Part shown: in pieces, positions 1-64,000 of the stretch
Layout of the letters: every line of letters begins with the position of its first letter
How positions within the stretch are numbered: the first letter of the stretch is position 1
Source of the DNA: Escherichia phage FEC19
Reading direction: 5' to 3' (one strand)
Sequence record: MH816966
Length of the DNA stretch: 64,000 bases
Translations under genes and position numbers: made by a program
Notes under the pieces: generated by a model
Told to the model about the DNA's origin: nothing
The model's input: the letters and a program-made list of their open reading frames with translations, nothing else
Databases searched by the model: none

Positions 1-27
1 GCGAACGCGCCTGCAAGTGAAGAGTTT

Positions 28-369
28 TCATTTGACCTTCTCCAATTGGAATCTTGCTTCTGGAAAGCCTGCGACAAACATGTCACGGCCCTCGACATCA
101 CGCTTCACGAACCAACGCATTCCGCTGACTACCGTGAAGACAATTTGCCTTCCATCAATAATAAGTCCTTTTGCCTCATAAAGCAAATAAGTCTGACCGA
201 CTTTGAAGCTTAACATATCCTTGCTTGTGCTGGTGCACTTGAGCCGCCACTGGGTGAGATTTGATTCGCTTGCTTCGATGTCAACAACCTTACCGCGCAG
301 CGACGATGTGCGCTGAAGCTCTTGCATTTGCTCGTCGAACGTGAGTTCACGGCCTTCTTGCTCTTCCAT
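28..369 (-). CDS. hypothetical early protein (113 aa)
   Basis: Intact ORF in a co-directional tightly packed minus-strand array; no recognisable motif. Confidence 0.45.
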   Translation of the reverse strand: MEEQEGRELTFDEQMQELQRTSSLRGKVVDIEASESNLTQWRLKCTSTSKDMLSFKVGQTYLLYEAKGLIIDGRQIVFTVVSGMRWFVKRDVEGRDMFVAGFPEARFQLEKVK

Positions 370-869
370 TATTCCTCCACGACGCGATAAGCAATGATGT
401 CATAAACGCTTCCGTTGTGCTGCCACAGCCATCCTTCTGAATTGGATGAATAAGAAGACTTCTCTTCATTCCTCCACATCAACATGACCTTCTTACCAGG
501 CACCGGATTCTTGCCGCCAGCCCATTCAATCCAACCTTCATGAGATTCTTCGGGCTTCTTCAAGTGCTCATGCTTCTCACCGATGTGGGCGACAGGTTGA
601 CGGCTTCCGTAATAGAATGCCAACGCAACGTCGTAGGATGGATGGGTGTTGGATAAGCAAATGTCATCACACCAAAGCTCCATGGTGCGCGACTTAAGCG
701 TCATCATATTAGTATACCACTCGATGGTGTAGTGGTCGTTAAGGTTGCCGACAATATAGAAGTTGCGGCAAAAGTGCGCAGCGTCATCCGACTTCTCGCG
801 GCTATAGCTTCTGATTGCGCCTGCCTTTACAGCCATTTCCAATACTGCTTCGAGTTGTTCGATTTTCAT
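369..869 (-). CDS. hypothetical protein (166 aa)
   Basis: ORF abutting its neighbours (start overlaps next stop); His/Trp-rich, no confident family assignment. Confidence 0.45.
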   Translation of the reverse strand: MKIEQLEAVLEMAVKAGAIRSYSREKSDDAAHFCRNFYIVGNLNDHYTIEWYTNMMTLKSRTMELWCDDICLSNTHPSYDVALAFYYGSRQPVAHIGEKHEHLKKPEESHEGWIEWAGGKNPVPGKKVMLMWRNEEKSSYSSNSEGWLWQHNGSVYDIIAYRVVEE

Positions 870-1111
870 TTCTTTACTCCTAGTTCAATTTGATAGCCGA
901 TTGACAATTCATTTTCGCCGATGTTGAATGCATCAACGGGCTGCGACATCACCGCCTTTAAATATACCTTCTTGCGCCGCTTTGCCTTGTACAAACAACG
1001 GTCGCCGCTGCGGTTGTAGATGTTAAGCCAGGTGCGCTTACTGATCTTATAAGGCACATGCGGCTTGATGAATAATAAACGGGCCTTAAGATTGGATGTC
1101 ATAGTATTCAC
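866..1111 (-). CDS. hypothetical basic protein (81 aa)
   Basis: ORF overlapping the upstream gene by 4 nt (coupled); Lys/Arg-rich. Confidence 0.4.
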   Translation of the reverse strand: MNTMTSNLKARLLFIKPHVPYKISKRTWLNIYNRSGDRCLYKAKRRKKVYLKAVMSQPVDAFNIGENELSIGYQIELGVKK

Positions 1112-1410
1112 TTCCCTCCAAACGTTGCAACACGGATGTCGCGACGCGAAAAAGTCAGAACAGTGTCAAGGCTGCCAGCACAGGTTATGAATATATCGTC
1201 TGCAACAAGGTCATACCCGCCGACGCAAAGAATAAATGTGTCATCGCTATTCTTTAATAGCATGATTGCTGCAACACCGTCCTTTTTATTCTTAAAGAAG
1301 AATACTGGCTCACCGCCTTCTTGCGTCTCCTTGAACTCTTTAATTGCACCACAGTTCACGGCTTCTTGCAAAGCATTCAAAACCTTTTTCTTCATTGCTT
1401 CGTTACTCAT
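1108..1410 (-). CDS. hypothetical protein (100 aa)
   Basis: Start refined to ATG at 1410 (MSNEAMKKK) preceded by AAGGAG; the longer ORF-track start lacks an RBS. Confidence 0.5.
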   Translation of the reverse strand: MSNEAMKKKVLNALQEAVNCGAIKEFKETQEGGEPVFFFKNKKDGVAAIMLLKNSDDTFILCVGGYDLVADDIFITCAGSLDTVLTFSRRDIRVATFGGK

Positions 1411-1438
1411 AATCAATTCTCCTTTGCTTGATGAACTA

Positions 1439-1466
1439 AGTATAATACAGGCAAATAAAAAGGCAA
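1439..1466 (-). promoter_or_regulatory. sigma70-like promoter for 1108-1410
   Basis: Minus sense TTGCCT-16-TATACT; -35 lies inside the upstream terminator stem. Confidence 0.4.
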
Positions 1467-1485
1467 GCATTTAGCTCACCTTTTT
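1457..1485 (-). terminator. rho-independent terminator (copy 1 of a duplicated cassette)
   Basis: Minus-strand RNA 5'-AAAAA GGUGAGC UAAAU GCUUGCC UUUUU-3'; the stem uses G-U wobbles that pair only in the minus-sense transcript. Confidence 0.5.
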
Positions 1486-1488
1486 GAA

Positions 1489-1749
1489 TTAAATATTCTT
1501 CGCCTCTTCGTGGAGGCCGACCGACCTTAGTTTTCGTCGCAAGTAAGCTTTCTTTTCACTCTCCCGCCCGGCTGGAGTCACGCGCCAGCGTAATGTGTTC
1601 TCCAGATTCTTGCGTCGGTTGTGCTTGTCGAGTAGCTCTACCAGTGCCTTTGCGTCGTCGAGTGTTAATGCCACGGGCCGCGACCCATTAACGGCTTGTC
1701 GAAGCTTCCGCGCGGCAACGGCTAACTTAGTCATCGGACCTTTGTTCAC
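1489..1749 (-). CDS. hypothetical basic protein (86 aa)
   Basis: ORF followed directly by a hairpin terminator; Arg/Lys-rich, possible nucleic-acid binder. Confidence 0.45.
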   Translation of the reverse strand: MNKGPMTKLAVAARKLRQAVNGSRPVALTLDDAKALVELLDKHNRRKNLENTLRWRVTPAGRESEKKAYLRRKLRSVGLHEEAKNI

Positions 1750-2129
1750 GGCAACTCCTTATTCATAGGCGTGATAGACAACACCTTTACGTCTGTGATG
1801 TCACGGTTGTATTCGCGCTTGATTTGTAGAATCTGGGATTGGATGCGCGCGATAAAGTGCCACGTGATGCCTTCCTTAACGTTAATCCAGGCCGCAAGCT
1901 GAATTGAATCGATTTCACTTCTCAATGTCATCGGTCTGTAAGCAGCACTTTGTGCACCATAAGCAGGCTGTGTATCGTAAGCTGAATACTTGAATGACAC
2001 CAAGAACATTCTTTCTTCAAGCTGACTCTCGCTATTAGGATTCTTATCACAATTAGCCATGTGTCGCAAGAACTCTTCATGCGGAAGATGCATCACATCG
2101 TGACAATACGGACAACGTTTCATTCTCAT
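1746..2129 (-). CDS. small zinc-finger-like protein, paralog A
   Basis: N-terminus KRCPYCHDVMHLPHEEFLRHMANCDKNPNS parallels the neighbouring gene (C-P-x-C ... H ... C ... NPxNS); start chosen to avoid overlap with the upstream stop. Confidence 0.5.
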   Translation of the reverse strand: MRMKRCPYCHDVMHLPHEEFLRHMANCDKNPNSESQLEERMFLVSFKYSAYDTQPAYGAQSAAYRPMTLRSEIDSIQLAAWINVKEGITWHFIARIQSQILQIKREYNRDITDVKVLSITPMNKELP

Positions 2130-2130
2130 T

Positions 2131-2415
2131 TTACACCTCATGCAAGAAAGACAAAGATTTGATGCAGACTATTTCTTTTCCAGATACTTCCTTTATTGTA
2201 TCCAGCAGGCTTTCATACGCCTTTTTGGTGATCACCATTTCTTTCGTGGTAACGATTCCTGTTGCGCCTGAGCCGTCGTCTGCTTCCGCGTGATAATGAT
2301 AATAGTAACGCGTCGAATTTTCAGGATTAGCTTCACAAACGTTAACGTGATGTAAATATTCTTCAACAGGAAGTCGCATAGTTAACAAGCAATGTGGGCA
2401 GCGTTGCACCTTCAT
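2131..2415 (-). CDS. small zinc-finger-like protein, paralog B
   Basis: N-terminus QRCPHCLLTMRLPVEEYLHHVNVCEANPENS; tandem paralog of 1746-2129. Confidence 0.5.
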   Translation of the reverse strand: MKVQRCPHCLLTMRLPVEEYLHHVNVCEANPENSTRYYYHYHAEADDGSGATGIVTTKEMVITKKAYESLLDTIKEVSGKEIVCIKSLSFLHEV

Positions 2416-2648
2416 TTTGCATACTCCATAGCATATTGCTGCAGCTTAAACGCAGCCTTTTGTAATTGTTTGTGACGTTCAAATAACGTCTCACGCTTTT
2501 CAGCAGGGCAATCGGCGCGAAGCATTGTTATGGCAACGCTTGACATAGCATTCAATAAAAACTGAAAACGAGACACCATTCTCAGCTCATTACGCTTGTT
2601 GAAAGACAGCTTACCCAGCGCGGCATTCATAATTGCACCTCGACACAC
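2412..2648 (-). CDS. hypothetical protein (78 aa)
   Basis: ORF overlapping the upstream gene by 4 nt. Confidence 0.4.
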   Translation of the reverse strand: MCRGAIMNAALGKLSFNKRNELRMVSRFQFLLNAMSSVAITMLRADCPAEKRETLFERHKQLQKAAFKLQQYAMEYAK

Positions 2649-2944
2649 GATTCACTAGCCTTGAATCCCCAGCCTTCCAGACCGACTTCGCCGCAGTAAC
2701 GCGCCATTGCACGCTCATCCAAGAACCAACCGTGATATTGCTCTATGTACTTTGGTTTTTCTGAATAACAGTGAATGACTCCGTCGTCATCAATGGCCAC
2801 GTAACGCGTGCCAGGCGCGACTGGTACAACTACGTTTGGGTGGACGATTGGCCAAGGCTTGATGTGTACGGCTGTGTCTAACTTAACGTTTGGCACCCTT
2901 GAAAGGTCTTTGTAAGCGCCCTCGTCCATTCCTAAGTAAATCAT
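2627..2944 (-). CDS. hypothetical protein (105 aa)
   Basis: ATG at 2944 preceded by GAGGTGA; downstream of the duplicated promoter/terminator cassette. Confidence 0.5.
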   Translation of the reverse strand: MIYLGMDEGAYKDLSRVPNVKLDTAVHIKPWPIVHPNVVVPVAPGTRYVAIDDDGVIHCYSEKPKYIEQYHGWFLDERAMARYCGEVGLEGWGFKASESCVEVQL

Positions 2945-2976
2945 AATTCACCTCGCTTGTTAGTCTTGATGAAAAG

Positions 2977-3005
2977 AGTATAAGTATTGATAAAAGAAAA
3001 GGCAA
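2977..3005 (-). promoter_or_regulatory. sigma70-like promoter for 2627-2944
   Basis: Minus sense TTGCCT-17-TATACT; duplicate of the 1439-1466 arrangement. Confidence 0.4.
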
Positions 3006-3024
3006 GCATTTAGCTCACCTTTTT
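2996..3024 (-). terminator. rho-independent terminator (copy 2 of the duplicated cassette)
   Basis: Same 30-bp sequence AAAAGGCAAGCATTTAGCTCACCTTTTTGA as at 1459-1488. Confidence 0.5.
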
Positions 3025-3029
3025 GATAT

Positions 3030-3362
3030 TCATTTTACATAGTGGAGTAGGTCAATCTCTATCTCGTGCCTTGTCCTTGTTATCTTTGTATCACCCGTCC
3101 TGTGGGAGACTTGATGGAAGAAAGAGTCTTTGTGAGCGCATCGTTCAAACATCACGCTGGCAAATCTGCAGCCGCATATTGCATCAAGCTTTGCTCCGTT
3201 AGACAAAAGGTTGAATGTCAATACAGTGTTATCCATCCTTGCATTTTGCTTGATGCAGGACTTTAAGAAGGCGTAAGAATCGGCAAATGATTTGTGCCTT
3301 TTACAAATATCTTTAACCTTTTCACGCTCATGCGCGGCGAGTATCTGATCACGTGTCATCAC
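3030..3362 (-). CDS. hypothetical protein (110 aa)
   Basis: ORF in operon context, followed by the terminator at about 2996-3024. Confidence 0.45.
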   Translation of the reverse strand: MMTRDQILAAHEREKVKDICKRHKSFADSYAFLKSCIKQNARMDNTVLTFNLLSNGAKLDAICGCRFASVMFERCAHKDSFFHQVSHRTGDTKITRTRHEIEIDLLHYVK

Positions 3363-3598
3363 TGCACCTCTGTTATTCCGGTAATGCGAACGATTACGGT
3401 GTCATCTAAATTGAACTGCTGCCGCGCGACGCGCTTGATGTCGTCCTTAAGGTCCGCAATCAACTCCCTTGTTAACACTGTACGCTCTGAGACGTCATAT
3501 TGAACGTCAAAGGTATACTCGCCATAAAATACCGCGCCATTGGGAAGTTGTACGACATAGAATGCCATGTACATTGCATTGATATAATCTTCCATCAT
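3359..3598 (-). CDS. hypothetical protein (79 aa)
   Basis: Start refined to the internal ATG forming an ATGA overlap with the upstream stop. Confidence 0.4.
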   Translation of the reverse strand: MMEDYINAMYMAFYVVQLPNGAVFYGEYTFDVQYDVSERTVLTRELIADLKDDIKRVARQQFNLDDTVIVRITGITEVQ

Positions 3599-3942
3599 AC
3601 ATTCTCCACGGGTCGACGAATGAGTTTGCGTAATCCTTCGGGCCAGACCTTCTTGATGACGGCCTTTGCTGGGCTGGATGAAAGCTTCTTCAGCTTCAAT
3701 AGGACACATCCTTCATCATCGTTCGGTTGCACCTGGATAACGACTCGCGCTTGTCGGTCGATGACCATGACATCCCCAATGCGAATGTCTTTTACCAACA
3801 CGCCCATCTCCTTCGTGCCGGATACGCCATTGATGTGATCAAAACCTTTTCGCAGCGGTTTCATTATTTCTTCTCCTGCCATTTCTCTGACACGCTTCTT
3901 AATCTCTGCGCCAAACAACACTTCGTCTTTAACATGAGCCAT
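3595..3942 (-). CDS. hypothetical protein (115 aa)
   Basis: Start refined to MAHVKD to remove overlap with the upstream gene. Confidence 0.4.
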   Translation of the reverse strand: MAHVKDEVLFGAEIKKRVREMAGEEIMKPLRKGFDHINGVSGTKEMGVLVKDIRIGDVMVIDRQARVVIQVQPNDDEGCVLLKLKKLSSSPAKAVIKKVWPEGLRKLIRRPVENV

Positions 3943-4408
3943 GGTCGAGTACCTTATAGAATTTAGTGGTGAATCGCTCATCGCCATAGTAGCGATACTT
4001 GCCGCCGCCAGTGTTATCAAACCTTACCCATTGAATTAAAGTCTGGTCAGCGTCGTGCGACACGTAAATCACCCGGCCATTAACAGGAATTGCGCCCTCT
4101 TCCGCGTCCTTGCTTATGATTGAATCGCCGTTCTTGATGTCAAATATGTCAATCGGCTTAAGGCGCGGCTTTTTATCAACATAAGTTTGAATAGGAACTC
4201 TTACGCAACGTGATTGATGATGGACAAGTCTTTCAACATGCCTTTTGGTTGGCGGTAAAATCTCGAATGACTCAACGCCTGCAAACTCGCTGTCGATAAA
4301 TTTATTTATTTTCATCCTTAATGGAATTGGGACGTTACATTGACTTGTTGCTGCTAAAATAATTGCTGCTTCTGTTTTACTTAACATTAAAGGGCGATGA
4401 ATGATCAT
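3929..4408 (-). CDS. hypothetical protein (159 aa)
   Basis: Intact ORF in the co-directional early array; no recognisable motif. Confidence 0.45.
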   Translation of the reverse strand: MIIHRPLMLSKTEAAIILAATSQCNVPIPLRMKINKFIDSEFAGVESFEILPPTKRHVERLVHHQSRCVRVPIQTYVDKKPRLKPIDIFDIKNGDSIISKDAEEGAIPVNGRVIYVSHDADQTLIQWVRFDNTGGGKYRYYGDERFTTKFYKVLDHGSC

Positions 4409-4410
4409 AA

Positions 4411-4566
4411 TTAACCTCTGATTTGTGACACAAAACGTTTATAATGTTCTTTGGCTAAGACGCGTGCGCGCTCTTTCGTATGGCCGCTGGCTTCAAGTAC
4501 GCGACGAAGCTGCTTGATTGCGTCTGCTTTACTAACCTTGTTATCGTTAAACTGAAATTTATTCAT
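4411..4566 (-). CDS. small basic protein (51 aa)
   Basis: Not in the ORF track; exactly fills the gap between neighbours, with its ATG overlapping the upstream TGA (ATGA). Confidence 0.3.
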   Translation of the reverse strand: MNKFQFNDNKVSKADAIKQLRRVLEASGHTKERARVLAKEHYKRFVSQIRG

Positions 4567-4784
4567 GCTTCACAAGCCGCCTTAATTTGACGTGGAGTAA
4601 CGATGACTACTTCACCAACCAGTGACTTGTCATCTTCTTTTACCGTATCGATTCGAACGCGATAGTGATTGCGACCGCGTGAATCAGTAAGGTATTGATC
4701 CAGCTCAAGGATGGTGCCTGCGCGCATATTCTGTCCTGACATCCAACGGATACGGTCGCCAGCCTTAAGAGTTTTCTTTCTCAT
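4563..4784 (-). CDS. hypothetical protein (73 aa)
   Basis: Start refined to MRKKTLKAGD; the longer ORF-track N-terminus overlaps the upstream gene. Confidence 0.4.
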   Translation of the reverse strand: MRKKTLKAGDRIRWMSGQNMRAGTILELDQYLTDSRGRNHYRVRIDTVKEDDKSLVGEVVIVTPRQIKAACEA

Positions 4785-4791
4785 CTTCAAC

Positions 4792-5070
4792 TCACTTATA
4801 GTATTTAAACATAGCCGCGCAAAAATCCTGCATGGCATTCTTAATTTGCTTCTTGAACAACGGGTCATGCATCGTTTCAACATTCGTCTTAATCCGAACG
4901 TGACCGATAACATCAAACGCAGTTGCTGGCATCGGCTCATAGATTTCATGATCGTTCAAGATTATATCTAGTCTTGACTCAGAAATCACGGGATAATTCT
5001 TTCCAGCAGTAAACTGGTCATCAATCGATAACGTGCACTTGACAAAGAATACTTTGTATGTAGTAATCAT
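4792..5070 (-). CDS. hypothetical protein (92 aa)
   Basis: Intact ORF in the early array. Confidence 0.45.
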   Translation of the reverse strand: MITTYKVFFVKCTLSIDDQFTAGKNYPVISESRLDIILNDHEIYEPMPATAFDVIGHVRIKTNVETMHDPLFKKQIKNAMQDFCAAMFKYYK

Positions 5071-5276
5071 AGTGAGTCCTTCGGGCCGCAGTAGCGCCCG
5101 TCCAGGTAGCGGTCGTATTGGATTAAAGCGAATGTTTTCAACGAAAGGTTACGGCGCTTAAACAGGTGACCAGTTGATGGATTCTGCTCGTGCGCCGTTG
5201 GATAAAGGCGTGTCAGGTAGTGGATGAGGACTTGTAAAGCTCTACGTTGCTTTGTTATTCTCCCTTGTGTATTCAT
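5067..5276 (-). CDS. hypothetical basic protein (69 aa)
   Basis: ORF with 4-nt overlap downstream; weak RBS. Confidence 0.35.
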   Translation of the reverse strand: MNTQGRITKQRRALQVLIHYLTRLYPTAHEQNPSTGHLFKRRNLSLKTFALIQYDRYLDGRYCGPKDSL

Positions 5277-5466
5277 GGTTGAATCTACCCTCTGTCAATA
5301 TCCGGTCGTGGATTACTATACCAGTACAGCGCAGGCGGTTGGCATTGCTTCGCGCCTTTGCTGCTTGATGAGGATTGAACAAGCCAAACAAACTAGCCTT
5401 AAAGGCAAACTGGTAATATTTGATTAAAGTACTAAGTGCTAACTCAATCCTGTCTAAATTAATCAT
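5242..5466 (-). CDS. hypothetical protein (74 aa)
   Basis: ATG preceded by GAGGTGA; overlaps the next ORF by 35 nt, so one of the two may be spurious. Confidence 0.3.
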   Translation of the reverse strand: MINLDRIELALSTLIKYYQFAFKASLFGLFNPHQAAKARSNANRLRCTGIVIHDRILTEGRFNHEYTRENNKAT

Positions 5467-5505
5467 AATATCACCTCGTCAGAAAAGCAAATATTTTGAT
5501 GATAA

Positions 5506-6153
5506 TTATCCTGTGGCCTGCATATTGCGTACATACTTCTGCTCTAATGAATAGATGAAGTCGGCGACCGTCAATCCTTTTGTGTGCCACTCATACATTG
5601 TGTAGCCTGTATTCAGGAAATAGCCGCGCACCTTGTCCATTGCTTCAGCTTCCTCCATGGAAGCCATCAGCGCGGCGACGTTATCATAAGAAGGCACAAA
5701 TCCCTTCTTGCGTAGCGCATTGCGCAAATCTTTAGTTCTGAATCCAATCTTGCACAGGTCATCACGGCCCGTTGAAGATGCAACCTTCGGCAGTGCAAGG
5801 AACTCTTTGAGGAACATCGAGATGTTCAGGTCGCCTGCATCATCAAGCTTCTGGAGTCGGTTGCGACCGCGACCCTTGAATTCACTTGCACGAGGGTGAG
5901 CGCCAAAACAATGCGCCCCTTCCAATTTAGGGTCGATGATCATCAAATCTTTGCCTACGCGCAATTCAACGTAGTAAAGGTATGTCTCATCGACAAGCTT
6001 CGTGCGTTTACAGGTGATGGAGTCCTTATCGTACCCAAAACCACGCAACACGGTTGAAATCATCCGGTTCATTTCTTCTCCATGAACGTCACTCTCTTTG
6101 TTCAGTTCACCGAGATGTTGAAAGAATTTAGCGATGTTGATTGCTTTATTCAT
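5506..6153 (-). CDS. hypothetical protein (215 aa)
   Basis: ORF immediately downstream of and coupled to the primase-helicase gene. Confidence 0.5.
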   Translation of the reverse strand: MNKAINIAKFFQHLGELNKESDVHGEEMNRMISTVLRGFGYDKDSITCKRTKLVDETYLYYVELRVGKDLMIIDPKLEGAHCFGAHPRASEFKGRGRNRLQKLDDAGDLNISMFLKEFLALPKVASSTGRDDLCKIGFRTKDLRNALRKKGFVPSYDNVAALMASMEEAEAMDKVRGYFLNTGYTMYEWHTKGLTVADFIYSLEQKYVRNMQATG

Positions 6154-7823
6154 CAGAATTCATCCTTATCTCTTCCTAAAGAACGTTTGCGTTCAATAAC
6201 CTTCTTCAAGAATTCAATATCTTCAGGGTCAGACTCGTCGCGGATAAGATACGCTAAGATAGTCATCAAATCAGAAATGTATTCCCCTGCTTCATTCTTA
6301 ATCAGCGGCGTAAAGTAACCACGCTGGTTGCGATAGGTTGCAGGCTCAAATCCAAGCTTCGACATGTGCGGCGCAAGGGTACGTGAGAAAGGCGACTTGC
6401 CGCACTTAGCTCTGAATCCCATAGCGATTGCACCACTGGTGATGTGCCAGCGTCCGCTGTGATGTCGGTCATAAGGCGCGGTGATGACGACTTCAACAAG
6501 GTCGTTGTCGACCATCTCGTCACGGATAACGCCGCGAGCGCGTTCCATTTCGTTCTTGCTGAACTCAGTAAGCATACGAGATGTCTCACCGACAAAGGCG
6601 TTATAACCTGCTTCGCCGTGCTTCTCCATCCACGCAGCGCACTCAGCCATCAGCTGCCAAACGTCTTCTTTCAAAGTTGAAAGGTCAGCTTGGAAGTCTT
6701 TAGACCAGTTCGGTTGCCCGTCCTTGTCGGCGAGTTGGCCAACAAAGATAGGATACACACGACGGTTGCCTGTATCGTCACGTTGCATGCCTGCGTATTC
6801 GTTGCCGTCCATGATAGCAATCCACTGGCGTGGTTTAACCTGCGTGTCTTCAAATTTGAAGTCCAGGTCATCTTCCGTCTTAGTCAGGAATGCTTTCATG
6901 TTTTCGATGTCGGCCTTTTTAAAGCCTGTCATCTCACCAACGTTCGCGATAATTGAGCGACCCGTAATAGCTCGCAAGAACGGGTTGAAGTTCTGCGCGG
7001 CCAAGTTCAACGGAATCGGTGTTGCGTGGCGGTCGTTCATAATAGCTTCGCAAAGTAGCTTACTAAAATAACTCTTCCCTGCGTTCTGGCCGCCGATGAG
7101 CGCAATGGAGATTGGCGCTTGACAGCCAGGGTTGGTCAGGCGGTTATAGAGCGATAGCCAAAAATACACACCGATTTGTCGGTTTAACTCTGTATCGAAC
7201 GGTCGGAATAGCTCGATAAGGTATTTCTCGATGCGCGCAGTGCCGTCCCATTCAGGAAGCTTCTTGTAGAAGAAGTCCATCAGGTCGTCGCGCTGATAAC
7301 GCATGGCCCATTCCTTATAGGATTGAGCGACCTGACGTGAGTTTGGGTTGGACAGACCTGCTGCGTCGACAGCGGCAACTATCTCTGTGACTTCCAATGT
7401 ACGGTCGGTGAATGTTTCGCCGCGATGGTCGACTAAGCGTCCACGAAAAGTATCTTTGTGAGGGAATGGGACAATGCCGCTTCCCTTATCAAACAACGCG
7501 TCGAAAACCGCATAACGGTTCATGTCACTCGTCCGGTCCGCCTGAAGAACAAAATCATCTTTCGTCGGTTTGTAGTGAGGGAACTTGATTACCTGAAGTG
7601 AGGCGAGCAAACGTGCTCTTTCAACCAAGTCTTCTTCGCCGTAGCACTCCATGCGCTCTGCATCTTTCTCAACAGCCTTATGCTGGAGGCTGATTTTAGC
7701 TCTGGTGCCTTGCTGCTCTGCCGCTTGCATCTCTTCTGACACACCAGCGTCTTGAATTTCGTCAAAGATTGCACCAAATTCATCACCTGTATCCTCTGGA
7801 AGATTGTCATGTTCAATTGACAT
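6153..7823 (-). CDS. DNA primase/helicase-like P-loop NTPase (VirE/D5-like)
   Basis: 556 aa with Walker A IALIGGQNAGKSYFSKLL; AGGAGG RBS before the ATG. Confidence 0.65.
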   Translation of the reverse strand: MSIEHDNLPEDTGDEFGAIFDEIQDAGVSEEMQAAEQQGTRAKISLQHKAVEKDAERMECYGEEDLVERARLLASLQVIKFPHYKPTKDDFVLQADRTSDMNRYAVFDALFDKGSGIVPFPHKDTFRGRLVDHRGETFTDRTLEVTEIVAAVDAAGLSNPNSRQVAQSYKEWAMRYQRDDLMDFFYKKLPEWDGTARIEKYLIELFRPFDTELNRQIGVYFWLSLYNRLTNPGCQAPISIALIGGQNAGKSYFSKLLCEAIMNDRHATPIPLNLAAQNFNPFLRAITGRSIIANVGEMTGFKKADIENMKAFLTKTEDDLDFKFEDTQVKPRQWIAIMDGNEYAGMQRDDTGNRRVYPIFVGQLADKDGQPNWSKDFQADLSTLKEDVWQLMAECAAWMEKHGEAGYNAFVGETSRMLTEFSKNEMERARGVIRDEMVDNDLVEVVITAPYDRHHSGRWHITSGAIAMGFRAKCGKSPFSRTLAPHMSKLGFEPATYRNQRGYFTPLIKNEAGEYISDLMTILAYLIRDESDPEDIEFLKKVIERKRSLGRDKDEF

Positions 7824-7889
7824 TTAATCCTCCTGATACGGCTTTGTTATATTGTTGCATGGATATATCCTTTCAGGGTGCGGTAAATA

Positions 7890-7910
7890 AACGCCAGAAA
7901 TCTGGCGTTG
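7890..7910 (-). terminator. hairpin terminator downstream of 7960-8250
   Basis: Perfect inverted repeat ACGCCAG-AAAT-CTGGCGT with U-rich sequence following on the minus transcript. Confidence 0.5.
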
Positions 7911-7959
7911 TATATTAATATAGTAAAACTCAGTTTAAAGCAATATAACTGGTGAACTA

Positions 7960-8250
7960 TCAGCAAGGAAATTGGTCAGCGTATGCCTTTCTCAATTTGT
8001 TTACTGACTGAACAGAATGAAGGTATTGGCAATCGGTGAAGATGCGGCGCAAACAATCCATAGAAGACAGGTCATCGTTAGTAACCACCAGAATCTCTTC
8101 CGAAGGGCAACCAGCTTCTTTGGCAATCTCATTAAGATTTGAGCCATTAATTTCTTCAACACGTTTCACCTCATCGATACCGTAAACATCAACGGCAACT
8201 TCGATGTCGTCATCGCTGATATTCTCACCATAAAGAATTACAATATTCAT
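7960..8250 (-). CDS. hypothetical acidic protein (96 aa)
   Basis: ORF followed by a hairpin terminator. Confidence 0.45.
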   Translation of the reverse strand: MNIVILYGENISDDDIEVAVDVYGIDEVKRVEEINGSNLNEIAKEAGCPSEEILVVTNDDLSSMDCLRRIFTDCQYLHSVQSVNKLRKAYADQFPC

Positions 8251-8369
8251 TTACTCACCCCTGCCAAATAATGTGCCATATCCAATACATATAATAGCCC
8301 CAGGATGATAACAAGGGAAATGATTAATGTGTATTTCTTTACGGCTTTCATATGTATCTATACCTAAAT

Positions 8370-8633
8370 TTACTGTTGAGGATCACCGATGGAGTCTGTC
8401 GCATCCCATTCAACGCGTGCTGTACGTTCTGCTGGTGGACAACCTTCTCCGGCGTAAAGCTCCACCACACCTTCGTGAGAGCAGCACTGGCACTCTACAA
8501 GGTCGCCGTCCTCCCAGGCACCTTCTTCTGCATTGCGATGCTGCCGCACCTTGATCACATCGCTTGCACAGTTAGGACAAGTCGAAAGACTGCTTGTGAC
8601 GTTCCAAACGAACTCGTTGCGGAAAGCACCCAT
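8370..8633 (-). CDS. small zinc-ribbon protein
   Basis: CPNC ... CQCC cysteine pairs; start refined to the internal ATG abutting the upstream stop. Confidence 0.4.
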   Translation of the reverse strand: MGAFRNEFVWNVTSSLSTCPNCASDVIKVRQHRNAEEGAWEDGDLVECQCCSHEGVVELYAGEGCPPAERTARVEWDATDSIGDPQQ

Positions 8634-8634
8634 G

Positions 8635-8925
8635 CTACACCTCTTGATCTCGCTGTTGTTGAATCGCGGCTGCAGCTTCTTCAAAATTGACGGGCTCAAC
8701 GGTAAATGTCGCGCTGACAGTGAAGTTGTTAATCGTCAGCAAAGTATTGAAACGCTCTGCATTCAGATTCATCGCCACGTGCGTCGACACATTAAGGATT
8801 GCACCAACGACTTCTTCCACCGCATAGCCTTTAAACAGAGGAAGAATTTCATTGACAAGCTTCAGCTCGTTCTCCACGCGAAGTTTTTGTGCTTCTTCAG
8901 TGGTCATCATTTTTGGTTCGTTCAT
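8635..8925 (-). CDS. hypothetical protein (96 aa)
   Basis: Intact ORF in operon context. Confidence 0.45.
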   Translation of the reverse strand: MNEPKMMTTEEAQKLRVENELKLVNEILPLFKGYAVEEVVGAILNVSTHVAMNLNAERFNTLLTINNFTVSATFTVEPVNFEEAAAAIQQQRDQEV

Positions 8926-8930
8926 TTTTA

Positions 8931-9074
8931 TTCCTTAACAAATTCAGAGTAGTGTTTGGCCGCAGCCGATTGGTGGTGAGCCATGACACCTTCAAGGGTG
9001 GGAAGCTCTACGTGCTTAGGTTCTAACGAATTTAACAGACCTTCAAGCTCGATGTTCAATTCTTCGCTTTGCAT
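8931..9074 (-). CDS. small hypothetical protein (47 aa)
   Basis: Not in the ORF track; ATG preceded by GAGGTGA and the ORF fills the gap to the next gene. Confidence 0.3.
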
Positions 9075-9132
9075 AAATCACCTCTGCTTCAGTTCATAAA
9101 ATGATTATAGTTGCTAGAAAAATAAAAGCAAA

Positions 9133-10215
9133 CTATTTTATGCCACCTGCGCGACGATTTATCATATCAAGTTGATTCTCAATATAAGGCATGACTACTG
9201 CTTCAACAAAAGCGGTCCAGCCTTTCTTGCCTTCACCTTTCCGGTGACAGTCGTGAGCGCAACCGAAAACGAATTCATGTTCAGCGCCAGGGATTGGGCC
9301 TCGAAAATAAGCGCCGTATGGGTCGCCGTTGGTGTGCTCTTCACCCCAAGGACAGATGATGCGGCATTTACCTGACATGTTTTCAACCACATCGCCATCG
9401 GACCCTTCGCCCATCTTATTGCGCGCAAGGATTTGCTGGGCTATTTTATACCAAACAGCATCATATTTGTATTCGTCAACGTCGATTTGAATTTCACGCT
9501 TTTGCGGCATAACGACGTGGAAACCGAAGGCTTGGCAAATCTCTTCGATTGTGTAGCGCAAGGAATAGTCTGCATGGACAAGTCGGCAGCGGAACGGGTC
9601 GCCGTTCTCATCGACATATTTATAGGGGCCGTCGTGAGTCACACGCTTGTTGTTGATGCACCCAGGAACACGGCCCACGCGCGTCACGTCTTTAATCGTG
9701 TTGTCGCCGCCCTTCTTGAGTACCATGTTTACGAAAGACCCAAGGAATGCTTTGAACTGAATAAGATGGTCAATCGGTTCTTTAAAGAAGTACCACAGCT
9801 GATGGTTGTTCGGCGAAGTCTCGACGATGACGGTTGGTTTTAGGCGCTCGAAAAAGAATTCCAAATCTAAATCGCCCTTTGACCCTTTACCGTGCCCAAT
9901 GTCGTCGACCATCATCGCCATGCCATGACCAAAGGCCGATTCCGTGCGCCAGTATCGCATCTCGCCTGTCTTTGGGTTGGGAGACTTACGCATTGAACTT
10001 ATGCAGGCGTAACCGTTCTGATGTTGCATCAGCGGCTTGCCAAGCTTCCAAGGCTTAGGCCAGAAGCTGCTGTTAATCTTTTTGCCGCGCTCGTCAGTCT
10101 GCACTGTTGCTTCAGGCGCAAACACGGTCATGACGCGTTCATCTTCTGGAATGCCTCTTTGGAGTTCCGTCAAAAACTCTTCGATTATTTTTGCTTCTTC
10201 TCTTAAACTAGCCAT
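9133..10215 (-). CDS. putative primase-polymerase (prim-pol/AEP-like) with C-terminal zinc-binding region
   Basis: VDDIGHG (DxD-like), SPNNHQLWYFF and RVPGCINNK segments resemble prim-pol motifs; C-terminal CPWGEEH ... GCAHDCH cysteine/histidine cluster. Confidence 0.5.
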   Translation of the reverse strand: MASLREEAKIIEEFLTELQRGIPEDERVMTVFAPEATVQTDERGKKINSSFWPKPWKLGKPLMQHQNGYACISSMRKSPNPKTGEMRYWRTESAFGHGMAMMVDDIGHGKGSKGDLDLEFFFERLKPTVIVETSPNNHQLWYFFKEPIDHLIQFKAFLGSFVNMVLKKGGDNTIKDVTRVGRVPGCINNKRVTHDGPYKYVDENGDPFRCRLVHADYSLRYTIEEICQAFGFHVVMPQKREIQIDVDEYKYDAVWYKIAQQILARNKMGEGSDGDVVENMSGKCRIICPWGEEHTNGDPYGAYFRGPIPGAEHEFVFGCAHDCHRKGEGKKGWTAFVEAVVMPYIENQLDMINRRAGGIK

Positions 10216-10244
10216 CTTTCTTTCCTTCGGTGATCAATACCTGC

Positions 10245-10272
10245 AGTATAATATTGAGTGATACAAAGTCAA
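10245..10272 (-). promoter_or_regulatory. sigma70-like promoter for the prim-pol gene
   Basis: Minus sense TTGACT-16-TATACT in the divergent intergenic region. Confidence 0.45.
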
Positions 10273-10375
10273 CAATATTTACCATTTAGTTCACAATTTC
10301 GATTTACTTTGCTTTATACTATATCTGCAATTATACTATCAGAAAATATTTCCGCACTAACAAAGGTCGCCTGAA

Positions 10376-10702
10376 ATGAACGAAAAAGATACGAAGCAAC
10401 GCGAACGTGCAACACACGTCGGCATCGTTGAGTCCTTCCTTAATACAAGACTGAATTCAAGTCTTACAATTATGCGATTCCTGGGTCAACCAGACAGAAT
10501 CAAATTCATCTTTGCCGCAAATCCGGTATCGCTTTACATCCCTGTTGAATCCATGGCGTACCTGGTGCGCGACGAGCAAGGGTGGAAGATACCAAACACG
10601 ACTGTTTTCTTCAGCCACGTTGACGGTGAGATGTTTGAACGAAAAGAAGATTGCCATTTTATTCCAGTATATCTGGACCTTGAAAGCGTAGTGGAGTTAT
10701 AA
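10376..10702 (+). CDS. hypothetical protein (108 aa)
   Basis: First gene of the plus-strand block; stop overlaps the helicase ATG (TAATG). Confidence 0.45.
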   Translation: MNEKDTKQRERATHVGIVESFLNTRLNSSLTIMRFLGQPDRIKFIFAANPVSLYIPVESMAYLVRDEQGWKIPNTTVFFSHVDGEMFERKEDCHFIPVYLDLESVVEL

Positions 10703-11886
10703 TGAACATTCCAGAATTTAATAATGAGCCAGTGATTCAGTTCAACGCGCAACAGATTGATGCCATCGAAAAGGCCGTTGCATGGTACAAGCGATTGCAG
10801 GACGGTAAAACGACGAAGCGCGTGTTTTTCATCGCTGGCTATGCAGGAACAGGTAAAACCTCTATTGCGCGTGAGATTGTGCGCCGTTGTGTCGGTGAGT
10901 ACGGTGCCATTTATATTGCGCCGACCGGAAAGGCCGCCAGCCGATTGAAGCAGAAAGGGTGTCGTGGCGCGAAGACCCTTCACCAGTTCATCTATAACGT
11001 GCGCGGCGTAAATGACGACAATGAGCCAATATTTTCGAGAAAGTCAAAGCTGGACGAAAAGCCGCATCTTGTAGTCCTTGATGAAGCTTCAATGGTTGGC
11101 GAGTGGGATACAGAGCGCCTTCTTGATCACCGCATCCCTGTGCTGGCATTAGGCGACATTGGACAAGTCCCTCCAGTAAAAGCCGCCGCCTACTTTACTG
11201 AAGATGCCGTTGACGTCCTGTTAACCGAAATCATGCGGCAGGGGAAAGAGTCCAACATAATCCGCGCTTCCTTCTTCGTGCGACAGGGCAACCGACTTCC
11301 TCCGCGTGAATACGATGACGTAAAGGTGTTGGCTGAATCGCCGCGCGTTACCGCGCTGAAGAAATTCATGGGCGAAGATGATCAAATTATTTGTTCATAT
11401 AATAGCACTAAAGATAAATGGAATTCATTATTGCGACAAGTGAGCGGACGTATAACGCCAATGCCAGGAATCGGCGAGAAAGTTATTTGCACATTCAACC
11501 AACACGGGCCAGGATTCTGTAATGGCGAGCAAGGGATTGTTATTAGTTATGAGCCAGTGCCGGACTTTGAAAGGGATGAAGACGAGTCTAATGAAATCAT
11601 GTATGTCAATTTGCGCTCGCTTACCGATGGCAAGGATATAAAGGTTAAGATCAATCCTCTTTCCTTCTCTACTGATCAGGAAGTGCGCAAAGAGGCTCAA
11701 CGCGCTGTTGGAGGTATGGACTATGGCTATGTCATAACGGTGCACAAATCGCAAGGCAGCGAGTGGGACAATGTGTGCGTGCTGGAAGAAATCTTGCGCG
11801 GCGTTCCGTATGCCAAGATGATGTACACAGCCATCACCCGCGCTAAGAAGAATCTGACCGTGTACCGTGATTTGAAAGCGCGTTAA
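10702..11886 (+). CDS. SF1 RecD/Dda-like DNA helicase
   Basis: Walker A GYAGTGKTS, Walker B VVLDEASMV, VHKSQGSEWDNV and AITRAKKNL; GTGGAG RBS. Confidence 0.85.
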   Translation: MNIPEFNNEPVIQFNAQQIDAIEKAVAWYKRLQDGKTTKRVFFIAGYAGTGKTSIAREIVRRCVGEYGAIYIAPTGKAASRLKQKGCRGAKTLHQFIYNVRGVNDDNEPIFSRKSKLDEKPHLVVLDEASMVGEWDTERLLDHRIPVLALGDIGQVPPVKAAAYFTEDAVDVLLTEIMRQGKESNIIRASFFVRQGNRLPPREYDDVKVLAESPRVTALKKFMGEDDQIICSYNSTKDKWNSLLRQVSGRITPMPGIGEKVICTFNQHGPGFCNGEQGIVISYEPVPDFERDEDESNEIMYVNLRSLTDGKDIKVKINPLSFSTDQEVRKEAQRAVGGMDYGYVITVHKSQGSEWDNVCVLEEILRGVPYAKMMYTAITRAKKNLTVYRDLKAR

Positions 11887-12045
11887 TGTTGACGTAAATT
11901 TACGAAAAATAAAACTGAAAATCAGTTTAATTAAAGTGGCATCGCCGCCAGAGTTTTTAGTTGCTACTGGCGGCGACTGAAGGCATAATTAAGTTATCCC
12001 AAACGGGGAATATAAAATAAACTAATTTATTTAAGGACTGTGAAT

Positions 12046-12885
12046 ATGGCCGAAGCAATCAAAGTATTATCTAAAGAAGAAAAACAAGCAGCTGCAGCAG
12101 AACGTCGTCGCGTGGCTGAAGAAAAACGCCTGGCTAAAAAGAAAGAAGCCGAAGAAAAACGCCAGAAGCGTGAGCAGGAAAAACAAGCCAAGCGTGAAGA
12201 AGCTGCGCTGAAACGCAAGCAGGCTGCTGATGAGAAGGCTCAGAAGCGTGCTGAAGAAGCAGCGAAGAAAGCCAAAGAGCGTGCAGAAAAGGCTGCTGCT
12301 AAGAAAGCAGAGCGTGAAGCCGCTAAAGCAGCAAAAGAAATCGAAAAGGCAAAGGCTAAAGAAGAAGCCAAGCGCCTGAAAGCTGAACAAGCTGCTGCTA
12401 AGAAAGCAGAGCGTGATCAAGCCCGTGCTGCAGCGAAGGCCGAAAAAGAGAAGGCCAAAGAAGAAGCTAAAGCGAAACGCAAGGCAGAGCGTGAAGCTGC
12501 TAAGATTGCGGCTAAAGAAGCTGCAGAAAAGCAGAAAGAACAGCGTAAGAAAGAAGCTGAAGAACGTCGCAAAGCCATCGCAGAACGTAAGGCTGCTAAA
12601 AAGGCAAACGGTCAGCGTCGTGCAAAAGCAACCCACTTCATCTACACTGGCAATGGCCTGAGCCAGCCGCAAGAGCATTCCACCCGTGGACGCGTTCTGG
12701 CGGCGATCAAAGAAGGCGAAGTTGGCGTGGCGCAGTCTATCGATGAGCTGGGCGAAAAAGTTAAAGATCAACTGTTTGGCGCTTCCGTTCGCTCCTACCT
12801 GAGCAAGCTGGAAGAGATGGGCCACATCGAGTTTGTCGATGTTGAATCCAACGAAGATGCCGAAGACGGTGATCAAGCGGAATAA
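12046..12885 (+). CDS. Lys/Glu/Ala-rich low-complexity protein with globular C-terminal domain
   Basis: About 200 aa of KAKEEAK/AEEKR repeats then an ordinary-composition C-terminal domain; ATG at 12046 with AAGGA RBS preferred over the GTG at 12040. Confidence 0.6.
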   Translation: MAEAIKVLSKEEKQAAAAERRRVAEEKRLAKKKEAEEKRQKREQEKQAKREEAALKRKQAADEKAQKRAEEAAKKAKERAEKAAAKKAEREAAKAAKEIEKAKAKEEAKRLKAEQAAAKKAERDQARAAAKAEKEKAKEEAKAKRKAEREAAKIAAKEAAEKQKEQRKKEAEERRKAIAERKAAKKANGQRRAKATHFIYTGNGLSQPQEHSTRGRVLAAIKEGEVGVAQSIDELGEKVKDQLFGASVRSYLSKLEEMGHIEFVDVESNEDAEDGDQAE

Positions 12886-12912
12886 CCTTAGGACGGTTAT
12901 GCAGCGGTAATT

Positions 12913-12939
12913 GACCCACACTTGTTGTGGGTCTTTTTT
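12913..12939 (+). terminator. rho-independent terminator
   Basis: GACCCACA-CTTGT-TGTGGGTC followed by TTTTTT. Confidence 0.7.
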
Positions 12940-12964
12940 CATCTGTACTAAATAAAATGACTTG

Positions 12965-12993
12965 TTGCTGTAAAATAATTTAGCTATTATACT
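12965..12993 (+). promoter_or_regulatory. sigma70-like promoter
   Basis: TTGCTG-17-TATACT upstream of 13018. Confidence 0.45.
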
Positions 12994-13017
12994 TCTCATA
13001 TCACCCACAAAGGACAA

Positions 13018-14013
13018 ATGAACATGAAACAACCTGTAATGATTATCGGCGGCGGACTGGCAGGACTTATCACCGCGTGTCACTTCCCGAACTCTGTTGT
13101 GTACGAAGCAGGGGAACGAGCGCAACAGCACAAGGCGCTGCTACGCTTTCGCAGCGAAGAAGTAAGCCGTATTACCGGAATCCCTTTTAAGGCCGTGACA
13201 GTTGACAAGGCTGTGTATTTTCGCGGCAACTACTATCACGACCATTGCCCAATCAACCTTGCCAATATGTATTCCATGAAGGTCACCAATCAATTTGGCA
13301 GCCGTTCAATCATGAAGCTTAAGACTGCAACGCGTTATATTGCGCCTGATGACTTTTATGATCAGCTTGTCGACAAACTGGGTGACCGCATATTCTTTGA
13401 TACTCCGGTTGATACTCTTTGCGGCTATAGCGAGACGCCAATCATCAACACGTCGCCGCTGCCAGTAATGATGAAGCTTGCTGGGATTGATCAAAAGCTT
13501 GATTTCTCATTTGATAAAGCAAACATTCGCGTTTACCGCTTTAAGATTAAACGTAAGTGTGATTTGTATCAGACAATTTACTTCCCTGACTACTCCGTCA
13601 GAACTTACCGCGCATCAATTACTGGTGACACGCTTATCATTGAAACAATTCCTTTGGTCAGCGTGAGTGAAGCTGCAGTTGAAGCCGCTGGCGGCATCAC
13701 TCGTTACCGTGACATGAAGCTGCGCGCAGAAGTCGACGAAGTGTTGACAGCCTTTGGCCTCTCATGGAGTGACATTGCTCTTGAAGAAGTTGAAAAGGTC
13801 GACCAGAAATATGGCAAGATTGTCGACATTCCGAAAGACTTGCGACACGCCCTACTCCTGCAGCTGACTATGGATTTGAACGTGTTCAGTGTCGGTCGAT
13901 TTGCTACCTGGCGCAACATTTTGCTTGATGACGTTGCCCATGACCTTGTTGAAGTTGAAAAACTCATCAAAGCAAATAACTATCAAAAATTTGCTTATAT
14001 TGCTAATAAATAA
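13018..14013 (+). CDS. FAD/NAD(P)-binding Rossmann-fold oxidoreductase (possibly UDP-galactopyranose-mutase-like)
   Basis: N-terminal VMIIGGGLAGLITA (GxGxxG); C-terminal VGRFATWRNILLDDV resembles the conserved C-terminal motif of flavin mutase/amine-oxidase-like enzymes. Confidence 0.6.
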   Translation: MNMKQPVMIIGGGLAGLITACHFPNSVVYEAGERAQQHKALLRFRSEEVSRITGIPFKAVTVDKAVYFRGNYYHDHCPINLANMYSMKVTNQFGSRSIMKLKTATRYIAPDDFYDQLVDKLGDRIFFDTPVDTLCGYSETPIINTSPLPVMMKLAGIDQKLDFSFDKANIRVYRFKIKRKCDLYQTIYFPDYSVRTYRASITGDTLIIETIPLVSVSEAAVEAAGGITRYRDMKLRAEVDEVLTAFGLSWSDIALEEVEKVDQKYGKIVDIPKDLRHALLLQLTMDLNVFSVGRFATWRNILLDDVAHDLVEVEKLIKANNYQKFAYIANK

Positions 14014-14014
14014 T

Positions 14015-14043
14015 TTGCTTTCTGCTTCAATGGGCGTATACTT
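14015..14043 (+). promoter_or_regulatory. sigma70-like promoter with -10 inside a palindrome loop
   Basis: TTTGCT-17-TATACT; the -10 lies between 11-bp arms CTGCTTCAATG and CATTGAAGCAG. Confidence 0.45.
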
Positions 14044-14078
14044 TAATCATTGAAGCAGAACTCATAGAGGAAACGAAA

Positions 14079-14525
14079 ATGAAACGAATCACTGGAATCG
14101 CGCTTGCCGCTACTGCTATTCTCGGCACCATGTATATGGAAGCGACTGAAGCTGCCATCCGTACTTCCGATTCAATCGCTGTTTACGATTGCGAAGCGAT
14201 GGACGGCAAGACCTCAGCAACGACTGGTGCAAAGATTACCACTTACATCGGTGTGAACGAGCAAGAAGGTCTGAATATTCAGATTCAAGGATTCACAGGG
14301 AAAGGTACCAACCGTACTCCGTGGATGCAACGTTTCACTTTCGTCCAACCTCGTTCAACTGGCGACTTTATCAATCTGATTGGTGAAAACCGTTCTGGTG
14401 CAGAAATCTTTACATCAATGAGTTCTAATAATGAACCAAAGAAAAGTTTTCAGTTGCTTTATAACGCACAATTCGTTTATCATTGCACCTTCTCTGGTGA
14501 TCAGCAACTAGTGAATTACCGTTAA
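14079..14525 (+). CDS. secreted protein with signal peptide
   Basis: N-terminal MKRITGIALAATAILGTMYMEA hydrophobic signal-like segment; two Cys in the mature part. Confidence 0.5.
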   Translation: MKRITGIALAATAILGTMYMEATEAAIRTSDSIAVYDCEAMDGKTSATTGAKITTYIGVNEQEGLNIQIQGFTGKGTNRTPWMQRFTFVQPRSTGDFINLIGENRSGAEIFTSMSSNNEPKKSFQLLYNAQFVYHCTFSGDQQLVNYR

Positions 14526-14538
14526 TAGGATAATTAAA

Positions 14539-15369
14539 ATGAAAGTTGAATTAATTCGATACACCCAAGATGCACTTGACCTTTTGCTGGAAACAAAGAA
14601 CACGCGCATGACTGGTAAGCCTGTCTCTGAGATGACGGAATCAGAGAAGCAAGAGCATTGGCGCTACATGCTTGATACAATCAAGTCGCCTTTTGACTTT
14701 GTGGACTATATCTTTGACATCACCGATGTTTCAAAGAATATGACCCATCAGATGGTGCGCACACGCACAGGCGCATATCAAGAACGCACCAGCCGCGCTC
14801 AGGAGTCGTCTGCATTTGATGCGATTCGTCCGAAGGCATTCTCACACCAAAATCCAGAGTTGATTGATCAATGTGAAGCATTTGGGACTGATGAAGAGCA
14901 CCAGTCTTTACTTCAAAAGCAATACTTAGCAGAGAAGTGGGATGATGCGATGGCGACTATCGATGTTTTGTATCAAGAGCTTCGCGCGGCTGGCGCAGAG
15001 ATTCAAGATGCACGTGCCGTGTTGCCTTCTAATATGCAAACGCATATCATGGCAAAGTTCAACTTGCGCACGCTGCAACAGATGGCGTCAAACCGCTTGT
15101 GCACGCGCACTCAAGGCGAGTATCAAGAAGTATTCCGCGCGATGGTTGCTGAAGTCCTCAAGGTGCACCCGTGGGCAAATCCATTATTACAGCCGCAATG
15201 CATCGGTATGGGTAAATGCGCGTTTCCTCGTCATGGCAAAGCCCATTGCCCTTGGTATCGTGATTGGATGGATACCACGGCACAGCAAGAAGAGTTGCGC
15301 ATCCAGTTTTGGAGTGCGATGCCAATCACCAACAATCCAGTTGCTAAAGATGGAGTATCAAAAGGATGA
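14539..15369 (+). CDS. flavin-dependent thymidylate synthase (ThyX)-like protein, noncanonical motif
   Basis: VRTRTGAYQERTS aligns to the ThyX RHR-x7-S region and ARAVLPSNMQTHIMAKFNLRTLQQMASNR to the ThyX helix [29 protein letters not shown] (recalled from memory). Confidence 0.55.
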   Translation: MKVELIRYTQDALDLLLETKNTRMTGKPVSEMTESEKQEHWRYMLDTIKSPFDFVDYIFDITDVSKNMTHQMVRTRTGAYQERTSRAQESSAFDAIRPKAFSHQNPELIDQCEAFGTDEEHQSLLQKQYLAEKWDDAMATIDVLYQELRAAGAEIQDARAVLPSNMQTHIMAKFNLRTLQQMASNRLCTRTQGEYQEVFRAMVAEVLKVHPWANPLLQPQCIGMGKCAFPRHGKAHCPWYRDWMDTTAQQEELRIQFWSAMPITNNPVAKDGVSKG

Positions 15370-16238
15370 GCATTAAAAACAGCGAAATCTTAAACGTATT
15401 CGACCTTGACGGAACGCTGTTTGATGACCGTTGGCGCTTAGACCGCATCAAGGTGGCAGGTCCGTTGTCAGACTATGATGACTATCACAGCGGTATTGGT
15501 TATGATCAGTTCTATCCTCACATTGCATCAGCAGTAGAGTCGGCATCTCTTCGCGGTGAGGCGGTTGAATATTGGACTGCAAGGCCAGAAAAATACAGAC
15601 AAGTGACTTTTGAACGTCTGGATAATGTTTTTCCTTTTGATGAATTTACAATCAAGATGAGAGACTATGGCGACAAACGTCCATCAACTATTATGAAATC
15701 TGCATGGCTATCGCACGCATTGCGGCACGGCGATTATCGAATCATCAATGTATTCGACGACCGACAAGACGTACTCGCGCGGATGCAAGATGAAGCATTG
15801 TATTATAATTCCGTTGCTCAAAATAAAATCGCTTTTACATTTAATCTTTGCAAGGCAGGTGAAGTGGTGCAACAATTAGCAATTGATCCAAGCGCAACAG
15901 GGCAAGAAGAGACTAAGGCTGTGGAAGTTGAACAATCTCCGGCAACTGCCGCCGATATTCTTGATGCAATGGCAGCAACCTTCCGTGAGCGCAACGCTGT
16001 CTATGGTGATAACGCTGTGATGGTAGGTCAGGTTATGCAAGTGCTTTTCCCTAATGGCGTGACGTTGAAAACGCCGGAAGACTACCACATGTGGCATCTG
16101 TTCGAGCTTAAGATTGTCAAGCTTACACGCTTCGCAATCAGCGGCCTGAAGCACGAAGACTCTATACACGATGATGGTGTTTACAGCGCCATGTGTGAAC
16201 GTCTTGTTAACGCCCATAATATTAATTTCAATAAATAG
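15366..16238 (+). CDS. HAD-superfamily phosphatase fused to a C-terminal domain of unknown function
   Basis: HAD motif I FDLDGTLF plus downstream T, K and DD motifs; C-terminal about 120 aa with RERNAVYGDNAVMVGQVMQVLFPNG of unknown affiliation. Confidence 0.6.
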   Translation: MSIKNSEILNVFDLDGTLFDDRWRLDRIKVAGPLSDYDDYHSGIGYDQFYPHIASAVESASLRGEAVEYWTARPEKYRQVTFERLDNVFPFDEFTIKMRDYGDKRPSTIMKSAWLSHALRHGDYRIINVFDDRQDVLARMQDEALYYNSVAQNKIAFTFNLCKAGEVVQQLAIDPSATGQEETKAVEVEQSPATAADILDAMAATFRERNAVYGDNAVMVGQVMQVLFPNGVTLKTPEDYHMWHLFELKIVKLTRFAISGLKHEDSIHDDGVYSAMCERLVNAHNINFNK

Positions 16239-16268
16239 TTTACTTGTGCGTTTCGATGAGTTATATTT
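16239..16268 (+). promoter_or_regulatory. sigma70-like promoter with -10 inside a palindrome loop
   Basis: TTTACT-18-TATATT; the -10 lies between 12-bp arms CGTTTCGATGAG and CTCATCGAAACG. Confidence 0.45.
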
Positions 16269-16303
16269 ATCTCATCGAAACGAAGTCCAAAAAGGATAAA
16301 TAA

Positions 16304-16987
16304 ATGAAAAAAGTAATTGTTGTAACTGGCTGCAATTCCGGTCTTGGTAAATCCATTTTTGACACCCTTGGCGCTTACGGTCATGAAGTTGTCGGTATTG
16401 ATTTGGAGAACGGCTATGACATCCGTAACGCGAAACAGATGAAAGAGCTTCTCTCTCAATACGACGTAGAAGGCTTGATCAACTGCGCTGGCGTCAACTC
16501 CAACAACTGGTTCGAAGATGTTAACTACGAAGAGTTCAATCGCGTTATGCACACCAACGCCTTCTCTTTCGTCAACACGACTCAGGCCGCGCTGAAAAGT
16601 CTTATCGACAACAAAGGTTTTGTGATCAATATCGTTTCTAACGCTGCGCATATTCCTATGACGTCCAGCTTGTGTTATAATGCTTCCAAGGCTGCTGCGC
16701 TCATGATTAGCAAGCAGATGGCTCACGAGCTTACGCCTAAATACGGGATCACGGTATTCTCTATTAGTCCTAACAAGCTACGTGGTACTGGCATGTCCAA
16801 ACAAATTGAAGATGCTGTTTGCGCGACTCGCGGCTGGACTCCTGAGTATGCTGCTGAATACCAGAAAAAGGCGTTGATGAATGGATTGGAGACTGAGCCG
16901 CAAGTAATTGCTGACTTCATTCGCCATATCTTAATTACGGGCGCATGGCGCTTTATGTCTGGTACTGATATTCCATTTGGGAAATAA
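16304..16987 (+). CDS. short-chain dehydrogenase/reductase (SDR)
   Basis: Cofactor motif VTGCNSGLGKS (TGxxxGxG) and catalytic YNASKAA (YxxxK). Confidence 0.8.
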   Translation: MKKVIVVTGCNSGLGKSIFDTLGAYGHEVVGIDLENGYDIRNAKQMKELLSQYDVEGLINCAGVNSNNWFEDVNYEEFNRVMHTNAFSFVNTTQAALKSLIDNKGFVINIVSNAAHIPMTSSLCYNASKAAALMISKQMAHELTPKYGITVFSISPNKLRGTGMSKQIEDAVCATRGWTPEYAAEYQKKALMNGLETEPQVIADFIRHILITGAWRFMSGTDIPFGK

Positions 16988-16990
16988 ATC

Positions 16991-17161
16991 ATGACTATCA
17001 AAGTTGTTGTAGAAGTGATTGGCGACGTGGCAGAAGTGAAGATTGATCAAGAAGGCGTTGGATTTGAAGTAATAAGAATCGAAAACGCAAAGATTAACCA
17101 CGAGCGCGTCGGTTCAATTGAGACTTATTCCATAGAAGGCAACACAGTAATTAATCAATAA
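16991..17161 (+). CDS. small hypothetical protein (56 aa)
   Basis: Not in the ORF track; fills the SDR-to-VOC gap; weak RBS. Confidence 0.25.
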   Translation: MTIKVVVEVIGDVAEVKIDQEGVGFEVIRIENAKINHERVGSIETYSIEGNTVINQ

Positions 17162-17181
17162 TATTTAATTAAGGAAACAAA

Positions 17182-17733
17182 ATGCCACATTTTAAAATTG
17201 AACAAATCGCCCTGTCAATTCCAGATGCTCAGCGCGCACAGGATTTTCTGGCTAAAATCGGCCTGACAGAATGGTTCCATGATCATGTTGTTGCTACTGG
17301 TCGCGTATTTGAAGCTGATGACTTTAAAGGTCAGCGCGGCGATTGCACCAACGAAGCTGACTTGCGCTTCAACTATCAAGCTGGCAACGGCACCGATGGC
17401 GGCGCTGGTAAGCCTCTTGAACTTGAAATTCTTGACTACACGAAAGGCCGCAACTGGATTAACGAAAACATCGAATACATCGATGCACATGACAATCAGG
17501 TTAGCCATCTTGGTATGCACGTGACTGCCGCTGAACTTGCTGAATGGCGCAAGTTCTTTAAAGAAGAAGGCATTCAGGTTGCGCAGGAAGTTGTGACCGA
17601 CTCTCACACCAACCCAAACATTGCTGGTCAGCGTCGTTACAACTATGTGATCTTTGATACGCGTGAAATCATTGGTGTCGACCTTAAGTTCATCGTGCGG
17701 TTGAATCAAGACGGTACTCCGTACACTGTATAA
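17182..17733 (+). CDS. VOC/glyoxalase-fold protein (tentative)
   Basis: N-terminus HFKIEQIALSIPDAQRAQDFLAKIGLTEW has the glyoxalase/bleomycin-resistance-like pattern. Confidence 0.45.
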   Translation: MPHFKIEQIALSIPDAQRAQDFLAKIGLTEWFHDHVVATGRVFEADDFKGQRGDCTNEADLRFNYQAGNGTDGGAGKPLELEILDYTKGRNWINENIEYIDAHDNQVSHLGMHVTAAELAEWRKFFKEEGIQVAQEVVTDSHTNPNIAGQRRYNYVIFDTREIIGVDLKFIVRLNQDGTPYTV

Positions 17734-17749
17734 CGAATCGTGAATCTGT

Positions 17750-17775
17750 GGCCGTCCTAATGGGCGGCCTTTTTG
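17750..17775 (+). terminator. rho-independent terminator
   Basis: GGCCGTCC-TAAT-GGGCGGCC followed by TTTTTG. Confidence 0.65.
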
Positions 17776-17787
17776 TAGGAGGCCAAT

Positions 17788-18330
17788 GTGTTATTTCTCC
17801 CTTATGACTTCGAAACAACCGGATTAACCGTGCACCCGAAAGCGCCGCTTGGAATGCAGCCGCGCCCTATTGAATTTGCAGGCCTGTTGACGGATGGAAA
17901 AGAGATTCTTGAAACTTTCGAGTTCATAATTAATCCTGAAATTGTGATTGAAGAAATCATCACAAAGATTACCGGATTAACCAATGAAGACCTTGAGTGC
18001 AATCCACCCTTTATTCATTTCGTTCCGCAACTAAAAGACATCTTCAAGAAGACTGATGCCACTATCGCGCACAACCATGCGTTCGATAAGAACATCCTTG
18101 ATTATGCATTGCAGCGCGAAGGTCTTACACTTGGTGATGTTAATTTTCCAGAAATAAACATTTGTACAGTCGAGCAAACCTTGCCTATTTTTGGCCGAAG
18201 AGTTAAGCTTCAAGAGCTGTATGAATTATATTTCGGAAAATATGAACAGAAGCACCGTGCATTAGACGACGTAATATTACTGCACAAAGTCTGCCAACAA
18301 ATTGGCGTATATGACATCTGGAGTAAATAA
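17788..18330 (+). CDS. DnaQ-like 3'-5' proofreading exonuclease (DEDDh)
   Basis: Exo I LPYDFETTGL, Exo II HNHAFDKNIL, Exo III HRALDDV; GTG start after GGAGG. Confidence 0.85.
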   Translation: MLFLPYDFETTGLTVHPKAPLGMQPRPIEFAGLLTDGKEILETFEFIINPEIVIEEIITKITGLTNEDLECNPPFIHFVPQLKDIFKKTDATIAHNHAFDKNILDYALQREGLTLGDVNFPEINICTVEQTLPIFGRRVKLQELYELYFGKYEQKHRALDDVILLHKVCQQIGVYDIWSK

Positions 18331-21227
18331 TGTTTCCACAATTGAGAGTTCGCAGCGGTTACACGTTCAAAGAAGTATATGGACGGCATCCTGAAATTAT
18401 AGCACGGCTCAAAGAGTTGGGCTGCGAAGTCGCGGCATTAGTTGATAACAATACATGGGGTCACGTTCGCTGGGAAAAGGAATGCCAGAAAAATGATATT
18501 AAGCCTATGTTCGGCATGGAGATTCCAATCATCGACCCTGATGCGGACCCGAAAAAGGGATTCAAACCGAAGGCTTGGATATTGGCGCTTGACCTGAAAT
18601 CCTTTTACAATGCGACCACGCTTGCAACACAGCGCGGCGGATTGACCCGTGCAGAGTTCGGGGCGCTGGATGGCGTCGTTAAATTCTGTGGCGGTGCCGT
18701 GGAGCTGCTGCGGCCAGAGGACTACGATTATATAGACGTCAACCCATCATCGTTCCTTTTGGCCAAGCGCCAGGTATTGGCTCACCGCAGCAACGGAAGG
18801 CCGCTGGTTTTAACCGGATACAACCACATGCCTTCACCTGAGCACGTTGACTTTGCTTATGCTTGGGAAGTGCGCGACACGGTTAAGCCGCACTGCATCG
18901 TTGACGCGGAAGACTTGCGCAAACAGCTTAAAGGAATCCTGACCGAAGATGAGTTGAATCAAGCAACGGCCAATGCGGTTGATATTGCAAACGGAATCGT
19001 TGGGCTTGACCTGAAGCTGCGCAAGGCACCGATTATCCACCTTGCTGGTGACATGGTAAAGCTTGCTCGTGAGGGGATGGAGTACCGCCTCAAAGCAGGT
19101 CACATCAAAGAATGGACGCAGGAATATGAGGACCGATTCAACGAAGAGATTCACCAGATTCAGCTGAAAGATTTCGACTCATACTTTCTGGTGGTAGCGG
19201 ACCTTGTACGATTTGCAAAAACAAAAATGCTCGTCGGACCCGCTCGCGGCTCATCGGCTGGTTCACTGGTTTGTTATTGCCTCGGCATCACGGAAGTTGA
19301 CCCAATCCCGTATAAGCTGCTATTTGCCCGATTCATCGACGTAAGCCGCGCCGACCTCCCTGATATTGATATTGACTTTGAGGACACCAAACGCTATATG
19401 GTGTTTGATTACCTCAAAGAAAAATACGGCGAAATGAACGTTGCAAAGCTTGGAAACATCAACACGCTTAAGGCCAACTCAGTAATGGCTCAGGTTGGTA
19501 AGAAGTTCAACATTGGATATCACGAAACGGCCAACATTAAAAACGCATTGCTTGAATACTCATCCGGTGACGCCCGTTATGGTCACGGTCTGGAGGATAC
19601 CTTTGCAACAACGACCACGGGCCAAGAGTTCGTGGCGAAATATCCTGACGCCGCGCGATGCATGGGTGACCTTGAGATTCACCCTTCTCACACTGGCGTT
19701 CATGCAGCGGGAATCATTGTGTGTAATGACCCAATCTCTGATTACTGTACTGTAACGGCGGAAGGGATTGCGCAAATTGATAAGCCTGACAGCGAATACC
19801 TTAACCTTTTGAAGCTTGATGCGTTGGGCCTTCGTACCCTCGGCATCATTTCTGATACTGGCGTGATAGATGCTGAAACGCTGTACGGAATCAAGCTTGA
19901 TGATCAAAGCGTCCTTGACATCCTTAACGAAAACAAAATGTCAGGCATCTTCCAGTTTGAAGGTGACGCTGTACGCTCAGTAACCAACTTTGTGCACGTT
20001 GATAACTTTAACAAAATCGATAACCTGACAGCACTTGGTCGACCTGGCCCGTTGTCATCCGGTATGGCCCAAAAATACATCGAACGCGCGGCAGGACGTG
20101 CGCCGATTGAGTACGACGTGCCGCAGCTTGAGCCGTACTTAAAAGAGACTTACGGCGTGTTCCTTTACCAAGAGCAAATCATGGCCGTGGTTAAAGAGAT
20201 TGGTTCATTTGACTGGGCGAAAACATCAGCCGTGCGTAAGGCGATGTCAGGTCGTAAGGGTGAGGAATACTTTAACAAGCTTGGCGAAGACTTCGTTGCA
20301 GGCGCAATAAATAACGGCGTACCGGAAGCGGATGCAAGAAAGCTTTGGCAGGCGATGGCGACGTTCGGGTCATGGGGCTTTAACAAGTCACACTCCGTGT
20401 CATACGCGGTCGTAACCTACTGGACCTTGTGGCTTAAACGACACTACCCGTTGGAATTTGCCGCTGCTTGCTTACGCGCTGCTAAGGACGAAGACCAGAC
20501 GATTGCGATATTACGTGAACTTGCGAAGGAAGGCGTGGATTATGTGCCAATCGACCCTGATCACTCTTCAATGAACTGGACCATCGCTAACGGAAAGCTA
20601 ATCGGCGGCATCATGAACGCTAAAGGGTACGGAATGGTGAAGGCGATGAAGTACATCGAAGCACGTGAAGCCGGAACCTTAACGCAAAAGCAGAAGGATG
20701 CATTGGCCAATGCTGAAGTCAAATACGGCGACCTTACAGAGATGCACACCAAGTTCGGCTGGGCATATAATGACCCATATCTTATTGGCGTCACTTCCGG
20801 CGCTTCAATACGCCAGATGAAGGAAGTAGGCGATGATGAGCGTGCAATAGTAATCGGCAAACTGACCAAGAAAGTGCTGGCAGACGAGAACGAAGCAACA
20901 CGCATCCGTAAACGTCTTGAGCGCGGCATTTACACAAAGCACGGCAAACTTAAAAAGGGTCTTCAAGCTGATGGTCGCTACGCAGAGTTTGACCAGTATG
21001 GAAACAAGCTTGAAACTCAATTCATCGACCTTATGTGCAAGGACGATTCGACCGACTCGCCAATGCGCTTCAGGATTCGCCCAGAGAAGTTCCAGAAATA
21101 CGGGAAGTACATTGCAGAGAACGTCGGGAACGGTGCATTCTTCCTGATGAAAGGCCGCAAGCTTGAAGGTATTGATATGTTCATCGTCGACGTTATCAAA
21201 CAGGTGTATCCAGATGGCAACAAATAA
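18330..21227 (+). CDS. DNA polymerase III alpha (DnaE)-like replicative polymerase
   Basis: 965 aa; PHP-like N-terminus and SHSVSYAVVTYWTLWLKRHYPLEFAAA segment; coupled to the exonuclease gene by TAATG. Confidence 0.9.
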   Translation: MFPQLRVRSGYTFKEVYGRHPEIIARLKELGCEVAALVDNNTWGHVRWEKECQKNDIKPMFGMEIPIIDPDADPKKGFKPKAWILALDLKSFYNATTLATQRGGLTRAEFGALDGVVKFCGGAVELLRPEDYDYIDVNPSSFLLAKRQVLAHRSNGRPLVLTGYNHMPSPEHVDFAYAWEVRDTVKPHCIVDAEDLRKQLKGILTEDELNQATANAVDIANGIVGLDLKLRKAPIIHLAGDMVKLAREGMEYRLKAGHIKEWTQEYEDRFNEEIHQIQLKDFDSYFLVVADLVRFAKTKMLVGPARGSSAGSLVCYCLGITEVDPIPYKLLFARFIDVSRADLPDIDIDFEDTKRYMVFDYLKEKYGEMNVAKLGNINTLKANSVMAQVGKKFNIGYHETANIKNALLEYSSGDARYGHGLEDTFATTTTGQEFVAKYPDAARCMGDLEIHPSHTGVHAAGIIVCNDPISDYCTVTAEGIAQIDKPDSEYLNLLKLDALGLRTLGIISDTGVIDAETLYGIKLDDQSVLDILNENKMSGIFQFEGDAVRSVTNFVHVDNFNKIDNLTALGRPGPLSSGMAQKYIERAAGRAPIEYDVPQLEPYLKETYGVFLYQEQIMAVVKEIGSFDWAKTSAVRKAMSGRKGEEYFNKLGEDFVAGAINNGVPEADARKLWQAMATFGSWGFNKSHSVSYAVVTYWTLWLKRHYPLEFAAACLRAAKDEDQTIAILRELAKEGVDYVPIDPDHSSMNWTIANGKLIGGIMNAKGYGMVKAMKYIEAREAGTLTQKQKDALANAEVKYGDLTEMHTKFGWAYNDPYLIGVTSGASIRQMKEVGDDERAIVIGKLTKKVLADENEATRIRKRLERGIYTKHGKLKKGLQADGRYAEFDQYGNKLETQFIDLMCKDDSTDSPMRFRIRPEKFQKYGKYIAENVGNGAFFLMKGRKLEGIDMFIVDVIKQVYPDGNK

Positions 21228-21636
21228 CCGCGAGCAAAAATACATATTCGTTCCTTTGAAGAAGCATTCAGAATCAATATTGAAGCTTCAACGAATCGAA
21301 TCGATGACTGGTGATGGCGTGCCGGACGTAATCGGCACCAACCGGAAAGGTCGCGGCTTTTGGCTTGAAATGAAGTTCTTTGAATCGTGGCCTGCAAGGG
21401 CCACCACTGCACCTTTCAGAAATGCATTTGAGAAAGGTCAGTGCAGCTTTCTTTCTTCGTGGAATGATTGGAAATACCCATCATTTGTTTTGCTTAAAGT
21501 CGATTCTGAGAAGATGTTTTATTTAGTCCACCCTTCGATTGAATTAAAGCGTTATAATATTGCAGACGTTCAACGTGAGATAATCGTGAAGGGAACTATT
21601 CACCACATCATTAAGTATTTAGAGGAATTGTCATGA
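21214..21636 (+). CDS. VRR-NUC-like nuclease
   Basis: GVPDVIGTNRKGRGFWLEMKF; start refined to MATNNREQKY; sits immediately upstream of the SNF2 helicase. Confidence 0.55.
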   Translation: MATNNREQKYIFVPLKKHSESILKLQRIESMTGDGVPDVIGTNRKGRGFWLEMKFFESWPARATTAPFRNAFEKGQCSFLSSWNDWKYPSFVLLKVDSEKMFYLVHPSIELKRYNIADVQREIIVKGTIHHIIKYLEELS

Positions 21637-23156
21637 AAACACAAGGGATGCGCCACCAGCTTCTGGCGCTTGATAAAGCAGGCCGCAGAAAATACTTTGC
21701 CTATTTCATGGAACAGGGTCTTGGTAAAACTTGGACCGCTTTGGCAGAGTTTGAAAAGCACTTCACCGCTGGCGCGTTCGATGCCATGGTAGTCATCGCT
21801 CCAAACGGTGTCCACTCAAACTGGATTCGTCGTGAAGCGCCAGAGCACCTTTCCATCAAGTGGATTGGGCACTACTGGCGCGGCAACGATAAGATGAAAA
21901 CTAAAAAGGGCAAGGCGCTTTGGGAGAAGATGTTTGCTGATCACTACCCCGAAGGCGAAGTGCCTGCGCGCATCTTCTCATTCAACATCGATACTGTCAA
22001 CACACCAGTCGGTTATCAACACATCGAGTCGGTCTTGAAGAAGTACCGCTGCCTGATGATCATCGACGAATCAACGCGCATCAAGAATAACACAGCCAAA
22101 CGCTCCATCAAGGTTGTGGAATTGGGACGGCTGGCAAAGGCCCGTCGAATCCTTTCTGGCACGCCGTTGCCGCGCTCGCCTGCGGATATTTACATGCAAT
22201 ACCACTTCCTTGAAGCAGGATTGCTCGGCACCAAATCATTCCGTGCCTTTAACTCTGAATTTACAGTGCTGCTTGAAGCGCACGACCCAGAGATGCAAGC
22301 CATCCTCAAGAAAATCGGCGGCAATGGCTATGGGATTCCGCAAGTGCCGCGCAAAGACCAGTTTGGCCGACCGATGTACAAGAACCTTGACAAGCTTATC
22401 CGGCTGATGGAACCGCACTATTTTCGTGCAACAAAAGCAGAATACTTGCCTGACCTTCCAGAGAAGGTGTACAAGTTTATTGACTTCGAGTTGTCGCCTA
22501 AACAACGCGATGTTTACGATGAACTCAAGAATGAGTACAACTATTTGATGGAATACAAGGGCGAAGAAGAAAACGTCAAGTTTGAGATGATCGCGTCGCG
22601 CACTAAGATGAAGCAGGTGACATCCGGCTTTGTTAAGGTGTATGATGAGATGGTCTACATGGAAGACAACCCACGATTCACGGCCTTTAAGGATTATGTG
22701 GAAGGTGTGCTGGAAGATGACCCAGAGCGCAAATTCATCGTTTGGGCCATCTTTAAGGAAGAGATGAACCAGATTAAGGACTGGCTTGAGTCTGAAGGCG
22801 TGGTCACTGGTGTATACAATGGTGAAACGTCCAAAGAGCAGCGAGAGTTCTTAATTGATGACTTCCAGAAGAATACAGTCGAGAACGGCGGAACGCAAGT
22901 CTTGGTTTGCCACGCTGCAGCGGCAGGCATCGGCATCACTCTTACCGCCGCTGACTTGGCAATTTATTATTCTTGCAACTACGACAACGAGCTGCGCAAA
23001 CAATCCGAAGACCGAAATCACCGCATCGGCACCAAATCAAGCGTGTTGTATGTTGATTTTATTGGTGTTGATACCATCGACGAAGAAATTCAGCGTTCAC
23101 TCAGTATGAAGTCAATGCTTGCTGATCACATCCTCGACGGCAAAAAGATGAATTAA
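21633..23156 (+). CDS. SNF2-family helicase
   Basis: LMIIDESTRIKN (DExx box), ILSGTPL, and a C-terminal helicase domain; ATGA overlap with the upstream gene. Confidence 0.85.
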   Translation: MKTQGMRHQLLALDKAGRRKYFAYFMEQGLGKTWTALAEFEKHFTAGAFDAMVVIAPNGVHSNWIRREAPEHLSIKWIGHYWRGNDKMKTKKGKALWEKMFADHYPEGEVPARIFSFNIDTVNTPVGYQHIESVLKKYRCLMIIDESTRIKNNTAKRSIKVVELGRLAKARRILSGTPLPRSPADIYMQYHFLEAGLLGTKSFRAFNSEFTVLLEAHDPEMQAILKKIGGNGYGIPQVPRKDQFGRPMYKNLDKLIRLMEPHYFRATKAEYLPDLPEKVYKFIDFELSPKQRDVYDELKNEYNYLMEYKGEEENVKFEMIASRTKMKQVTSGFVKVYDEMVYMEDNPRFTAFKDYVEGVLEDDPERKFIVWAIFKEEMNQIKDWLESEGVVTGVYNGETSKEQREFLIDDFQKNTVENGGTQVLVCHAAAAGIGITLTAADLAIYYSCNYDNELRKQSEDRNHRIGTKSSVLYVDFIGVDTIDEEIQRSLSMKSMLADHILDGKKMN

Positions 23157-23169
23157 TATCAAAAATAAT

Positions 23170-23198
23170 TTGACTTGTCACGGAAGATGAGTCATAAT
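23170..23198 (+). promoter_or_regulatory. sigma70-like promoter
   Basis: TTGACT-17-CATAAT followed by the TCATCGAAACGAA leader motif also seen at 16271-16284. Confidence 0.5.
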
Positions 23199-23230
23199 TA
23201 CTTCATCGAAACGAAATAGAGGAATACAAA

Positions 23231-23494
23231 ATGGTACGCATCCTTGAACGTTACAAAAATGAAGCTACTGGCGCAATCGCGTTCAAACGTCTTTTGGTCA
23301 AAGAAATTGACGGTATGTTCCGCGTTGTAAAAGAGTTTGATTATGGCAACGGTGCTGGGGTGAATACCGTAATTATGCCTGGCATCAAGGCATATAAGAC
23401 TTTAAAAGGCGCTGAGAAGGCTTTGGCGGCTTGGAAACCTGAACGTTATCAAATGACCCGTGTTGAAGGGCTAATGCAAGAAGGTAAAATATGA
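23231..23494 (+). CDS. hypothetical protein (87 aa)
   Basis: ORF downstream of a TTGACT-17-CATAAT promoter. Confidence 0.45.
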   Translation: MVRILERYKNEATGAIAFKRLLVKEIDGMFRVVKEFDYGNGAGVNTVIMPGIKAYKTLKGAEKALAAWKPERYQMTRVEGLMQEGKI

Positions 23495-24048
23495 GCAATA
23501 TTAATTGGGAAGATGATTTGCCGCAGGTTGCTCCTGAGAGCATTCAGGAGCGTCTTGCGCGCTTAGTATCTGAATTGGCAGAGCGCCAAGAAGCTTTGAC
23601 AGAGCTTGAAGATGAAGCTGATATGCAAAAGCAGCGCATCAGTGAAATCAAAACTGTTCTGCTTCCTGGCGTTATGGATGAGCTTGGCGTGTCCGAAATC
23701 AAGCTTGAAGACAAGACCAAAATCAAGGTCGAGTCAAAAGTAAACGCTTCAATCAAGAAAGAAAATGAATTGAAGGTATTCGATTGGCTTGTCAACAATG
23801 GTTACGGCGGCTTGATCAAGTCCAGCGTCACGGCTGAGTTCGGTCGCGAAGAAATCGAGCAAGCGCAAGAGATTGTTGCCGCGCTGCGTGAAGATGGTGT
23901 TGAAGCCACGTTGAAACAAGGCGTTCATTCTGCTACACTGAAGTCGTTTGTAAAAGAACAGCTGGAAGCGGGCAATCCAGTTAGTGAAGATATTAGCGTT
24001 TTTGAATACAAAGAAGCTAAAATAACCTTGCCTAAAAGCAAAAAGTAA
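23491..24048 (+). CDS. hypothetical coiled-coil protein (185 aa)
   Basis: Acidic, heptad-like N-terminus; sits just upstream of the SSB-like gene. Confidence 0.45.
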   Translation: MSNINWEDDLPQVAPESIQERLARLVSELAERQEALTELEDEADMQKQRISEIKTVLLPGVMDELGVSEIKLEDKTKIKVESKVNASIKKENELKVFDWLVNNGYGGLIKSSVTAEFGREEIEQAQEIVAALREDGVEATLKQGVHSATLKSFVKEQLEAGNPVSEDISVFEYKEAKITLPKSKK

Positions 24049-24107
24049 TTTAACCTTTATCTTGAAATCAGGTTGCCACGAAACTTGATACTATAGGAAA
24101 ATATCAA

Positions 24108-24968
24108 ATGTCTAAGAAAGAAACCACCGAAGTTGCAGTGAAAAACACCCAGATGTCCGCTATGGCTGATTTTGTCGACATGACCGATTTTGGCGCTGGT
24201 TTTGAAGGTGCCGATGCCGATGCGTATGCCATTCCTTTTATCGTCGTACTGCAGAAGATGTCTCCTATGGTCGACGAAGATGATCCAAAACACGTTCCTG
24301 GCGCAAAGGCTGGCATGCTTTACAACACCGTTACTGGTGAGTTGTATGACGGCAAGAAAGGCGTGCAGATCATCCCTTGCGCATTCAAACGCACCTTCAT
24401 TCTTTGGGGCGGTCGCGAGTCCGACGATAAAGGCTTTAAAGGTGAATTCACCAAAGAGCACGTTGATGCAGAAGTCGCGGCAGGCCGCGCTGTTGAGATC
24501 AACGGTAAGGTATTCGTGCCGGACGAAAACGGCAAGGTGCACGAGAAGAAATCTCCTTACTACGCAGATACACGCAACCACTTCGTAATTCTGTTGAACG
24601 AAGAAACTGGTGAATTTGGTAGCGCAATGCTGTCTCTGACTTCTTCCATGATCAAGCCGTCTCGCATGCTGATGACCGCTCTGCAGCAGAAGAAAGTTCA
24701 GACTCCGCAGGGTCTGAAAACGCCGCCGACCTTTATGAACATCGTTCGCATGGGTACTGCATCCCAGTCCAAAGACGGCAACACCTGGTCTGTTCTGAAG
24801 TTTGAGCTGGAAGGTCTGGTGCAGGACAAAGGCCTGTACGAAGTCGCCAAGGCATTCCACAACGACGTAGTGGGCGGTAACGTTAACATCGACCGCAGCA
24901 AGCAGGAAGAAGCAAGCGGTGCCGCTGGTCCTGTCAATGAAACTCCTACCGACGCAGAAGAGTTTTAA
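24108..24968 (+). CDS. putative ssDNA-binding protein
   Basis: Acidic C-terminal tail ending in Phe (ETPTDAEEF), as in T7 gp2.5 and bacterial SSBs; AGGAAAA RBS. Confidence 0.45.
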   Translation: MSKKETTEVAVKNTQMSAMADFVDMTDFGAGFEGADADAYAIPFIVVLQKMSPMVDEDDPKHVPGAKAGMLYNTVTGELYDGKKGVQIIPCAFKRTFILWGGRESDDKGFKGEFTKEHVDAEVAAGRAVEINGKVFVPDENGKVHEKKSPYYADTRNHFVILLNEETGEFGSAMLSLTSSMIKPSRMLMTALQQKKVQTPQGLKTPPTFMNIVRMGTASQSKDGNTWSVLKFELEGLVQDKGLYEVAKAFHNDVVGGNVNIDRSKQEEASGAAGPVNETPTDAEEF

Positions 24969-24987
24969 TCGACAATCAAATCAACAA

Positions 24988-25013
24988 GGCTGCCGATTGG
25001 CGGCCTTTTATTT
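24988..25013 (+). terminator. rho-independent terminator
   Basis: GGCTGCC-GATT-GGCGGCC followed by TTTTATTT. Confidence 0.6.
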
Positions 25014-25025
25014 ATCTGGTGCATC

Positions 25026-25544
25026 ATGATAGAAAGAATTGTACCGCTCTTGAAGATTCTGGCCCTTGTTGGCGCGTTTGCCGCTGGATCATACGTTGAA
25101 GACCTGCAGCAAACCAACGCATCACTGGCCAAGGATAATCAATATCTGACATCGCTTAATGAGCGTAAGGACAAGATAAATGCACTCGAAGAGCAAATTG
25201 CATCTTTACAGGTTGAATCGGCATCGGCATATGAGAAAGGTCGCCAGGAAGCGCAACTGGTTGCTGATGACACTATTGCTCGTTACAAGTCTGGGAATAT
25301 CAAGTTGCGCGCGCAACTCAGCTGCTCCCGTGAGTTACTCAGGAGTATGCCCGACTCTGCGACCACTGGACGCCTCTCTATCCCAGAAGGAAACTGTGGA
25401 CTATCAGAAGAAGATGTCAGTTTTCTTGTTCAGTTCGCCGCAGAAACAAATCGATTAAAAGAGAAAGTTAATAGCTTGATTGATACTTATAATCAGGCTA
25501 AAATAAAAATCGATCAATTCAATGCATCAAAGGAAAATAAATGA
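25026..25544 (+). CDS. i-spanin (Rz-like)
   Basis: N-terminal TM helix IVPLLKILALVGAFAAGSYV followed by a long coiled coil; embedded lipoprotein ORF in the +1 frame. Confidence 0.6.
   Translation: MIERIVPLLKILALVGAFAAGSYVEDLQQTNASLAKDNQYLTSLNERKDKINALEEQIASLQVESASAYEKGRQEAQLVADDTIARYKSGNIKLRAQLSCSRELLRSMPDSATTGRLSIPEGNCGLSEEDVSFLVQFAAETNRLKEKVNSLIDTYNQAKIKIDQFNASKENK
25231..25458 (+). CDS. o-spanin (Rz1-like lipoprotein) embedded in the i-spanin gene
   Basis: MRKVARKRNWLLMTLLLVTSLGISSC signal with lipobox ISSC, then a Pro-rich mature part. Confidence 0.5.
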   Translation: MRKVARKRNWLLMTLLLVTSLGISSCARNSAAPVSYSGVCPTLRPLDASLSQKETVDYQKKMSVFLFSSPQKQID

Positions 25545-26164
25545 AACAGATTTATGCAAACATTCGCCAGTGGGCTTCTGACCGTAACATCATCCAAGGT
25601 TGCGACCTTAAGGACCAATACCCGAAGCTTATCAGCGAGTTCGGGGAGTTAACCGACCACGTTGATCAACTCCATGACCTTGTGTTCTTCGACCCTGAAA
25701 TTGGATATACAGAGCAAGCCATCTGTGACTTGCAGGCAGCAATTAAGGACGACATCGGCGATTGCCTTGTTGTGTTGACCATCCTGGCGGCGCAAAACGG
25801 TACTGAAATCGAAAACATTAATGGCGGCGGTTGTGCTGATAAAGGCGCTCACCCTCATTCATTCATCCTTCGCCTGGCAAAGACCCTTGGACGGCTTGGT
25901 GATGCTATTGCTAAGAATCAGACCATGGATATTGACGTCACCATCATGGCCGCAGTCGATTACCTTTCCGGCGTAGCTCATGATTATGGCCTTCGCTTAT
26001 CCGACTGTGCGCAAGCGGCCTACGAAGACATCAAGGACCGCAAAGGTGTCATGTACAACGGAACGTTCATCAAATCTACTGATCCAGCTTATGAGCACTC
26101 CTGCAAAATGGTAAAGAAGCTGGAACTTGAAGACCGTGTGATCAGAGAAGTTACAGGACAATAA
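25541..26164 (+). CDS. MazG-like nucleotide pyrophosphohydrolase (tentative)
   Basis: EFGELTDHV and DDIGDCLVVLTILAAQNG resemble the EExxE and EExxD motifs of all-alpha NTP pyrophosphohydrolases. Confidence 0.45.
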   Translation: MKQIYANIRQWASDRNIIQGCDLKDQYPKLISEFGELTDHVDQLHDLVFFDPEIGYTEQAICDLQAAIKDDIGDCLVVLTILAAQNGTEIENINGGGCADKGAHPHSFILRLAKTLGRLGDAIAKNQTMDIDVTIMAAVDYLSGVAHDYGLRLSDCAQAAYEDIKDRKGVMYNGTFIKSTDPAYEHSCKMVKKLELEDRVIREVTGQ

Positions 26165-26166
26165 TT

Positions 26167-27129
26167 ATGACAGCATTAAAACCAATGAAGGGTTGCCAAC
26201 GTAAGCAGATTATCGAGCGCGGCGAGGACGTGCCGCTGCCTTGCGGACTGTCATTCAAGGTCGATGGCATACGTGCAATGGCGTATGACAACTTGCCAAT
26301 GGGCACTTCCGGCATGCCGTTGCGCAACGTTCAAATCAAAAAAGAGTTCCTCTTTTTGGGTGAACTAATTCACGGACTTGATGGAGAGCTAATCGACGGC
26401 AATCCAAATGATAAGAACGTCATGCAACAGGCCTATACTGCATGCATGAATACTGATGCAATCACTAACTTTACATGGTGGGTGTTTGATGACTTCAGCG
26501 ACCCTGATCTGCCTTTTGAAAAGCGTTATGCAAACTATCGAGCTAGAGTTGCTGAGGTCAATCAGCATCTCATCAACCATGGTCGACGCCCATTCCTTCG
26601 CGCTCTCGAATATCGAAACATCGAAAATATGGAACAGTACGCGGCGATGCAAATCGAAGCAGACCAGCTTGGATATGAAGGCTTGTATGGCAAGTCTTGG
26701 ACGGGCAAATACAAGCATGGCCGCGCGACGCCGAAGTCACGTGATGTGTGGAAGGACAAGCCGTGGACGGATGAAGAAGGATTGATCATAGACTTCGTTG
26801 AGATGATGGAGAACAACAACGAAGCATTCATTGACGAATTGGGTCGCACCAAGCGTTCAAAAGAGGCTGAAGGTTTAGTTGCAAAAGGATACCTTGGCTC
26901 ATTCGTAGTCGTCAATCCGAAATATGTGGATGAGAAAGGTGAAATGATTCCTTTCCGCGTATCCGCTGGTTCAATGCCTATGGCAGAGAGAAAAATGCTT
27001 TGGGAGAATCGCGAGAACTATCGCGATAAATATCTAACGTATAAATTCTTTAACTTCGGCATTGTTGATGTGCCGCGCTCTGCTTTGTATAAATGCTTCC
27101 GTGATATTACCGATATGGAGTATTTTTAA
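26167..27129 (+). CDS. ATP-dependent DNA ligase
   Basis: Motif I KxDG (FKVDGIRAM) and a downstream EGLYGK segment. Confidence 0.8.
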   Translation: MTALKPMKGCQRKQIIERGEDVPLPCGLSFKVDGIRAMAYDNLPMGTSGMPLRNVQIKKEFLFLGELIHGLDGELIDGNPNDKNVMQQAYTACMNTDAITNFTWWVFDDFSDPDLPFEKRYANYRARVAEVNQHLINHGRRPFLRALEYRNIENMEQYAAMQIEADQLGYEGLYGKSWTGKYKHGRATPKSRDVWKDKPWTDEEGLIIDFVEMMENNNEAFIDELGRTKRSKEAEGLVAKGYLGSFVVVNPKYVDEKGEMIPFRVSAGSMPMAERKMLWENRENYRDKYLTYKFFNFGIVDVPRSALYKCFRDITDMEYF

Positions 27130-27203
27130 GACACTAGATAAATAATTGGTGCGGATAATCTATCGCGTTGTTTTATAGAATTTAATATACAGTGTATACA
27201 TAA

Positions 27204-27229
27204 AGCCGGAAATCTCCGGCTTTTCTTTT
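27204..27229 (+). terminator. rho-independent terminator
   Basis: AGCCGGA-AATC-TCCGGCT followed by TTTCTTTTATTT. Confidence 0.7.
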
Positions 27230-27246
27230 ATTTACCTTTCGCCTTA

Positions 27247-27274
27247 TTTACTTTCAAAACCTTCGGCCTATACT
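27247..27274 (+). promoter_or_regulatory. sigma70-like promoter
   Basis: TTTACT-16-TATACT upstream of 27306. Confidence 0.5.
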
Positions 27275-27305
27275 ATTAATATTCGTAATCAAAAGGTGAA
27301 TTATA

Positions 27306-27848
27306 ATGAAATCGAAAACTTTAAAGATTGTTTTGATCACCATCATGGCTATGCTGACAGTCTTGTTCTTCACCAAAAGTGCAGCGGCTGAAAGTATGTT
27401 TACGCCGCCAAATAGTAATGCCAAAGTGTTAACGAGATATTTTAACAACGGCCAATCGTTCGAATTTTGCTGGAACAAATATGATGTGATAAAGGAAAGG
27501 TTTGATAAGGAAAAGATGTGCGTAATGAATGATCGCGGTCGCCAAGTCGTTTCGTTTGTGTTCGGAATGTCAATTGCAAAAGTTGATGCCGCTGAAATCG
27601 TTGTCAGGTATAATACATTGGACAGCGGCCTTGTCGACAAGACATACCCTGTTGCAGTAGACAGCAGGACAGGCGGCGCACTCATACTCACTCCAGAAGA
27701 TAAATCAGATGTCGTTAACATGCTCATCAACAGCAAAGACGTAATCGTGTTTTATCATGTTGAAGGCGTATCAGACTACCAAATGGCCTACTATCCACTG
27801 CCCTTAAGAGATGCTTCAGGTAATGTTAAGACACAGGATGTGCGTTGA
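27306..27848 (+). CDS. secreted protein with signal peptide
   Basis: MKSKTLKIVLITIMAMLTVLFFTKSAAAE; own TTTACT-16-TATACT promoter and AAGGTGA RBS. Confidence 0.5.
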   Translation: MKSKTLKIVLITIMAMLTVLFFTKSAAAESMFTPPNSNAKVLTRYFNNGQSFEFCWNKYDVIKERFDKEKMCVMNDRGRQVVSFVFGMSIAKVDAAEIVVRYNTLDSGLVDKTYPVAVDSRTGGALILTPEDKSDVVNMLINSKDVIVFYHVEGVSDYQMAYYPLPLRDASGNVKTQDVR

Positions 27849-27862
27849 CATGGGTGGTAGTT

Positions 27863-28075
27863 ATGCAGAAAGATTTGGAAGAAAACAAAAGGCTGAAAAA
27901 GGCTTTGACGTCTCAAATCTTGTCCCTGTTGGTAAAGCTTATTGGGGAGTCAATTAGCAACAAGGTGGCACGGGCCGCGATTGTTGGCGTGATTGGCATG
28001 GCGGGGTATTACTTCGACTTGCCAGACATTGATACAAGTTCCGCGCCGCCAGTCCAGGTTGAAGCCGTGAAATAA
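27863..28075 (+). CDS. small membrane protein (70 aa)
   Basis: ATG at 27863 after GGTGG; one predicted TM helix (AAIVGVIGMAGYYF). Confidence 0.4.
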   Translation: MQKDLEENKRLKKALTSQILSLLVKLIGESISNKVARAAIVGVIGMAGYYFDLPDIDTSSAPPVQVEAVK

Positions 28076-28099
28076 ACAAAGGCCCATATGGGCCTTTTT
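28076..28099. terminator. bidirectional terminator between convergent plus and minus blocks
   Basis: Perfect palindrome GGCCCATATGGGCC flanked by an A-run upstream and TTTTT downstream. Confidence 0.7.
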
Positions 28100-28100
28100 C

Positions 28101-28745
28101 TTACATAACTGCTAGTGCATCCTTGTAACGCTTCCGTCGCAAATCCCCATGGTTAGCCGTATTCGGCGCGGCCCCGTTAATCCGCTTCACGGTCGAATCA
28201 AATGCACCCGCATCGGCAAGTGGAATGCAACCGCTGTTCTTGAAGAACCACGCTGCGCTGTCAGCGATGTATTTCGGCTCAGTCAAAATGTCAGGGTTAT
28301 TCAAGGCGTCATACCCTGATTGCTTTGAATACTCTGCATAGTTATCCTTTCCAGTCAGCTGAATGGCACCACGGCCACGGTACTTCCAACCGTCGCCAGA
28401 TGCTACCGAACCATTTCCCATTCGGTTTGCATATGTATTATTGGCGATTTCCATTGGTTTACGGGCAATCGACAACGCCAAGGAGTTTGGTGCGCCACCG
28501 AAACGACCGCTGACGCTGTAACGGCTAGGCCACGTGTTGGCAAGACCCTGTGCAGAGTAGTTGAGATTTTCCACAAATGTTCTCAAGCTGCCTGTCTCTA
28601 CTCCTACGTTTGCAAGGAATGCCGCGATGGCATTCTTGCTTTTGATTCCGTAGTGCTCACAAGCCTGCTTGAAAGGGTCCACCCATTTCTCTGCGACATC
28701 CATGCTGCATCCGGTCCCTTTAGATATTACGTTTGCATTAATCAT
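28101..28745 (-). CDS. endolysin, glycoside hydrolase family 19-like
   Basis: AAFLANVGVETG and RGRGAIQLTGKDNY segments typical of GH19 phage lysins; AAGGTGA RBS. Confidence 0.85.
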   Translation of the reverse strand: MINANVISKGTGCSMDVAEKWVDPFKQACEHYGIKSKNAIAAFLANVGVETGSLRTFVENLNYSAQGLANTWPSRYSVSGRFGGAPNSLALSIARKPMEIANNTYANRMGNGSVASGDGWKYRGRGAIQLTGKDNYAEYSKQSGYDALNNPDILTEPKYIADSAAWFFKNSGCIPLADAGAFDSTVKRINGAAPNTANHGDLRRKRYKDALAVM

Positions 28746-28753
28746 AAATCACC

Positions 28754-30541
28754 TTATGCGCTTCTGTACCAGCCGTTCAAGACGACATATCGCGGCAGAG
28801 TTGAAACAGCCGTTGGGACGGACTGCCCTGCATCGCCAGTGTTACCGACCACATCGTGAGTGTGAGCGGGGAGGGTATATCCATGGCTGTGATTGCCAGC
28901 GTAATTTATATTCAACCCATGAGTGTGTGACCCAGAAGATTGAATATTGTGAACGTGGTTGCCGTTAGTTGAGGTGTTGTATTTATAGTTGTCCCAGTCG
29001 CCGCCCTTTCGACTTCCGAAGTTGTTGTGCGTCCCATCATACACGCCATACCGCGCATCATTCGTATTTGCTTCACCCCAGCTACTGTCATGGTGGTGGT
29101 TGCCTGCTGAATCCATTCCGTGCACGTGAGCACCGTTTTGACTGGTATCGCCTGTGTGGTTATGGTTGCCTGCGTCTCCAGTGGTATTGGACCATGGACC
29201 ACTCTGTCGCGTAGTTATGTTCACGCTGTGATTGTGCAGAGGAAGCATGGCGGCGGTAAGAGTAACAGAGTCTGCACCTCCAGTGTCAAGACCGTTTCTT
29301 GCCGTGCCAGACGTCCTGATGACCATGTTATCAGGCAACCTGGTCCATACCTGACCGTAAGCGCCCAGTTTAGTATTTGGGTTAGTGCCATTAGTCAAGA
29401 ATCGAGTCTCACCGACTTCGAATACATCACCCATAGTTATCAACTTCGCGGCCAAAGCATCGAGTTGGCGCTTTGTGACAAACTGTTGCGGCTCACTAGC
29501 ATCGACACCGATTTGCGCCGCGCCGAATGCTTGAAGAAGACGCCAAACGGTGCCGTCATAAATAATAGTAAAAGGAAGAAGACCGACGATGGACCCTGCT
29601 GGCAGCTCGCCGCCGTCGAATCCAAGGACTGCAACTTTGTTTGCACCAATGGTCACGGTAACAGGTCCGGTGGTCGTTACATCATTGACAATTGTCAGGC
29701 GACTACCTGCTGACGGAGGCCATGAATAACCTGCTGGAACGGTAAGGATTATATCTTGTGCGCCTTTACCTGATGCAAGATTCGGCGTTCCAATTTGCAC
29801 GTCTTGAACAGTTGCATTTTGAATCCAAGCACTCCAAGCGCCAGACGTATAAGAGCGGGTGAAAACATATCCGTTCATTGACGTGTATTGTTGCAGGGCG
29901 AAAGTCTGCGCATTAACCTGCCAAGCGCAAACCTGGAGACGACCTGCAACCTTCGTCGCACCAACCGCGTTCGGGATGTTAGAGCAGAGAGCGGCGACTG
30001 CGTCAGATTGAATAACAATAGTTGTGGAAGTCGTGATATTATCAAAGTCCACAAAGTTTGAAATCAGTCCGCGAACAAAATACGGGTTTTGCGCATCGCC
30101 GCCAGCAGGCATAGGAATATATTTTCGCGCTTCGCTAGGCAGCGTCAATTCCTGCCAAGATTCCGTTTCGCCGTTAGCTGGGACTGCGCTGGTGTTGCCG
30201 TCAACCACGCTCTGGAAAATGCGCCATTCAGGCGCTGAAGGGGTGCCAGAGTTGCTTACAACGATGGCATTTTTCGGGTATCCATCTGGCTTCAAGTCAG
30301 ACGAGAAATACTGTTGAGCGCCGTGGTCCTGGATGAACATAAGGTTGTCGGTGATCAGATTCAGCAACCAGTTCATCGACTCACGTTCAACTGCTTTCGC
30401 GGCGACGTTTCCGGCTTCCAGCGCAAGTGCATAGTCAGGGGTGTAGCCGCGCTGGAAGTTCACATAACCGCTTGGACTTGCATCCGGCACCACGGATACA
30501 TCACCGCTTTGCGCGAAAGGTCTGTTAATAAGTGTTGGCAT
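28754..30541 (-). CDS. tail fibre protein with His-rich C-terminal repeats
   Basis: Start refined to MPTLINRPF; C-terminal HNHSV, NHNHTG, AHVHG, NHHHD, NHVHN, SHTHG, NHSHG, AHTHD repeats resemble metal-binding HxH motifs of long tail fibre tips. Confidence 0.7.
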   Translation of the reverse strand: MPTLINRPFAQSGDVSVVPDASPSGYVNFQRGYTPDYALALEAGNVAAKAVERESMNWLLNLITDNLMFIQDHGAQQYFSSDLKPDGYPKNAIVVSNSGTPSAPEWRIFQSVVDGNTSAVPANGETESWQELTLPSEARKYIPMPAGGDAQNPYFVRGLISNFVDFDNITTSTTIVIQSDAVAALCSNIPNAVGATKVAGRLQVCAWQVNAQTFALQQYTSMNGYVFTRSYTSGAWSAWIQNATVQDVQIGTPNLASGKGAQDIILTVPAGYSWPPSAGSRLTIVNDVTTTGPVTVTIGANKVAVLGFDGGELPAGSIVGLLPFTIIYDGTVWRLLQAFGAAQIGVDASEPQQFVTKRQLDALAAKLITMGDVFEVGETRFLTNGTNPNTKLGAYGQVWTRLPDNMVIRTSGTARNGLDTGGADSVTLTAAMLPLHNHSVNITTRQSGPWSNTTGDAGNHNHTGDTSQNGAHVHGMDSAGNHHHDSSWGEANTNDARYGVYDGTHNNFGSRKGGDWDNYKYNTSTNGNHVHNIQSSGSHTHGLNINYAGNHSHGYTLPAHTHDVVGNTGDAGQSVPTAVSTLPRYVVLNGWYRSA

Positions 30542-30551
30542 TGCCGTTCCT

Positions 30552-33290
30552 CTACACGATGTATTTAATTTTTGATAAAAGGGTTGATGCCCAATCACCA
30601 GTTAAGTCAGTTATGTTCATGCTTGAAACATAACCACCAGCAGCACTTCTCGGAAAGTTTACTGTTGCTACAACATCACCATTAGAAGCAATCAATTGAA
30701 TTCCAGTGGCAAGTGATCCTGGGTTTTTGATGTATATAGAAGTCGCAGTTTTCTTTGCGAAATCTTCGCTTGTTGAAATTGCAAGCGCATTCATCGTACT
30801 ACCAGACACAAGCATCAAGCTTAAAATATCAAGTTCAAGAGTCGTACCAACTTCGGTCGGCAAGTCTTTCCCTGATATCAAACCGATGCTGATGCCGCCT
30901 GTCGATCCATCCCAGGTAGAGCCTTCAACAATCTCAGCGGCAAGGTCAATTTCGATACGTTGCAAATCACCTGCGCCTATGTTGTAGAATTTAGGGATAT
31001 AGCCACCCATCCCATCCGGTACAGTTACAAAAAGTTTTTGACCGTTAACCGTGTTGTTTTTGACTATTGCGATAAACGACAAAGGGCCAGTCAGGGTGCC
31101 AGTGTATTTAGTAGCAAGTACAGCGCGTGCATAACCGGACGCTGGCACAGTCCCTATTGTAGCGGAAAGCTTGAATGATGGGAACTGGTTGGGCACACCG
31201 CTGATTGGCGTCGCTGTGACAGTGTTTACGCCATCCTCAATGATATTGCCAAAAGATGTACCGTCGTTTGGCTGTGTGTAGCGCCAATAGTTAGTGATTG
31301 CCGTGCGTGGTATTTCACGACCAAAGTCATCTCTTGATGCTTTTGAGATTGAATAGTCGTTGACAAGCGCGCCGTCGACGACCTGGTTCACACCTTTCAA
31401 AGATTCAAGCTGGCGTATCACACCGTTGAAGTTGTTCAGCGGCCACTCGTTAATGCCGCCAACTCTGATGATACCGTCAGTGTTAATCCACGCAACACCT
31501 TCCGTTTCAAATCCTACGCGCGTGTCTGTTATGTCGCTGACAGTCAAATCGATATCAGATAAGTCTGCGACTTCTTGGTAAAGCTGCCATCGTATTCCGG
31601 CATTTGCTGGCAAGAATCCTTCATTCCTGTCGCCAACTAGCGTCTTAAAGTTGTCAGACAGGTTGTTGGCGAAATAAGGTCCGATGACGTATTCCATGTA
31701 ATAGTCGGCGGTCGGAGGCGGCGGTACTCCATCCAGCCTGCTAACGTTCCATGAGCGTCTGATTCCATCAGTCTCTGCAATCAGCGTGGCGTTCCCTGGG
31801 TACGGGTAGCCGCCGATTGAGCCAGAGTATGCAAGTGATGAGCCAGGTTGCATGAATGACTCGCCAACTACACCGTTTCTTGTCGTCAGCGGTCCGTTTG
31901 CACAGGAGATGTTATTGAGCGTTCCCGCCGTTACAGACAGGATTGCTGTTCCGTCAGAAGGAGGGTTTTGCGTTCCATAAAAATAAGGCTCAGGCCCATT
32001 TGGATTCTGAACAGGGTCGCAGACGCAAATCGAGTATCCAAACAAAAGGGCATCAGACCCTTCAGGCAATTCACGAGTTTGAGTTGATCCAGCGGCAGTC
32101 GCCTTCAACTCTATTGAAAAGCTGGTACTTACTCCAGAAGCAGCGGTTGCCGTCTGCTCTACAATCCAGATTCGATACCAATCGCCGCCAATTGCTTTTA
32201 TGCCACCACGGTTTGATTCCCTTCTTACTCCATCGAATTTGCCTTTGATGAAATAGCTCAATGACGGGTCCAAGTTGAACTGGCCAGTGACGGGGTCAAA
32301 CAGCTTTCCATTACTCGATGCATCACTATTCTCTGTAACAGAAACAGAAGCGACGTTTTCAGAAAGCACCTTTATGTAGAAGCTATAGCAAACGTTGACG
32401 CCAGCCTGCGAAGGAAGCGAAATTGATTTGGCACTTGGATTATTGGCCAAAGAATACACAGGCTCACCGCTTGAAGCCGTCTTGATGACCCTTACTGCGT
32501 TGGCAAAATTCTCTATGGCCTCGCCTGGGTAATCGCCACACAACTGCCCATAGTAATCAGGCCCACCATACTGTCTGGTATCGCCGCCGACAAGCCCTGC
32601 GCCGGAACCATTTCCCCATGAGTACCAATCTGGGTGCGCCATCCGTGACACGGTGCCTGACACTCCGCTGATGGTCAGCCCGGCGTTGTTGCCATGGCTT
32701 AAAAGTATCTGCTTATAATCATGCTGAATCTCAGTTGACCCCTGCCAGTCGTACAGAAGGAATGAGCCATTGGTTGATTCAGACGAAGACACCGCGCCTT
32801 GAGTATTGTCGGTCACATATGCGTAGCGTGATGAAGAGTAATCCCAAGACTCTCCACGGTTGAAAATCCACTTAAGCATGCGGTTGATACTTTCGATGCG
32901 GCCATCACTTGTAAGCGTCAGATAACGAAGCTTAAGAAGTATGCGCGCTTCTTCGATATTCTTTACAACCTTCCCGCCAGCACCAAAGAAGTTGCCGCCG
33001 ATGTTGTCCGCACCTTCAAAGTTGTCGCGCGTCGGTCCAAACGCCCAGTTGTGCTCATAATTGCTTAAGTCCACAAAGTCTCTTGGTATGCAAAGAATGT
33101 CGCACCAAATATAAATTCCCATTGCATCACAAGTGTCAATGTTAAAAATGTTATTGTACCAGTCAGTCCAAAACTGATCTTGGTATCTTTCATACCAGTC
33201 ACTTTTCTTTTGCACCAAAGATGTAATGTTTGGTGCATTGTTCTGCATCCACTTAAGGTTTTGCAACAGGTTTGTGTCAAACTTTTGCAT
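30552..33290 (-). CDS. large tail fibre/baseplate-associated structural protein (912 aa)
   Basis: Gly/Ser/Thr/Asn-rich beta-type composition; between the baseplate J-like gene and the fibre gene. Confidence 0.55.
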   Translation of the reverse strand: MQKFDTNLLQNLKWMQNNAPNITSLVQKKSDWYERYQDQFWTDWYNNIFNIDTCDAMGIYIWCDILCIPRDFVDLSNYEHNWAFGPTRDNFEGADNIGGNFFGAGGKVVKNIEEARILLKLRYLTLTSDGRIESINRMLKWIFNRGESWDYSSSRYAYVTDNTQGAVSSSESTNGSFLLYDWQGSTEIQHDYKQILLSHGNNAGLTISGVSGTVSRMAHPDWYSWGNGSGAGLVGGDTRQYGGPDYYGQLCGDYPGEAIENFANAVRVIKTASSGEPVYSLANNPSAKSISLPSQAGVNVCYSFYIKVLSENVASVSVTENSDASSNGKLFDPVTGQFNLDPSLSYFIKGKFDGVRRESNRGGIKAIGGDWYRIWIVEQTATAASGVSTSFSIELKATAAGSTQTRELPEGSDALLFGYSICVCDPVQNPNGPEPYFYGTQNPPSDGTAILSVTAGTLNNISCANGPLTTRNGVVGESFMQPGSSLAYSGSIGGYPYPGNATLIAETDGIRRSWNVSRLDGVPPPPTADYYMEYVIGPYFANNLSDNFKTLVGDRNEGFLPANAGIRWQLYQEVADLSDIDLTVSDITDTRVGFETEGVAWINTDGIIRVGGINEWPLNNFNGVIRQLESLKGVNQVVDGALVNDYSISKASRDDFGREIPRTAITNYWRYTQPNDGTSFGNIIEDGVNTVTATPISGVPNQFPSFKLSATIGTVPASGYARAVLATKYTGTLTGPLSFIAIVKNNTVNGQKLFVTVPDGMGGYIPKFYNIGAGDLQRIEIDLAAEIVEGSTWDGSTGGISIGLISGKDLPTEVGTTLELDILSLMLVSGSTMNALAISTSEDFAKKTATSIYIKNPGSLATGIQLIASNGDVVATVNFPRSAAGGYVSSMNITDLTGDWASTLLSKIKYIV

Positions 33291-33296
33291 AGTTCC

Positions 33297-34568
33297 TCAC
33301 ACAAATTTAACGTTGATGAAGCCGCGCATAGTATTCGCCTTATCCCAAGGGTTGGCAATCCACTCGCTGCCGTAATCGGATGGATAATTTGGCGCTGCCT
33401 GTCCGCTTTTTACTGCTGCAATTTTGCAATCTTTAATGTACAGACCTGGATACTCGCAAGACACTGCTGAAGCAATCTCAAAAGAAGATTGAGATTGGCC
33501 CACTGCATATCCTTGCTCGCCGTTAAAATTTCCATTACCGTAATTCAACACAGCGGCAATAATGGATTCGGCATCGGCGGTTGCGGTGCCTCTTACAACA
33601 GTAATATCGACATACAAGTCATATATGACAGCAGTGTTGAACTTTACGAAATAAGACAGTTGCGATTCTTCGTCGACAACTTCTATTCCATCAGGCGAGT
33701 TGACTGGATCACCCTGGTTGGTAGCACCAAAGTCCCACGGCTGGCCGCCCATCTTTGCCTTGAAAATAGTCTCAGCAAAAACTTGCTTATCGAACGTTCC
33801 GCTTGCGCACACCCAGACACCGTTAGGCGTTGAAAAGGTGATGCCGCGCACCGTTCCAGGCAATCCCGTGTCGTTCTCCACGACCATCACCGATTCCACG
33901 CCGTCGACCGACATGGCGCGAGCGCGAATAGCACCAAGCGATGCAATTCCCTGCTGGTAAAGGCGCTTAACGCGAGCGGCCTTTAACGCTCCGTCGCCCA
34001 TGTATTGTGTTCCTGGCACGGTCGTCGTTTCCGACGTTGAATAAGTTCTTGACCATCCGATGACGTCATAACCTTGCACCACTGTGAACTCTTCATCAGG
34101 TGCAACAGTGAATGATCCATAGTCTTTTGACGCAAGAGTCATATTGCTTGTCTTGCCAGTCGAAGCGATTTGAACGTCTTCCAGCACATACCAGTATGTA
34201 CCATTTGAATCAGTAAGAAGACTTCCAGCAGGAATTTCCAGCAGCGGCGTTCCCTCTGCAGTCACACCTTTCAGCATCGTGCTTACGTTTTTTGTGCGCT
34301 CGATACCAAGAAACGCCGCGATTGCATCAAGATATACTCCATATGAGTAGTTAGGGTTGATGAGACTTCCCAATTCGGCATTGTTCTTCATCACTGAAGT
34401 TCTTGCCAACGTCTCTGTTGCGATTAGCGTGCCTTGCGGCGTCGAAGCATCAACATCAAGCCCGACCCCTAAAGACTCAATCCATTCACCTTGAACATCA
34501 GCCAATAAATCTGCCGTGTCAATGGTGATCACACCAGTACTTACTATGTAAGAATATTGTGCACTCAT
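33297..34568 (-). CDS. baseplate J-like protein
   Basis: 423 aa; position between spike-like and fibre genes, as in P2/Mu-type baseplates. Confidence 0.5.
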   Translation of the reverse strand: MSAQYSYIVSTGVITIDTADLLADVQGEWIESLGVGLDVDASTPQGTLIATETLARTSVMKNNAELGSLINPNYSYGVYLDAIAAFLGIERTKNVSTMLKGVTAEGTPLLEIPAGSLLTDSNGTYWYVLEDVQIASTGKTSNMTLASKDYGSFTVAPDEEFTVVQGYDVIGWSRTYSTSETTTVPGTQYMGDGALKAARVKRLYQQGIASLGAIRARAMSVDGVESVMVVENDTGLPGTVRGITFSTPNGVWVCASGTFDKQVFAETIFKAKMGGQPWDFGATNQGDPVNSPDGIEVVDEESQLSYFVKFNTAVIYDLYVDITVVRGTATADAESIIAAVLNYGNGNFNGEQGYAVGQSQSSFEIASAVSCEYPGLYIKDCKIAAVKSGQAAPNYPSDYGSEWIANPWDKANTMRGFINVKFV

Positions 34569-35293
34569 TCTATCATATTCCCAGTTCTGTTTCCAGGCCC
34601 GTTACCGATATGCCCGTGAGTGGATACATCAATGCCGCCGACCGTTGTGCCAGTCGGAAGCGTTGCCGTCGTTCCTTCTTTGCCTTCTATCCCACCATTG
34701 AATGTTGCTTTTCCATTTACTATCAATTGTTGATCGATAGTGGTTATCGGGGTCTTGACGTTTACTCCAGCAGACGCAGTTATGTTTATTGAGTCATCGC
34801 TTAGTGCAATTCTCACAGCGCCGCTGAGGGATTGAATTACCATTGACCCCGCATCCTCTCCGCTTATGGTGTATTTTCGGAATACATCCGGTATGAACAG
34901 TCCATCAGCGAAAGTTTTTACACGGCCATTGGTAGGCGCGGTCGGCTTCAATTCTTCAAGGAATGTCGACAACTCGCGGTCGCCAGCGAATATCCAGCCC
35001 AAGTCGCCTTCCTTCAAAGGGAAGTTGATCACGAATCCGCCGCCGCCGATTGCCAGTACCGGAATTGACACCAAAGGTTGACGCTCCACTGGCTTATCAT
35101 CAAGACTTACGAAATGAATAACAGGTTTTATGACTGCTAAATTTTTCTTGCGGTCATAAGATATTACTTGCGCAGGAATCATGCCATCAGTGGTATACTT
35201 GCCACGGTCCAGCATTCCCTGAAGCGCGGCAAACATACTTGATTTGTCAGTTTGGTTGGGGCTTGTAAGTTGGGTTAACTTTTCTGCCATCAT
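34565..35293 (-). CDS. baseplate spike/assembly protein (gpV-like)
   Basis: N-terminal OB-like segment then Gly-rich C-terminus ending GHIGNGPGNRTGNMIE; AAGGAG RBS. Confidence 0.5.
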   Translation of the reverse strand: MMAEKLTQLTSPNQTDKSSMFAALQGMLDRGKYTTDGMIPAQVISYDRKKNLAVIKPVIHFVSLDDKPVERQPLVSIPVLAIGGGGFVINFPLKEGDLGWIFAGDRELSTFLEELKPTAPTNGRVKTFADGLFIPDVFRKYTISGEDAGSMVIQSLSGAVRIALSDDSINITASAGVNVKTPITTIDQQLIVNGKATFNGGIEGKEGTTATLPTGTTVGGIDVSTHGHIGNGPGNRTGNMIE

Positions 35294-35350
35294 AGACTCC
35301 TTATATCTGATCAACAAATTATAATCTATAAGGAGTCTATAAGCAATATT

Positions 35351-35872
35351 TTAGCGATTTGACTTTGATTCTTTAATGGCAGCTTCGTTTGAGTAGGCTT
35401 CATTAAGTGATTTTGCTATTAAACCATCAAACATGGCAAATGCATCACGCAGTGAATAGTATTCTTCCAACTCCTTTAAAGATGCAAGGCCGTTATTTAT
35501 TAGACTTGCAACCATTGGCTCAAGATAATTAGGCTCTACTGTCGGTGCATCAGCCAAGAATCTATTTGGAATTTTGGTGCTTTTCCAATCGCTAAGGAAT
35601 CCAAAGTTGTGCTTTTTAACGGCTTCCATCAATACTTTCAACACAAGATTAGGCGGCAAGTGATTAGGAATACTTTTCACTTCCTCACTAATTACTTTTT
35701 CAGAATTAAGCCTTACTTTGGACCCGTCATATTTGATCACATAACATTCACTCAATAATTCAAGTGGAGTTAATATACTTATGTCATCCACCATTTCAAA
35801 TGCATCTATTGCGCTAAATTGATGAATTTCATAAGTCACGCCAAACAAGTCGATTATTTTATTCTTTCTCAT
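35351..35872 (-). CDS. hypothetical protein (173 aa)
   Basis: AT-rich gene inside the baseplate module, flanked by AT-rich spacers. Confidence 0.4.
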   Translation of the reverse strand: MRKNKIIDLFGVTYEIHQFSAIDAFEMVDDISILTPLELLSECYVIKYDGSKVRLNSEKVISEEVKSIPNHLPPNLVLKVLMEAVKKHNFGFLSDWKSTKIPNRFLADAPTVEPNYLEPMVASLINNGLASLKELEEYYSLRDAFAMFDGLIAKSLNEAYSNEAAIKESKSNR

Positions 35873-35874
35873 AT

Positions 35875-36747
35875 TTATGCCGATGGTGCAACGCCGCCCG
35901 TCACCGTAAATATATCATCACGACTCGCTAAATCATATTCAAGTTGCATGATGACAAATGTGGTGTCGTTCAAGCTTGGGTTTAAGACTGATTTGAATTT
36001 AACACCTTGTGCAAGCTTCAAATCTGCGTTATACATACAAGTGAAGTCTGCACCCCACTCGTTCCACATCGGTATTCCGACAAATTCCTCAATGACTGTA
36101 ATCTGGTCTGGATTTAGAATTTTGTCTTTATCCTTAACAATTAACGTATCGTCATCAATGTATGCCGCGATGGAGTTGCGTTGATAGTTCTGGATCTCAA
36201 GCAGCAGCGCAGCAGCAACATATGTCGTTCTTCCTGGATTCACAAGGCGCTGATTATTAATCGACGTGTCGCAAATAACAGTATCGATGTCCATTTGTTT
36301 TGCAGACCATTCCACGAACTCTTTGAAAGTCGGGTTGGATGGCGCAGCTTGAGTTATGAACTTCGTTCTGTTTATTTGGTTGGTGTAACAAGTGATTCTG
36401 ATGACTATATTCGGCGGCGGCGCTGTTATCTCAACTGTCGTCACCTGTCCCTTGTATACCAAGTTGCTGCTGATTACGTTTCCCTCTCTGTATCCAGCTT
36501 CAATAGTCACGTTGACGTAGTTCGCCGCCAGCTGACCTTGATCACGCAGACGTTTGTTGAATGCCGTGAAGTTGGAAAGCAGGTACTCTCTCAAGTACCC
36601 TGTTAATCCTGCGACTTCAATCGTGGCCTTATTCTGAACGGAAAGTGCTGCCTTTTTGATTCGGCATCTAAGCATCAATCCTTCATCAAGCACTTGGCTT
36701 GTGCCATCCGGCATAAATAAGGTGACTTTAAGGATTCTCTTTTTCAA
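35875..36747 (-). CDS. tail/baseplate hub protein (tentative)
   Basis: 290 aa immediately downstream of the tape-measure gene. Confidence 0.45.
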   Translation of the reverse strand: MKKRILKVTLFMPDGTSQVLDEGLMLRCRIKKAALSVQNKATIEVAGLTGYLREYLLSNFTAFNKRLRDQGQLAANYVNVTIEAGYREGNVISSNLVYKGQVTTVEITAPPPNIVIRITCYTNQINRTKFITQAAPSNPTFKEFVEWSAKQMDIDTVICDTSINNQRLVNPGRTTYVAAALLLEIQNYQRNSIAAYIDDDTLIVKDKDKILNPDQITVIEEFVGIPMWNEWGADFTCMYNADLKLAQGVKFKSVLNPSLNDTTFVIMQLEYDLASRDDIFTVTGGVAPSA

Positions 36748-36751
36748 ATTA

Positions 36752-38932
36752 TCACCACTTCAAAGGTGTAGCAGTAAGGTTGTTTATGTCGTTGATATCA
36801 TCTTGTTCAAGCACACGCTTAGTCTCAATCGCCGTGCTTCTTGGGTCTTGAGCGCCGTTGACGTTGATGACAACGTTTTTCTGACCCATAGTGATATCAC
36901 GCCCACCAGGTCGACTATTCGCGGAAAGGTCACTGCCGTATTTCTGGAATGCCTCAAGCTGAAATGCCGCAAGACGAGCATTCTTCATCGCTTCGGCCTG
37001 AATGTTCGGTCTTACACCTGGAGTTGAAGCCAGCTGCATGTTTTTAATATAATCCCTTTGCGTTCCAAGTTTAAGGTAAGTTTGAGCAAAGTCAATATCA
37101 CCTTTGTTTACTTGTCCTTGCATCAGCTGCTCAACTGGCACGTTGAGGTATCCTGCAATAGCTTCTTGCAGCTGTCTGTATTGCACCGTTTGGCGGGATT
37201 GTCCCTGTACTGGAGCGTAGCTGCCTTTTGGCGCTTCTACTCCGCTACCGCTAAGCACTGGAGTAACTGGTGCACCTTGCGGCGCTCCCGTGGCGTATTC
37301 TCCATTCGCCTGTCGTTCGAGAGCGGCCATTACCTTGCCAGGGTATGCACGGGTGTTCTTTCCCCATCCGCTGCGGTCATATCCGCCGTGATACATAGTC
37401 AGCGCAAGATTCCAATCGCCATTAGCAGCGGTGAAATATTCCTTGAGAAGTTGAGCGCCGCCCATAATGTTTTGTCTAGGGTCGTTGCCGTCTGTGATGC
37501 CAAGACCCTTGAAGTTGGAAGGCATTATTTGCATCAGTCCGGTCGCGCCTGCTCCGCTTACGGCATTAGGGTTGAATCCAGATTCGACTTCTGTGACGGC
37601 CTTCATCATCGCAACAGGTATTCCATAACGCTTGGAGGCTTCCTCATAGATTGAGTCGTAAGCGGTCGGATTGCCTGACCCCAAGTTATTGCCTACGGTC
37701 GCACCAGTACTTAGTGCTGGTGTTCCAGGTATGGCGGATTGGCCTGCGCTTCGTCCTATCTCACCAGCCCATGCAGCCCACGCTTGTCGCTCATCAATGA
37801 CTCCAGCAAAGGTTGAAACGGCGCTTGAAAACAGGTTTATATCGCGAGTGAAAAGTGCTTGCGCAGAACGTTGTTCAGCCGCGTTTTGCTCCTGGTTCCT
37901 CTGGCGTTTCACATCGCCGTCGGCCATCTGCGTGATCCATCTATCAACGGCACGCTCGTGACGCTCGTTAACAGCCGCTTGTTTATCAAACGGGTGTTTC
38001 AAGTCAGCGATGAAATTGTCGACAAATTCAGACCATCCATCAGACATTCTTTGGAACATCATCTGGAATCCTTCGACTGTATCGGCAGTCTTGCTGACAA
38101 GCGTCGAGAATGCCGGCATCACGTTCTCGCCGATTACCAGTTCAATGCGTCGCCAGTCTTCTTGAATTTGGCCCATGCTGTTTCGTATCGTTTCAAGTGC
38201 GGCCTGCTGTCTTTGCAGCTTCGCGGTTTCTTCGTCGCTTATACGGGTGCTTTCTTTGACTGATTGATTTCGCTCACGAAGCGCACGGACTTCATCAGCG
38301 GTAAAACCTGCCAGAGCACCAATAGCACGAGCGGTTTGCTCATTTACACTTCTCAGCTTTGTGCCAATTTCATCAAGCAGCTGGTTTGTGTCTTTTATGC
38401 CGCCGTTACTGTTGAAAGGACTGGTTCCCATCTTGTTAAGCAACAAGTTGTCCTTGTTCATAACATCTGGGTTGGTGTATGCGTTGAATGCGAGATTAGA
38501 AGCCTTGCTGATCAAATCCCTTGACCCTTGCGCACCAAGAACTCCGCCTGAACTCTCATTCAATTGTCGCTGTAATTGCTCCACGCCAATTGGTGAAAGT
38601 CCTGCTTCAAATCCCAGCTTCCTTTGCGCTTCGTATTCTTTTCGAACATCAACAATGGATTTGACGACGACAGCCAATCCTGCGACAACAGGAACGAGCG
38701 CGGCAAAGCGATAAGTAAGCCGCGCAAGGATTCCGTCAATAGACCCCAGTTCAGCTGTGAGAGGCTTCAGCTCACCAAACACATCTTTGAATGCTCCGGT
38801 GAAGTCTTTACCAGCGGCCTTTGCCTTTTTGTTTGTCTGATCAACCTTATCTTGCAATTGCTCAAGACGATTGATGGACTCTTTCAAGTCCACCGTATAT
38901 TGAAGAACAAATTTTTCTAATGAGTCAGACAC
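36752..38932 (-). CDS. tail tape measure protein with lytic transglycosylase (SLT) domain
   Basis: Long helical N-terminal region; SLT motif EVESGFNPNAVSGAGATGLMQIMP. Confidence 0.75.
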   Translation of the reverse strand: MSDSLEKFVLQYTVDLKESINRLEQLQDKVDQTNKKAKAAGKDFTGAFKDVFGELKPLTAELGSIDGILARLTYRFAALVPVVAGLAVVVKSIVDVRKEYEAQRKLGFEAGLSPIGVEQLQRQLNESSGGVLGAQGSRDLISKASNLAFNAYTNPDVMNKDNLLLNKMGTSPFNSNGGIKDTNQLLDEIGTKLRSVNEQTARAIGALAGFTADEVRALRERNQSVKESTRISDEETAKLQRQQAALETIRNSMGQIQEDWRRIELVIGENVMPAFSTLVSKTADTVEGFQMMFQRMSDGWSEFVDNFIADLKHPFDKQAAVNERHERAVDRWITQMADGDVKRQRNQEQNAAEQRSAQALFTRDINLFSSAVSTFAGVIDERQAWAAWAGEIGRSAGQSAIPGTPALSTGATVGNNLGSGNPTAYDSIYEEASKRYGIPVAMMKAVTEVESGFNPNAVSGAGATGLMQIMPSNFKGLGITDGNDPRQNIMGGAQLLKEYFTAANGDWNLALTMYHGGYDRSGWGKNTRAYPGKVMAALERQANGEYATGAPQGAPVTPVLSGSGVEAPKGSYAPVQGQSRQTVQYRQLQEAIAGYLNVPVEQLMQGQVNKGDIDFAQTYLKLGTQRDYIKNMQLASTPGVRPNIQAEAMKNARLAAFQLEAFQKYGSDLSANSRPGGRDITMGQKNVVINVNGAQDPRSTAIETKRVLEQDDINDINNLTATPLKW

Positions 38933-38935
38933 AGT

Positions 38936-39352
38936 TTACCCCTTGTTTGGAGTCTCGCCGCTGAGGAATGGCGCGATTAATCGCATCGATTCGCCAATAA
39001 ATGCTGCAGCCATTTCGCCGCCAGCTTGTTCCCAGTATCCTTCACGTTCAGCGTGAGTCTCTGGGTTGATTCCGTTTTCCATCAACACTGCTTCGAAAAC
39101 CAATTTCAAGTTTTCCCAGTCGCCAAGATGGTTGTCAATAAGTGCGCCAGTGCTCAGCGGAATTTCTTGCCCGACATCAAGTTCAACCTTTGCAAAGCTT
39201 AACACTTCCATTGTGTATTCTGAACGGAATGCAGGGTCTTTTGACATTGCAAATTCGATGAATCGGCGCTGTATGTTCCAACCTTCCATCGCAGTCATTT
39301 TGCTGATTTTAATTTCTACTTTACGACCAGTTTGTTTATTGGTGATCTTCAT
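38936..39352 (-). CDS. putative tail assembly chaperone
   Basis: Acidic 138-aa protein directly upstream of the tape-measure gene. Confidence 0.45.
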   Translation of the reverse strand: MKITNKQTGRKVEIKISKMTAMEGWNIQRRFIEFAMSKDPAFRSEYTMEVLSFAKVELDVGQEIPLSTGALIDNHLGDWENLKLVFEAVLMENGINPETHAEREGYWEQAGGEMAAAFIGESMRLIAPFLSGETPNKG

Positions 39353-39353
39353 T

Positions 39354-39914
39354 TTATATTCCTACTGTTGATTTTATTTTATTATATAACGAACTCACAG
39401 TTGTAGTCAAACTGACTGGCTCTTTAATAGCCACGCCATTTGACGATTCATCTGCGGACTGTTTAGGGTCAAAGCTTCCTTGAATACTAAATGACGTCTG
39501 TTCAAATGTTATTACAATTGAGACTCCATTCAGGTTTTCTTCTGACTGAGTTATTTCGACATCAGACATCGACATTTTGCTTGCAATTATGCTTCGAGAA
39601 GTTATTGAAAATGTGACTTCATCATTGTCGAATGTATTAATTATGTTTTCAATAGTCGATTGGTCGTTGCAAATTACGTTTAGCGCCATGTGCGCTGGCA
39701 TTATTACTTTTGCCGCCTGTAGATTGCTTACTGAGGATGTACTTGATACTTCCACCACCTGCATCGCCGTTCCAGCAATTGGAAATTGAGTAGTTTCTGC
39801 TGGTGATGTTATTTCTGCAGACACTGGAGAAAGCCTTGTCCAGACAGGAAGCCCTGTCGACTCATTCGTTATGGTCAGAGATTGACCAGAAAGCAGAATC
39901 GAAACAAAGTCCAT
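39354..39914 (-). CDS. tail-associated hypothetical protein
   Basis: ORF packed in the tail operon. Confidence 0.45.
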   Translation of the reverse strand: MDFVSILLSGQSLTITNESTGLPVWTRLSPVSAEITSPAETTQFPIAGTAMQVVEVSSTSSVSNLQAAKVIMPAHMALNVICNDQSTIENIINTFDNDEVTFSITSRSIIASKMSMSDVEITQSEENLNGVSIVITFEQTSFSIQGSFDPKQSADESSNGVAIKEPVSLTTTVSSLYNKIKSTVGI

Positions 39915-40447
39915 CAGAACATCCCCTTGATGCCATTCATCACCTTTGTTGCAACGCCAGTGACGCTGGCAGTAGTCTCTTTTATATAAGCGATGCCGCG
40001 CTCAATGACAGTGGAGTCGGCTGCTTGCGCTGTTTGAATAGACACATCCTGCTGTGTTAATATCTCGTGGAAGACCAGTTGTATGGGTTGTGAAGTTATA
40101 TTGTCAGCATCTTGGCTGAGATTGTTATTTTGCAGCACCATACGTTCAAATATTAGCCCACGAGAATTTATTGTGTATATAGTGGACCTATTTTGCAGCA
40201 TCTTTGCGATTGCTTCGGACGCGCTTTTTGTCTGTGCTATTACAGTCACAGTCAATATTCTAGGCATTTTGACCCTGCCATCGACAATATAGCTTCCATC
40301 CTCCCTTTGGTTCTTGAATATCTTTGCTTGGAGTCTTATTTTAACGTTAACAATCGCCCAACCAAGCGTTGACACTTCCCCAAGGTTGAAGCTTCTTATT
40401 GTGAAGCTTCTGTTGGAAAGACTATATGACAATAAATCGATAGCCAT
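39914..40447 (-). CDS. tail-associated hypothetical protein
   Basis: ORF coupled to both neighbours. Confidence 0.45.
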   Translation of the reverse strand: MAIDLLSYSLSNRSFTIRSFNLGEVSTLGWAIVNVKIRLQAKIFKNQREDGSYIVDGRVKMPRILTVTVIAQTKSASEAIAKMLQNRSTIYTINSRGLIFERMVLQNNNLSQDADNITSQPIQLVFHEILTQQDVSIQTAQAADSTVIERGIAYIKETTASVTGVATKVMNGIKGMF

Positions 40448-40944
40448 TAAATTGACCCCAATATACTCTGCACCACGCCTTTTGCAATTTGTGATGTGCT
40501 CTGTGCGCCGCCGTAGCTGGCAAACACGAATGTGTATCTGTTTGTCTTACGACGACCGGATTGCTCAATGGAGTCGCCAAGCGGACCGCTGATGATGGTC
40601 CCGTTCGAAAATGCTACTCTGCCGCCATCAGGATATGTAATAAGCATTGATGTGACATCCTGTATAGGAAGCCACTTGAATCCGCCTTTACGAGCGGAAA
40701 GCAAAAGCTTTAGATTTATGTCGTCTTCAGTGTTTGGGATCACTGCAATGGATACGCGAACGACGGCGGCCTTGTCATAAATACAAATGCCGCCGTCATA
40801 AGTAAGTTGATAGCCTACTGATTCAACTTCCTCAATAATTAGCGAATCCTGGTCATCAGACAAAGAACTGATATTCAGCCCAACAGGAAAAGATTGGAGA
40901 GCGACAATTCTAATGCTTGTGCCAAATCCACTAATATTGACCAT
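40447..40944 (-). CDS. tail tube-like protein, paralog 2
   Basis: N-terminus MVNISGFGTSIRIVA parallels MINVSGFGASIRLVA of 41895-42362. Confidence 0.55.
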   Translation of the reverse strand: MVNISGFGTSIRIVALQSFPVGLNISSLSDDQDSLIIEEVESVGYQLTYDGGICIYDKAAVVRVSIAVIPNTEDDINLKLLLSARKGGFKWLPIQDVTSMLITYPDGGRVAFSNGTIISGPLGDSIEQSGRRKTNRYTFVFASYGGAQSTSQIAKGVVQSILGSI

Positions 40945-40946
40945 GT

Positions 40947-41213
40947 TTACTCCGCAGATGCAGATTTAACTGCTGCAAGAATTTCATCCTTATAAGAAAG
41001 ACCTTTGATGTCAATCTCATGTTCCTTTGCATAAGCCTTCAATTCAGAGACGCTCATTGAATCAAAATCAACTTTCGATTCCACTGCCTTCTCTTCAACC
41101 TGTTCTTTCTTCTCCGCAACAGGGTTTGAAGTCTTTTTGAATAATTCCGATGCGTCTTCAAATTTTTCGCCAAATTTCATGACGCCATTAGCAAAATGAA
41201 TTACTTGTGCCAT
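40947..41213 (-). CDS. hypothetical acidic protein (88 aa)
   Basis: ORF in the tail operon. Confidence 0.4.
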   Translation of the reverse strand: MAQVIHFANGVMKFGEKFEDASELFKKTSNPVAEKKEQVEEKAVESKVDFDSMSVSELKAYAKEHEIDIKGLSYKDEILAAVKSASAE

Positions 41214-41569
41214 TATTGATTACTCACCTTTATACGTTCGCCATAAATAGTCACCACTTCAGCGGTGAATCCAAGAATACCGTTTTGGATGGTGACAGTC
41301 AATGAGTCGATTCCGGCAACGTCTGCTTTCTTCAGAATAGCATCTGCAATCGACTTTCTCGCACCGTCTTCATCAACGGGCGATTTGAAAACAGTGCCTA
41401 AATAATCGACTCCGTTTTCAACATCGTACAAGTCTTCACCAAGTCGCATTTGATGCGCTGCCTTGATAACTTGTACCATGGCCTTTTCTCCTGACAGAAT
41501 ATTCAAATTTCTTCCATCAGGCAGAAACAGGTCGTTGTTATCATTAACTTCAATCGTTAGAGTTGTCAA
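41213..41569 (-). CDS. hypothetical tail-module protein (118 aa)
   Basis: Coupled ORF. Confidence 0.4.
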   Translation of the reverse strand: MTTLTIEVNDNNDLFLPDGRNLNILSGEKAMVQVIKAAHQMRLGEDLYDVENGVDYLGTVFKSPVDEDGARKSIADAILKKADVAGIDSLTVTIQNGILGFTAEVVTIYGERIKVSNQ

Positions 41570-41895
41570 ATTGCAAACTCCGCTTCAGCAGTTTTCTGGA
41601 ATTCAGCCAACTCAGATTCTGACATGTAATATAAATTACAGCCGCCAGAGTTAAAATTCTCATAATCGGGTGTGCTGTCAAAAATAAAATTGCCGTACCC
41701 AATCATGAGATATTTATAAGGCACCATTGGTATACCACCAAAACAACGTACCCCCTGAATCAACAATTCGCCATTGCGGTAAACATCTGCGCACATGTGC
41801 TCAATTGCGGCGAATATGTGCAGCTGCCAATAAGCACCGTCAACGTTAAAGCTGATATTCTGGTTAGGTACGCTGTCAAGTGGTATTTGATACAT
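41566..41895 (-). CDS. hypothetical tail-module protein (109 aa)
   Basis: Coupled ORF. Confidence 0.4.
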   Translation of the reverse strand: MYQIPLDSVPNQNISFNVDGAYWQLHIFAAIEHMCADVYRNGELLIQGVRCFGGIPMVPYKYLMIGYGNFIFDSTPDYENFNSGGCNLYYMSESELAEFQKTAEAEFAI

Positions 41896-42362
41896 TATAA
41901 AATCTCTTGGTTGCTCACGCCAGTTTTGACTACGTTCTCAAACTTAAAGCGATATTGACGTGTTTTTACACGACCCTGAGACTGGATGCCAGGAATTACT
42001 GAGCCAGTCGTCAAAGTGCCCTTGTTCAGTGTAATGACCATGCCAGAAGGGTAGGTCAGAATAAGGGTGATCACGTCTTTCGCAGAGTTCTTTCGCTTGC
42101 CTACACGGTTAGCCGCTGCCAGAACATCTAAGTTCACATCGCTTTCAGAAGTAGGGATGATGTTGACGCCTACTTCAAGAGGGTTGGCACGGTTCCATAC
42201 TACCAGGTCACCGTTCAATCCCATTGCTGCTTCAGAGATTTGAAGATCAGGCGCGTCAATCGGATCAGCATCATCTGCGAAATCAGAAAGAGTTACACCA
42301 TTTGGAAAAGTGTTTGATGCCACTAAACGAATCGAAGCGCCAAAACCGGAAACGTTAATCAT
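41895..42362 (-). CDS. tail tube protein
   Basis: 155 aa immediately downstream of the sheath gene; paralog of 40447-40944. Confidence 0.6.
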   Translation of the reverse strand: MINVSGFGASIRLVASNTFPNGVTLSDFADDADPIDAPDLQISEAAMGLNGDLVVWNRANPLEVGVNIIPTSESDVNLDVLAAANRVGKRKNSAKDVITLILTYPSGMVITLNKGTLTTGSVIPGIQSQGRVKTRQYRFKFENVVKTGVSNQEIL

Positions 42363-42409
42363 TACAGATTCCTCTCAGAGAGATGGCCGCCAGTTACGGC
42401 GGCAATTAT

Positions 42410-43948
42410 TTAGATAAGAACGTCACGACCTTCAACGCGACGCACAGCATCATCTTTAGAGTAGATTAGCGTGTATGTTGCATAGTATTCGGTGCGCCCA
42501 TCGGAAGTGGTTTCAGTATCAAAATCTACAGTCAGCCAGTAACCGATAGTTTCAACCTGCCGCCAAGCAGTGTTGTCACCGGAAGTTTGCGTGATGTATT
42601 GTTTCTGAATCTCAGTCAGCGCCTTGCCAACAGAGATGGTGCCGTTCACTTTTGCGTTATCCACAGCAACCTGAATCATGGCTTGCACAGTCGCTTTCCC
42701 TTCTTCGTTAGCAGGGACGCGACCAAGATTCAAGAACATGCTGAACAGCTGAGATGTAATAGCAGACTTGAGCCACATTTCGTTGGCATAAGTGTTCATA
42801 TCAACTGCTGCTGTTGACCCGCCCATCAATACGCCGCGCTGGAAGAATGCCAAGGTTTGTCCGGCCTGCTGAGTAGCACCGATGTAGTTCGCACGGTTTT
42901 GATCAGCAGTATCTGCGCGAGAGTCAGTTGAAACAGTCACGTTGCGAGTATCAAACTGATAATACATGTAGTTTTGAGTCGCATTCACAGTATTATAGTT
43001 TGTTGCCGCGAGGATTTCAGCAGGTGCTTGGTCGATGTAATCGTTGGCAAGGTTAGTTGCGCGAATCATCATGCCAACGCCTGAGTACCCTTTCAGAGCG
43101 GTGTAGTATGACCCGATATTAGCGAACGAAGTCGAGAATAAATACATGTACATATTATTCTGCGAATGAGTCCACGCTGCCACAGCGGTAATCTCTTCCA
43201 GAGTTCGGTCTGCTCCAGCGAAAAGGAATGAGCCGAAGTTGTTGGAGATTTCCACAGATGCTGCGATTGCTTCTACCGGACTTGAAACGCCCTGGCCTGC
43301 AACGGTTACGGTGCCAGTGGTGGTCCAACCCAACGCTTGAGACGGGTCGGTCGGTTGGCCTGTGACGTTGATAGACAGGTTGCCTGCACCAGCGGTAGAC
43401 GGTGCTGCTTCCAGCGTGAACTGCTGAGTATTAGCATTCCAATACACTTCTGCATCAGCAAGTGCAGGCACCGATGTGCCACCTTCTGCTGCAAATTTAG
43501 TATTGATTGCCGTTTCCAGAAGTTCAGCAACATTTGCCAGACTTGTCGCTGCTGAAAGGTTAATTGCGTCAGTCAGGTAGTCTGTGCCATCGTAAGTGAT
43601 GCTTAAGATAGCGCCAGTGAATGCCTGAAACGTAGCAAGCACTTTAGGCTCAGTATCACCGATTACCATTGCTGGAATCGCAGTCGACACAATACGCGAG
43701 AAGCTGATCGAATCAGGCGAGTTAATTTGCTTGCTGATGAATCCAAAATATAATGCTGCGCGCTTATATTCTTCGGAAGAATAACCGAAATATGATCCAA
43801 CAGCATCAGCCGTTGAAAATTCTGCTACAATGCCAGGCGGCAGAACTGTATTAGAAGTCATGACGCGAAGAGACAGTTTGCGAACTGCAACAGCCGCGCC
43901 TGCTCCGACCCCTGATACAATTTTAATATAACGAGATTGACTGATCAC
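42410..43948 (-). CDS. tail sheath protein
   Basis: 512 aa Ala/Thr/Gly-rich structural protein just upstream of the tube gene. Confidence 0.6.
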   Translation of the reverse strand: MISQSRYIKIVSGVGAGAAVAVRKLSLRVMTSNTVLPPGIVAEFSTADAVGSYFGYSSEEYKRAALYFGFISKQINSPDSISFSRIVSTAIPAMVIGDTEPKVLATFQAFTGAILSITYDGTDYLTDAINLSAATSLANVAELLETAINTKFAAEGGTSVPALADAEVYWNANTQQFTLEAAPSTAGAGNLSINVTGQPTDPSQALGWTTTGTVTVAGQGVSSPVEAIAASVEISNNFGSFLFAGADRTLEEITAVAAWTHSQNNMYMYLFSTSFANIGSYYTALKGYSGVGMMIRATNLANDYIDQAPAEILAATNYNTVNATQNYMYYQFDTRNVTVSTDSRADTADQNRANYIGATQQAGQTLAFFQRGVLMGGSTAAVDMNTYANEMWLKSAITSQLFSMFLNLGRVPANEEGKATVQAMIQVAVDNAKVNGTISVGKALTEIQKQYITQTSGDNTAWRQVETIGYWLTVDFDTETTSDGRTEYYATYTLIYSKDDAVRRVEGRDVLI

Positions 43949-43960
43949 GTCGGTGTCCTC

Positions 43961-44446
43961 TTATTTAATGACTTGGCTGTTGACAGATTGCCACATAAGA
44001 CTGCTGTGGATTAAAGGCTTGTCGAATCCCTTCACACGTACAGTATATCTGGCGTTTCTTTGCCACGGTCCGTTTTTAATTGATTCGACAATCTTTGCTT
44101 CCATCGCAAGCCCAATTTGACCCAATGCCTGTCTAGCGTCTATTTTACCGGAAAAAATCTTTTTAGCAATTTTATTCTCTATTTCACTGCGCTCACTAAC
44201 GAATAATTCATAGGCATATCTCATGAATGGTCTGGGTGGCACTTCTACCCTGACTGGGCCTTGTCCAAAGTTCAAAACGGCTATGTGACCAAATTCGTTA
44301 AGCCGCGCGACTTCTGAAACCAACATTCCTTCTCCACCAGTTTCTGAAGGGTATCTGGTAGAATCAAACCATCCCGCCTCGACAGTAAGACCCTTCATAG
44401 ATTGAAGCGCCTTAATCTGTTTTTCTATCATTTTTGATTTTGTCAT
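43961..44446 (-). CDS. head-tail connector/tail completion protein (tentative)
   Basis: Start refined to MTKSKMIEKQ to remove overlap. Confidence 0.45.
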   Translation of the reverse strand: MTKSKMIEKQIKALQSMKGLTVEAGWFDSTRYPSETGGEGMLVSEVARLNEFGHIAVLNFGQGPVRVEVPPRPFMRYAYELFVSERSEIENKIAKKIFSGKIDARQALGQIGLAMEAKIVESIKNGPWQRNARYTVRVKGFDKPLIHSSLMWQSVNSQVIK

Positions 44447-44447
44447 A

Positions 44448-45029
44448 TTACACCGGAACGTCACCCAAATCATTATTAACAGCTCTTGCCACTGCAGGAG
44501 TATCAATTGAAATTGCGTTTCTGTGAAGTATTACCAAATCAAAAGAAGGGAATGATTCAAATTGCGACATATCATCATAAAACTTTTCATTATTATTCAT
44601 GTCGATTCGATATACTGAGGCCTGATGCTTTTTGAACCAATCTCTCAGATTAGCTTTATGAGTTATGAATCTTGCCAAATAAGTCAATACGTCATTAGCA
44701 GTAGGCTTTTCTGGGTCACCAGGGACTTCTGGAAATAAGCCACTAATTTGAAAACGTGTTGCGTATATCTGATCTTCAATATCTTTAAATTTGCCGTTTA
44801 CAAATTGAGACTCATCATTGACAAATTCACTTTTCCTCATGGACCATCCAAACGGAACTGAGAATAAAAGGTTAAACCAAATTTGGTCACCAGTCGGAAT
44901 GCCCTGTTGAGTCGGTTGATACTTTTTCTGGACCGGAACAGCAGAAAGGTCTGCACGACTATACGCCGCCAGACCTTCTTCAATTCGCGTTGCCAGCATG
45001 TCAATCAGGTCGACATCTGTCATATACAC
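44448..45029 (-). CDS. head-tail joining protein (tentative)
   Basis: ORF between capsid and sheath genes. Confidence 0.45.
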   Translation of the reverse strand: MYMTDVDLIDMLATRIEEGLAAYSRADLSAVPVQKKYQPTQQGIPTGDQIWFNLLFSVPFGWSMRKSEFVNDESQFVNGKFKDIEDQIYATRFQISGLFPEVPGDPEKPTANDVLTYLARFITHKANLRDWFKKHQASVYRIDMNNNEKFYDDMSQFESFPSFDLVILHRNAISIDTPAVARAVNNDLGDVPV

Positions 45030-45030
45030 C

Positions 45031-45417
45031 TCAAGTAGACACTGGAAAGCTTTGTTTTATTTCCACGGCAAGGCAAGTCGTCCAACCATCTTGGTCAAAC
45101 CATGTCGTTTCATCTTCCATTTTATACGTTTTCCCACCAAACACAAAATAGTCGCCGGAAGCGTCGCGGTCAAGGTCAACAATGTCTTTGTCTACCCAGA
45201 TTTTGACATAGTTCTTTTGAAGCTCCAATCCAAGCTCGACGTATTGATTTCGAAGAACAGCCTGCACCGAAGCAAGTAGCGTGATTGGTTCTTCATAAGT
45301 GGTAACGTAGTTGCGCATTTTATCAAGAGTGCGCCCCTTGTACATGTAATATTGAATCGGTTGGCGACCGATGACCTTTGTCGCAACTCGATATAAGTTT
45401 ACGCCAGGAATCCTCAC
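45031..45417 (-). CDS. head-tail adaptor (tentative)
   Basis: ORF in the connector region. Confidence 0.45.
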   Translation of the reverse strand: MRIPGVNLYRVATKVIGRQPIQYYMYKGRTLDKMRNYVTTYEEPITLLASVQAVLRNQYVELGLELQKNYVKIWVDKDIVDLDRDASGDYFVFGGKTYKMEDETTWFDQDGWTTCLAVEIKQSFPVST

Positions 45418-45878
45418 CAGAATACCCCACCAATTTTACGAAATCCTTCGCGCTCTGGAAGACCGCCAAACGACAAGCCGCCGACAGCCAGTGCTTGCAG
45501 AAGCGCCCAAAGCGCCATGCCATAAGGAGTACTTGAAAGCCAGTATTCCCAACCATCACTTGCAGGCGGCGCTACCTTATTCACGGTGATGTCACCGATT
45601 GTTGCACCAGTCACGAAGCCGCCTTGTTCAACTCCGTCACCAGAAGACACAGACACCTGTTGGTCTGTGGCTATGCATAAAAGATGAGCCGTCATATATT
45701 CCAATGCCAGCTCCAATTTACTGCCATTTAAAACACGACAAGGACTGTCTTGTGATTCAATAAATTCACATGCCATGTCATAGAAAACTTGAAGCGTTGT
45801 GTCAGGGAATTTTACCTGATCAGCAAACTGTGGAAATTTTATTCTGAACTTTTCGTAATCTAATGACATGGCATTCAC
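45414..45878 (-). CDS. head completion protein (tentative)
   Basis: ORF in the connector region. Confidence 0.45.
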   Translation of the reverse strand: MNAMSLDYEKFRIKFPQFADQVKFPDTTLQVFYDMACEFIESQDSPCRVLNGSKLELALEYMTAHLLCIATDQQVSVSSGDGVEQGGFVTGATIGDITVNKVAPPASDGWEYWLSSTPYGMALWALLQALAVGGLSFGGLPEREGFRKIGGVFW

Positions 45879-45883
45879 CTTAT

Positions 45884-46348
45884 TTAAACGCGGAACAAAT
45901 CATCTTCTTGTTCGCCGCTCAATTTAACCTTGATGCGCTTGTCAGCCGTCTCACGCGTCATAGGTGCGAACGGGTCATCTGACATGCCGCGCACTTCTTT
46001 AGCGACAGCTTTATGATTGCCAACGATGTCGTGGTTAACCACTTTAACCAGACCTTTTTCAAGGTGCTGCTTGAATACGTGATGATCTTTTAAATGTTCA
46101 AAATCAGCATCGCTTACAACGGTGACGATTCCTTCAGGAGTCCACAAAGGTGCACCATCAGCGCCTTTTGCCATTTCACCAAAGCCGGAAGTTGCCGAAG
46201 TAAGACCAGCACCGCCCTTGATCAGAATCTGTTTGCGAATATTTGGAAGAGCGCCTGAACCAGCTTTTGCATTCGGGTTTTCTTTCACTTCCGTATAGAA
46301 AGTGTAGTTGACTGACATAGACATAGTTGAAACGATGTATTTTGGCAT
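45884..46348 (-). CDS. hypothetical structural protein (154 aa)
   Basis: First gene after the capsid gene and its intergenic hairpin. Confidence 0.45.
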   Translation of the reverse strand: MPKYIVSTMSMSVNYTFYTEVKENPNAKAGSGALPNIRKQILIKGGAGLTSATSGFGEMAKGADGAPLWTPEGIVTVVSDADFEHLKDHHVFKQHLEKGLVKVVNHDIVGNHKAVAKEVRGMSDDPFAPMTRETADKRIKVKLSGEQEDDLFRV

Positions 46349-46408
46349 TTTGTAGTCCTATTTATATAAGCCTCAGATAAGCCCCTACAGCCCTTGAGGT
46401 CTATTGAT

Positions 46409-46438
46409 ATGGGGCGAAGCCTTTCGACCACGCCCCAT
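46409..46438. other. strong hairpin in the spacer after the major capsid gene
   Basis: ATGGGGCG ... CGCCCCAT, 8-bp perfect arms with a 14-nt loop. Confidence 0.35.
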
Positions 46439-46463
46439 GTGTTTTACTGTGTAATCACAGCAA

Positions 46464-47603
46464 TTAGATACCAGTCATACGGACGACTGCGAAAGGACGC
46501 TTGAGCAGAACGCCTGCTGTTGCGTTTGCGTAGTCTTCAACGTAGCTCTTAGCACGTTTCTCAACGCCCAGAGTCATGAACTTAGTCTGAACCAGCTGGC
46601 TGAATACGGAACCATCGTCGCTTGAACCATCAATTGAGGAATCGATGTGATCAGCGTACAGATATGCCACGTTCAGGAAAGTCGGGTCACTGCCAAGTGC
46701 GCCGTTGAGTTCCGGTGCAGATTTGATCTTCATCTTCGGATAAGTCTGGGTGATCCAGTCACGTACAGAAATACCGAAGTCGGTGGTGTTTGACAGCCAA
46801 TCAATAGAGTTGGTCGGCAGCGCCAGAGTCATATCAACCTTCTCTGGATCAATCTGGTCCTGAGAGTTGACACGGATTTGACGAACCATCAAACGGATGT
46901 CTGCAGTCACCTGTTGGAAGGTCGCAGTAGCCCAGCCGGAAGTGGTGTTTGAAGTCATCGCCGCTGGCAGGTTTGGATCATTCAGGAAGCCGAACGTGCG
47001 GTTGTTCCCGTTGTACCAGCCATAGAAGCCGATTGCGTTACGCATGATTTCCAGAGATACAGCAGCCTGCTGGCGCTTGGTCTCTGCGGAGTTCAGACGC
47101 ATCGCAGACGCGCGACCTTCTTCCAGCATGCCGACTGCCATGCCCATTTCACCACGAACGATGGAGCGGCGTTCAAAGTTTACGTTCCAGCTTGCCAGAG
47201 GAATAGAGGTGAAATCACCATATTCAACTGCGGTGCCAGCTGGTTCAACGATACCCTGAACGATTTCCGCATCTTCCCACTGACCAACGGTGTCAATACC
47301 AACCAGCTCATCGATTTTACGAGCGGCGGTCATGATTTTGACGAAGCCAGGCAGCCACTGTTGCAGGAATTGCAGCGGGGTCGGGATTGATGGCGTGGTC
47401 TGCGGCGCAGTAAACGCGGCGTCACCTACGCGGAAAGCGCCTGCACGGTTTAAGTGCTCAATCTGATCACGCACAATCGCGGAATCAAACACAATACCGA
47501 TACGAGCAAGCTGGGAAACAGCCGCGTCGGTTACGGATTGCATATCAAAAGGACGCACCTTGCTCGCTGGGAGGCGAGAGTGTGTTTGGCTAATGCGAGT
47601 CAT
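46464..47603 (-). CDS. major capsid protein
   Basis: 379 aa; downstream of scaffold-like and accessory genes and followed by a 115-bp spacer with a strong hairpin. Confidence 0.65.
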
Positions 47604-47617
47604 TATTCACCTGCCTA

Positions 47618-48235
47618 TTAACGAGTCAATTGTACAATGGTATAAGTGGAAGACTGGACGCTTGGGCCGGAAAGGGCAATAGTCGTCGGGTCAATCACAA
47701 TACCGCCTGGGATGGCAACCATGCCAGTTGGCAATGAGCCAGTATAGGCGATAATTGCACCAATAGGCAAGTTGTTCGGGTTGTTACCGCTGGAAATGCC
47801 TTTAGGTACATAAGCAAGCAGGTCGCCATAGTTAAGCGTCTGCGGACTGGTGCTTGGGTTGAATACTTCAACTACGAGGCCCGTGCACATATCATAGAAC
47901 TCGCCTTCGCTATATTGAGGCAGAACCATGCTGGCACCCAAAGGGCCAGTAGAGTTGCCATACAGCGCGTAACGCTTGCTATTGCCGAGGATGCCGTAGT
48001 AGTTAGTGCCGCCCAGCTCAACTTCAAAGTCCTGCGCGCCCAAAGTTTTGGTTTGACCAGTACCCATTAAGGATACGTCAGTCTTAAAACCGAACACACG
48101 GCTGATGGCGTTTACGTTTGCGCCTTCGTTAGCGTTGGCAATTCGGCCTGGCTTCCCACGCTGTGGGCCGTCGCGAACGATGTCGCCAGGAAAGCCAGTT
48201 GTATATTGACGGCCTACACTAGTTTGGAAAGTCAT
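47618..48235 (-). CDS. capsid-associated structural protein (possible decoration protein)
   Basis: Gly/Thr/Ser-rich protein between scaffold and capsid genes; start refined to ATG at 48235 (MTFQTSVGRQY). Confidence 0.5.
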   Translation of the reverse strand: MTFQTSVGRQYTTGFPGDIVRDGPQRGKPGRIANANEGANVNAISRVFGFKTDVSLMGTGQTKTLGAQDFEVELGGTNYYGILGNSKRYALYGNSTGPLGASMVLPQYSEGEFYDMCTGLVVEVFNPSTSPQTLNYGDLLAYVPKGISSGNNPNNLPIGAIIAYTGSLPTGMVAIPGGIVIDPTTIALSGPSVQSSTYTIVQLTR

Positions 48236-48237
48236 GT

Positions 48238-49656
48238 TTATTCCCCTTTCAACCAAGCTTCAAACGCTTCGTCAGTTGCTGCAGAATCCGCAGCGGCCTT
48301 TTGTTTTGCGACTACACGCTGTTTTTGACCGTGTTCAACGCCGCGCAGATAATTATCCACCACGTCAAACTCAGCACCATCAACGCACTTCAAGCCTAAC
48401 TTTTTAGCGCCATATTTCGCTACGGACTTGGAGTCCATAGTTGCATGATCAAAGGCACCAACAACTTTAGACAGGCGCTGGTAGAGGCTATTCTTACGAG
48501 CAGAATCAGCGTAGAAAGCAGCAACTGCTGAATCAGATGCCATTGAGTGTTCCCCTTTTGCTGGACCTGGCGACGCTTTCGCCGCTTTTGTCGGTTTGTC
48601 ATCTTTTTCGACCGAAGCCCCCTTTACGTTGCTGTTTTGCAGGCCGCTAACCACATCTTCAGCTTTGTCGCAAGGTGATACATCTTCAGCCTTGACTTCA
48701 ACTTCTTCGTCTTTGACTTCGGCTTCAACTTCTTCTTCATCACCTACCGCGCCACCTTTCAGTTTTGCAATAAGTGCTTCGATTTGGCTGATCAGTTGCG
48801 GAAGCTCGCCGCCAGCGTGAGATTCAGTTTCAACTTCAAACTTCTCTTCACCTTCTGGAGTCTCTTCAGCTTCTGCTTTGACTTCTGGATCAACCATCAC
48901 TTCTTCACGTTCTTCGGTTGAATCCTTCTCTTCTGCTTTCACTTCAACTTCGTCCTGATGAGCAGCTTCGGTGCTCTCTTCATTCAGAAATTGTTCGAGC
49001 GCAGGGATCAGTGACTTCAGCTGTTCAACAGCATTATCACGCGCTTTACCTTTTAACGGTTTTGGCATGTCTAAATCCTCGTTGGATGGTGTTACAGTCG
49101 TCAAACAAAGATGGTCAAAGCAACGACCATCCAGCACCCGTGCACCTGGTACTCGACCAACGTCCACGAGAGCAATGTGGTTGCCGCGAAGAGTTGTCTG
49201 TACCACTTCATACGGCTGCCCGTCAAACTCTCCAGACTGTATGATGAATTCACAGTCATAGCCCAAAGACAAGTCAACCTTTCCAGAATCGATGGCTTTC
49301 TTCAGACGACGGCTAAAAACTTTAAGGTCGCCGCGCATCCATGGCTTGTCATAATAAACATTGCCAGTTAGAACGCCATCAACGCCATACTCTTCGGGTG
49401 CTGTGTTATCCTCATCACCTTCGAATCCAGAAAGCATTTCGTGATTGTCGATGAAAGGGATATTTTTGAATGAATCTATCGCTTCGGGGTCTTTCACCGC
49501 TGACTCTGGGCGATAAACTTTTACGATGCGATTCGGATCACCATCAAGTCCAACCTGACCTGCAGAATAATCAAAAATGCCAAATGACGAAATGGGACAA
49601 CCCACAATCGTCAAGAATCCATTTTTGTCAATTTCGCGTGCCGTTTGCATTCGCAT
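48238..49656 (-). CDS. prohead protease/scaffolding-like protein
   Basis: Globular N-terminal about 180 aa followed by a long acidic Glu/Val/Lys-rich helical region (EEVEAEVKDEEVEVKAED). Confidence 0.55.
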   Translation of the reverse strand: MRMQTAREIDKNGFLTIVGCPISSFGIFDYSAGQVGLDGDPNRIVKVYRPESAVKDPEAIDSFKNIPFIDNHEMLSGFEGDEDNTAPEEYGVDGVLTGNVYYDKPWMRGDLKVFSRRLKKAIDSGKVDLSLGYDCEFIIQSGEFDGQPYEVVQTTLRGNHIALVDVGRVPGARVLDGRCFDHLCLTTVTPSNEDLDMPKPLKGKARDNAVEQLKSLIPALEQFLNEESTEAAHQDEVEVKAEEKDSTEEREEVMVDPEVKAEAEETPEGEEKFEVETESHAGGELPQLISQIEALIAKLKGGAVGDEEEVEAEVKDEEVEVKAEDVSPCDKAEDVVSGLQNSNVKGASVEKDDKPTKAAKASPGPAKGEHSMASDSAVAAFYADSARKNSLYQRLSKVVGAFDHATMDSKSVAKYGAKKLGLKCVDGAEFDVVDNYLRGVEHGQKQRVVAKQKAAADSAATDEAFEAWLKGE

Positions 49657-49744
49657 CCACCCTCAAATAAGTATTGTGTATTATATCTAATGAAAAAAAC
49701 TTAGGCAAACAATAATTATGGTTTGAATATGTATAACAACCGAT

Positions 49745-50030
49745 ATAGCCGCGCCTTAATTAGTGTGATACGGATGATACGGATAAAATGAGGCGTATTT
49801 TTATCCGTATCGGTGTATAAGCCGCGCTATCACTGGTGTGCTACGGATGATACGGATGATACGGATACTTTTCATATATAAGAGTTTATAAAAAAAATAA
49901 AATTAAATTAGATATATAATTTTAAATTAATTTATTTGAATTCCTATAAAGTATCGCGGCAACGCGTATCATCCGTATCATCCGTAAGATTCTTTTGAAA
50001 ACAACTACTTACTTGATACGGATGATACGT
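49745..50030. repeat. iteron-like 9-bp repeat array flanking an AT-rich core
   Basis: GATACGGAT units, direct at 49767-49784, 49843-49868 and 50015-50029 and inverted at 49803-49811 and 49967-49987, around an 80-bp core of over 80% A+T (49869-49950). Confidence 0.7.
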
Positions 50031-50073
50031 CATTATACGCGTAAAATCCTGCGGCAATCCATTGCCAGGCGAT

Positions 50074-50211
50074 TCAGTGAATATTAAAAAGCACTCCAGC
50101 AACTAAAACGCCAATCAGCATCGAGTCGTAAACAGCCCATTTCCAAGAAAGCAAAGAGTTGCAATTAATATTTCGCACTTTAACGTAACGTGACTGAATA
50201 ATCTTTTGCAT
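50074..50211 (-). CDS. small membrane protein (45 aa)
   Basis: Not in the ORF track; GAGGAAG RBS; C-terminal hydrophobic helix MLIGVLVAGVLFNI. Confidence 0.3.
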   Translation of the reverse strand: MQKIIQSRYVKVRNINCNSLLSWKWAVYDSMLIGVLVAGVLFNIH

Positions 50212-50221
50212 AACTTCCTCT

Positions 50222-51142
50222 TTAGTTCAACTTAATTGCGGTGATCTGTCCGTAAACGGTAGATGTCAATGCGTCTGTGCATTGATAGTTTAGATACACA
50301 TTGCCAGGCGCGGCAAGAGTAATTATCTTTGTTGGAATATTGCCGCCGAAACGACCTGCAGCCCGAATGCCAGCAGACATCGTGAATGCATCATCCGTAA
50401 TATCTGAATTACTTGTTGACAATTTTACTGTAATTCCGGTATTCGCTTGAACTCCTTCTGTTGCGACAGTCAACTGACTTGCTGTCACAAGCCATTTCCC
50501 TGCAGGCAGGTTTAATGTTGCCAGATTCACCAGAGTTGTCGGAGGATTGCTTACACTATTGCTTGTGTTTTGCACATTGCTTGCAGCAGCATTAAGAACT
50601 CCAGAACCATCAATTGATAGTGTCGTTCCTACTTTTACGCCACCCAAGGTTGATGCTGATGCAATCGGTAACGAGTATTGAGTAACACTAATTGTACCGT
50701 CACCTGCAACACTTATGCCACTTCCTATCTTGACACCGCCGAGAACAGAAGCCGTTGCCGCTGGTAACGTGTATTGGTTGCCGCTGGATTTGACTACCTT
50801 AACGGCGACAGCATTCTTGGACCCTCCAGACTCCATGCCTATAATCACCGCTTCTCCAAAAGCGATGGTGATTGTAGATGCAGTTAAACCAGTCTGCACG
50901 TCTGTTATGTTCATTTTGGGAACTGAAAGTGTCAGATTCGGCTTGCTGGTAGAATCGCCATCATTACCGATCATAAAGAATTGACCAACTGAATTGTATC
51001 CAGACGCCAATGGCGGACTCAATGGAACAATCAGGTTTTTATCGGATGTAAATTCTGAAACAATCGCCAAACCGTTAGCATATACAGCAGGCAATACTGG
51101 CGTTTGTCCAGATAGAGGAAACGTGCTGATTGGTATCGTCAT
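50222..51142 (-). CDS. fibre-repeat structural protein in the head module
   Basis: Internal repeats LPAATASVLGGVKIGSGISVAGDGTISV and LPIASASTLGGVKVGTTLSIDGSGVLN of the phage fibre-repeat type; start refined to MTIPISTFPL. Confidence 0.55.
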   Translation of the reverse strand: MTIPISTFPLSGQTPVLPAVYANGLAIVSEFTSDKNLIVPLSPPLASGYNSVGQFFMIGNDGDSTSKPNLTLSVPKMNITDVQTGLTASTITIAFGEAVIIGMESGGSKNAVAVKVVKSSGNQYTLPAATASVLGGVKIGSGISVAGDGTISVTQYSLPIASASTLGGVKVGTTLSIDGSGVLNAAASNVQNTSNSVSNPPTTLVNLATLNLPAGKWLVTASQLTVATEGVQANTGITVKLSTSNSDITDDAFTMSAGIRAAGRFGGNIPTKIITLAAPGNVYLNYQCTDALTSTVYGQITAIKLN

Positions 51143-51149
51143 AATGACC

Positions 51150-52001
51150 TCAAATGATTGGTATTTTTCTGCACTTGCAGTGTATTGCCCATCCAGGAGG
51201 ACCGATGTCACCCTTTTTGAACTTCAATTCGCCGCCAACTTCCCATAGGCGCTTGTCATCAAGTTTAAATCTCATTCCGTCGACGTGTTCATGAGAGATT
51301 CGCGGCTCCTTTCCTGCTCCTGAGTGCGCCCATTCAAATTCTTCAACTCCATTCTGGCGCATTCTTTCATCGCTCAGAACGCAATACAATTTGCTTGTCT
51401 GGTCTTTGGCGATTAAGTCGACTCTCTTTGCAGAGAAGTGTTTTACGTTTCGCAGCGCCGCCTGAATGCCTGACGTGCCTTGCTGGGCTGGGTCGGGCGA
51501 AGTCAGTGAAAGCATAACTGCTTCGTACACTCTGTTGTGAATATCCTCGCCAACCTTGGTCACTAGAGTCGTGTTGAACGTCTCGCTTGTTCTAAGAGTG
51601 TTCTCAACGAATTTGTTATATGTGGCCTTTGGCGCTTCTATGCCTGCGGACTTAAGGCTGGCGAATGTAGCAGAAGTGGCACCCTTTTCGACCGACTTGA
51701 TAAAATCAGCGGCAATCTTCGACCCAACACGCGCAAACGCCTTTGCCCATTTCAGCTGCAGACGTTTCATAAGAGTTTGGAATGTTGAATCAGCAGAGTC
51801 TTGCGCAAAGAACTTCTGCACCTGCTTCTTTTCAAGCCATTCTGAAATGCCTGCCTGATAGTCATCAATCATCGCATAGCAAAGACCTTTCATCTCACGA
51901 CGGTAGGCCATCGCAATAGCGTTTGATGGGATTATCGGACTGCCGCGCCCGATTCTATCGGGTGAGCGGCGTTCACGTTTTTTCGAAGCTTTAAAAGCCA
52001 T
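51150..52001 (-). CDS. minor head/head morphogenesis protein (Mu F-like)
   Basis: Position directly after the portal; start refined to MAFKASKKRERR, 1 nt after the portal stop. Confidence 0.6.
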   Translation of the reverse strand: MAFKASKKRERRSPDRIGRGSPIIPSNAIAMAYRREMKGLCYAMIDDYQAGISEWLEKKQVQKFFAQDSADSTFQTLMKRLQLKWAKAFARVGSKIAADFIKSVEKGATSATFASLKSAGIEAPKATYNKFVENTLRTSETFNTTLVTKVGEDIHNRVYEAVMLSLTSPDPAQQGTSGIQAALRNVKHFSAKRVDLIAKDQTSKLYCVLSDERMRQNGVEEFEWAHSGAGKEPRISHEHVDGMRFKLDDKRLWEVGGELKFKKGDIGPPGWAIHCKCRKIPII

Positions 52002-52002
52002 A

Positions 52003-54378
52003 TCAACCTTGCTTCGGTGAATTAGTAGGATTATTGAGTGCTCCGTATGCTTGAGAGCAATCACCCTTCAACCACTCTTTGAATGAGTTCACATCTAATT
52101 CGTGGATTGAGTCGAATCCGTTCCAACCGTTACCAAATGATGCCTGATAAGCTTCTTTTGCTTCTTCTGCTGAATCGAATCCAAGCATGCACTTGTGTTC
52201 ATCGAACTCGCCAGAGTAGTTATCGTTTTGGTTCACGATAAAGACCTTCGGCGACTTCAGATTTGTGCCAACAAAGCAGTCGACTTCATCGCCGTCCGCG
52301 CCCTTGGTGCCTTTGATGAATCCGTAGTGGTGCGGCATCTTGACTGCCCATTCACCGTCAAGGCTGTTTCCTCTACGGATGCTGTTGCGAGGATTCTCAA
52401 TCCCAAGAATCAGCCCATGCAACTTCATCTTAGGTAATGATGCTGCGTCCATCTTTCCAACGTTGTGTCGTAAGTTGACGACATTACCTTTGACGCTTGG
52501 AAGGGTAGACGGTTGCACCGACCGTGAATCTTTTTGAGGGTCAAAATCCACATCCTGACCTTCTTTCAGGTAGTAATCCGCAATACCCTCCAGACCTTCT
52601 TTCAACTGCGTTAGGACATCAACCTGATGGCTTGATTCATCGTCGGTATCGTCCATGTTGATTTCGACAGGCGCTCTGTCAGGGTTTTCCGCCAACTCAC
52701 CGCGCGCGGCACCTTCTGGCATAATGCCTGTTTCACTGTAGAACTGGCCGCCCATCTTAACGACATCAGCTTTCGCCTGTTCAATATCGGCCTTACCTTG
52801 TAGGACTTCACCAGCAGACTTGCCAAGCAATGCCATATTCTCTGGAGACATCCCTGGTGTTTCTTCTGCCGCATCTTCCGGCAGACGGTTGTAGCCGCTG
52901 TTTTTGTCGTCTTTGATGCGGTCGCGCTCTTCATCAGGAGAAATGACGCCAGCATCAATAAGAGTTTTGCCAGTGTTGGCTCGCTTATCATTGATTTCTG
53001 CAAGTTGAGTAGCAGTAAGTGAGCCAACTGGTTCCCATGCAACCTTAACATCGACATCCACCCCTTCTGATTTGAGAAGGATTTTGTAATGGCGGTCGAG
53101 AATTTTTGTCAGGTCATGCTGCTGGCACGTTTCCAACTCTTCGTGATAGCTGACCATCTCGAATTCACCAGTGGCGTTAAAGCCTTTTGGCGAAGTCCCA
53201 AGCAGTTTGGTCGACGGAACTTTTGCGATTGCGGCCACCAGCTGGTACTGGTTCATGATGATGCTGTCGAAGTCTGACAAGTTGATATCAAACTGGTCCA
53301 TCTCTTCTTTTTGGCCAAGCACTTTGACTGCATAGTTGTCGCGGTACTTGATCCACATCATCAGACGTTCTGCAAAAGACCGCTCATTGGCAATCGCCTT
53401 GTCAACGTCGGTCCGCAGCGTGGTTGTACGCTTGGACATCGCCAGCAATGGCGCTTCGTTAGCGGTACGTTCAGCGGCATAGATGCGTTCATAAATCTGC
53501 TGAGTCAGAGGAATGCCGCCGTAAATATAAGTTGGCTTGAGAATATCAGCTGGCTCATCATTGCGCAAGATGATGAGGTGACTTCGATGATAACGTTGTC
53601 CACTGATCACCCAGTATTCTGGATCATAGAAGTGCTGTGATGCAGGGTCGGCGGTGTTTTCAGACGTCAAAAATGGCATCATCCAATAAGGGTCGACCTG
53701 AATGATTCCCTTATAAGACCCCTTTGTCACACCATCAATGTTAAAAGGCTTGCTGTAATATTCTGGGTCATCGCTACGCACATCAAATATGATGACGCGG
53801 ATACCAAAAATATTTTTGAATCGTTCGGCTTCAACTAAGTGCTCTTTGATATTAAATTCTTTATCAATTTGCTTTAGGCGTTCGCTTGCCTGTACTGACA
53901 ATTCTGACTCAGAACTGGATTTGACTTCCCATCCTTTACGGACCGCATCGCGGCCTACCATGGAACAAGCCTTGTTCACCAGCCAGTGCTGCGCGATGAT
54001 GGCGCAAGCTTGATATCCGATAAATGATTGCGATAAGTACCAGTTTTGCAACTGAATAGGTACTGTGTATGGGTTGACTTGCCCTTCTGAACTGATGTTC
54101 TTTAAGGCATTATCCATAACTTTTTTGGATACTGTTGCGGAATCGACTGAGCGACCTTTTATGATTGCAACACCATCGCCATTAATATCAGGCTCATATA
54201 AAGGGAAGTCATCAACCGTTTTAAAGGTCGGTCGATTGCTTTCAGTCTTTTCCCAGCGTTGACCGCTGCCGCGCCTTTCAAGGCGTTCAAACGGTGCCAA
54301 TGGGTCGCCTGGCGGCATCTCCGCTGGTTCGGCTTCTGGTTGCGTCTTCTCCCAGAGTTTTATGCCAAGAATTTTCAT
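52003..54378 (-). CDS. portal protein with C-terminal inorganic pyrophosphatase-like domain
   Basis: Portal-like central region; last about 160 aa carry HHYGFIKGTKGADGDEVDCFVG and GFDSAEEAKEAYQASF, resembling family I pyrophosphatase; start at ATG 54378 (MKILGIK) with GGTGG RBS. Confidence 0.65.
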   Translation of the reverse strand: MKILGIKLWEKTQPEAEPAEMPPGDPLAPFERLERRGSGQRWEKTESNRPTFKTVDDFPLYEPDINGDGVAIIKGRSVDSATVSKKVMDNALKNISSEGQVNPYTVPIQLQNWYLSQSFIGYQACAIIAQHWLVNKACSMVGRDAVRKGWEVKSSSESELSVQASERLKQIDKEFNIKEHLVEAERFKNIFGIRVIIFDVRSDDPEYYSKPFNIDGVTKGSYKGIIQVDPYWMMPFLTSENTADPASQHFYDPEYWVISGQRYHRSHLIILRNDEPADILKPTYIYGGIPLTQQIYERIYAAERTANEAPLLAMSKRTTTLRTDVDKAIANERSFAERLMMWIKYRDNYAVKVLGQKEEMDQFDINLSDFDSIIMNQYQLVAAIAKVPSTKLLGTSPKGFNATGEFEMVSYHEELETCQQHDLTKILDRHYKILLKSEGVDVDVKVAWEPVGSLTATQLAEINDKRANTGKTLIDAGVISPDEERDRIKDDKNSGYNRLPEDAAEETPGMSPENMALLGKSAGEVLQGKADIEQAKADVVKMGGQFYSETGIMPEGAARGELAENPDRAPVEINMDDTDDESSHQVDVLTQLKEGLEGIADYYLKEGQDVDFDPQKDSRSVQPSTLPSVKGNVVNLRHNVGKMDAASLPKMKLHGLILGIENPRNSIRRGNSLDGEWAVKMPHHYGFIKGTKGADGDEVDCFVGTNLKSPKVFIVNQNDNYSGEFDEHKCMLGFDSAEEAKEAYQASFGNGWNGFDSIHELDVNSFKEWLKGDCSQAYGALNNPTNSPKQG

Positions 54379-54540
54379 TGTTAACGCCACCTGACAGTGA
54401 AAGGGAATCAATCTATATTATAAATATTCATGTGTTTGTAAGCAAATGATATGTATGGTGATCATAAATAGTTCATAAAATATTTTGCTTTTGTATCATT
54501 TTGAGTTATATTTTAGTTAACCAAACGAAAGGAGATTGAA

Positions 54541-54957
54541 ATGAGCACAACAATTGTATTTGTCGTCCTACACAACGGCGAAGTCGTTAACGTATGCGAA
54601 TATGAAGAACTGGCAAAGGCCACTGCTGCGCGATACGAAGGTGCTACTATTGACCCGTGGATTTTAGATGCGCGCAACGTCTTGCAGGCGACTTTGGATG
54701 AGTGGCTGTTGGGTCGCAAAGTCTATCCAGTAGACGACATCGACTCAATTCAAGGTGAAACAGTATATTTTGAAGATGAATGCGTTCGCGGCATCGGCAA
54801 ATTTATGGGATTGTGCCCATCTTCATCCAAAAATAAATTTTATCGTATTCAAGTTGAAGAAAACGATATGTTTGACAAAGTTACGCGCTCGATTGTTCCT
54901 GACGGCGGCACTCCAATCTTTATGGCAGAATCAGACATCAAGGGGATCATCAAATGA
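54541..54957 (+). CDS. hypothetical protein (138 aa)
   Basis: Strong AAGGAG RBS; opposite strand to the flanking portal and terminase genes. Confidence 0.5.
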   Translation: MSTTIVFVVLHNGEVVNVCEYEELAKATAARYEGATIDPWILDARNVLQATLDEWLLGRKVYPVDDIDSIQGETVYFEDECVRGIGKFMGLCPSSSKNKFYRIQVEENDMFDKVTRSIVPDGGTPIFMAESDIKGIIK

Positions 54958-55193
54958 GAACGTTAACCGAACTCGATGTTTTGAAAGACGTTGCAGCCGC
55001 GCTGGGCGTAGAATTATCCGAAAAGGCGACACTAGGTGCTTTGCGTCGGGATTTACTCGAAGCTGTTGACCGCAACGATTTTGACCGTAAGTGTATGCAA
55101 AAGAAGATTCGGCAGGCGGTGAGAGCGGGTAAGCGATTCCGTGCCAGGTCGTTTGCCGCAAGAAAGCTTGACCTTCAGCACGGAATGCTTTGA
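54954..55193 (+). CDS. hypothetical basic protein (79 aa)
   Basis: ATGA-coupled to the upstream gene; Arg/Lys-rich C-terminus. Confidence 0.45.
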   Translation: MRTLTELDVLKDVAAALGVELSEKATLGALRRDLLEAVDRNDFDRKCMQKKIRQAVRAGKRFRARSFAARKLDLQHGML

Positions 55194-55196
55194 TTG

Positions 55197-56657
55197 TTAA
55201 AGGTTAGAGAAGAAGCCGGATGCTGCAACGATTGGTTTCATCAATGCCATGATTGCTGCGTCCGCTTTGTTAGGTGATTTGACTCCACGCTTTGCCATAT
55301 CCTTTTTGGATTCAACTTTGAACTTGCCAAGAACAGACGTATCTTTGCGCGGCGCTGACATCTCAAAAAGAAACGTCTCAATCTCTTCAGTAGTCCAAGC
55401 TGGAATCCCAAGTTCCGGTATACCATCGGTGTCGATTGAAATCAATTCATCAGTCGGATATACGGCTTGCCCAGTTGCATATTCGTATGTCTTTCTGAAT
55501 CTCTCTGCAATTTCAGTCCACTTTTGCGCTTTTATGTTTGCGAAATGGTCTTTATTGAGTATTTCAACGTGTGGTAGCTCAAGAAAAACGTCATCAGGAT
55601 CATCAACAGACCCTTGCGCGTTGAACGCATTAAATTCGATTCTTGGAAATGATGGATTTTCATGTATTGCATACTCGTTTAGTTCATCAAACTTTGAACC
55701 AGCAAAAGCGCCGACACCGATGGCGTCATAAGTTATGGAAGCGCCGAATGTAAGCGCATCTTTCCAAACTCCGCTTGCCGATTTCAACAATTCATCTTCC
55801 AGGCCTTCCCACGTCTTGATGCCGCGCAATACGTTTCCTGTGACGAATGCAGTGGCGTTAAGGTCGTCGCCATCGTCCGCTACGTCAAAGCCTATACGGT
55901 TAGACCCTGACAAACTCCAGCCCAGCGTTGGGTGCTTGTGGAGATTAAGCGCGGCCTTAACGAATGCGCGGTTGATTACAGATTTGTCGCCGCCAGTCTT
56001 CGGCACGCCGCCATAAACGTGCTCTGCCTTTTTCGGGTCACGCTCGTACATGCCTGCAATAACGTCCAACATTGTTTGCGACAAGAATGGATTATCTTGC
56101 CAGTTTATCTTTTTAACAATTGCATTCTTCGGCGGTCGCATAACAAAGTTTTGATATACGAAATCGGCCTCTTCATCAGGGTTAAAGATGATCCATATTT
56201 CGGACCCTTCTTTACGTATTGTCGGCTCAATAATGTCCCACTGTTCTTCAGTAAGCGCGTGCGCTTCTTCCAGCCAAAGAACATCAACGCCTTCTGTTGA
56301 TTTGATTTCATCAACGTTACGTGCGATACCATAAAATAGAAATTCAGATTTAGTTCTTTTGTGTTCGATAGAGTTCTTTAATAAATTGAACTCATCTTTA
56401 AAATCAGAAATCTCTATTTTGTCTTTTAATAGTGTATATACAGATTCAGAAATCTTGTTCTGGAATTGTCGAACGCAAAGGAATTTTAATTTGAAGTTTG
56501 CCGCCAAATAAATAGCAAAACCAGCGGCATCGTGCGATTTGGAAGATGCACGACCGCCGTATATTACTTTGTATCGCGCTTTTGTCTTCCAGACTTCTTT
56601 TAAAGCAGGATTCAACTGGTACATGAATTTCCAATTATGTGTTAATATTTTATTCAT
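55197..56657 (-). CDS. terminase large subunit
   Basis: 486 aa; Walker A YGGRASSKSH near the N-terminus and a C-terminal nuclease-like half. Confidence 0.85.
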   Translation of the reverse strand: MNKILTHNWKFMYQLNPALKEVWKTKARYKVIYGGRASSKSHDAAGFAIYLAANFKLKFLCVRQFQNKISESVYTLLKDKIEISDFKDEFNLLKNSIEHKRTKSEFLFYGIARNVDEIKSTEGVDVLWLEEAHALTEEQWDIIEPTIRKEGSEIWIIFNPDEEADFVYQNFVMRPPKNAIVKKINWQDNPFLSQTMLDVIAGMYERDPKKAEHVYGGVPKTGGDKSVINRAFVKAALNLHKHPTLGWSLSGSNRIGFDVADDGDDLNATAFVTGNVLRGIKTWEGLEDELLKSASGVWKDALTFGASITYDAIGVGAFAGSKFDELNEYAIHENPSFPRIEFNAFNAQGSVDDPDDVFLELPHVEILNKDHFANIKAQKWTEIAERFRKTYEYATGQAVYPTDELISIDTDGIPELGIPAWTTEEIETFLFEMSAPRKDTSVLGKFKVESKKDMAKRGVKSPNKADAAIMALMKPIVAASGFFSNL

Positions 56658-56834
56658 ATTATAGTTTGCTTGTACAAGCTATATCAAGTAAAATTATGAT
56701 TCCAGCTTAGTAGTGGATAAAGGGTGATCTTTCGGCCAGATTTTTTCTGGCCATTTTTTTGATTAAAATTCACAAAAAGTTTGCCTTTCTGAAACTCTGC
56801 GTTATAATCATATTAACTCAAAACCGGAGGTAAT

Positions 56835-57050
56835 ATGAAACTCATCGACCGTGCCATCAAAGCCATAGATAACCATTCCACAGCTATTGCATTTGTAATG
56901 GGATTCTGTTTTACTGCTGCGTTTGGCGACGTTCACACATTCAAGTCTGTCATCTTGTGCTGGTCTATCTGGTCCCTCATTTCTCTGGTTTTGATTCTTC
57001 CGATGACGTGGCTTATCCTTACTTGTCTGGAATCTCAAGGTGAAGACTGA
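56835..57050 (+). CDS. small two-TM membrane protein (holin-like)
   Basis: GGAGG RBS; two hydrophobic helices and a charged C-terminus (LESQGED). Confidence 0.4.
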   Translation: MKLIDRAIKAIDNHSTAIAFVMGFCFTAAFGDVHTFKSVILCWSIWSLISLVLILPMTWLILTCLESQGED

Positions 57051-57271
57051 TGAGACTATCAATCAAAGAGCGGGCAAAACGTCCCAAAAGGAGTGAGCCA
57101 AAAGCGAAATATACATGCGTAGGCGGTCCATTCGACGGTCAAGCGATGTGGCTTTCAAAATCTAATCCATCGACGGTTGAGTTTAGCCTTCATGGAATGC
57201 GCGGCAGATACCTGCTAAACAGAGAAACAATCGGCAGCACATTTGTGGAGTGGAAAGAAAATGGCAAGTGA
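57050..57271 (+). CDS. hypothetical basic protein (73 aa)
   Basis: TGATG-coupled ORF. Confidence 0.4.
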   Translation: MRLSIKERAKRPKRSEPKAKYTCVGGPFDGQAMWLSKSNPSTVEFSLHGMRGRYLLNRETIGSTFVEWKENGK

Positions 57272-57494
57272 ATTAACTTTAAAAGTACCAAAAGAAGTGC
57301 TAGATAAGGCATATGCAGATTCTGTAAAAGAATTGGCCGTGGTGCTTGGGATTGAAAATGAATTTAACGTTCAATTGCAATTCCTTAAGGACACGCTTCA
57401 AATTAAAGAGAATAGAGAGGCTGGAAGCGGTGCGCCTTTAGCTCTGGCAATCCTCTATACAGGTCTGATTTTGCAATCTGGAGACGAACTGTGA
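57261..57494 (+). CDS. hypothetical protein (77 aa)
   Basis: Start refined to MASELTLK. Confidence 0.4.
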   Translation: MASELTLKVPKEVLDKAYADSVKELAVVLGIENEFNVQLQFLKDTLQIKENREAGSGAPLALAILYTGLILQSGDEL

Positions 57495-57652
57495 ATCGTT
57501 GGTGCAGTTGGAAGTTGAAACGTCTTGCCTGGGCCAATGCCGCCAATTCTGCTGGCCCAATCACCGCTGGCGTTGGGTCGGTATGGGATGGCGAAGGCCG
57601 TTGGGACTCGCTGTGTGGTACGCGCCTATTCTTTCGCGTAAAATAATTATCA

Positions 57653-57680
57653 CCCTTCCCACTTCGGGAAGGGAATTTAA
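57653..57680 (+). terminator. hairpin, possible terminator or attenuator
   Basis: CCCTTCCC-ACTTC-GGGAAGGG followed by AATTTAAA. Confidence 0.4.
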
Positions 57681-57690
57681 AGAGGTTATC

Positions 57691-58032
57691 ATGAACAACA
57701 CTTTATCACAACTGCTAATCTGGACTATCGCCGCTATCATCGGCACCGTCATTATGATGTCAAGCGCAAAGGCGCAAACTGATATTTGCGGCAGACTTAT
57801 TTCTGAGAATGGCGAGATTTATTATGGCAACTCAAAAGGCGATTATATATCACCTGAAGTTTGCGCTCAGAAGAAGGCGGAAATGCAAAAGCAGTATCAT
57901 GAAGATCAATCCATATCTCAGGCCGCGCTGATTGAATTAAGTATATCAGCCATCATCTTTCTGATCGTTTTTATGCTCATTATTAAACCAAATAATGACA
58001 GCAACCGTCATATTCCTCTCAAAAGAAATTAA
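57691..58032 (+). CDS. membrane protein with N- and C-terminal hydrophobic helices
   Basis: ATG at 57691 after AAAGAGG; the longer ORF-track N-terminus is rejected. Confidence 0.45.
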   Translation: MNNTLSQLLIWTIAAIIGTVIMMSSAKAQTDICGRLISENGEIYYGNSKGDYISPEVCAQKKAEMQKQYHEDQSISQAALIELSISAIIFLIVFMLIIKPNNDSNRHIPLKRN

Positions 58033-58070
58033 GGCTATAATACGGTTGTCGACAAAACGAGGACCGTAAA

Positions 58071-60407
58071 ATGCCAAGGCTAATATTCAAAAACAACTTT
58101 GAGGTCGCGCTTGCTCAGCCAACGACGACTTCAGACACCACAATTACAATCCGCTCAGGGTCGGGCTTTCCGACCTTGGCCGCAAACGAGCGTGTAGTGG
58201 CGACAATCGTCGACGCTGCAACAGGCCTCCAATTCGAAATCATCACAGTAACAGCCGTCGTTGGTGATGTCCTGACCGTTCAGCGTGCACAGGAAGGGAC
58301 TGCAGCGCGTGCATGGGCGGCTGGCGACATGCTTTCCATTCGAACAACTGCTGCGACTTTGACGGGTACTGTCCGAAACTTTGGCGTAATTCCTAATGGA
58401 GTAAACCTTAACGCGCTGAACGGAAGCTGGTTCGGGCAGTATTACCAACTGGCTGATTCTGGGGCATCAATATCACTCAACTATCCTGTCGCACAAGCGG
58501 GAATACTTGAAGTTTTACAAACGGGAGTTTCAACGAACGGATGTGTTCAGCGATACACACCTTACAACACTAACACTGTATACCAGAGGCTGTATAATGC
58601 CATCACATCAACTTGGTCTGATTGGGTTCAAGTTTATAATACGCAAAGCGTTATACCAGTCGCAAATGGCGGTACAGGACAAACGACCATCCAAGGGATG
58701 AAGTCTGCTTTTGGATTCGGAACGGTCGCTGATCAAAACATTGTTCCCACTTCAATGGGCGGTACGGGATCAGCAGACAATGCGCAGGCATGGCTTAACA
58801 TTCGTCCACAAGGGTCGACTCCGCTGGCTGGCGACCCTGTGAATGATTATGATGCCGCAACTAAGCGTTGGGTTGAGAACTTAGTAAATACTGGCACCGT
58901 TGGCCCAAGCATGAACGGTGTTATGAACTATGGCGTCGGTGACTTCCACTTACGCGACAGTCGTGCTTATATTCAACCATATGAAGTCGTTGCTGATGGG
59001 CAGTTGTTAAACCGCGCTGACTGGCCTGAACTTTGGGCGTATGCGCAAATGCTTTCTCCTATTGCTGATGCCGACTGGCTTGCTGACCCAGCGAAACGCG
59101 GCAAGTATTCACTTGGTAATGGCACAACGACATTCCGTGTACCAGACAGAAATGGTGTCCAGACCGGTTCCATACAAGCCTTATTTGGCAGGGGTGACGG
59201 CGGTAATTCATCGGCCAACGGAGTCGTTTCTGAGTCAGGTGCACCAAATATAACTTACTCCGCGCCGCACACAATGGTCACGTTGGCTTCTGCGCCAAGT
59301 CAGGTGGCGACTAATGGCGCTTTTCAGTCGATCACTTCTGGGGACTCTCCAGCAGCAGCAGGTTCTGGTTCAAGATTCATACAAACAAACTTTGACGCTT
59401 CTCGATCAAGCCCTGTATACGGAAGATCAGCAGCGGAAATCGTTCCGCGTAACTTTGTTGGCGTTTGGGTGATTCGTGCATCGGGTGGCTTTGTTGCCGC
59501 GAATACGACTTGGAGCGTTATTAATGGTGACGCAGTAAAACCTGCAACCGGAACGCTTGTCAGAGGCGGCAGTGTAAAATCTGAATATAAAATTGGCACC
59601 AACATTGCGTATCAAGCATTCTTGCAAGCATACGGTAAGATTGATGGATTAACGTCTGAACAAGGTGCTGTGATATCTAATGGGGTGCAAGAATGGAAGT
59701 TTGCGCAAGATGGCACATTTTATTTCCCTAACTCCATAAATCAAATTGGCACGGAAAGGACAGACGGGGCGCTGAATGTTAATGCATATCTCAGACCAAA
59801 AGACCTTGTTGCGCAACCGTTAAACTCAGTAGGCGTTGCAGCGTATGAAAGCAACGGCATGAGGATGATAAACTTCAACCAGTCAACACCTGGGTATGTA
59901 TCATATTTTTCAGGGGATTGGTATGCTGGCAGCTATACATTCGGAGGCGTTCGAGGCACTGGAACTGATTTGATGCACGCGCAAATATCCATAAACAATG
60001 GGCAAGGCGCTGCAGCAGATTTCAAATTCATGCCTGATGGTACTGCTACTGCAGGGAACTGGGTCAGCACGTCTGATGAGAGGGTCAAGACAAATATTCA
60101 AAGGATCTCCGACCCGTTAGGAAAGATGAGATTGATCAAGGGTGTGACTTGGGAGCGCCTTGATAAGTCAGAGAAACCGAATGGCATCGGATTTATAGCT
60201 CAAGATGTAGAAGGTGTATTTCCTGACGCAGTAAAAACTTTGAAATATTCAAACACGGAACTCAAGGATGGGACTGTTGTCGAAGATATCAAGTCAGTTG
60301 ACACTTACGGCGTTGCAGCGGCACTGCACCACGAGGCTATTCTCGCATTGATGGATCAAATAGATGAACTCAAGGCAGAGATAGCCGCGCTGAAAGCAGC
60401 GAAATAA
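58071..60407 (+). CDS. tail fibre/tailspike with C-terminal S74 intramolecular chaperone domain
   Basis: C-terminal SDERVKTNIQRISDPLGKMRLIKGVTWERL and coiled-coil tail, typical of self-cleaving chaperone domains of fibres and endosialidases. Confidence 0.8.
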   Translation: MPRLIFKNNFEVALAQPTTTSDTTITIRSGSGFPTLAANERVVATIVDAATGLQFEIITVTAVVGDVLTVQRAQEGTAARAWAAGDMLSIRTTAATLTGTVRNFGVIPNGVNLNALNGSWFGQYYQLADSGASISLNYPVAQAGILEVLQTGVSTNGCVQRYTPYNTNTVYQRLYNAITSTWSDWVQVYNTQSVIPVANGGTGQTTIQGMKSAFGFGTVADQNIVPTSMGGTGSADNAQAWLNIRPQGSTPLAGDPVNDYDAATKRWVENLVNTGTVGPSMNGVMNYGVGDFHLRDSRAYIQPYEVVADGQLLNRADWPELWAYAQMLSPIADADWLADPAKRGKYSLGNGTTTFRVPDRNGVQTGSIQALFGRGDGGNSSANGVVSESGAPNITYSAPHTMVTLASAPSQVATNGAFQSITSGDSPAAAGSGSRFIQTNFDASRSSPVYGRSAAEIVPRNFVGVWVIRASGGFVAANTTWSVINGDAVKPATGTLVRGGSVKSEYKIGTNIAYQAFLQAYGKIDGLTSEQGAVISNGVQEWKFAQDGTFYFPNSINQIGTERTDGALNVNAYLRPKDLVAQPLNSVGVAAYESNGMRMINFNQSTPGYVSYFSGDWYAGSYTFGGVRGTGTDLMHAQISINNGQGAAADFKFMPDGTATAGNWVSTSDERVKTNIQRISDPLGKMRLIKGVTWERLDKSEKPNGIGFIAQDVEGVFPDAVKTLKYSNTELKDGTVVEDIKSVDTYGVAAALHHEAILALMDQIDELKAEIAALKAAK

Positions 60408-60414
60408 TTCACTC

Positions 60415-60440
60415 AAGGCGCTGAAAAGCGCCTTTACTTT
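60415..60440 (+). terminator. rho-independent terminator after the fibre gene
   Basis: AAGGCGCT-GAAA-AGCGCCTT followed by TACTTTAT. Confidence 0.6.
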
Positions 60441-60460
60441 ATGCGCTATTAAGTTATACT
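60433..60460 (+). promoter_or_regulatory. sigma70-like promoter
   Basis: TTTACT-16-TATACT, overlapping the tail of the preceding terminator. Confidence 0.45.
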
Positions 60461-60488
60461 CATTATACGTTAACAAGTGAGGTGTATT

Positions 60489-60770
60489 GTGAAATTTGAA
60501 GATATTGATAAGGCTCATAAAGCAAAAGCGTTGCCTAAATATGTGATTTGCGGAATTGATCCTGAAGACAACCGCTTGGTTTTCTTGAAACAAGTTGATA
60601 GCAATGATTCTGGCGACGCAGTTAATTGGTGCATCCCTTTGTTTGAGACAGCAGAAGAAGCCCAGAAAGTATTGTCAGAAAGCAATCTGCCTAAACACTA
60701 CAACGTGATTTCACAAGATGACATGGCAAAATTAGTGTTTAATTTTATGGATATTGGGAGAAGGTTCTAA
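60489..60770 (+). CDS. hypothetical protein (93 aa)
   Basis: GTG start after GAGGTG; downstream of a TTTACT-16-TATACT promoter. Confidence 0.4.
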   Translation: MKFEDIDKAHKAKALPKYVICGIDPEDNRLVFLKQVDSNDSGDAVNWCIPLFETAEEAQKVLSESNLPKHYNVISQDDMAKLVFNFMDIGRRF

Positions 60771-60979
60771 TGGAAATTAAATTATTGTCCGATTTCGTAA
60801 AAAGTATTGAAGCCAAAGGCATGACAATCAAGGCTAAGAAAGGCGGCATTGTCTGCATTGACAAACAACAAAGCGATCAAGGCATATCACTTGATGACAT
60901 CAAAACTATGCAAAAGCTTAATAAGAAAGGCGACTTGCACAAGTTCTTGAAGGATATTGGAGCGGTGGACAATGGATAA
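60770..60979 (+). CDS. hypothetical protein (69 aa)
   Basis: Coupled ORF. Confidence 0.4.
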   Translation: MEIKLLSDFVKSIEAKGMTIKAKKGGIVCIDKQQSDQGISLDDIKTMQKLNKKGDLHKFLKDIGAVDNG

Positions 60980-61073
60980 AGAGTCACGACGCTTTGCATT
61001 TTGGGGCACGGTATGCATTGCCGCGCTGTTTGGTATCGCTTATGCAATTGCTTACGCTGCAGCGGCATAAATC

Positions 61074-61469
61074 ATGATCATCGATATTGAAAAGGCTCTC
61101 AAGCGCGAATTGACGCCAGGTGCGACTCCTGGCGAAGAAGCCTACTACCGACCGAAGGCGCAACGCACCAATGAGATTCCGGTCGTGAAGCGGACAGTGA
61201 ATAAGAACGGTCAGCGGTCGCGACCGCGCTCTATCCGGTCCGGTGAAAGGCTGAAAACGATTCGCCAGTGTCTACAACGACTCGAAATCATGGGTTGTCG
61301 CGCTTATATCGACCCTGATGGAAAGGTCATGGTGAGAATTGGCAATAGTACACAACTACAAGACGGATTGCCTTGCGGCGAATCCAGACCCATAGCAAAG
61401 ACCGACCGTGTGGCTACTGGCCGCGAGGTTGAGGAAAGTTGGTTGGGTGCTTTCTTATTAAAATATTGA
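61074..61469 (+). CDS. hypothetical basic protein (131 aa)
   Basis: ORF in the plus-strand late-right block. Confidence 0.4.
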   Translation: MIIDIEKALKRELTPGATPGEEAYYRPKAQRTNEIPVVKRTVNKNGQRSRPRSIRSGERLKTIRQCLQRLEIMGCRAYIDPDGKVMVRIGNSTQLQDGLPCGESRPIAKTDRVATGREVEESWLGAFLLKY

Positions 61470-61476
61470 GGTCGAC

Positions 61477-61671
61477 ATGAATAAAAATGAATCAGTAGCA
61501 TTCTTGCAATGGCTTGAAGGTGTGGTGGAGTATTACGCTCCAAAAGACCGTTTCATCTTTCAAGGTAAAAGCTTCAAGCGCAAAGGCCAAGCCGAGAAGG
61601 CAGCGCGCAAGTACTGGAAGGAAGTTTATTCAGAGTTCTTTCAGCACATCGGCACAGCTGGTATCGATTGA
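61477..61671 (+). CDS. hypothetical protein (64 aa)
   Basis: ORF in operon context. Confidence 0.4.
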   Translation: MNKNESVAFLQWLEGVVEYYAPKDRFIFQGKSFKRKGQAEKAARKYWKEVYSEFFQHIGTAGID

Positions 61672-61766
61672 TGAATCCAATCGTTACAATTAATAAACCG
61701 ATTTGAATGCCGCGCTATGCGGCTTTATTATAATTTAAGTTAATCACCCTCATGAAAGGTAATGAT

Positions 61767-62147
61767 ATGTCAAATAAGAATGATTCTATTCACAATACAT
61801 ATACTAAAGGCAGCGGAATGGCCTTTGGTGGCAGTATCAAAATTGACGCTCCATCTTGCGATTCTGATGGATTGGAAGTCGGCAACCGAGACTTAACATG
61901 GGTTTTACGTCGCCAATCCGATTTAGAAGAGAAGCTGGAAAATATTGAGCGTTCTCTTGAAAGTCTTCGCGACCAGCTTTTTGGTTGTCCTGAAGATGAT
62001 TCAAAACCTGGACCATATGCATCCAATCATGGTTTGATTGATAATATGCTTGCTATTACCGCTCGATCAATTGGTAAAACTGTGTCCATTGAATCATTGA
62101 TCAGTCAGATTGCGGATGGCTTTGGTGATGCCCATAAGAGTGAATAG
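61767..62147 (+). CDS. hypothetical protein (126 aa)
   Basis: Start refined to ATG at 61767 after AAAGGT; followed by a terminator. Confidence 0.4.
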   Translation: MSNKNDSIHNTYTKGSGMAFGGSIKIDAPSCDSDGLEVGNRDLTWVLRRQSDLEEKLENIERSLESLRDQLFGCPEDDSKPGPYASNHGLIDNMLAITARSIGKTVSIESLISQIADGFGDAHKSE

Positions 62148-62176
62148 TGGGTGTTGCTGATTTAACCGTGAATCGT

Positions 62177-62202
62177 GGGTCGCTGTGGCGGCCCTTTCTT
62201 TT
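62177..62202 (+). terminator. rho-independent terminator ending the plus-strand right block
   Basis: GGGTCGC-TGTG-GCGGCCC (one G-U pair) followed by TTTCTTTT. Confidence 0.6.
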
Positions 62203-62216
62203 GCCTGCCGCGCAGG

Positions 62217-62679
62217 AGTGTACTGCAAATTTACTGTGGGCACAAAATAGTACGGTACTGTCTAGGACTTTTTCTTTGAAAAGTTAGTGGACCAAATGTG
62301 TCGTATTTTGATTAGTGTACTGCAAATTTCATCAAGTACCAAAACGCACCAAAAGACCCATGCCCTAAAAACCACACGAACGCAATAATCAATCGCCGTT
62401 ACAGTTTCCAGCGTTACAATTAGAAAGCGAATGATTCGGCGCATAATAATATGAAGCATAATAGTTCGAAAGCGAATGATTGCGCGCAGAATAATATCGG
62501 TTGGGATTATTCTAGATGTCGGTAATTTCGCATGCGTACTATTTTCGGGCGAAGGGTCGGCATATTTCTCGTTTTAGTTCGGAACGAAGGGAAAGTTTTG
62601 CGCCTTTATAAAACAACGACTTGCGCGACCCGCCTTAACGTTCCGATATAGGTGTCTATATAAAACAACGACTTACGCG
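62217..62679. repeat. direct-repeat-rich noncoding region
   Basis: 16-bp AGTGTACTGCAAATTT at 62217 and 62314; about 30-bp GAAAGCGAATGATT...ATAATAT at 62424 and 62468; 22-bp TATAAAACAACGACTT(G/A)CGCGA at 62606 and 62658. Confidence 0.6.
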
Positions 62680-62802
62680 ATGTTCTCCATTTAACGTAAT
62701 ACCTGTTATGCGAACTAAGGCGCATCTCGATGAAGATTATGCGACGAAGAAGGGAAGGATAAAGGAGTTTTCGCGGAGAAGCGCATCGAGATAGGGGCGA
62801 AG

Positions 62803-62824
62803 AAAAGCCGCGACTAAGCGCGGC
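62803..62824 (-). terminator. rho-independent terminator ending the CpG-rich minus-strand gene set
   Basis: GCCGCG-ACTAAG-CGCGGC with a U-run following on the minus transcript. Confidence 0.55.
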
Positions 62825-62850
62825 CTATTAGTAACGGTGGGTGATTATAA

Positions 62851-63060
62851 TTAAAGGAATAATCCGGCGCGTTTAATTTGCCCAAGGACGTTATCGCGAC
62901 GGCGACGCATAACCGCGTATTTAACTTCTTCTTCGTATCCCCAGCCGCCGATGGATAACATCGAGTTCATATTATCGCATAATTCCTTAAGCTCGCGAAA
63001 CATATCGATTACGGCGGAGCGATGGGCGCGCGCGTTAAGAGAGTTATTCATATTAATCAT
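62851..63060 (-). CDS. hypothetical protein (69 aa), CpG-rich island
   Basis: ORF with codon composition distinct from the rest of the window; followed by a minus-strand terminator. Confidence 0.4.
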   Translation of the reverse strand: MINMNNSLNARAHRSAVIDMFRELKELCDNMNSMLSIGGWGYEEEVKYAVMRRRRDNVLGQIKRAGLFL

Positions 63061-63070
63061 TTTCTTCTCC

Positions 63071-63361
63071 TTAAAGGCTTACGATTTTAAAGAAAGTTAC
63101 TTCGCCGCCGAGTTGCGGTACAGCGATATATTCGCCGCCGATTTCGGTAATCGTATAAACGAAGCCGTTAATCGTTACGCGGTAGGATACGATGTCCTCG
63201 TCGCGATACTTGTAAAGGTCGAGGAAGTTGATCGGCTCATAAATAGCCTCGATAGTCGCGTCGACGTTAAAAAGATAGACGTGTTTAAGTTTTTCACCAA
63301 ATACATTGGAGTTTTCGGAAGTCTCGACGCGAGCGTCGCGGATAGCGGCTAAAGTAATCAT
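63071..63361 (-). CDS. hypothetical protein (96 aa), CpG-rich island
   Basis: ATG preceded by CTAGGAG RBS and the conserved promoter/leader cassette. Confidence 0.45.
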   Translation of the reverse strand: MITLAAIRDARVETSENSNVFGEKLKHVYLFNVDATIEAIYEPINFLDLYKYRDEDIVSYRVTINGFVYTITEIGGEYIAVPQLGGEVTFFKIVSL

Positions 63362-63429
63362 AATATTCTCCTAGTTAGTCGGGAGGGTAGCGACCTATTC
63401 GCTACCTCATCCCCTCTCGATATAAAACA

Positions 63430-63457
63430 TTATAGTCTTAGTGTACGAATAAGTAAA
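63430..63457 (-). promoter_or_regulatory. promoter of conserved right-end cassette (copy 1)
   Basis: Minus sense TTTACT-16-TATAAT with conserved flanks, upstream of 63071-63361. Confidence 0.5.
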
Positions 63458-63468
63458 GCACTTTTTCG

Positions 63469-63771
63469 TTATTTTGCGATAAAATATTTATAAGCCTTAT
63501 CGCCTTCTACGTCGATATACTCGACGATAATTAATTCTTCGCCGCGTGGCGTAACCGTCTCGATAAGGGTAACGGCTTCGTCGTCGGTCTTCGCGAAGCG
63601 GATTGCGCTACGTTCGGCATACTTAATATCGTCGAAGGATAATCCGACGAAGGCGACGGCGCGCGCTTTAATAATGCTCGTTTCGAGTTCCGCGTTAACG
63701 GCGGCGATAAGAGAGCGAACGGTTAAGCGGTCTTCGTCGTAAGTAAGGATAGAAGAGATTAAAGTGGTCAT
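63469..63771 (-). CDS. hypothetical protein (100 aa), CpG-rich island
   Basis: Start refined to ATG at 63771 after GGGAG; its own TTTACT-16-TATACT promoter. Confidence 0.45.
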   Translation of the reverse strand: MTTLISSILTYDEDRLTVRSLIAAVNAELETSIIKARAVAFVGLSFDDIKYAERSAIRFAKTDDEAVTLIETVTPRGEELIIVEYIDVEGDKAYKYFIAK

Positions 63772-63827
63772 AATAAAACTCCCGGTGCTAGTAGAAGGAA
63801 GGGCCATCGCCCGTCTCGATATGAACA

Positions 63828-63855
63828 AGTATACGCGAGTGTACGAAGAAGTAAA
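63828..63855 (-). promoter_or_regulatory. promoter of conserved right-end cassette (copy 3)
   Basis: Minus sense TTTACT-16-TATACT followed by the GTTCATATCGAGACGGG leader, upstream of 63469-63771. Confidence 0.45.
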
Positions 63856-63899
63856 GAAAAAAGATAAAATAATTTATCGCATTTTTATCGAAAAAGTGC

Positions 63900-63927
63900 T
63901 TTACTTTTTTCTACACTATATTATAAT
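63900..63927 (+). promoter_or_regulatory. promoter of conserved right-end cassette (copy 2)
   Basis: TTTACT-16-TATAAT driving a plus-strand gene whose ATG is at 63998 (truncated by the window end). Confidence 0.5.
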
Positions 63928-64000
63928 GTACTCATATCGGGACGGGATGAGTTAACGAATAGGTCGTTAACGCCTCTCCCCAACTAGGAGTTTATTATGG

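What the first reader, a model, noticed from the sequence alone, without database searches (positions are those of the whole stretch)
62851..64000. CpG-rich island of small genes, each with its own copy of a roughly 115-bp promoter/leader cassette
The three minus-strand genes and the plus-strand gene starting at 63998 use a visibly different codon and dinucleotide composition (frequent CG, codons such as ACG, GCG, CGC, GTC) from the rest of the window. Three of them are each preceded by a copy of the same cassette: TTTACT-16-TATA(A/C)T, a conserved leader and an AGGAG/GGGAG RBS; two copies are about 80% identical over 115 bp and diverge from each other. This suggests a recently acquired or separately regulated accessory module of individually expressed small proteins, possibly host takeover or anti-defence.
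Basis: seen in the sequence. Interest (0 to 1): 0.65.

Follow-up and report, generated by a model that had tools for sequence, protein, structure and literature searches.

The report
Genome-end early-gene island lacking CA/TG
The flagged region is the early-gene end of a phage's 3.5-kb terminal repeat, and its DNA almost completely avoids the dinucleotide step CA/TG on both strands, a conserved and apparently undescribed feature that fits a published puzzle about which restriction enzymes can stop these phages.

Summary
The window is a Wifcevirus (PB1-like E. coli myophage). From about 62,400 to the window end, CA/TG falls to o/e 0.4 (1.18 elsewhere). CG doubles, TA rises, and G+C is unchanged. 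The bias is strand-symmetric and affects all codon positions and non-coding DNA. It starts about 60 bp inside the 3.5-3.7 kb direct terminal repeat, so the island abuts one physical genome end.

Three copies of a promoter/leader cassette drive g96, g100 and the 208-aa gene. Each has TTTACT-16/17-TATAMT, an ATATCGRGASGGG leader start, a covarying 5' hairpin and a Shine-Dalgarno site. The extended cassette occurs nowhere else in the window.

The island is not a recent acquisition. All 27 Wifcevirus records carry it. Kylevirus, Myosmarvirus and two metagenomic relatives have equivalent islands with diverged genes. In one relative, 1.1 kb has no CA/TG except three start codons and one intergenic TCTGCA.

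Best reading: a terminal-repeat early module whose DNA is kept free of short targets before protective proteins are made. In phage Bas99 the repeat has no EcoRI, EcoRV, EcoAI or CACAG sites but six AGACC sites. This matches its published resistance to every tested system except EcoP1. What actually reads CA/TG is unknown.

The parts
62217..62329 (.). Two exact copies of AGTGTACTGCAAATTT (62217-62232 and 62314-62329), just outside the terminal-repeat boundary. This is a candidate end-defining or terminase signal.
   Evidence: Direct repeat D6. The related motif TTAGTGTAC...AAGTACCAA sits at the same place in Pantoea phage PA1 and Serratia phage WR01.
62352..64000 (.). First 1.65 kb of the 3.5-3.7 kb direct terminal repeat (DTR). 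Position 62352 is its inner boundary. In the other DTR copy the same sequence is a physical end of the virion DNA.
   Evidence: In Ro157lw, record positions 1-3533 equal 68647-72179 exactly. Mansfield has a PhageTerm DTR of 1-3673. WFC and WFH have repeats of about 3.7 kb.
62412..64000 (.). CA/TG-depleted island, rich in CG and TA. It continues for about 0.1-0.7 kb beyond the window.
   Evidence: Change point 62412, log-likelihood ratio 101. 76 CA/TG observed against 232 expected.
62352..62806 (.). Non-coding terminal region with direct repeats (62410-62452/62455-62497 and 62604-62628/62656-62680) and GAAT(G/C)ATT motifs.
   Evidence: The same kind of repeat array lies between the small genes and the boundary in PA1, L026 and L028.
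62807..62824 (-). Intrinsic-terminator hairpin GCCGCG-CTTAGT-CGCGGC followed by a T-run. It ends the g96-g69 transcript.
   Evidence: Sequence. A terminator is annotated at the same place in Mansfield and WFC.
62851..63060 (-). g69, 69 aa. It has no cassette of its own and lies 10 nt downstream of g96. It is present in only some Wifceviruses.
   Evidence: ORF. phrog_10377, labelled 'transcriptional regulator', E = 7.5e-36. Missing from the records that cover only 86% of the query.
63071..63361 (-). g96, 96 aa, acidic (net charge -6), with one Gln, one His and no Cys or Trp.
   Evidence: Its family has only 3 clusters among 1.84 billion representatives. It is homologous to Mansfield g005 (31% identity), which also matches Myosmarvirus gB at 31%.
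63362..63473 (-). Cassette A: -35 TTTACT 63452-63457, -10 TATAAT 63429-63434, leader start 63411-63423, hairpin GGTAGCGA-ATAGG-TCGCTACC 63386-63406, SD AGGAG 63368-63372.
63469..63771 (-). g100, 100 aa (ATG at 63771), acidic (net charge -6), with no Gln, His, Cys or Trp and no internal Met.
   Evidence: The word-indexed protein search found it only in ~68-kb Wifcevirus-type contigs. A g100-like gene follows the g96 homolog in L026 (N-terminal resemblance seen by eye; not tested).
63772..63871 (-). Cassette B: -35 TTTACT 63850-63855, -10 TATACT 63828-63833, leader start 63810-63822, short hairpin 63801-63812, SD GGGAG 63779-63783.
63885..63997 (+). Cassette C, back-to-back with B: -35 63900-63905, -10 TATAAT 63922-63927, leader start 63934-63946, hairpin GTTAACGA-ATAGG-TCGTTAAC 63951-63971, SD AGGAG 63986-63990.
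63998..64000 (+). Start codon of the 208-aa gene (g208), which is cut by the window end.
   Evidence: Ro157lw gene 00004 lies at the equivalent place. phrog_4730. Homologs are found across PB1-like phages.

Best explanation
Identity (confidence about 0.85). The region is the early-gene module of the phage's direct terminal repeat. The repeat sits at both ends of the virion DNA, so its sequence is the first 3.5 kb to enter a cell whichever end leads. The island half of the repeat lies directly at one physical end. Three near-consensus sigma-70 promoters (TTTACT-16/17-TATAAT or TATACT) are read by the unmodified host RNA polymerase. Each transcript begins with a conserved 5' stem-loop, inferred to stabilise the mRNA or bind a protein, followed by a strong Shine-Dalgarno site. 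The products are small, mostly acidic proteins (g96, g100, g69) and the conserved g208. These are inferred to act in host takeover and to protect the rest of the genome.

Composition (confidence about 0.35-0.4). The CA/TG ban is a duplex-level constraint that has been actively maintained. It is most likely selection to strip the first-entering DNA of short targets of DNA-directed host defences, because this DNA is exposed before any protective protein exists. CA/TG steps removed by transitions become CG or TA. That accounts for the CpG and TpA excess at constant G+C.

Shown here: the anatomy, the composition, the position in the repeat, conservation across genera, and the match between restriction sites in the repeat and published phenotypes.

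Inferred: early timing, protein functions, and the identity of whatever reads CA/TG.
For: Position. The change point at 62,412 lies 60 bp inside the DTR boundary at 62,352. In Serratia phage MyoSmar (DTR 1-3559) the island occupies about 150-1850, at the physical left end.

Promoters. Three copies score 9-10 of 12 against consensus, and the extended cassette is unique to the island.

Hairpin. The apex CGA-ATAGG-TCG is invariant. Three different distal stems pair correctly (GTTAA/TTAAC, GGTAG/CTACC, GTCGGG/CCCGGC), and there are two G.T wobble variants.

The bias acts on duplex DNA. CA and TG are equally depleted on the coding strand even where all island genes share one strand (12-14 CA and 17-22 TG, against about 100 and 86 expected). 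The depletion covers all codon positions and non-coding DNA.

The bias is maintained, not a relic. The same signature (CA o/e 0.39, 0.21, 0.37) occurs in three genera whose island DNA is not detectably similar in a blastn search and whose proteins are 31-46% identical. In L026, 1,128 bp carry only three ATG start codons plus one TCTGCA, against a background density of 0.144 per nt.

Target avoidance is stronger in the island. GATC is avoided genome-wide (232 observed, 555 expected) but more strongly in the islands (6 observed, 41.6 expected).

Link to experiment. BASEL Wifceviruses resist EcoKI, EcoCFT_I, EcoRI, EcoRV and EcoCFT_II although they carry sites, and are very sensitive only to EcoP1_I (PMC11990801). 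I deduced EcoCFT_II = CACAG from matching site counts: 92 in Bas99 and 51 in Bas01. The Bas99 DTR has 0 CACAG (4.9 expected, P = 0.007), 0 EcoRI, 0 EcoRV, 0 EcoAI, 1 EcoKI, and 6 AGACC in both orientations. Bas98, Bas100 and Ro157lw show the same pattern.

Precedent. Sites in the first-injected region decide Type I sensitivity in Murciavirus (PMC12455610).
Against: There are no expression or DNA-entry data for this phage group. The early timing, and any pause in DNA entry like that of T5, are assumed.

Within Wifcevirus, low-frequency substitutions create CA/TG at the neutral rate (transitions: 0.37 observed vs 0.37 expected, and 0.44 vs 0.44). Extant sequences carry slightly more CA/TG than their consensus (28-37 vs 28). 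Selection is therefore not detectable on the short time scale and may be weak or relaxed in this genus.

The restriction correlation rests on six systems, and only CACAG is individually significant. The absences of EcoRI, EcoRV and EcoAI sites are within chance.

Banning one dinucleotide removes only about half of all possible recognition motifs. No known defence reads a bare CA/TG step.

The T5 first-step-transfer region shows no such bias.

The island proteins match no known anti-restriction or other family. Their AlphaFold models are poor.
Confidence: 0.5

Rival explanations
1. The island is a recently acquired foreign segment that still carries its donor's composition.
For: The dinucleotide signature is strongly atypical. 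Within Wifcevirus the island gains CA/TG at about the neutral rate, as a segment drifting towards the host genome's composition would. Gene content varies slightly between isolates: g69, g005 and a 50-aa gene in AV128.
Against: The island is present in 27 of 27 Wifcevirus records. Kylevirus, Myosmarvirus and metagenomic relatives have syntenic, homologous islands whose proteins have diverged to 31-46% identity, yet the bias is the same or stronger. g208 inside the repeat is a core gene of PB1-like phages. No donor, mobility gene or tRNA was found. G+C equals that of the rest of the genome.
Confidence: 0.04
2. A region-specific mutational or repair bias, rather than selection, removes CA/TG. 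It could arise from a process that acts only on the terminal DNA, such as end processing, repeat duplication, or exposure to a deaminase or repair activity.
For: The bias is strand-symmetric and ignores coding and non-coding boundaries. It is sharply bounded near a DNA end. No purifying selection was detected in polymorphisms. The per-opportunity rate of CA/TG loss is about 1.2-1.4 times that of gain, based on small counts.
Against: Two different transitions, both confined to CA/TG context, would have to be favoured together (CA to CG and CA to TA). The other half of the same terminal repeat has normal composition. A near-absolute absence that spares only start codons and promoter motifs looks like selection acting against function-neutral sites. 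The measured gain and loss rates would give an equilibrium far above the observed level.
Confidence: 0.15
3. Self-immunity. An early phage function damages DNA at CA/TG-containing sites, and the first-entering DNA must coexist with it. The function could be a host-DNA-degrading nuclease, or a protein that turns a host enzyme such as gyrase into a DNA breaker.
For: This would explain an almost absolute ban at the level of a bare dinucleotide, confined to the early segment and to one clade. T5 offers a precedent for host DNA destruction directed from the terminal repeat before the rest of the genome enters (annotation). Very fast development has been reported for these phages (PMC11990801). From memory only: gyrase cleavage consensus centres on a TG step.
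Against: No nuclease-like protein was found in the repeat. The rest of the phage genome has normal CA/TG content and would need separate protection. T5 itself shows no such bias.
Confidence: 0.15
4. A replication or recombination role. The terminal segment is kept free of primase start sites (E. coli DnaG uses CTG), so the end stays single-stranded after fork run-off and can invade the other repeat copy to form concatemers.
For: CTG/CAG is the most depleted trinucleotide (ratio 0.11). The island lies at a DNA end inside a repeat that must recombine or be duplicated.
Against: Only one strand would need to lack sites, but the ban is symmetric. All NCAN contexts are depleted, not only CTG. CTG is also the easiest to remove synonymously, so its rank is uninformative. 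The phage has its own primase genes, of unknown specificity.
Confidence: 0.08
5. An expression-level constraint. Banning TG on both strands removes every NTG start codon, every TGA, TTGACA-type -35 hexamers and extended -10 TG motifs. Only the intended promoters and start codons then work in a region that must be expressed at once.
For: In L026 nearly the only TG left are the three true start codons. Even the real promoters use TTTACT rather than TTGACA.
Against: Spurious starts are tolerated everywhere else in this genome and in other phages. The cost of losing five amino acids seems out of proportion. TA enrichment creates many -10-like hexamers (9 promoter-like hits against 5.2 expected).
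Confidence: 0.08

Closest known systems
T5 pre-early (first-step-transfer) region in the long terminal repeat
   Same: Early genes lie inside a long direct terminal repeat in divergently transcribed blocks driven by strong host-type promoters. A repeat-containing non-coding stretch sits at the inner end of the repeat (T5 'injection stop signal' 9140-10149). From memory: T5 resists EcoRI because its first-entering DNA has no site while a pre-early function protects the rest.
   Different: There is no sequence homology. The repeat is 3.5 kb rather than 10 kb. The T5 region has ordinary dinucleotide composition (CA/TG fraction 0.35-0.51). Two-step DNA transfer has not been shown for this phage group.
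SPO1 host-takeover module and the terminal-repeat genes of Twort-like phages (from memory)
   Same: Many very small genes sit in the terminal redundancy. Each has its own strong sigma-A/sigma-70 promoter and ribosome-binding site, and they are expressed first.
   Different: Different hosts and gene families. No compositional island has been reported for them, and none was tested here.
Restriction-site avoidance in the first-injected region (T7/T3 with Ocr; Murciavirus, PMC12455610)
   Same: Sensitivity to a restriction system depends on whether its motif lies in the leading DNA, not on the number of sites in the genome. The Bas99 repeat fits this for six systems.
   Different: Known cases concern loss of particular 5-13 bp motifs. 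Here a whole dinucleotide step is banned on both strands, strongly enough to reshape amino-acid content.
Leading-region anti-defence islands of conjugative plasmids (cited as Samuel et al. 2024)
   Same: The first DNA to enter the recipient carries promptly expressed small anti-defence genes.
   Different: Plasmid leading regions enter as single strands and use single-strand promoters. No dinucleotide ban is known for them.
Classical horizontally acquired genomic island, or phage 'moron'
   Same: An atypical dinucleotide signature, and small genes that each have their own promoter and terminator.
   Different: G+C is not atypical. The island is universally present and ancient in the clade, with no mobility genes. 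Its signature persists through sequence divergence instead of fading.

Membership tests
Terminal-repeat early / host-takeover module (T5 pre-early, SPO1 type) | Lies inside a long direct terminal repeat of a virulent phage | tested here: met
   The DTR boundary maps to 62352. Ro157lw has a 3533-bp exact repeat, Mansfield a 3673-bp PhageTerm repeat, and WFC/WFH about 3.7 kb.
Terminal-repeat early / host-takeover module (T5 pre-early, SPO1 type) | Small genes with individual strong host-type promoters and ribosome-binding sites | tested here: met
   Three cassettes score 9-10 of 12 against sigma-70 consensus and carry AGGAG or GGGAG. This is sequence evidence only; promoter activity was not measured.
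Terminal-repeat early / host-takeover module (T5 pre-early, SPO1 type) | Transcribed first after infection, with products that shut off the host or counter defence | not testable with these tools
   No transcriptome or functional data were found. The proteins have no informative family hits.
Terminal-repeat early / host-takeover module (T5 pre-early, SPO1 type) | Two-step DNA transfer with a pause after the repeat (T5 only) | not testable with these tools
   The only evidence is the analogous position of a non-coding repeat region at the inner end of the repeat.
Leading-region restriction-site avoidance | The motif is absent from the first-entering DNA but present elsewhere in the genome | tested here: met
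   In Bas99, CACAG is 0 in the DTR against 92 in the genome (4.9 expected, P = 0.007). EcoRI is 0 of 19, EcoRV 0 of 4 and EcoAI 0 of 3, none individually significant.
Leading-region restriction-site avoidance | The restriction phenotype follows the sites in the leading DNA | tested here: met
   The published efficiency-of-plating pattern is resistance to five systems and sensitivity only to EcoP1_I. This matches 6 AGACC sites in both orientations in the DTR. The evidence is correlative.
Leading-region restriction-site avoidance | Adding or removing a site in the leading DNA switches the phenotype | not testable with these tools
   This needs engineered phages.
Horizontally acquired compositional island | Patchy presence among close relatives | tested here: not met
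   Present in 27 of 27 Wifcevirus records at 90-96% identity. It is the only large island in the complete Bas99 genome.
Horizontally acquired compositional island | Signature inherited from a donor and fading with time | tested here: not met
   The same signature occurs in three genera with 31-46% protein identity, and it is stronger in the more distant ones. No donor was found.
Known RNA family for the leader | Match to an Rfam covariance model | tested here: not met
   The only hit is a chance-level one to NsiR4 over the terminator (E = 0.51, 18.6 bits against a gathering score of 40).
DNA hypermodification with an unmodified early region | The phage encodes base-modification enzymes | tested here: not met
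   The thymidylate synthase is ThyX, and the kinase-like gene matches a PNKP phosphatase domain. No methyltransferase or modification genes appear in the Bas99 annotation. The BASEL authors report no known genome protection. The DNA itself was not examined.

The most novel reading that the evidence does not exclude
The leading ~2 kb of these phages is a purpose-built 'stealth' DNA segment. Selection has removed an entire dinucleotide step (CA/TG) from both strands, so strictly that the encoded proteins use a 15-letter amino-acid alphabet. The cause would be an unrecognised activity in Enterobacterales, or one made by the phage itself, that attacks or marks duplex DNA at CA/TG-containing short sites during the first minute of infection. 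Early proteins made from this segment would then protect the rest of the genome from restriction in general.
Probability: 0.35. Interest if true: 0.9.

Novelty: new variant of a known kind. Interest (0 to 1): 0.8.

Why it matters
Early genes in terminal repeats and site avoidance in leading DNA are both known. A regional, strand-symmetric and near-absolute ban of one dinucleotide is not, as far as I could find (literature). The ban is conserved across genera and strong enough to exclude Gln, His, Cys, Trp and internal Met from whole proteins. It implies a strong selective agent of unknown identity acting on the first DNA to enter enterobacterial cells.

The finding gives a concrete, testable explanation for the unexplained restriction profile of Wifceviruses in the BASEL collection. 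It nominates g96, g100, g69 and g208 as candidate broad anti-restriction or takeover proteins. It identifies a compact promoter-plus-leader expression cassette. It also offers a simple genome-scan statistic, the CA/TG share of pyrimidine-purine steps, for locating leading ends in other phages. This is relevant for phage therapy and engineering, where the PB1-like relatives are widely used.

Tried and rejected
1. Codon-usage explanation. Rejected, because the bias is equal on both strands, at all codon positions and in non-coding DNA.

2. Foreign donor. The word-indexed searches found g100 and g96 only in Wifcevirus-type contigs, and an exhaustive profile search for g96 (1.84 billion representatives) added only two small relatives, both in islands of related phages.

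3. Purifying selection in polymorphism data. Not detected within Wifcevirus, where gains of CA/TG occur at the neutral expectation. I report this as evidence against strong current selection in this genus.

4. DNA modification at CA/TG. No modification genes were found. Resistance to EcoRI (GAATTC, which contains no CA/TG) would not be explained either.

5. A general property of terminal-repeat early regions. T5 shows no island. No island was seen within about 8 kb of the g208 homolog in Pseudomonas E217 and tabernarius, Xanthomonas FoX6 or Aeromonas Gekk3-15. Those genomes were only partly sampled.

6. Protein function. Pfam, PHROGs, PADLOC and PDB sequence searches were uninformative. AlphaFold models had mean pLDDT of 65.6 and 53.6, too low for fold searches, which were not run.

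7. Rfam and tRNA searches found nothing.

8. A scan of IMG/VR for the cassette core gave only Wifcevirus genomes plus chance matches without islands.

9. Single-sequence folding energies of the leaders are not clearly better than shuffles (z = -2.0, 0.06 and -0.8). Support for the hairpin comes from covariation, not from energy.
Full report
WHAT THE WINDOW IS. The last 1.7 kb and the 4.3 kb before it match 27 and 56 phage records respectively. The best matches are Wifcevirus myophages of E. coli and Shigella: Ro157lw at 96%, then vB_Eco4M-7, ECML-117, Mansfield, WFC/WFH and Bas98-101. [quoted passage not shown] The DTR is 3,673 bp in Mansfield by PhageTerm and about 3.7 kb in WFC and WFH. In Ro157lw it is an exact 3,533-bp duplication at both ends of the record. 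Mapped onto the window, the inner DTR boundary is at 62,352. The finding therefore lies wholly inside the DTR, and the window stops 1.65 kb into it.

CHECK OF THE COMPOSITION. CpG o/e jumps from 1.10 +/- 0.13 to 2.0-2.5. A symmetrised dinucleotide table shows what really changes. CA/TG drops from 1.18 to 0.41, CG rises from 1.10 to 2.16, and TA rises from 0.66 to 1.22. Everything else, including G+C, stays put. The three pyrimidine-purine steps are simply redistributed. The CA/TG share of these steps is 0.58 +/- 0.03 (minimum 0.52) in 1.65-kb windows across the genome, and 0.19 in the island. The maximum-likelihood change point is 62,412, with support 62,375-62,537 and a log-likelihood ratio of 101. 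The island holds 76 CA/TG where 232 are expected (P = 1e-36).

The depletion is the same for CA and for TG on the coding strand. It occurs at codon positions 1-2, 2-3 and 3-1, and it holds in the 455-bp non-coding stretch. It also reaches the proteins: Gln is 0.5-0.8% against 4.0% elsewhere, and His, Cys and Trp are nearly absent. This is a constraint on duplex DNA, not a codon-usage dialect. In Ro157lw the strong island is about 1.8 kb long. The 208-aa gene is intermediate, and the last ~900 bp of the DTR (a gene that Mansfield's annotators call a small terminase subunit) is ordinary. In the complete Bas99 genome it is the only large region of this kind, at 60,201-62,500, ending at the DTR boundary. 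Two ~0.5-kb intergenic patches also score low for other reasons.

CHECK OF THE CASSETTE. Three copies exist, upstream of g96, upstream of g100 and upstream of the gene that starts at 63,998. Copies A and C are 80% identical over 115-116 nt. Copy B shares the promoter and the first 13 nt of the leader, then differs. Each copy has:
- TTTACT, a 16- or 17-nt spacer, and TATAAT or TATACT;
- a conserved spacer TTCGTACACT;
- a conserved ATATCG(A/G)GA(C/G)GGG at the likely transcript start;
- a hairpin;
- AGGAG or GGGAG, followed by ATG.

The 19-nt core occurs three times in 64 kb and nowhere else. The leader motif behaves the same way. The bare TTTAC-N17-19-TAYAMT pattern is found at 27,247 and 60,433 as well, five times in total against 0.27 expected. 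The promoter class belongs to the phage, and the extended cassette belongs to the island.

THE LEADER HAIRPIN. Across 14 Wifcevirus sequences and two Myosmarvirus genomes the apex CGA-ATAGG-TCG is invariant, while the distal stem takes three mutually compensated forms: GTTAA/TTAAC, GGTAG/CTACC and GTCGGG/CCCGGC. There are also two G.T wobble variants. That favours an RNA structure at the 5' end of the transcripts. Folding energies alone are not exceptional and Rfam has no match. I infer a role in mRNA stabilisation or protein binding. This was not tested.

NOT A RECENT ACQUISITION. All 27 Wifcevirus records carry the island at 90-96% identity, always with three cassettes. Only g69 is missing from most of them. 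Some relatives add a g96 paralogue (Mansfield g005) or a 50-aa gene. g208 is a core gene of PB1-like phages, with 354 records, mostly Pseudomonas.

Following g208 into the nearest other genera gave the key result. Pantoea phage PA1 (Kylevirus) and the Serratia phages WR01 and MyoSmar (Myosmarvirus) each have their own 1.8-2 kb island, with CA o/e of 0.37 and 0.21, CG about 2.0 and TA 1.1-1.3. PA1 repeats the window's architecture piece by piece: a boundary motif TTAGTGTAC...AAGTACCAA, a non-coding array of AATCATTCG-type repeats, small genes on the minus strand, back-to-back promoters, and then g208. It has four cassette copies. WR01 has the same promoter and leader start, a g208 paralogue, a g96 homolog with the ATAGG hairpin, and a third acidic protein.

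A profile search of 1.84 billion representative proteins found only two further members of the g96 family. Both sit in islands of uncultured relatives. In one of them, L026, the 1,128 bp from the promoter through two and a half genes contain no CA/TG at all except the three ATG start codons and one intergenic TCTGCA. The flanking density is 0.144 per nt. These proteins contain no Gln, His, Cys or Trp and no internal Met.

The island DNA of the different genera is not detectably similar in a blastn search, and the proteins are 31-46% identical. The signature therefore cannot be a relic and has been maintained. I saw no island within about 8 kb of the g208 homolog in Pseudomonas E217 and tabernarius, Xanthomonas FoX6 or Aeromonas Gekk3-15, nor in the T5 first-step-transfer region. 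Those genomes were only partly sampled.

POSITION AT A DNA END. In MyoSmar the PhageTerm DTR is 1-3559 and the island occupies about 150-1850. It starts at the physical left end, and its genes are transcribed inward. In Wifcevirus the island abuts the inner DTR boundary. In the second DTR copy that same boundary is the physical end of the molecule. In both genera the island is therefore the terminal ~1.8 kb at one end. Because the DTR is present at both ends, DTR sequence is the first 3.5 kb to enter the cell whichever end leads.

LINK TO PUBLISHED PHENOTYPES. [quoted passage not shown] They were very sensitive only to EcoP1_I, although they carry as many EcoCFT_II sites (PMC11990801, site counts). 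I reproduced the table's counts for Bas99: EcoKI 5, EcoAI-type 3, EcoRI 38, EcoRV 8 and AGACC 89. I identified the EcoCFT_II motif as CACAG, because among the 5-mers that count 92 in Bas99 it is the only one that also counts 51 in Bas01.

Within the Bas99 DTR the counts are as follows:
- CACAG: 0 (4.9 expected, P = 0.007);
- EcoRI, EcoRV and EcoAI-type: 0 each;
- EcoKI: 1;
- AGACC: 6, in both orientations.

Bas98, Bas100 and Ro157lw behave alike. Bas98 has a single CACAG, which cannot be cut by a type III enzyme that needs two inverted sites. The sites in the repeat, not in the genome, track the phenotype. The same has been shown experimentally for the first-injected region of Murciavirus (PMC12455610) and, from memory, for EcoRI and T5. 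This supports a model in which the repeat enters first and produces something that protects the remainder. It is a correlation over six systems.

WHY CA/TG? This is the open part. Evidence for selection on target content:
- the ban persists through deep divergence;
- it spares only functional CA/TG, namely start codons and the promoter's TACACT;
- GATC, the 4-mer most avoided genome-wide (o/e 0.42), is avoided three times more strongly in the islands (o/e 0.14);
- the ban removes CACAG, the GTGC and GTCA halves of EcoKI and EcoAI, CCWGG and CAGCAG at a stroke.

Evidence against:
- one dinucleotide removes only about half of all conceivable motifs;
- no known system reads a bare CA/TG step;
- within Wifcevirus, new substitutions create CA/TG at exactly the neutral rate, so each isolate has a few more CA/TG than the consensus. 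Selection there is too weak to see, or relaxed.

The most depleted contexts are CAR/YTG (TCAA, TCAG, GCAG, CCAG), and the least depleted is CAT/ATG. This order may only reflect how easily each can be replaced.

I therefore hold four rivals open: self-immunity to an early DNA-damaging function of the phage, a terminal-region mutational bias, a primase-free zone for end recombination, and suppression of spurious promoters and start codons. I found no support for a base modification at CA/TG. The thymidylate synthase is ThyX, the 'kinase' matches a PNKP phosphatase domain, and there are no methyltransferases.

THE PROTEINS. g96, g100 and their relatives are 88-125 aa and strongly acidic, with net charge -6 to -20. 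That is typical of phage DNA mimics and other early inhibitors, but it is only a compositional hint. PHROGs labels g69 a 'transcriptional regulator'. Pfam, PADLOC and PDB sequence searches gave nothing. AlphaFold models were of low confidence, so no fold search was made.

VERDICT. The 'recent accessory island' interpretation is replaced by 'conserved leading-end early module of the terminal repeat'. The compositional feature, a maintained and nearly absolute ban of CA/TG on both strands, appears to be undescribed (literature) and calls for an agent not yet identified.

Noticed in passing
window 49,700-50,060: An intergenic region between divergent structural-gene blocks holds about ten copies of GATACGGAT / ATCCGTATC in both orientations. 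They flank an ~80-bp stretch of almost pure A+T (49,880-49,945). It looks like iterons plus an unwinding element, so it could be a replication origin or a regulator-binding array. It also scores low for CA/TG because of the repeats.
   Followed up: no
window 27,247-27,274 (+) and 60,433-60,460 (+): Two further TTTACT-N16-TATACT promoters lie outside the island, upstream of a signal-peptide protein gene (27,306) and a 97-aa gene after the tail fibre (60,477). They lack the conserved spacer and leader of the island cassettes.
   Followed up: partly
window 62,217-62,232 and 62,314-62,329; L018 ~5,080; L017 ~10,230-10,270: AGTGTAC-containing repeats lie just outside the terminal-repeat boundary and are conserved in Kylevirus and Myosmarvirus. 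The same heptamer, as its reverse complement, forms the conserved spacer of the island promoters (CGTACACT). It could be a terminase or end-definition signal, or the binding site of a shared regulator.
   Followed up: partly
window 62,410-62,497 and 62,604-62,680; L028 3,400-3,600; L018 5,180-5,350: The non-coding end region carries GAAT(G/C)ATT-type motifs at 8.7 per kb, against 0.53 per kb in the whole window. In the relative L028 they form an array with 15-bp spacing. The function is unknown; packaging, an entry pause or protein binding are possibilities.
   Followed up: partly
whole window: Short palindromes are avoided genome-wide: GATC 232 observed vs 555 expected, CCGG 148 vs 277, CTAG 42 vs 102, GGCC 306 vs 404 (second-order Markov expectation). 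This is typical of restriction or Dam avoidance.
   Followed up: partly
Bas99 (L025+L044) and Bas01 (L045): The recognition site of the type III system EcoCFT_II, which is not given in the text of the BASEL papers held here, can be deduced as CACAG. Its counts match the published site table in two unrelated phages (92 and 51).
   Followed up: yes
L026 6,043-7,168 (metagenomic relative, Logan SRR23924999): Two complete genes and most of a third are encoded without a single CA or TG apart from the start codons. Their proteins are built from 15 amino acids, with no Gln, His, Cys or Trp and no internal Met.
   Followed up: yes
L001 7,471-7,755; L016 5,400-5,552; window 62,851-63,060: The small-gene content of the island varies among Wifceviruses. 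A g96 paralogue (g005) lies between cassette C and g208 in most isolates but not in this window. AV128 has an extra 50-aa gene. g69 is in only about a quarter of the records.
   Followed up: partly
window 63,458-63,470 (-): This window and Ro157lw carry one EcoKI site (AAC-N6-GTGC) inside cassette A, formed by the GTGC just upstream of the -35 hexamer. Bas98 and Bas100 lack it.
   Followed up: no
window 14,539-16,987: A ThyX-type thymidylate synthase, a protein with a PNKP-phosphatase domain and a short-chain dehydrogenase lie side by side. I checked whether this could be a thymidine-hypermodification cluster and found no support.
   Followed up: yes

What the first reader, a model, noticed from the sequence alone, without database searches (positions are those of the whole stretch)
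63386..63971. Covarying hairpin in the 5' leaders of two island genes
About 25 nt upstream of the start codons, the leader for 63071-63361 forms GGUAGCGA-AUAGG-UCGCUACC and the leader for the gene at 63998 forms GUUAACGA-AUAGG-UCGUUAAC. The loop is identical and two stem base pairs differ by compensatory changes (G-C to U-A, G-C to A-U). That is the signature of selection on RNA structure, for example a processing site, stability element or protein-binding site. The third cassette copy carries a shorter GGGC-GAUG-GCCC hairpin at the same position.
Basis: seen in the sequence. Interest (0 to 1): 0.7.

Follow-up and report, generated by a model that had tools for sequence, protein, structure and literature searches.

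The report
Phage early-mRNA leader stem-loop
Two of three repeated promoter-plus-leader cassettes at the end of an E. coli phage genome carry a real RNA hairpin that evolution has kept paired, most likely an ordinary stem-loop that helps the phage's first messages last or be translated.

Summary
The window comes from a Wifcevirus, a roughly 68-kb E. coli myophage. The finding lies inside its 3.7-kb direct terminal repeat. Three paralogous cassettes sit there, each with a sigma-70-type promoter, a conserved transcript start, a hairpin, a ribosome-binding site and a small orphan gene.

Hairpins A (63386-63406, minus strand) and C (63951-63971, plus strand) are perfect 8-bp stems with the loop AUAGG. 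They differ by two compensatory pairs.

About 31 related genomes add one more two-step compensation, three sense-strand G-U wobbles and two single-genome mismatches. The loop never changes. The hairpin caps a longer imperfect stem-loop that starts about 4-5 nt after the predicted transcript start.

Cassette B, and the same cassettes in Kylevirus-like phages, carry hairpins of unrelated sequence at the same place, again with covariation. Some leaders have none.

So an RNA structure is under selection, and sequence matters less than structure. The best reading is a 5'-proximal stability or expression element of early mRNAs (confidence about 0.45). A factor-binding site or an RNase III site remains possible. 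This is a new member of a known kind, of modest interest.

More striking is the surrounding early module, which is about fourfold depleted in TG and CA dinucleotides. That is unexplained.

The parts
63429..63457 (-). Promoter of cassette A: -35 TTTACT (63457-63452), 17-nt spacer, -10 TATAAT (63434-63429), with an A-rich block upstream
   Evidence: Sigma-70 scan, 10 of 12 matches. The sequence block is conserved in all relatives.
63377..63417 (-). Extended leader stem-loop A: outer helix (GAGAGGGG with CCCUCCC), AUGA internal loop, inner 8-bp helix, AUAGG loop
   Evidence: RNAfold minimum-energy and centroid structures. The outer helix is predicted in all variants, with shifts of register.
63386..63406 (-). 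Inner hairpin A: GGUAGCGA-AUAGG-UCGCUACC
63359..63374 (-). Shine-Dalgarno CUAGGAG (63374-63368) and start codon (63361-63359) of gene A
62851..63361 (-). Operon A: a 96-aa orphan gene (63071-63361) and a 69-aa gene (62851-63060, phrog_10377 'transcriptional regulator'). The second gene is absent from many relatives.
63828..63855 (-). Promoter of cassette B: TTTACT, 16-nt spacer, TATACT
   Evidence: 9 of 12 matches.
63801..63812 (-). Hairpin B: GGGC-GAUG-GCCC. It is replaced by GAGAGGC-GAUGG-GCCUCUU in Mansfield and by GGGAG-GCGUU-CUCCC in ECO71P1.
63469..63771 (-). Gene B, a 100-aa orphan protein
63900..63927 (+). Promoter of cassette C: TTTACT, 16-nt spacer, TATAAT. It is divergent from promoter B.
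   Evidence: 10 of 12 matches.
63939..63981 (+). Extended leader stem-loop C: outer helix GGGACGGG with CCUCUCCC, AUGA internal loop, inner helix, AUAGG loop
   Evidence: One lineage (L012 type) has CCCGUC, which makes a perfect 6-bp outer helix with GACGGG.
63951..63971 (+). Inner hairpin C: GUUAACGA-AUAGG-UCGUUAAC
63984..63999 (+). Shine-Dalgarno CUAGGAG and ATG of the gene driven by cassette C. The gene runs off the window.
   Evidence: Downstream genes are seen in relatives.

Best explanation
The hairpins are RNA elements of the sense transcripts of phage early genes.

Each of three paralogous cassettes in the terminal repeat has the same layout:
- a strong host-type (sigma-70) promoter;
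- a conserved transcript start (A)UAUCGAGA;
- a stem-loop that begins about 4-5 nt after the predicted 5' end;
- a short spacer, a strong ribosome-binding site and a small gene.

I infer that the stem-loop acts in cis. It would limit access of RppH and the RNase E 5' sensor to the 5' end, or keep the ribosome-binding region in a defined context. Either way the first phage messages would be stable and well translated within the very short infection cycle.

Shown here: the structure is conserved by compensatory and wobble changes. It lies on the sense strand. Its position is conserved while its sequence is not.

Inferred: the transcription start, and the effect on stability or translation.
For: - Structure. 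Both hairpins are in the minimum-energy fold.
- Covariation. A versus C has two double changes. EC150 has an independent U-A to A-U change with kaset as the mismatched intermediate. Three sense-strand G-U wobbles occur in Bas99, Eco4M-7 and the ECML-117 group.
- Generic rather than sequence-specific. Cassette B has three different hairpins in three lineages at the same place.
- Relatives. Kylevirus-like phages keep the promoter and the AUCGAAA start but carry unrelated hairpins. GAAAGC-GAAGUGA-GCUUUC has covariation in 2 of 6 pairs. The others are AAAGCG-AUAA-CGCUUU and GGC-GA-CGG-AAUAGA-CCG-AA-GCC.
- Position. With the start placed at the 7th nt after the -10 hexamer, the Kylevirus-like hairpins begin 2-5 nt, mostly 3 nt, after it.
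- Short leaders. Leaders without a hairpin are very short, 25-30 nt from the predicted start to the AUG. A bound ribosome could itself cover the 5' end of such a leader; that is my inference.
- Promoters. They are the three best sigma-70 matches in the region.
- Context. The region is the terminal repeat. One cited study reports a 3-5 min cycle for these phages.
- Background from established knowledge, not tested here. 5'-terminal stem-loops stabilise E. coli mRNAs (Emory, Bouvet and Belasco 1992; Bouvet and Belasco 1992; both in the reference list seen). The T7 gene 10 leader begins with a comparable hairpin.
Against: - The transcription start is only predicted.
- With a 4-5-nt tail the 5' end may still be accessible. 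B. subtilis RppH needs only 2-3 unpaired nt.
[quoted passage not shown] A hairpin that is not truly terminal may therefore protect little.
- The apical 11 nt (CGA-AUAGG-UCG) are more conserved than the lower stem. Between A and C the counts are 0 of 11 against 4 of 10 differences. Among orthologues, 1 of about 7 events falls in the apical part. A purely generic hairpin does not predict this.
- With 40 nt of one downstream gene included, the predicted fold of leader C no longer contains the hairpin.
- Predicted accessibility of the ribosome-binding site is not high.
Confidence: 0.45

Rival explanations
1. The hairpin is a specific binding site for a phage or host protein that regulates the early genes. 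Examples would be a translational operator that shuts early genes off, or a boxB-like site that loads an antitermination factor. The factor would read the apical CGA-AUAGG-UCG.
For: - The loop and the three closing pairs are invariant in both cassettes in about 31 genomes, except for one change in Bas98. The lower stem covaries. This is the classical pattern of protein-binding hairpins.
- A Kylevirus cassette has a similar apex, CGG-AAUAGA-CCG.
- The element sits in early leaders, as lambda nutL does (established knowledge).
Against: - Cassette B in the same genome and the other Kylevirus-type cassettes have unrelated loops, and some have no hairpin. No common recognition site therefore serves the module.
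- Divergence is low (92-97% identity), and A and C are paralogues. Loop identity is weak evidence.
- The loop is not GNRNA-like and no boxA is present (direct reading).
- No RNA-binding protein was identified. The module's proteins have no Pfam hits.
Confidence: 0.2
2. The extended stem-loop is an RNase III processing site, like those in T7 early mRNAs. Cleavage would trim the leader and change stability or translation.
For: - The hairpin is the top of a longer two-helix structure with an asymmetric internal loop. That layout recalls T7 RNase III sites (established knowledge).
- The outer helix shows some compensatory change in one C lineage.
Against: - Only about 12-15 bp are paired in all, and the lower helix is imperfect and shifts register. 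This is shorter than typical substrates of about two helical turns (established knowledge).
- Cassette B and the Kylevirus hairpins have only 4-8 bp.
- There is no Rfam match.
Confidence: 0.1
3. The inverted repeat works as double-stranded DNA. It would be a palindromic operator at about +17 to +37 for a dimeric repressor that blocks early transcription. One candidate is the 69-aa phrog_10377 'transcriptional regulator' encoded in operon A.
For: - The repeat is a perfect palindrome just downstream of strong promoters.
- A small putative regulator is encoded in operon A of this window.
Against: - Symmetric double changes are not required of an operator.
- Three of the five single changes in the stem, and three of the eight events counted in all, give G-U on the sense strand. 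In DNA these are plain mismatches to the palindrome.
- The 69-aa gene is missing from many genomes that keep both hairpins.
- Cassette B has no such site.
Confidence: 0.07
4. The hairpin has no function. The stems would be quasi-palindromes kept perfect by template-switch repair or by gene conversion between the repeated cassettes. Such processes mimic compensatory evolution.
For: - The cassettes are repeated and recombine. F13 has a duplicated cassette A, and the genes downstream of cassette C differ between genomes.
- Template switching in quasi-palindromes is a known mutational mechanism (established knowledge).
Against: - Hairpins of unrelated sequence are kept at the same leader position in two genera.
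- G-U intermediates are tolerated, whereas true mismatches are each seen in only one genome.
- The variable part of the leader is the spacer 3' of the hairpin, not the hairpin itself.
Confidence: 0.08

Closest known systems
5'-terminal stabilising stem-loops of E. coli and phage mRNAs (ompA 5' UTR hairpin 1, papA, and the stem-loop at the start of the T7 gene 10 leader)
   Same: - It is a short stable hairpin (8 bp, 5-nt loop) near the 5' end of a highly expressed message, upstream of a strong ribosome-binding site.
- Position is conserved and sequence is free.
- It acts in cis.
   Different: - The 5' end is not mapped here.
- The predicted single-stranded tail (4-5 nt) is at the limit of what protects.
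- The apical sequence is more conserved than a generic stabiliser needs.
- It sits in three repeated cassettes inside a terminal repeat.
Lambda-type nut sites (boxA plus the boxB hairpin) in early leaders
   Same: - It is a hairpin with a conserved pentaloop and a variable stem.
- It lies a few tens of nt downstream of early promoters.
- It is duplicated in divergent early operons.
   Different: - The stem has 8 bp, not 5.
- The loop AUAGG is not GNRNA-like.
- There is no boxA.
- No N-like protein was identified.
- The third cassette lacks it.
RNase III sites of T7 early mRNAs (R0.3, R1.1)
   Same: - It has a two-helix stem-loop with an internal loop in phage early transcripts.
- It lies in a leader, as R0.3 does.
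   Different: - It is much shorter, with about 12-15 bp paired.
- The lower helix is poorly conserved.
Pre-early promoter cassettes of the phage T5 first-step-transfer region, and the host-takeover module in the SPO1 terminal redundancy
   Same: - It consists of repeated strong host-type promoters driving small orphan early genes.
- It lies inside a long terminal repeat, the DNA that enters the cell first.
   Different: - No leader hairpin is part of the described T5 or SPO1 cassettes, as far as I know.
- The TG/CA-poor composition seen here is not described for them.

Membership tests
5'-terminal mRNA-stabilising stem-loop (ompA, papA, T7 gene 10 leader type) | A stable stem-loop forms in the 5' UTR of the sense transcript | tested here: met
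   RNAfold. Covariation and sense-strand G-U wobbles.
5'-terminal mRNA-stabilising stem-loop (ompA, papA, T7 gene 10 leader type) | No more than about 2-4 unpaired nucleotides lie between the 5' end and the stem | tested here: inconclusive
   The start is only predicted, as the 7th nt after the -10 hexamer. On that basis the tail is 4-5 nt in most Wifcevirus leaders (3-9 across all variants). It is 2-5 nt, mostly 3 nt, in the Kylevirus-like leaders.
5'-terminal mRNA-stabilising stem-loop (ompA, papA, T7 gene 10 leader type) | Function does not depend on the hairpin's sequence | tested here: inconclusive
   Unrelated hairpins occupy the same position in cassette B and in relatives, which fits. 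The apex of A and C is unusually conserved, which does not.
5'-terminal mRNA-stabilising stem-loop (ompA, papA, T7 gene 10 leader type) | It lengthens mRNA half-life in an RNase E- and RppH-dependent way | not testable with these tools
   This needs decay measurements.
Lambda-type nut site | boxB: a 5-bp stem with a GNRNA-type pentaloop | tested here: not met
   The stem has 8 bp and the loop is AUAGG.
Lambda-type nut site | boxA (CGCUCUUA-like) a few nt upstream of boxB | tested here: not met
   Reading leaders A and C directly finds no such sequence.
Lambda-type nut site | A cognate arginine-rich N-like protein | not tested
   The module's proteins are orphans. No specific search for such a protein was made.
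RNase III processing site (T7 early type) | About two turns of near-continuous double helix, often with an internal loop | tested here: inconclusive
   There are 8 bp plus 4-7 imperfect bp. This is shorter than usual.
N4-type DNA hairpin promoter | A 5-7-bp stem with a 3-nt loop, and a virion RNA polymerase of about 3500 aa | tested here: not met
   The stem has 8 bp and the loop 5 nt. The longest ORF in the 64 kb is 965 aa. Good sigma-70 promoters lie upstream.
Any Rfam family | A match to a curated covariance model | tested here: not met
   Only two chance-level hits, with E-values of 0.43 and 1.6, and neither covers a hairpin as such.

The most novel reading that the evidence does not exclude
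The apical CGA-AUAGG-UCG of hairpins A and C is read by a dedicated, still unknown phage or host factor that co-regulates two of the three early operons. The hairpin would then be one part of a specialised early module. The module's DNA is almost free of TG and CA dinucleotides for a reason tied to how these very fast phages take over the cell.
Probability: 0.15. Interest if true: 0.55.

Novelty: new member of a known kind. Interest (0 to 1): 0.3.

Why it matters
Wifceviruses are little-studied E. coli and Shigella phages. They are reported to have an extremely short infection cycle and to resist most restriction systems without any known genome protection (PMC11990801). Their early expression module has never been described.

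This analysis defines three early promoter-leader cassettes and a conserved leader stem-loop. These give concrete targets for 5'-end mapping and reporter tests. They are also compact strong expression parts for engineering.

The hairpin itself is a familiar kind of element and would not surprise a specialist. The unusual composition of the module around it might.

Tried and rejected
- Rfam search of 62000-64000 at a permissive threshold found only two chance-level hits.
- A promoter-pattern scan of IMG/VR gave mostly chance hits. Only known Wifcevirus or Kylevirus contigs were relevant.
- A scan of 185,579 genomes for GATGAG-N5-CGAATAGGTCG gave 63 hits in unrelated taxa. My own estimate of the chance expectation is about 70. 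So there is no copy in a host or prophage.
- Pfam and PHROG searches of the module's proteins found no function. The only labelled hit is a PHROG called 'transcriptional regulator', for the 69-aa protein.
- No published work on Wifcevirus transcription was found. No paper was found on TG/CA depletion in phage early regions.
- MAFFT misaligned the 3' arms of A and C (A2, A3). I counted pairs on a 21-column alignment in which the bulged C of EC150 was removed by hand (A4).
- Predicted ribosome-binding-site accessibility with 40 nt of coding sequence was uninformative.
- An N4-type hairpin promoter, an intrinsic terminator (no U-run follows either hairpin) and a loop-to-distant-site pairing (no CCUAU seen in operon A on reading) were considered and dropped.

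Full report
**What the window is.** The last 1.9 kb of the window matches 27 GenBank phages of the genus Wifcevirus at 92-97% identity. These are E. coli and Shigella myophages of 66-72 kb. In phage Mansfield the homologous stretch lies inside a 3,673-bp direct terminal repeat predicted by PhageTerm. WFC and WFH were sequenced with a terminal repeat of about 3.7 kb (PMC6563267). By homology the repeat begins near window position 62390.

**The observation.** The three sequences are present exactly as described.
- A: minus strand 63406->63386, GGUAGCGA-AUAGG-UCGCUACC.
- C: plus strand 63951-63971, GUUAACGA-AUAGG-UCGUUAAC.
- B: minus strand 63812->63801, GGGC-GAUG-GCCC.

They sit in three paralogous cassettes (alignment A1; repeats). 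Each cassette has this layout:
- an A-rich block, then GTGCTTTACTT (-35 TTTACT), a 16-17-nt spacer and TATAAT or TATACT;
- a conserved start region, GT..T.ATATCGAGA;
- the hairpin;
- CUAGGAG (GGGAG in cassette B) and the ATG of a small gene.

The three promoters are the best sigma-70-type matches in the region. RNAfold places both 8-bp hairpins in the minimum-energy structure.

**Is it more than chance?** One perfect 8-bp hairpin is not remarkable. The window has 16, against 5.6 +/- 2.4 in shuffles. The arrangement of the differences is remarkable. Four random substitutions in the 21 nt keep all eight Watson-Crick pairs with a probability of 0.006. The probability is 0.0017 if all four fall in the stem.

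**Orthologues.** I fetched the region from 22 GenBank records, three IMG/VR contigs and five metagenome contigs. I then extracted every cassette.
- The loop AUAGG is present in every copy of A and C.
- Stem changes in A:
  - Bas99 has A->G, giving a U.G wobble.
  - Bas98 has G->A, giving a C.A mismatch.
  - kaset has U->A, giving an A.A mismatch.
  - EC150 has the same U->A plus A->U on the other arm, and one bulged C. This restores the pair, so it is a two-step compensation with the intermediate still alive.
- Stem changes in C:
  - Eco4M-7 has A->G, giving U.G.
  - The ECML-117, Ro157lw, SP13, F13 and RCIP0319 group has A->G, giving G.U.
- Adding the two A-versus-C double changes gives three compensations, three wobble-compatible single changes and two disruptive changes, each found in one genome.
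- On the 8 distinct sequences, 96.9% of cells are paired and 3 of 8 pairs change on both sides. The covariation score is 0.344 against 0.143 in shuffles (0 of 500), and it vanishes when partners are slid. In that alignment the EC150 bulge was removed by hand.
- The wobbles are G-U on the mRNA-sense strand. On the antisense strand or in DNA they would be C-A mismatches. This favours an RNA structure of the sense transcript.

**The hairpin is the top of a longer structure.** From the predicted start, all A and C variants fold as follows:
- a 4-5-nt tail ((A)UAUC);
- an outer helix (GAGAGGGG with CCCUCCC in A, GGGACGGG with CCUCUCCC in C);
- an AUGA internal loop;
- the 8-bp helix and the AUAGG loop.

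One C lineage has CCCGUC on the 3' side, which forms a perfect 6-bp helix with GACGGG. The outer helix shifts register in other variants and is less well supported. Removing the inner hairpin from A leaves GGGG-AUGA-CUCC, which resembles B's GGGC-GAUG-GCCC. The inner hairpin therefore looks like an insertion into an older small hairpin.

**Position is conserved and sequence is not.**
- Cassette B has three different hairpins at the same place in three lineages:
  - GGGC-GAUG-GCCC in most genomes;
  - GAGAGGC-GAUGG-GCCUCUU in Mansfield;
  - GGGAG-GCGUU-CUCCC in ECO71P1.
- Pantoea phage PA1 (Kylevirus), an IMG/VR contig (L086) and four metagenome contigs (L100, L105, L106, L110) keep the same promoter and an AUCGAAA start.
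- Their leaders carry unrelated hairpins:
  - GAAAGC-GAAGUGA-GCUUUC and its orthologues, where 2 of 6 pairs change on both sides;
  - AAAGCG-AUAA-CGCUUU;
  - GGC-GA-CGG-AAUAGA-CCG-AA-GCC.
- These hairpins start 2-5 nt, mostly 3 nt, after the predicted 5' end.
- Other leaders there are very short and unstructured, 25-30 nt from the predicted start to the AUG.
- Across Wifcevirus genomes the promoter and start region are almost invariant. The hairpin varies little. The spacer between hairpin and ribosome-binding site varies most.

**Mechanism.** A hairpin of free sequence but fixed position, beginning a few nt after the 5' end of strongly transcribed early messages, is best explained as a cis-acting 5'-proximal structural element. 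It would affect message stability or expression, as described for ompA, papA and the T7 gene 10 leader. That comparison rests on established knowledge. The key references appear in the reference list seen.

Caveats:
- The start site is predicted, not mapped.
- A 4-5-nt tail may still admit RppH.
- RNase E easily scans past a simple stem-loop that is not terminal (PMC9943677).
- The apex of A and C is more conserved than the lower stem. This leaves room for specific recognition.
- I put 0.45 on the stability or expression element, 0.2 on a specific factor-binding site, 0.1 on RNase III processing, 0.07 on a DNA operator and 0.08 on no function.

**Comparison with known systems.**
- There is no Rfam match.
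- It is not a nut site: the stem and loop are wrong and there is no boxA.
- It is not an N4-type hairpin promoter: the geometry is wrong, the largest ORF has 965 aa and good sigma-70 promoters lie upstream.
- It is shorter than usual RNase III substrates.
- I found no published work on Wifcevirus transcription.
- I file it as a new member of a known kind: a leader stem-loop in phage early mRNAs.

**What else is there.** The module that carries the cassettes has a striking composition.
- From about 62450 to the window's end, TG and CA occur at 0.35-0.39 of expectation and CG at 2.2. In the other 62 kb the values are about 1.17 and 1.1.
- In WFC and in Pantoea phage PA1 the same module shows TG and CA at 0.2-0.35.
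- The depletion is symmetric. It holds in all three codon phases, including codon junctions, and in intergenic DNA. The encoded proteins almost lack His, Gln, Cys, Trp and internal Met.
- It starts at the terminal-repeat boundary.
- This is a nucleic-acid-level constraint or a context-specific mutation bias, conserved across two genera. I have no explanation for it and found no description of it.

**Verdict.** The element is an ordinary kind of leader stem-loop whose exact role needs experiments. Interest is 0.3.

Noticed in passing
window ~62450-64000 (also L070 2500-4500 and L064 3000-5500): The early module is about fourfold depleted in TG and CA dinucleotides (observed/expected 0.2-0.39) and twofold enriched in CG. 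This holds on both strands, in all codon phases and in intergenic DNA. The module's small orphan proteins (genes 05-07 of WFC) almost lack H, Q, C, W and internal M. The depletion starts at the terminal-repeat boundary and is shared by Wifcevirus and Kylevirus. It is unexplained.
   Followed up: partly
window 63402-63410 (-) and 63947-63955 (+): A two-codon mini-ORF lies in leaders A (AUG-AGG-UAG) and C (AUG-AGU-UAA). It is preceded by the purine-rich GAGAGGGG or GGGACGGG, and its stop codon lies in the 5' arm of the hairpin. The G/A difference at stem position 5 keeps a stop (UAG or UAA). The AUG is GUG in ECO71P1 and is lost in kaset and EC150, so the mini-ORF may be incidental. An AUGAG motif recurs in Kylevirus-type leaders.
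   Followed up: partly
window 63805-63807 (-): The loop of hairpin B (GAUG) holds an AUG that is in frame with gene B, 12 codons upstream of the start at 63771. In SP13 and F13, gene B is annotated 339 nt long (about 112 aa) instead of 303 nt. This fits that upstream start. ECO71P1 lacks this AUG.
   Followed up: partly
window 62410-62497; L064 5200-5460: Two tandem copies of about 45 nt (AGAAAGCGAATGATT..GCGCA.AATAATAT) lie at the predicted terminal-repeat boundary. Pantoea phage PA1 has about ten CGAATGRTT-type repeats at the equivalent place. They may be a packaging or repeat-boundary signal.
   Followed up: no
window 62217-62232 and 62314-62329; L064 2400-2990: An exact 16-nt repeat, AGTGTACTGCAAATTT, occurs twice just outside the terminal repeat. 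PA1 has about 12 copies of (A/T)TTTGCACTA(T/C), one every 50 nt or so.
   Followed up: no
window 62604-62680: Two copies of CTNTATAAAACAACGACTTNCGCGA lie 52 nt apart in the non-coding part of the terminal repeat.
   Followed up: no
window 60428-60476: A fourth promoter has the same CCTTTACTT -35 block (TATACT as -10). It lies upstream of the gene that starts at 60477, outside the terminal repeat. Its leader is short and unrelated, with no hairpin, and it is conserved in all relatives.
   Followed up: partly
L066, L070, L074, L075, L068, L085 (regions homologous to window 63300-64000 and beyond): The cassettes behave as modules.
- Cassette C drives three alternative first genes in different genomes.
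- An extra 153-nt gene is inserted in operon B in RCIP0363, AV128 and ECO71P1.
- The 69-aa gene of operon A is present in only some genomes.
- F13 has a duplicated cassette A followed by a truncated gene.
   Followed up: partly
L105 leader at -1657; L064 leader at +4504: The long Kylevirus-type leaders look like a tandem duplication of the short leader (AUCGAAACGAAAUGAGG). The first copy has evolved into the hairpin and the second keeps the ribosome-binding site.
   Followed up: no
window 7890, 12913, 17533, 23530, 26339, 27202, 28078, 33474, 40388, 53554, 57653, 57977, 60415: Thirteen further sites with perfect 8-bp hairpins (16 are counted in all, including A and C) against about 5.6 expected by chance. 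They are probably terminators and were not examined.
   Followed up: no
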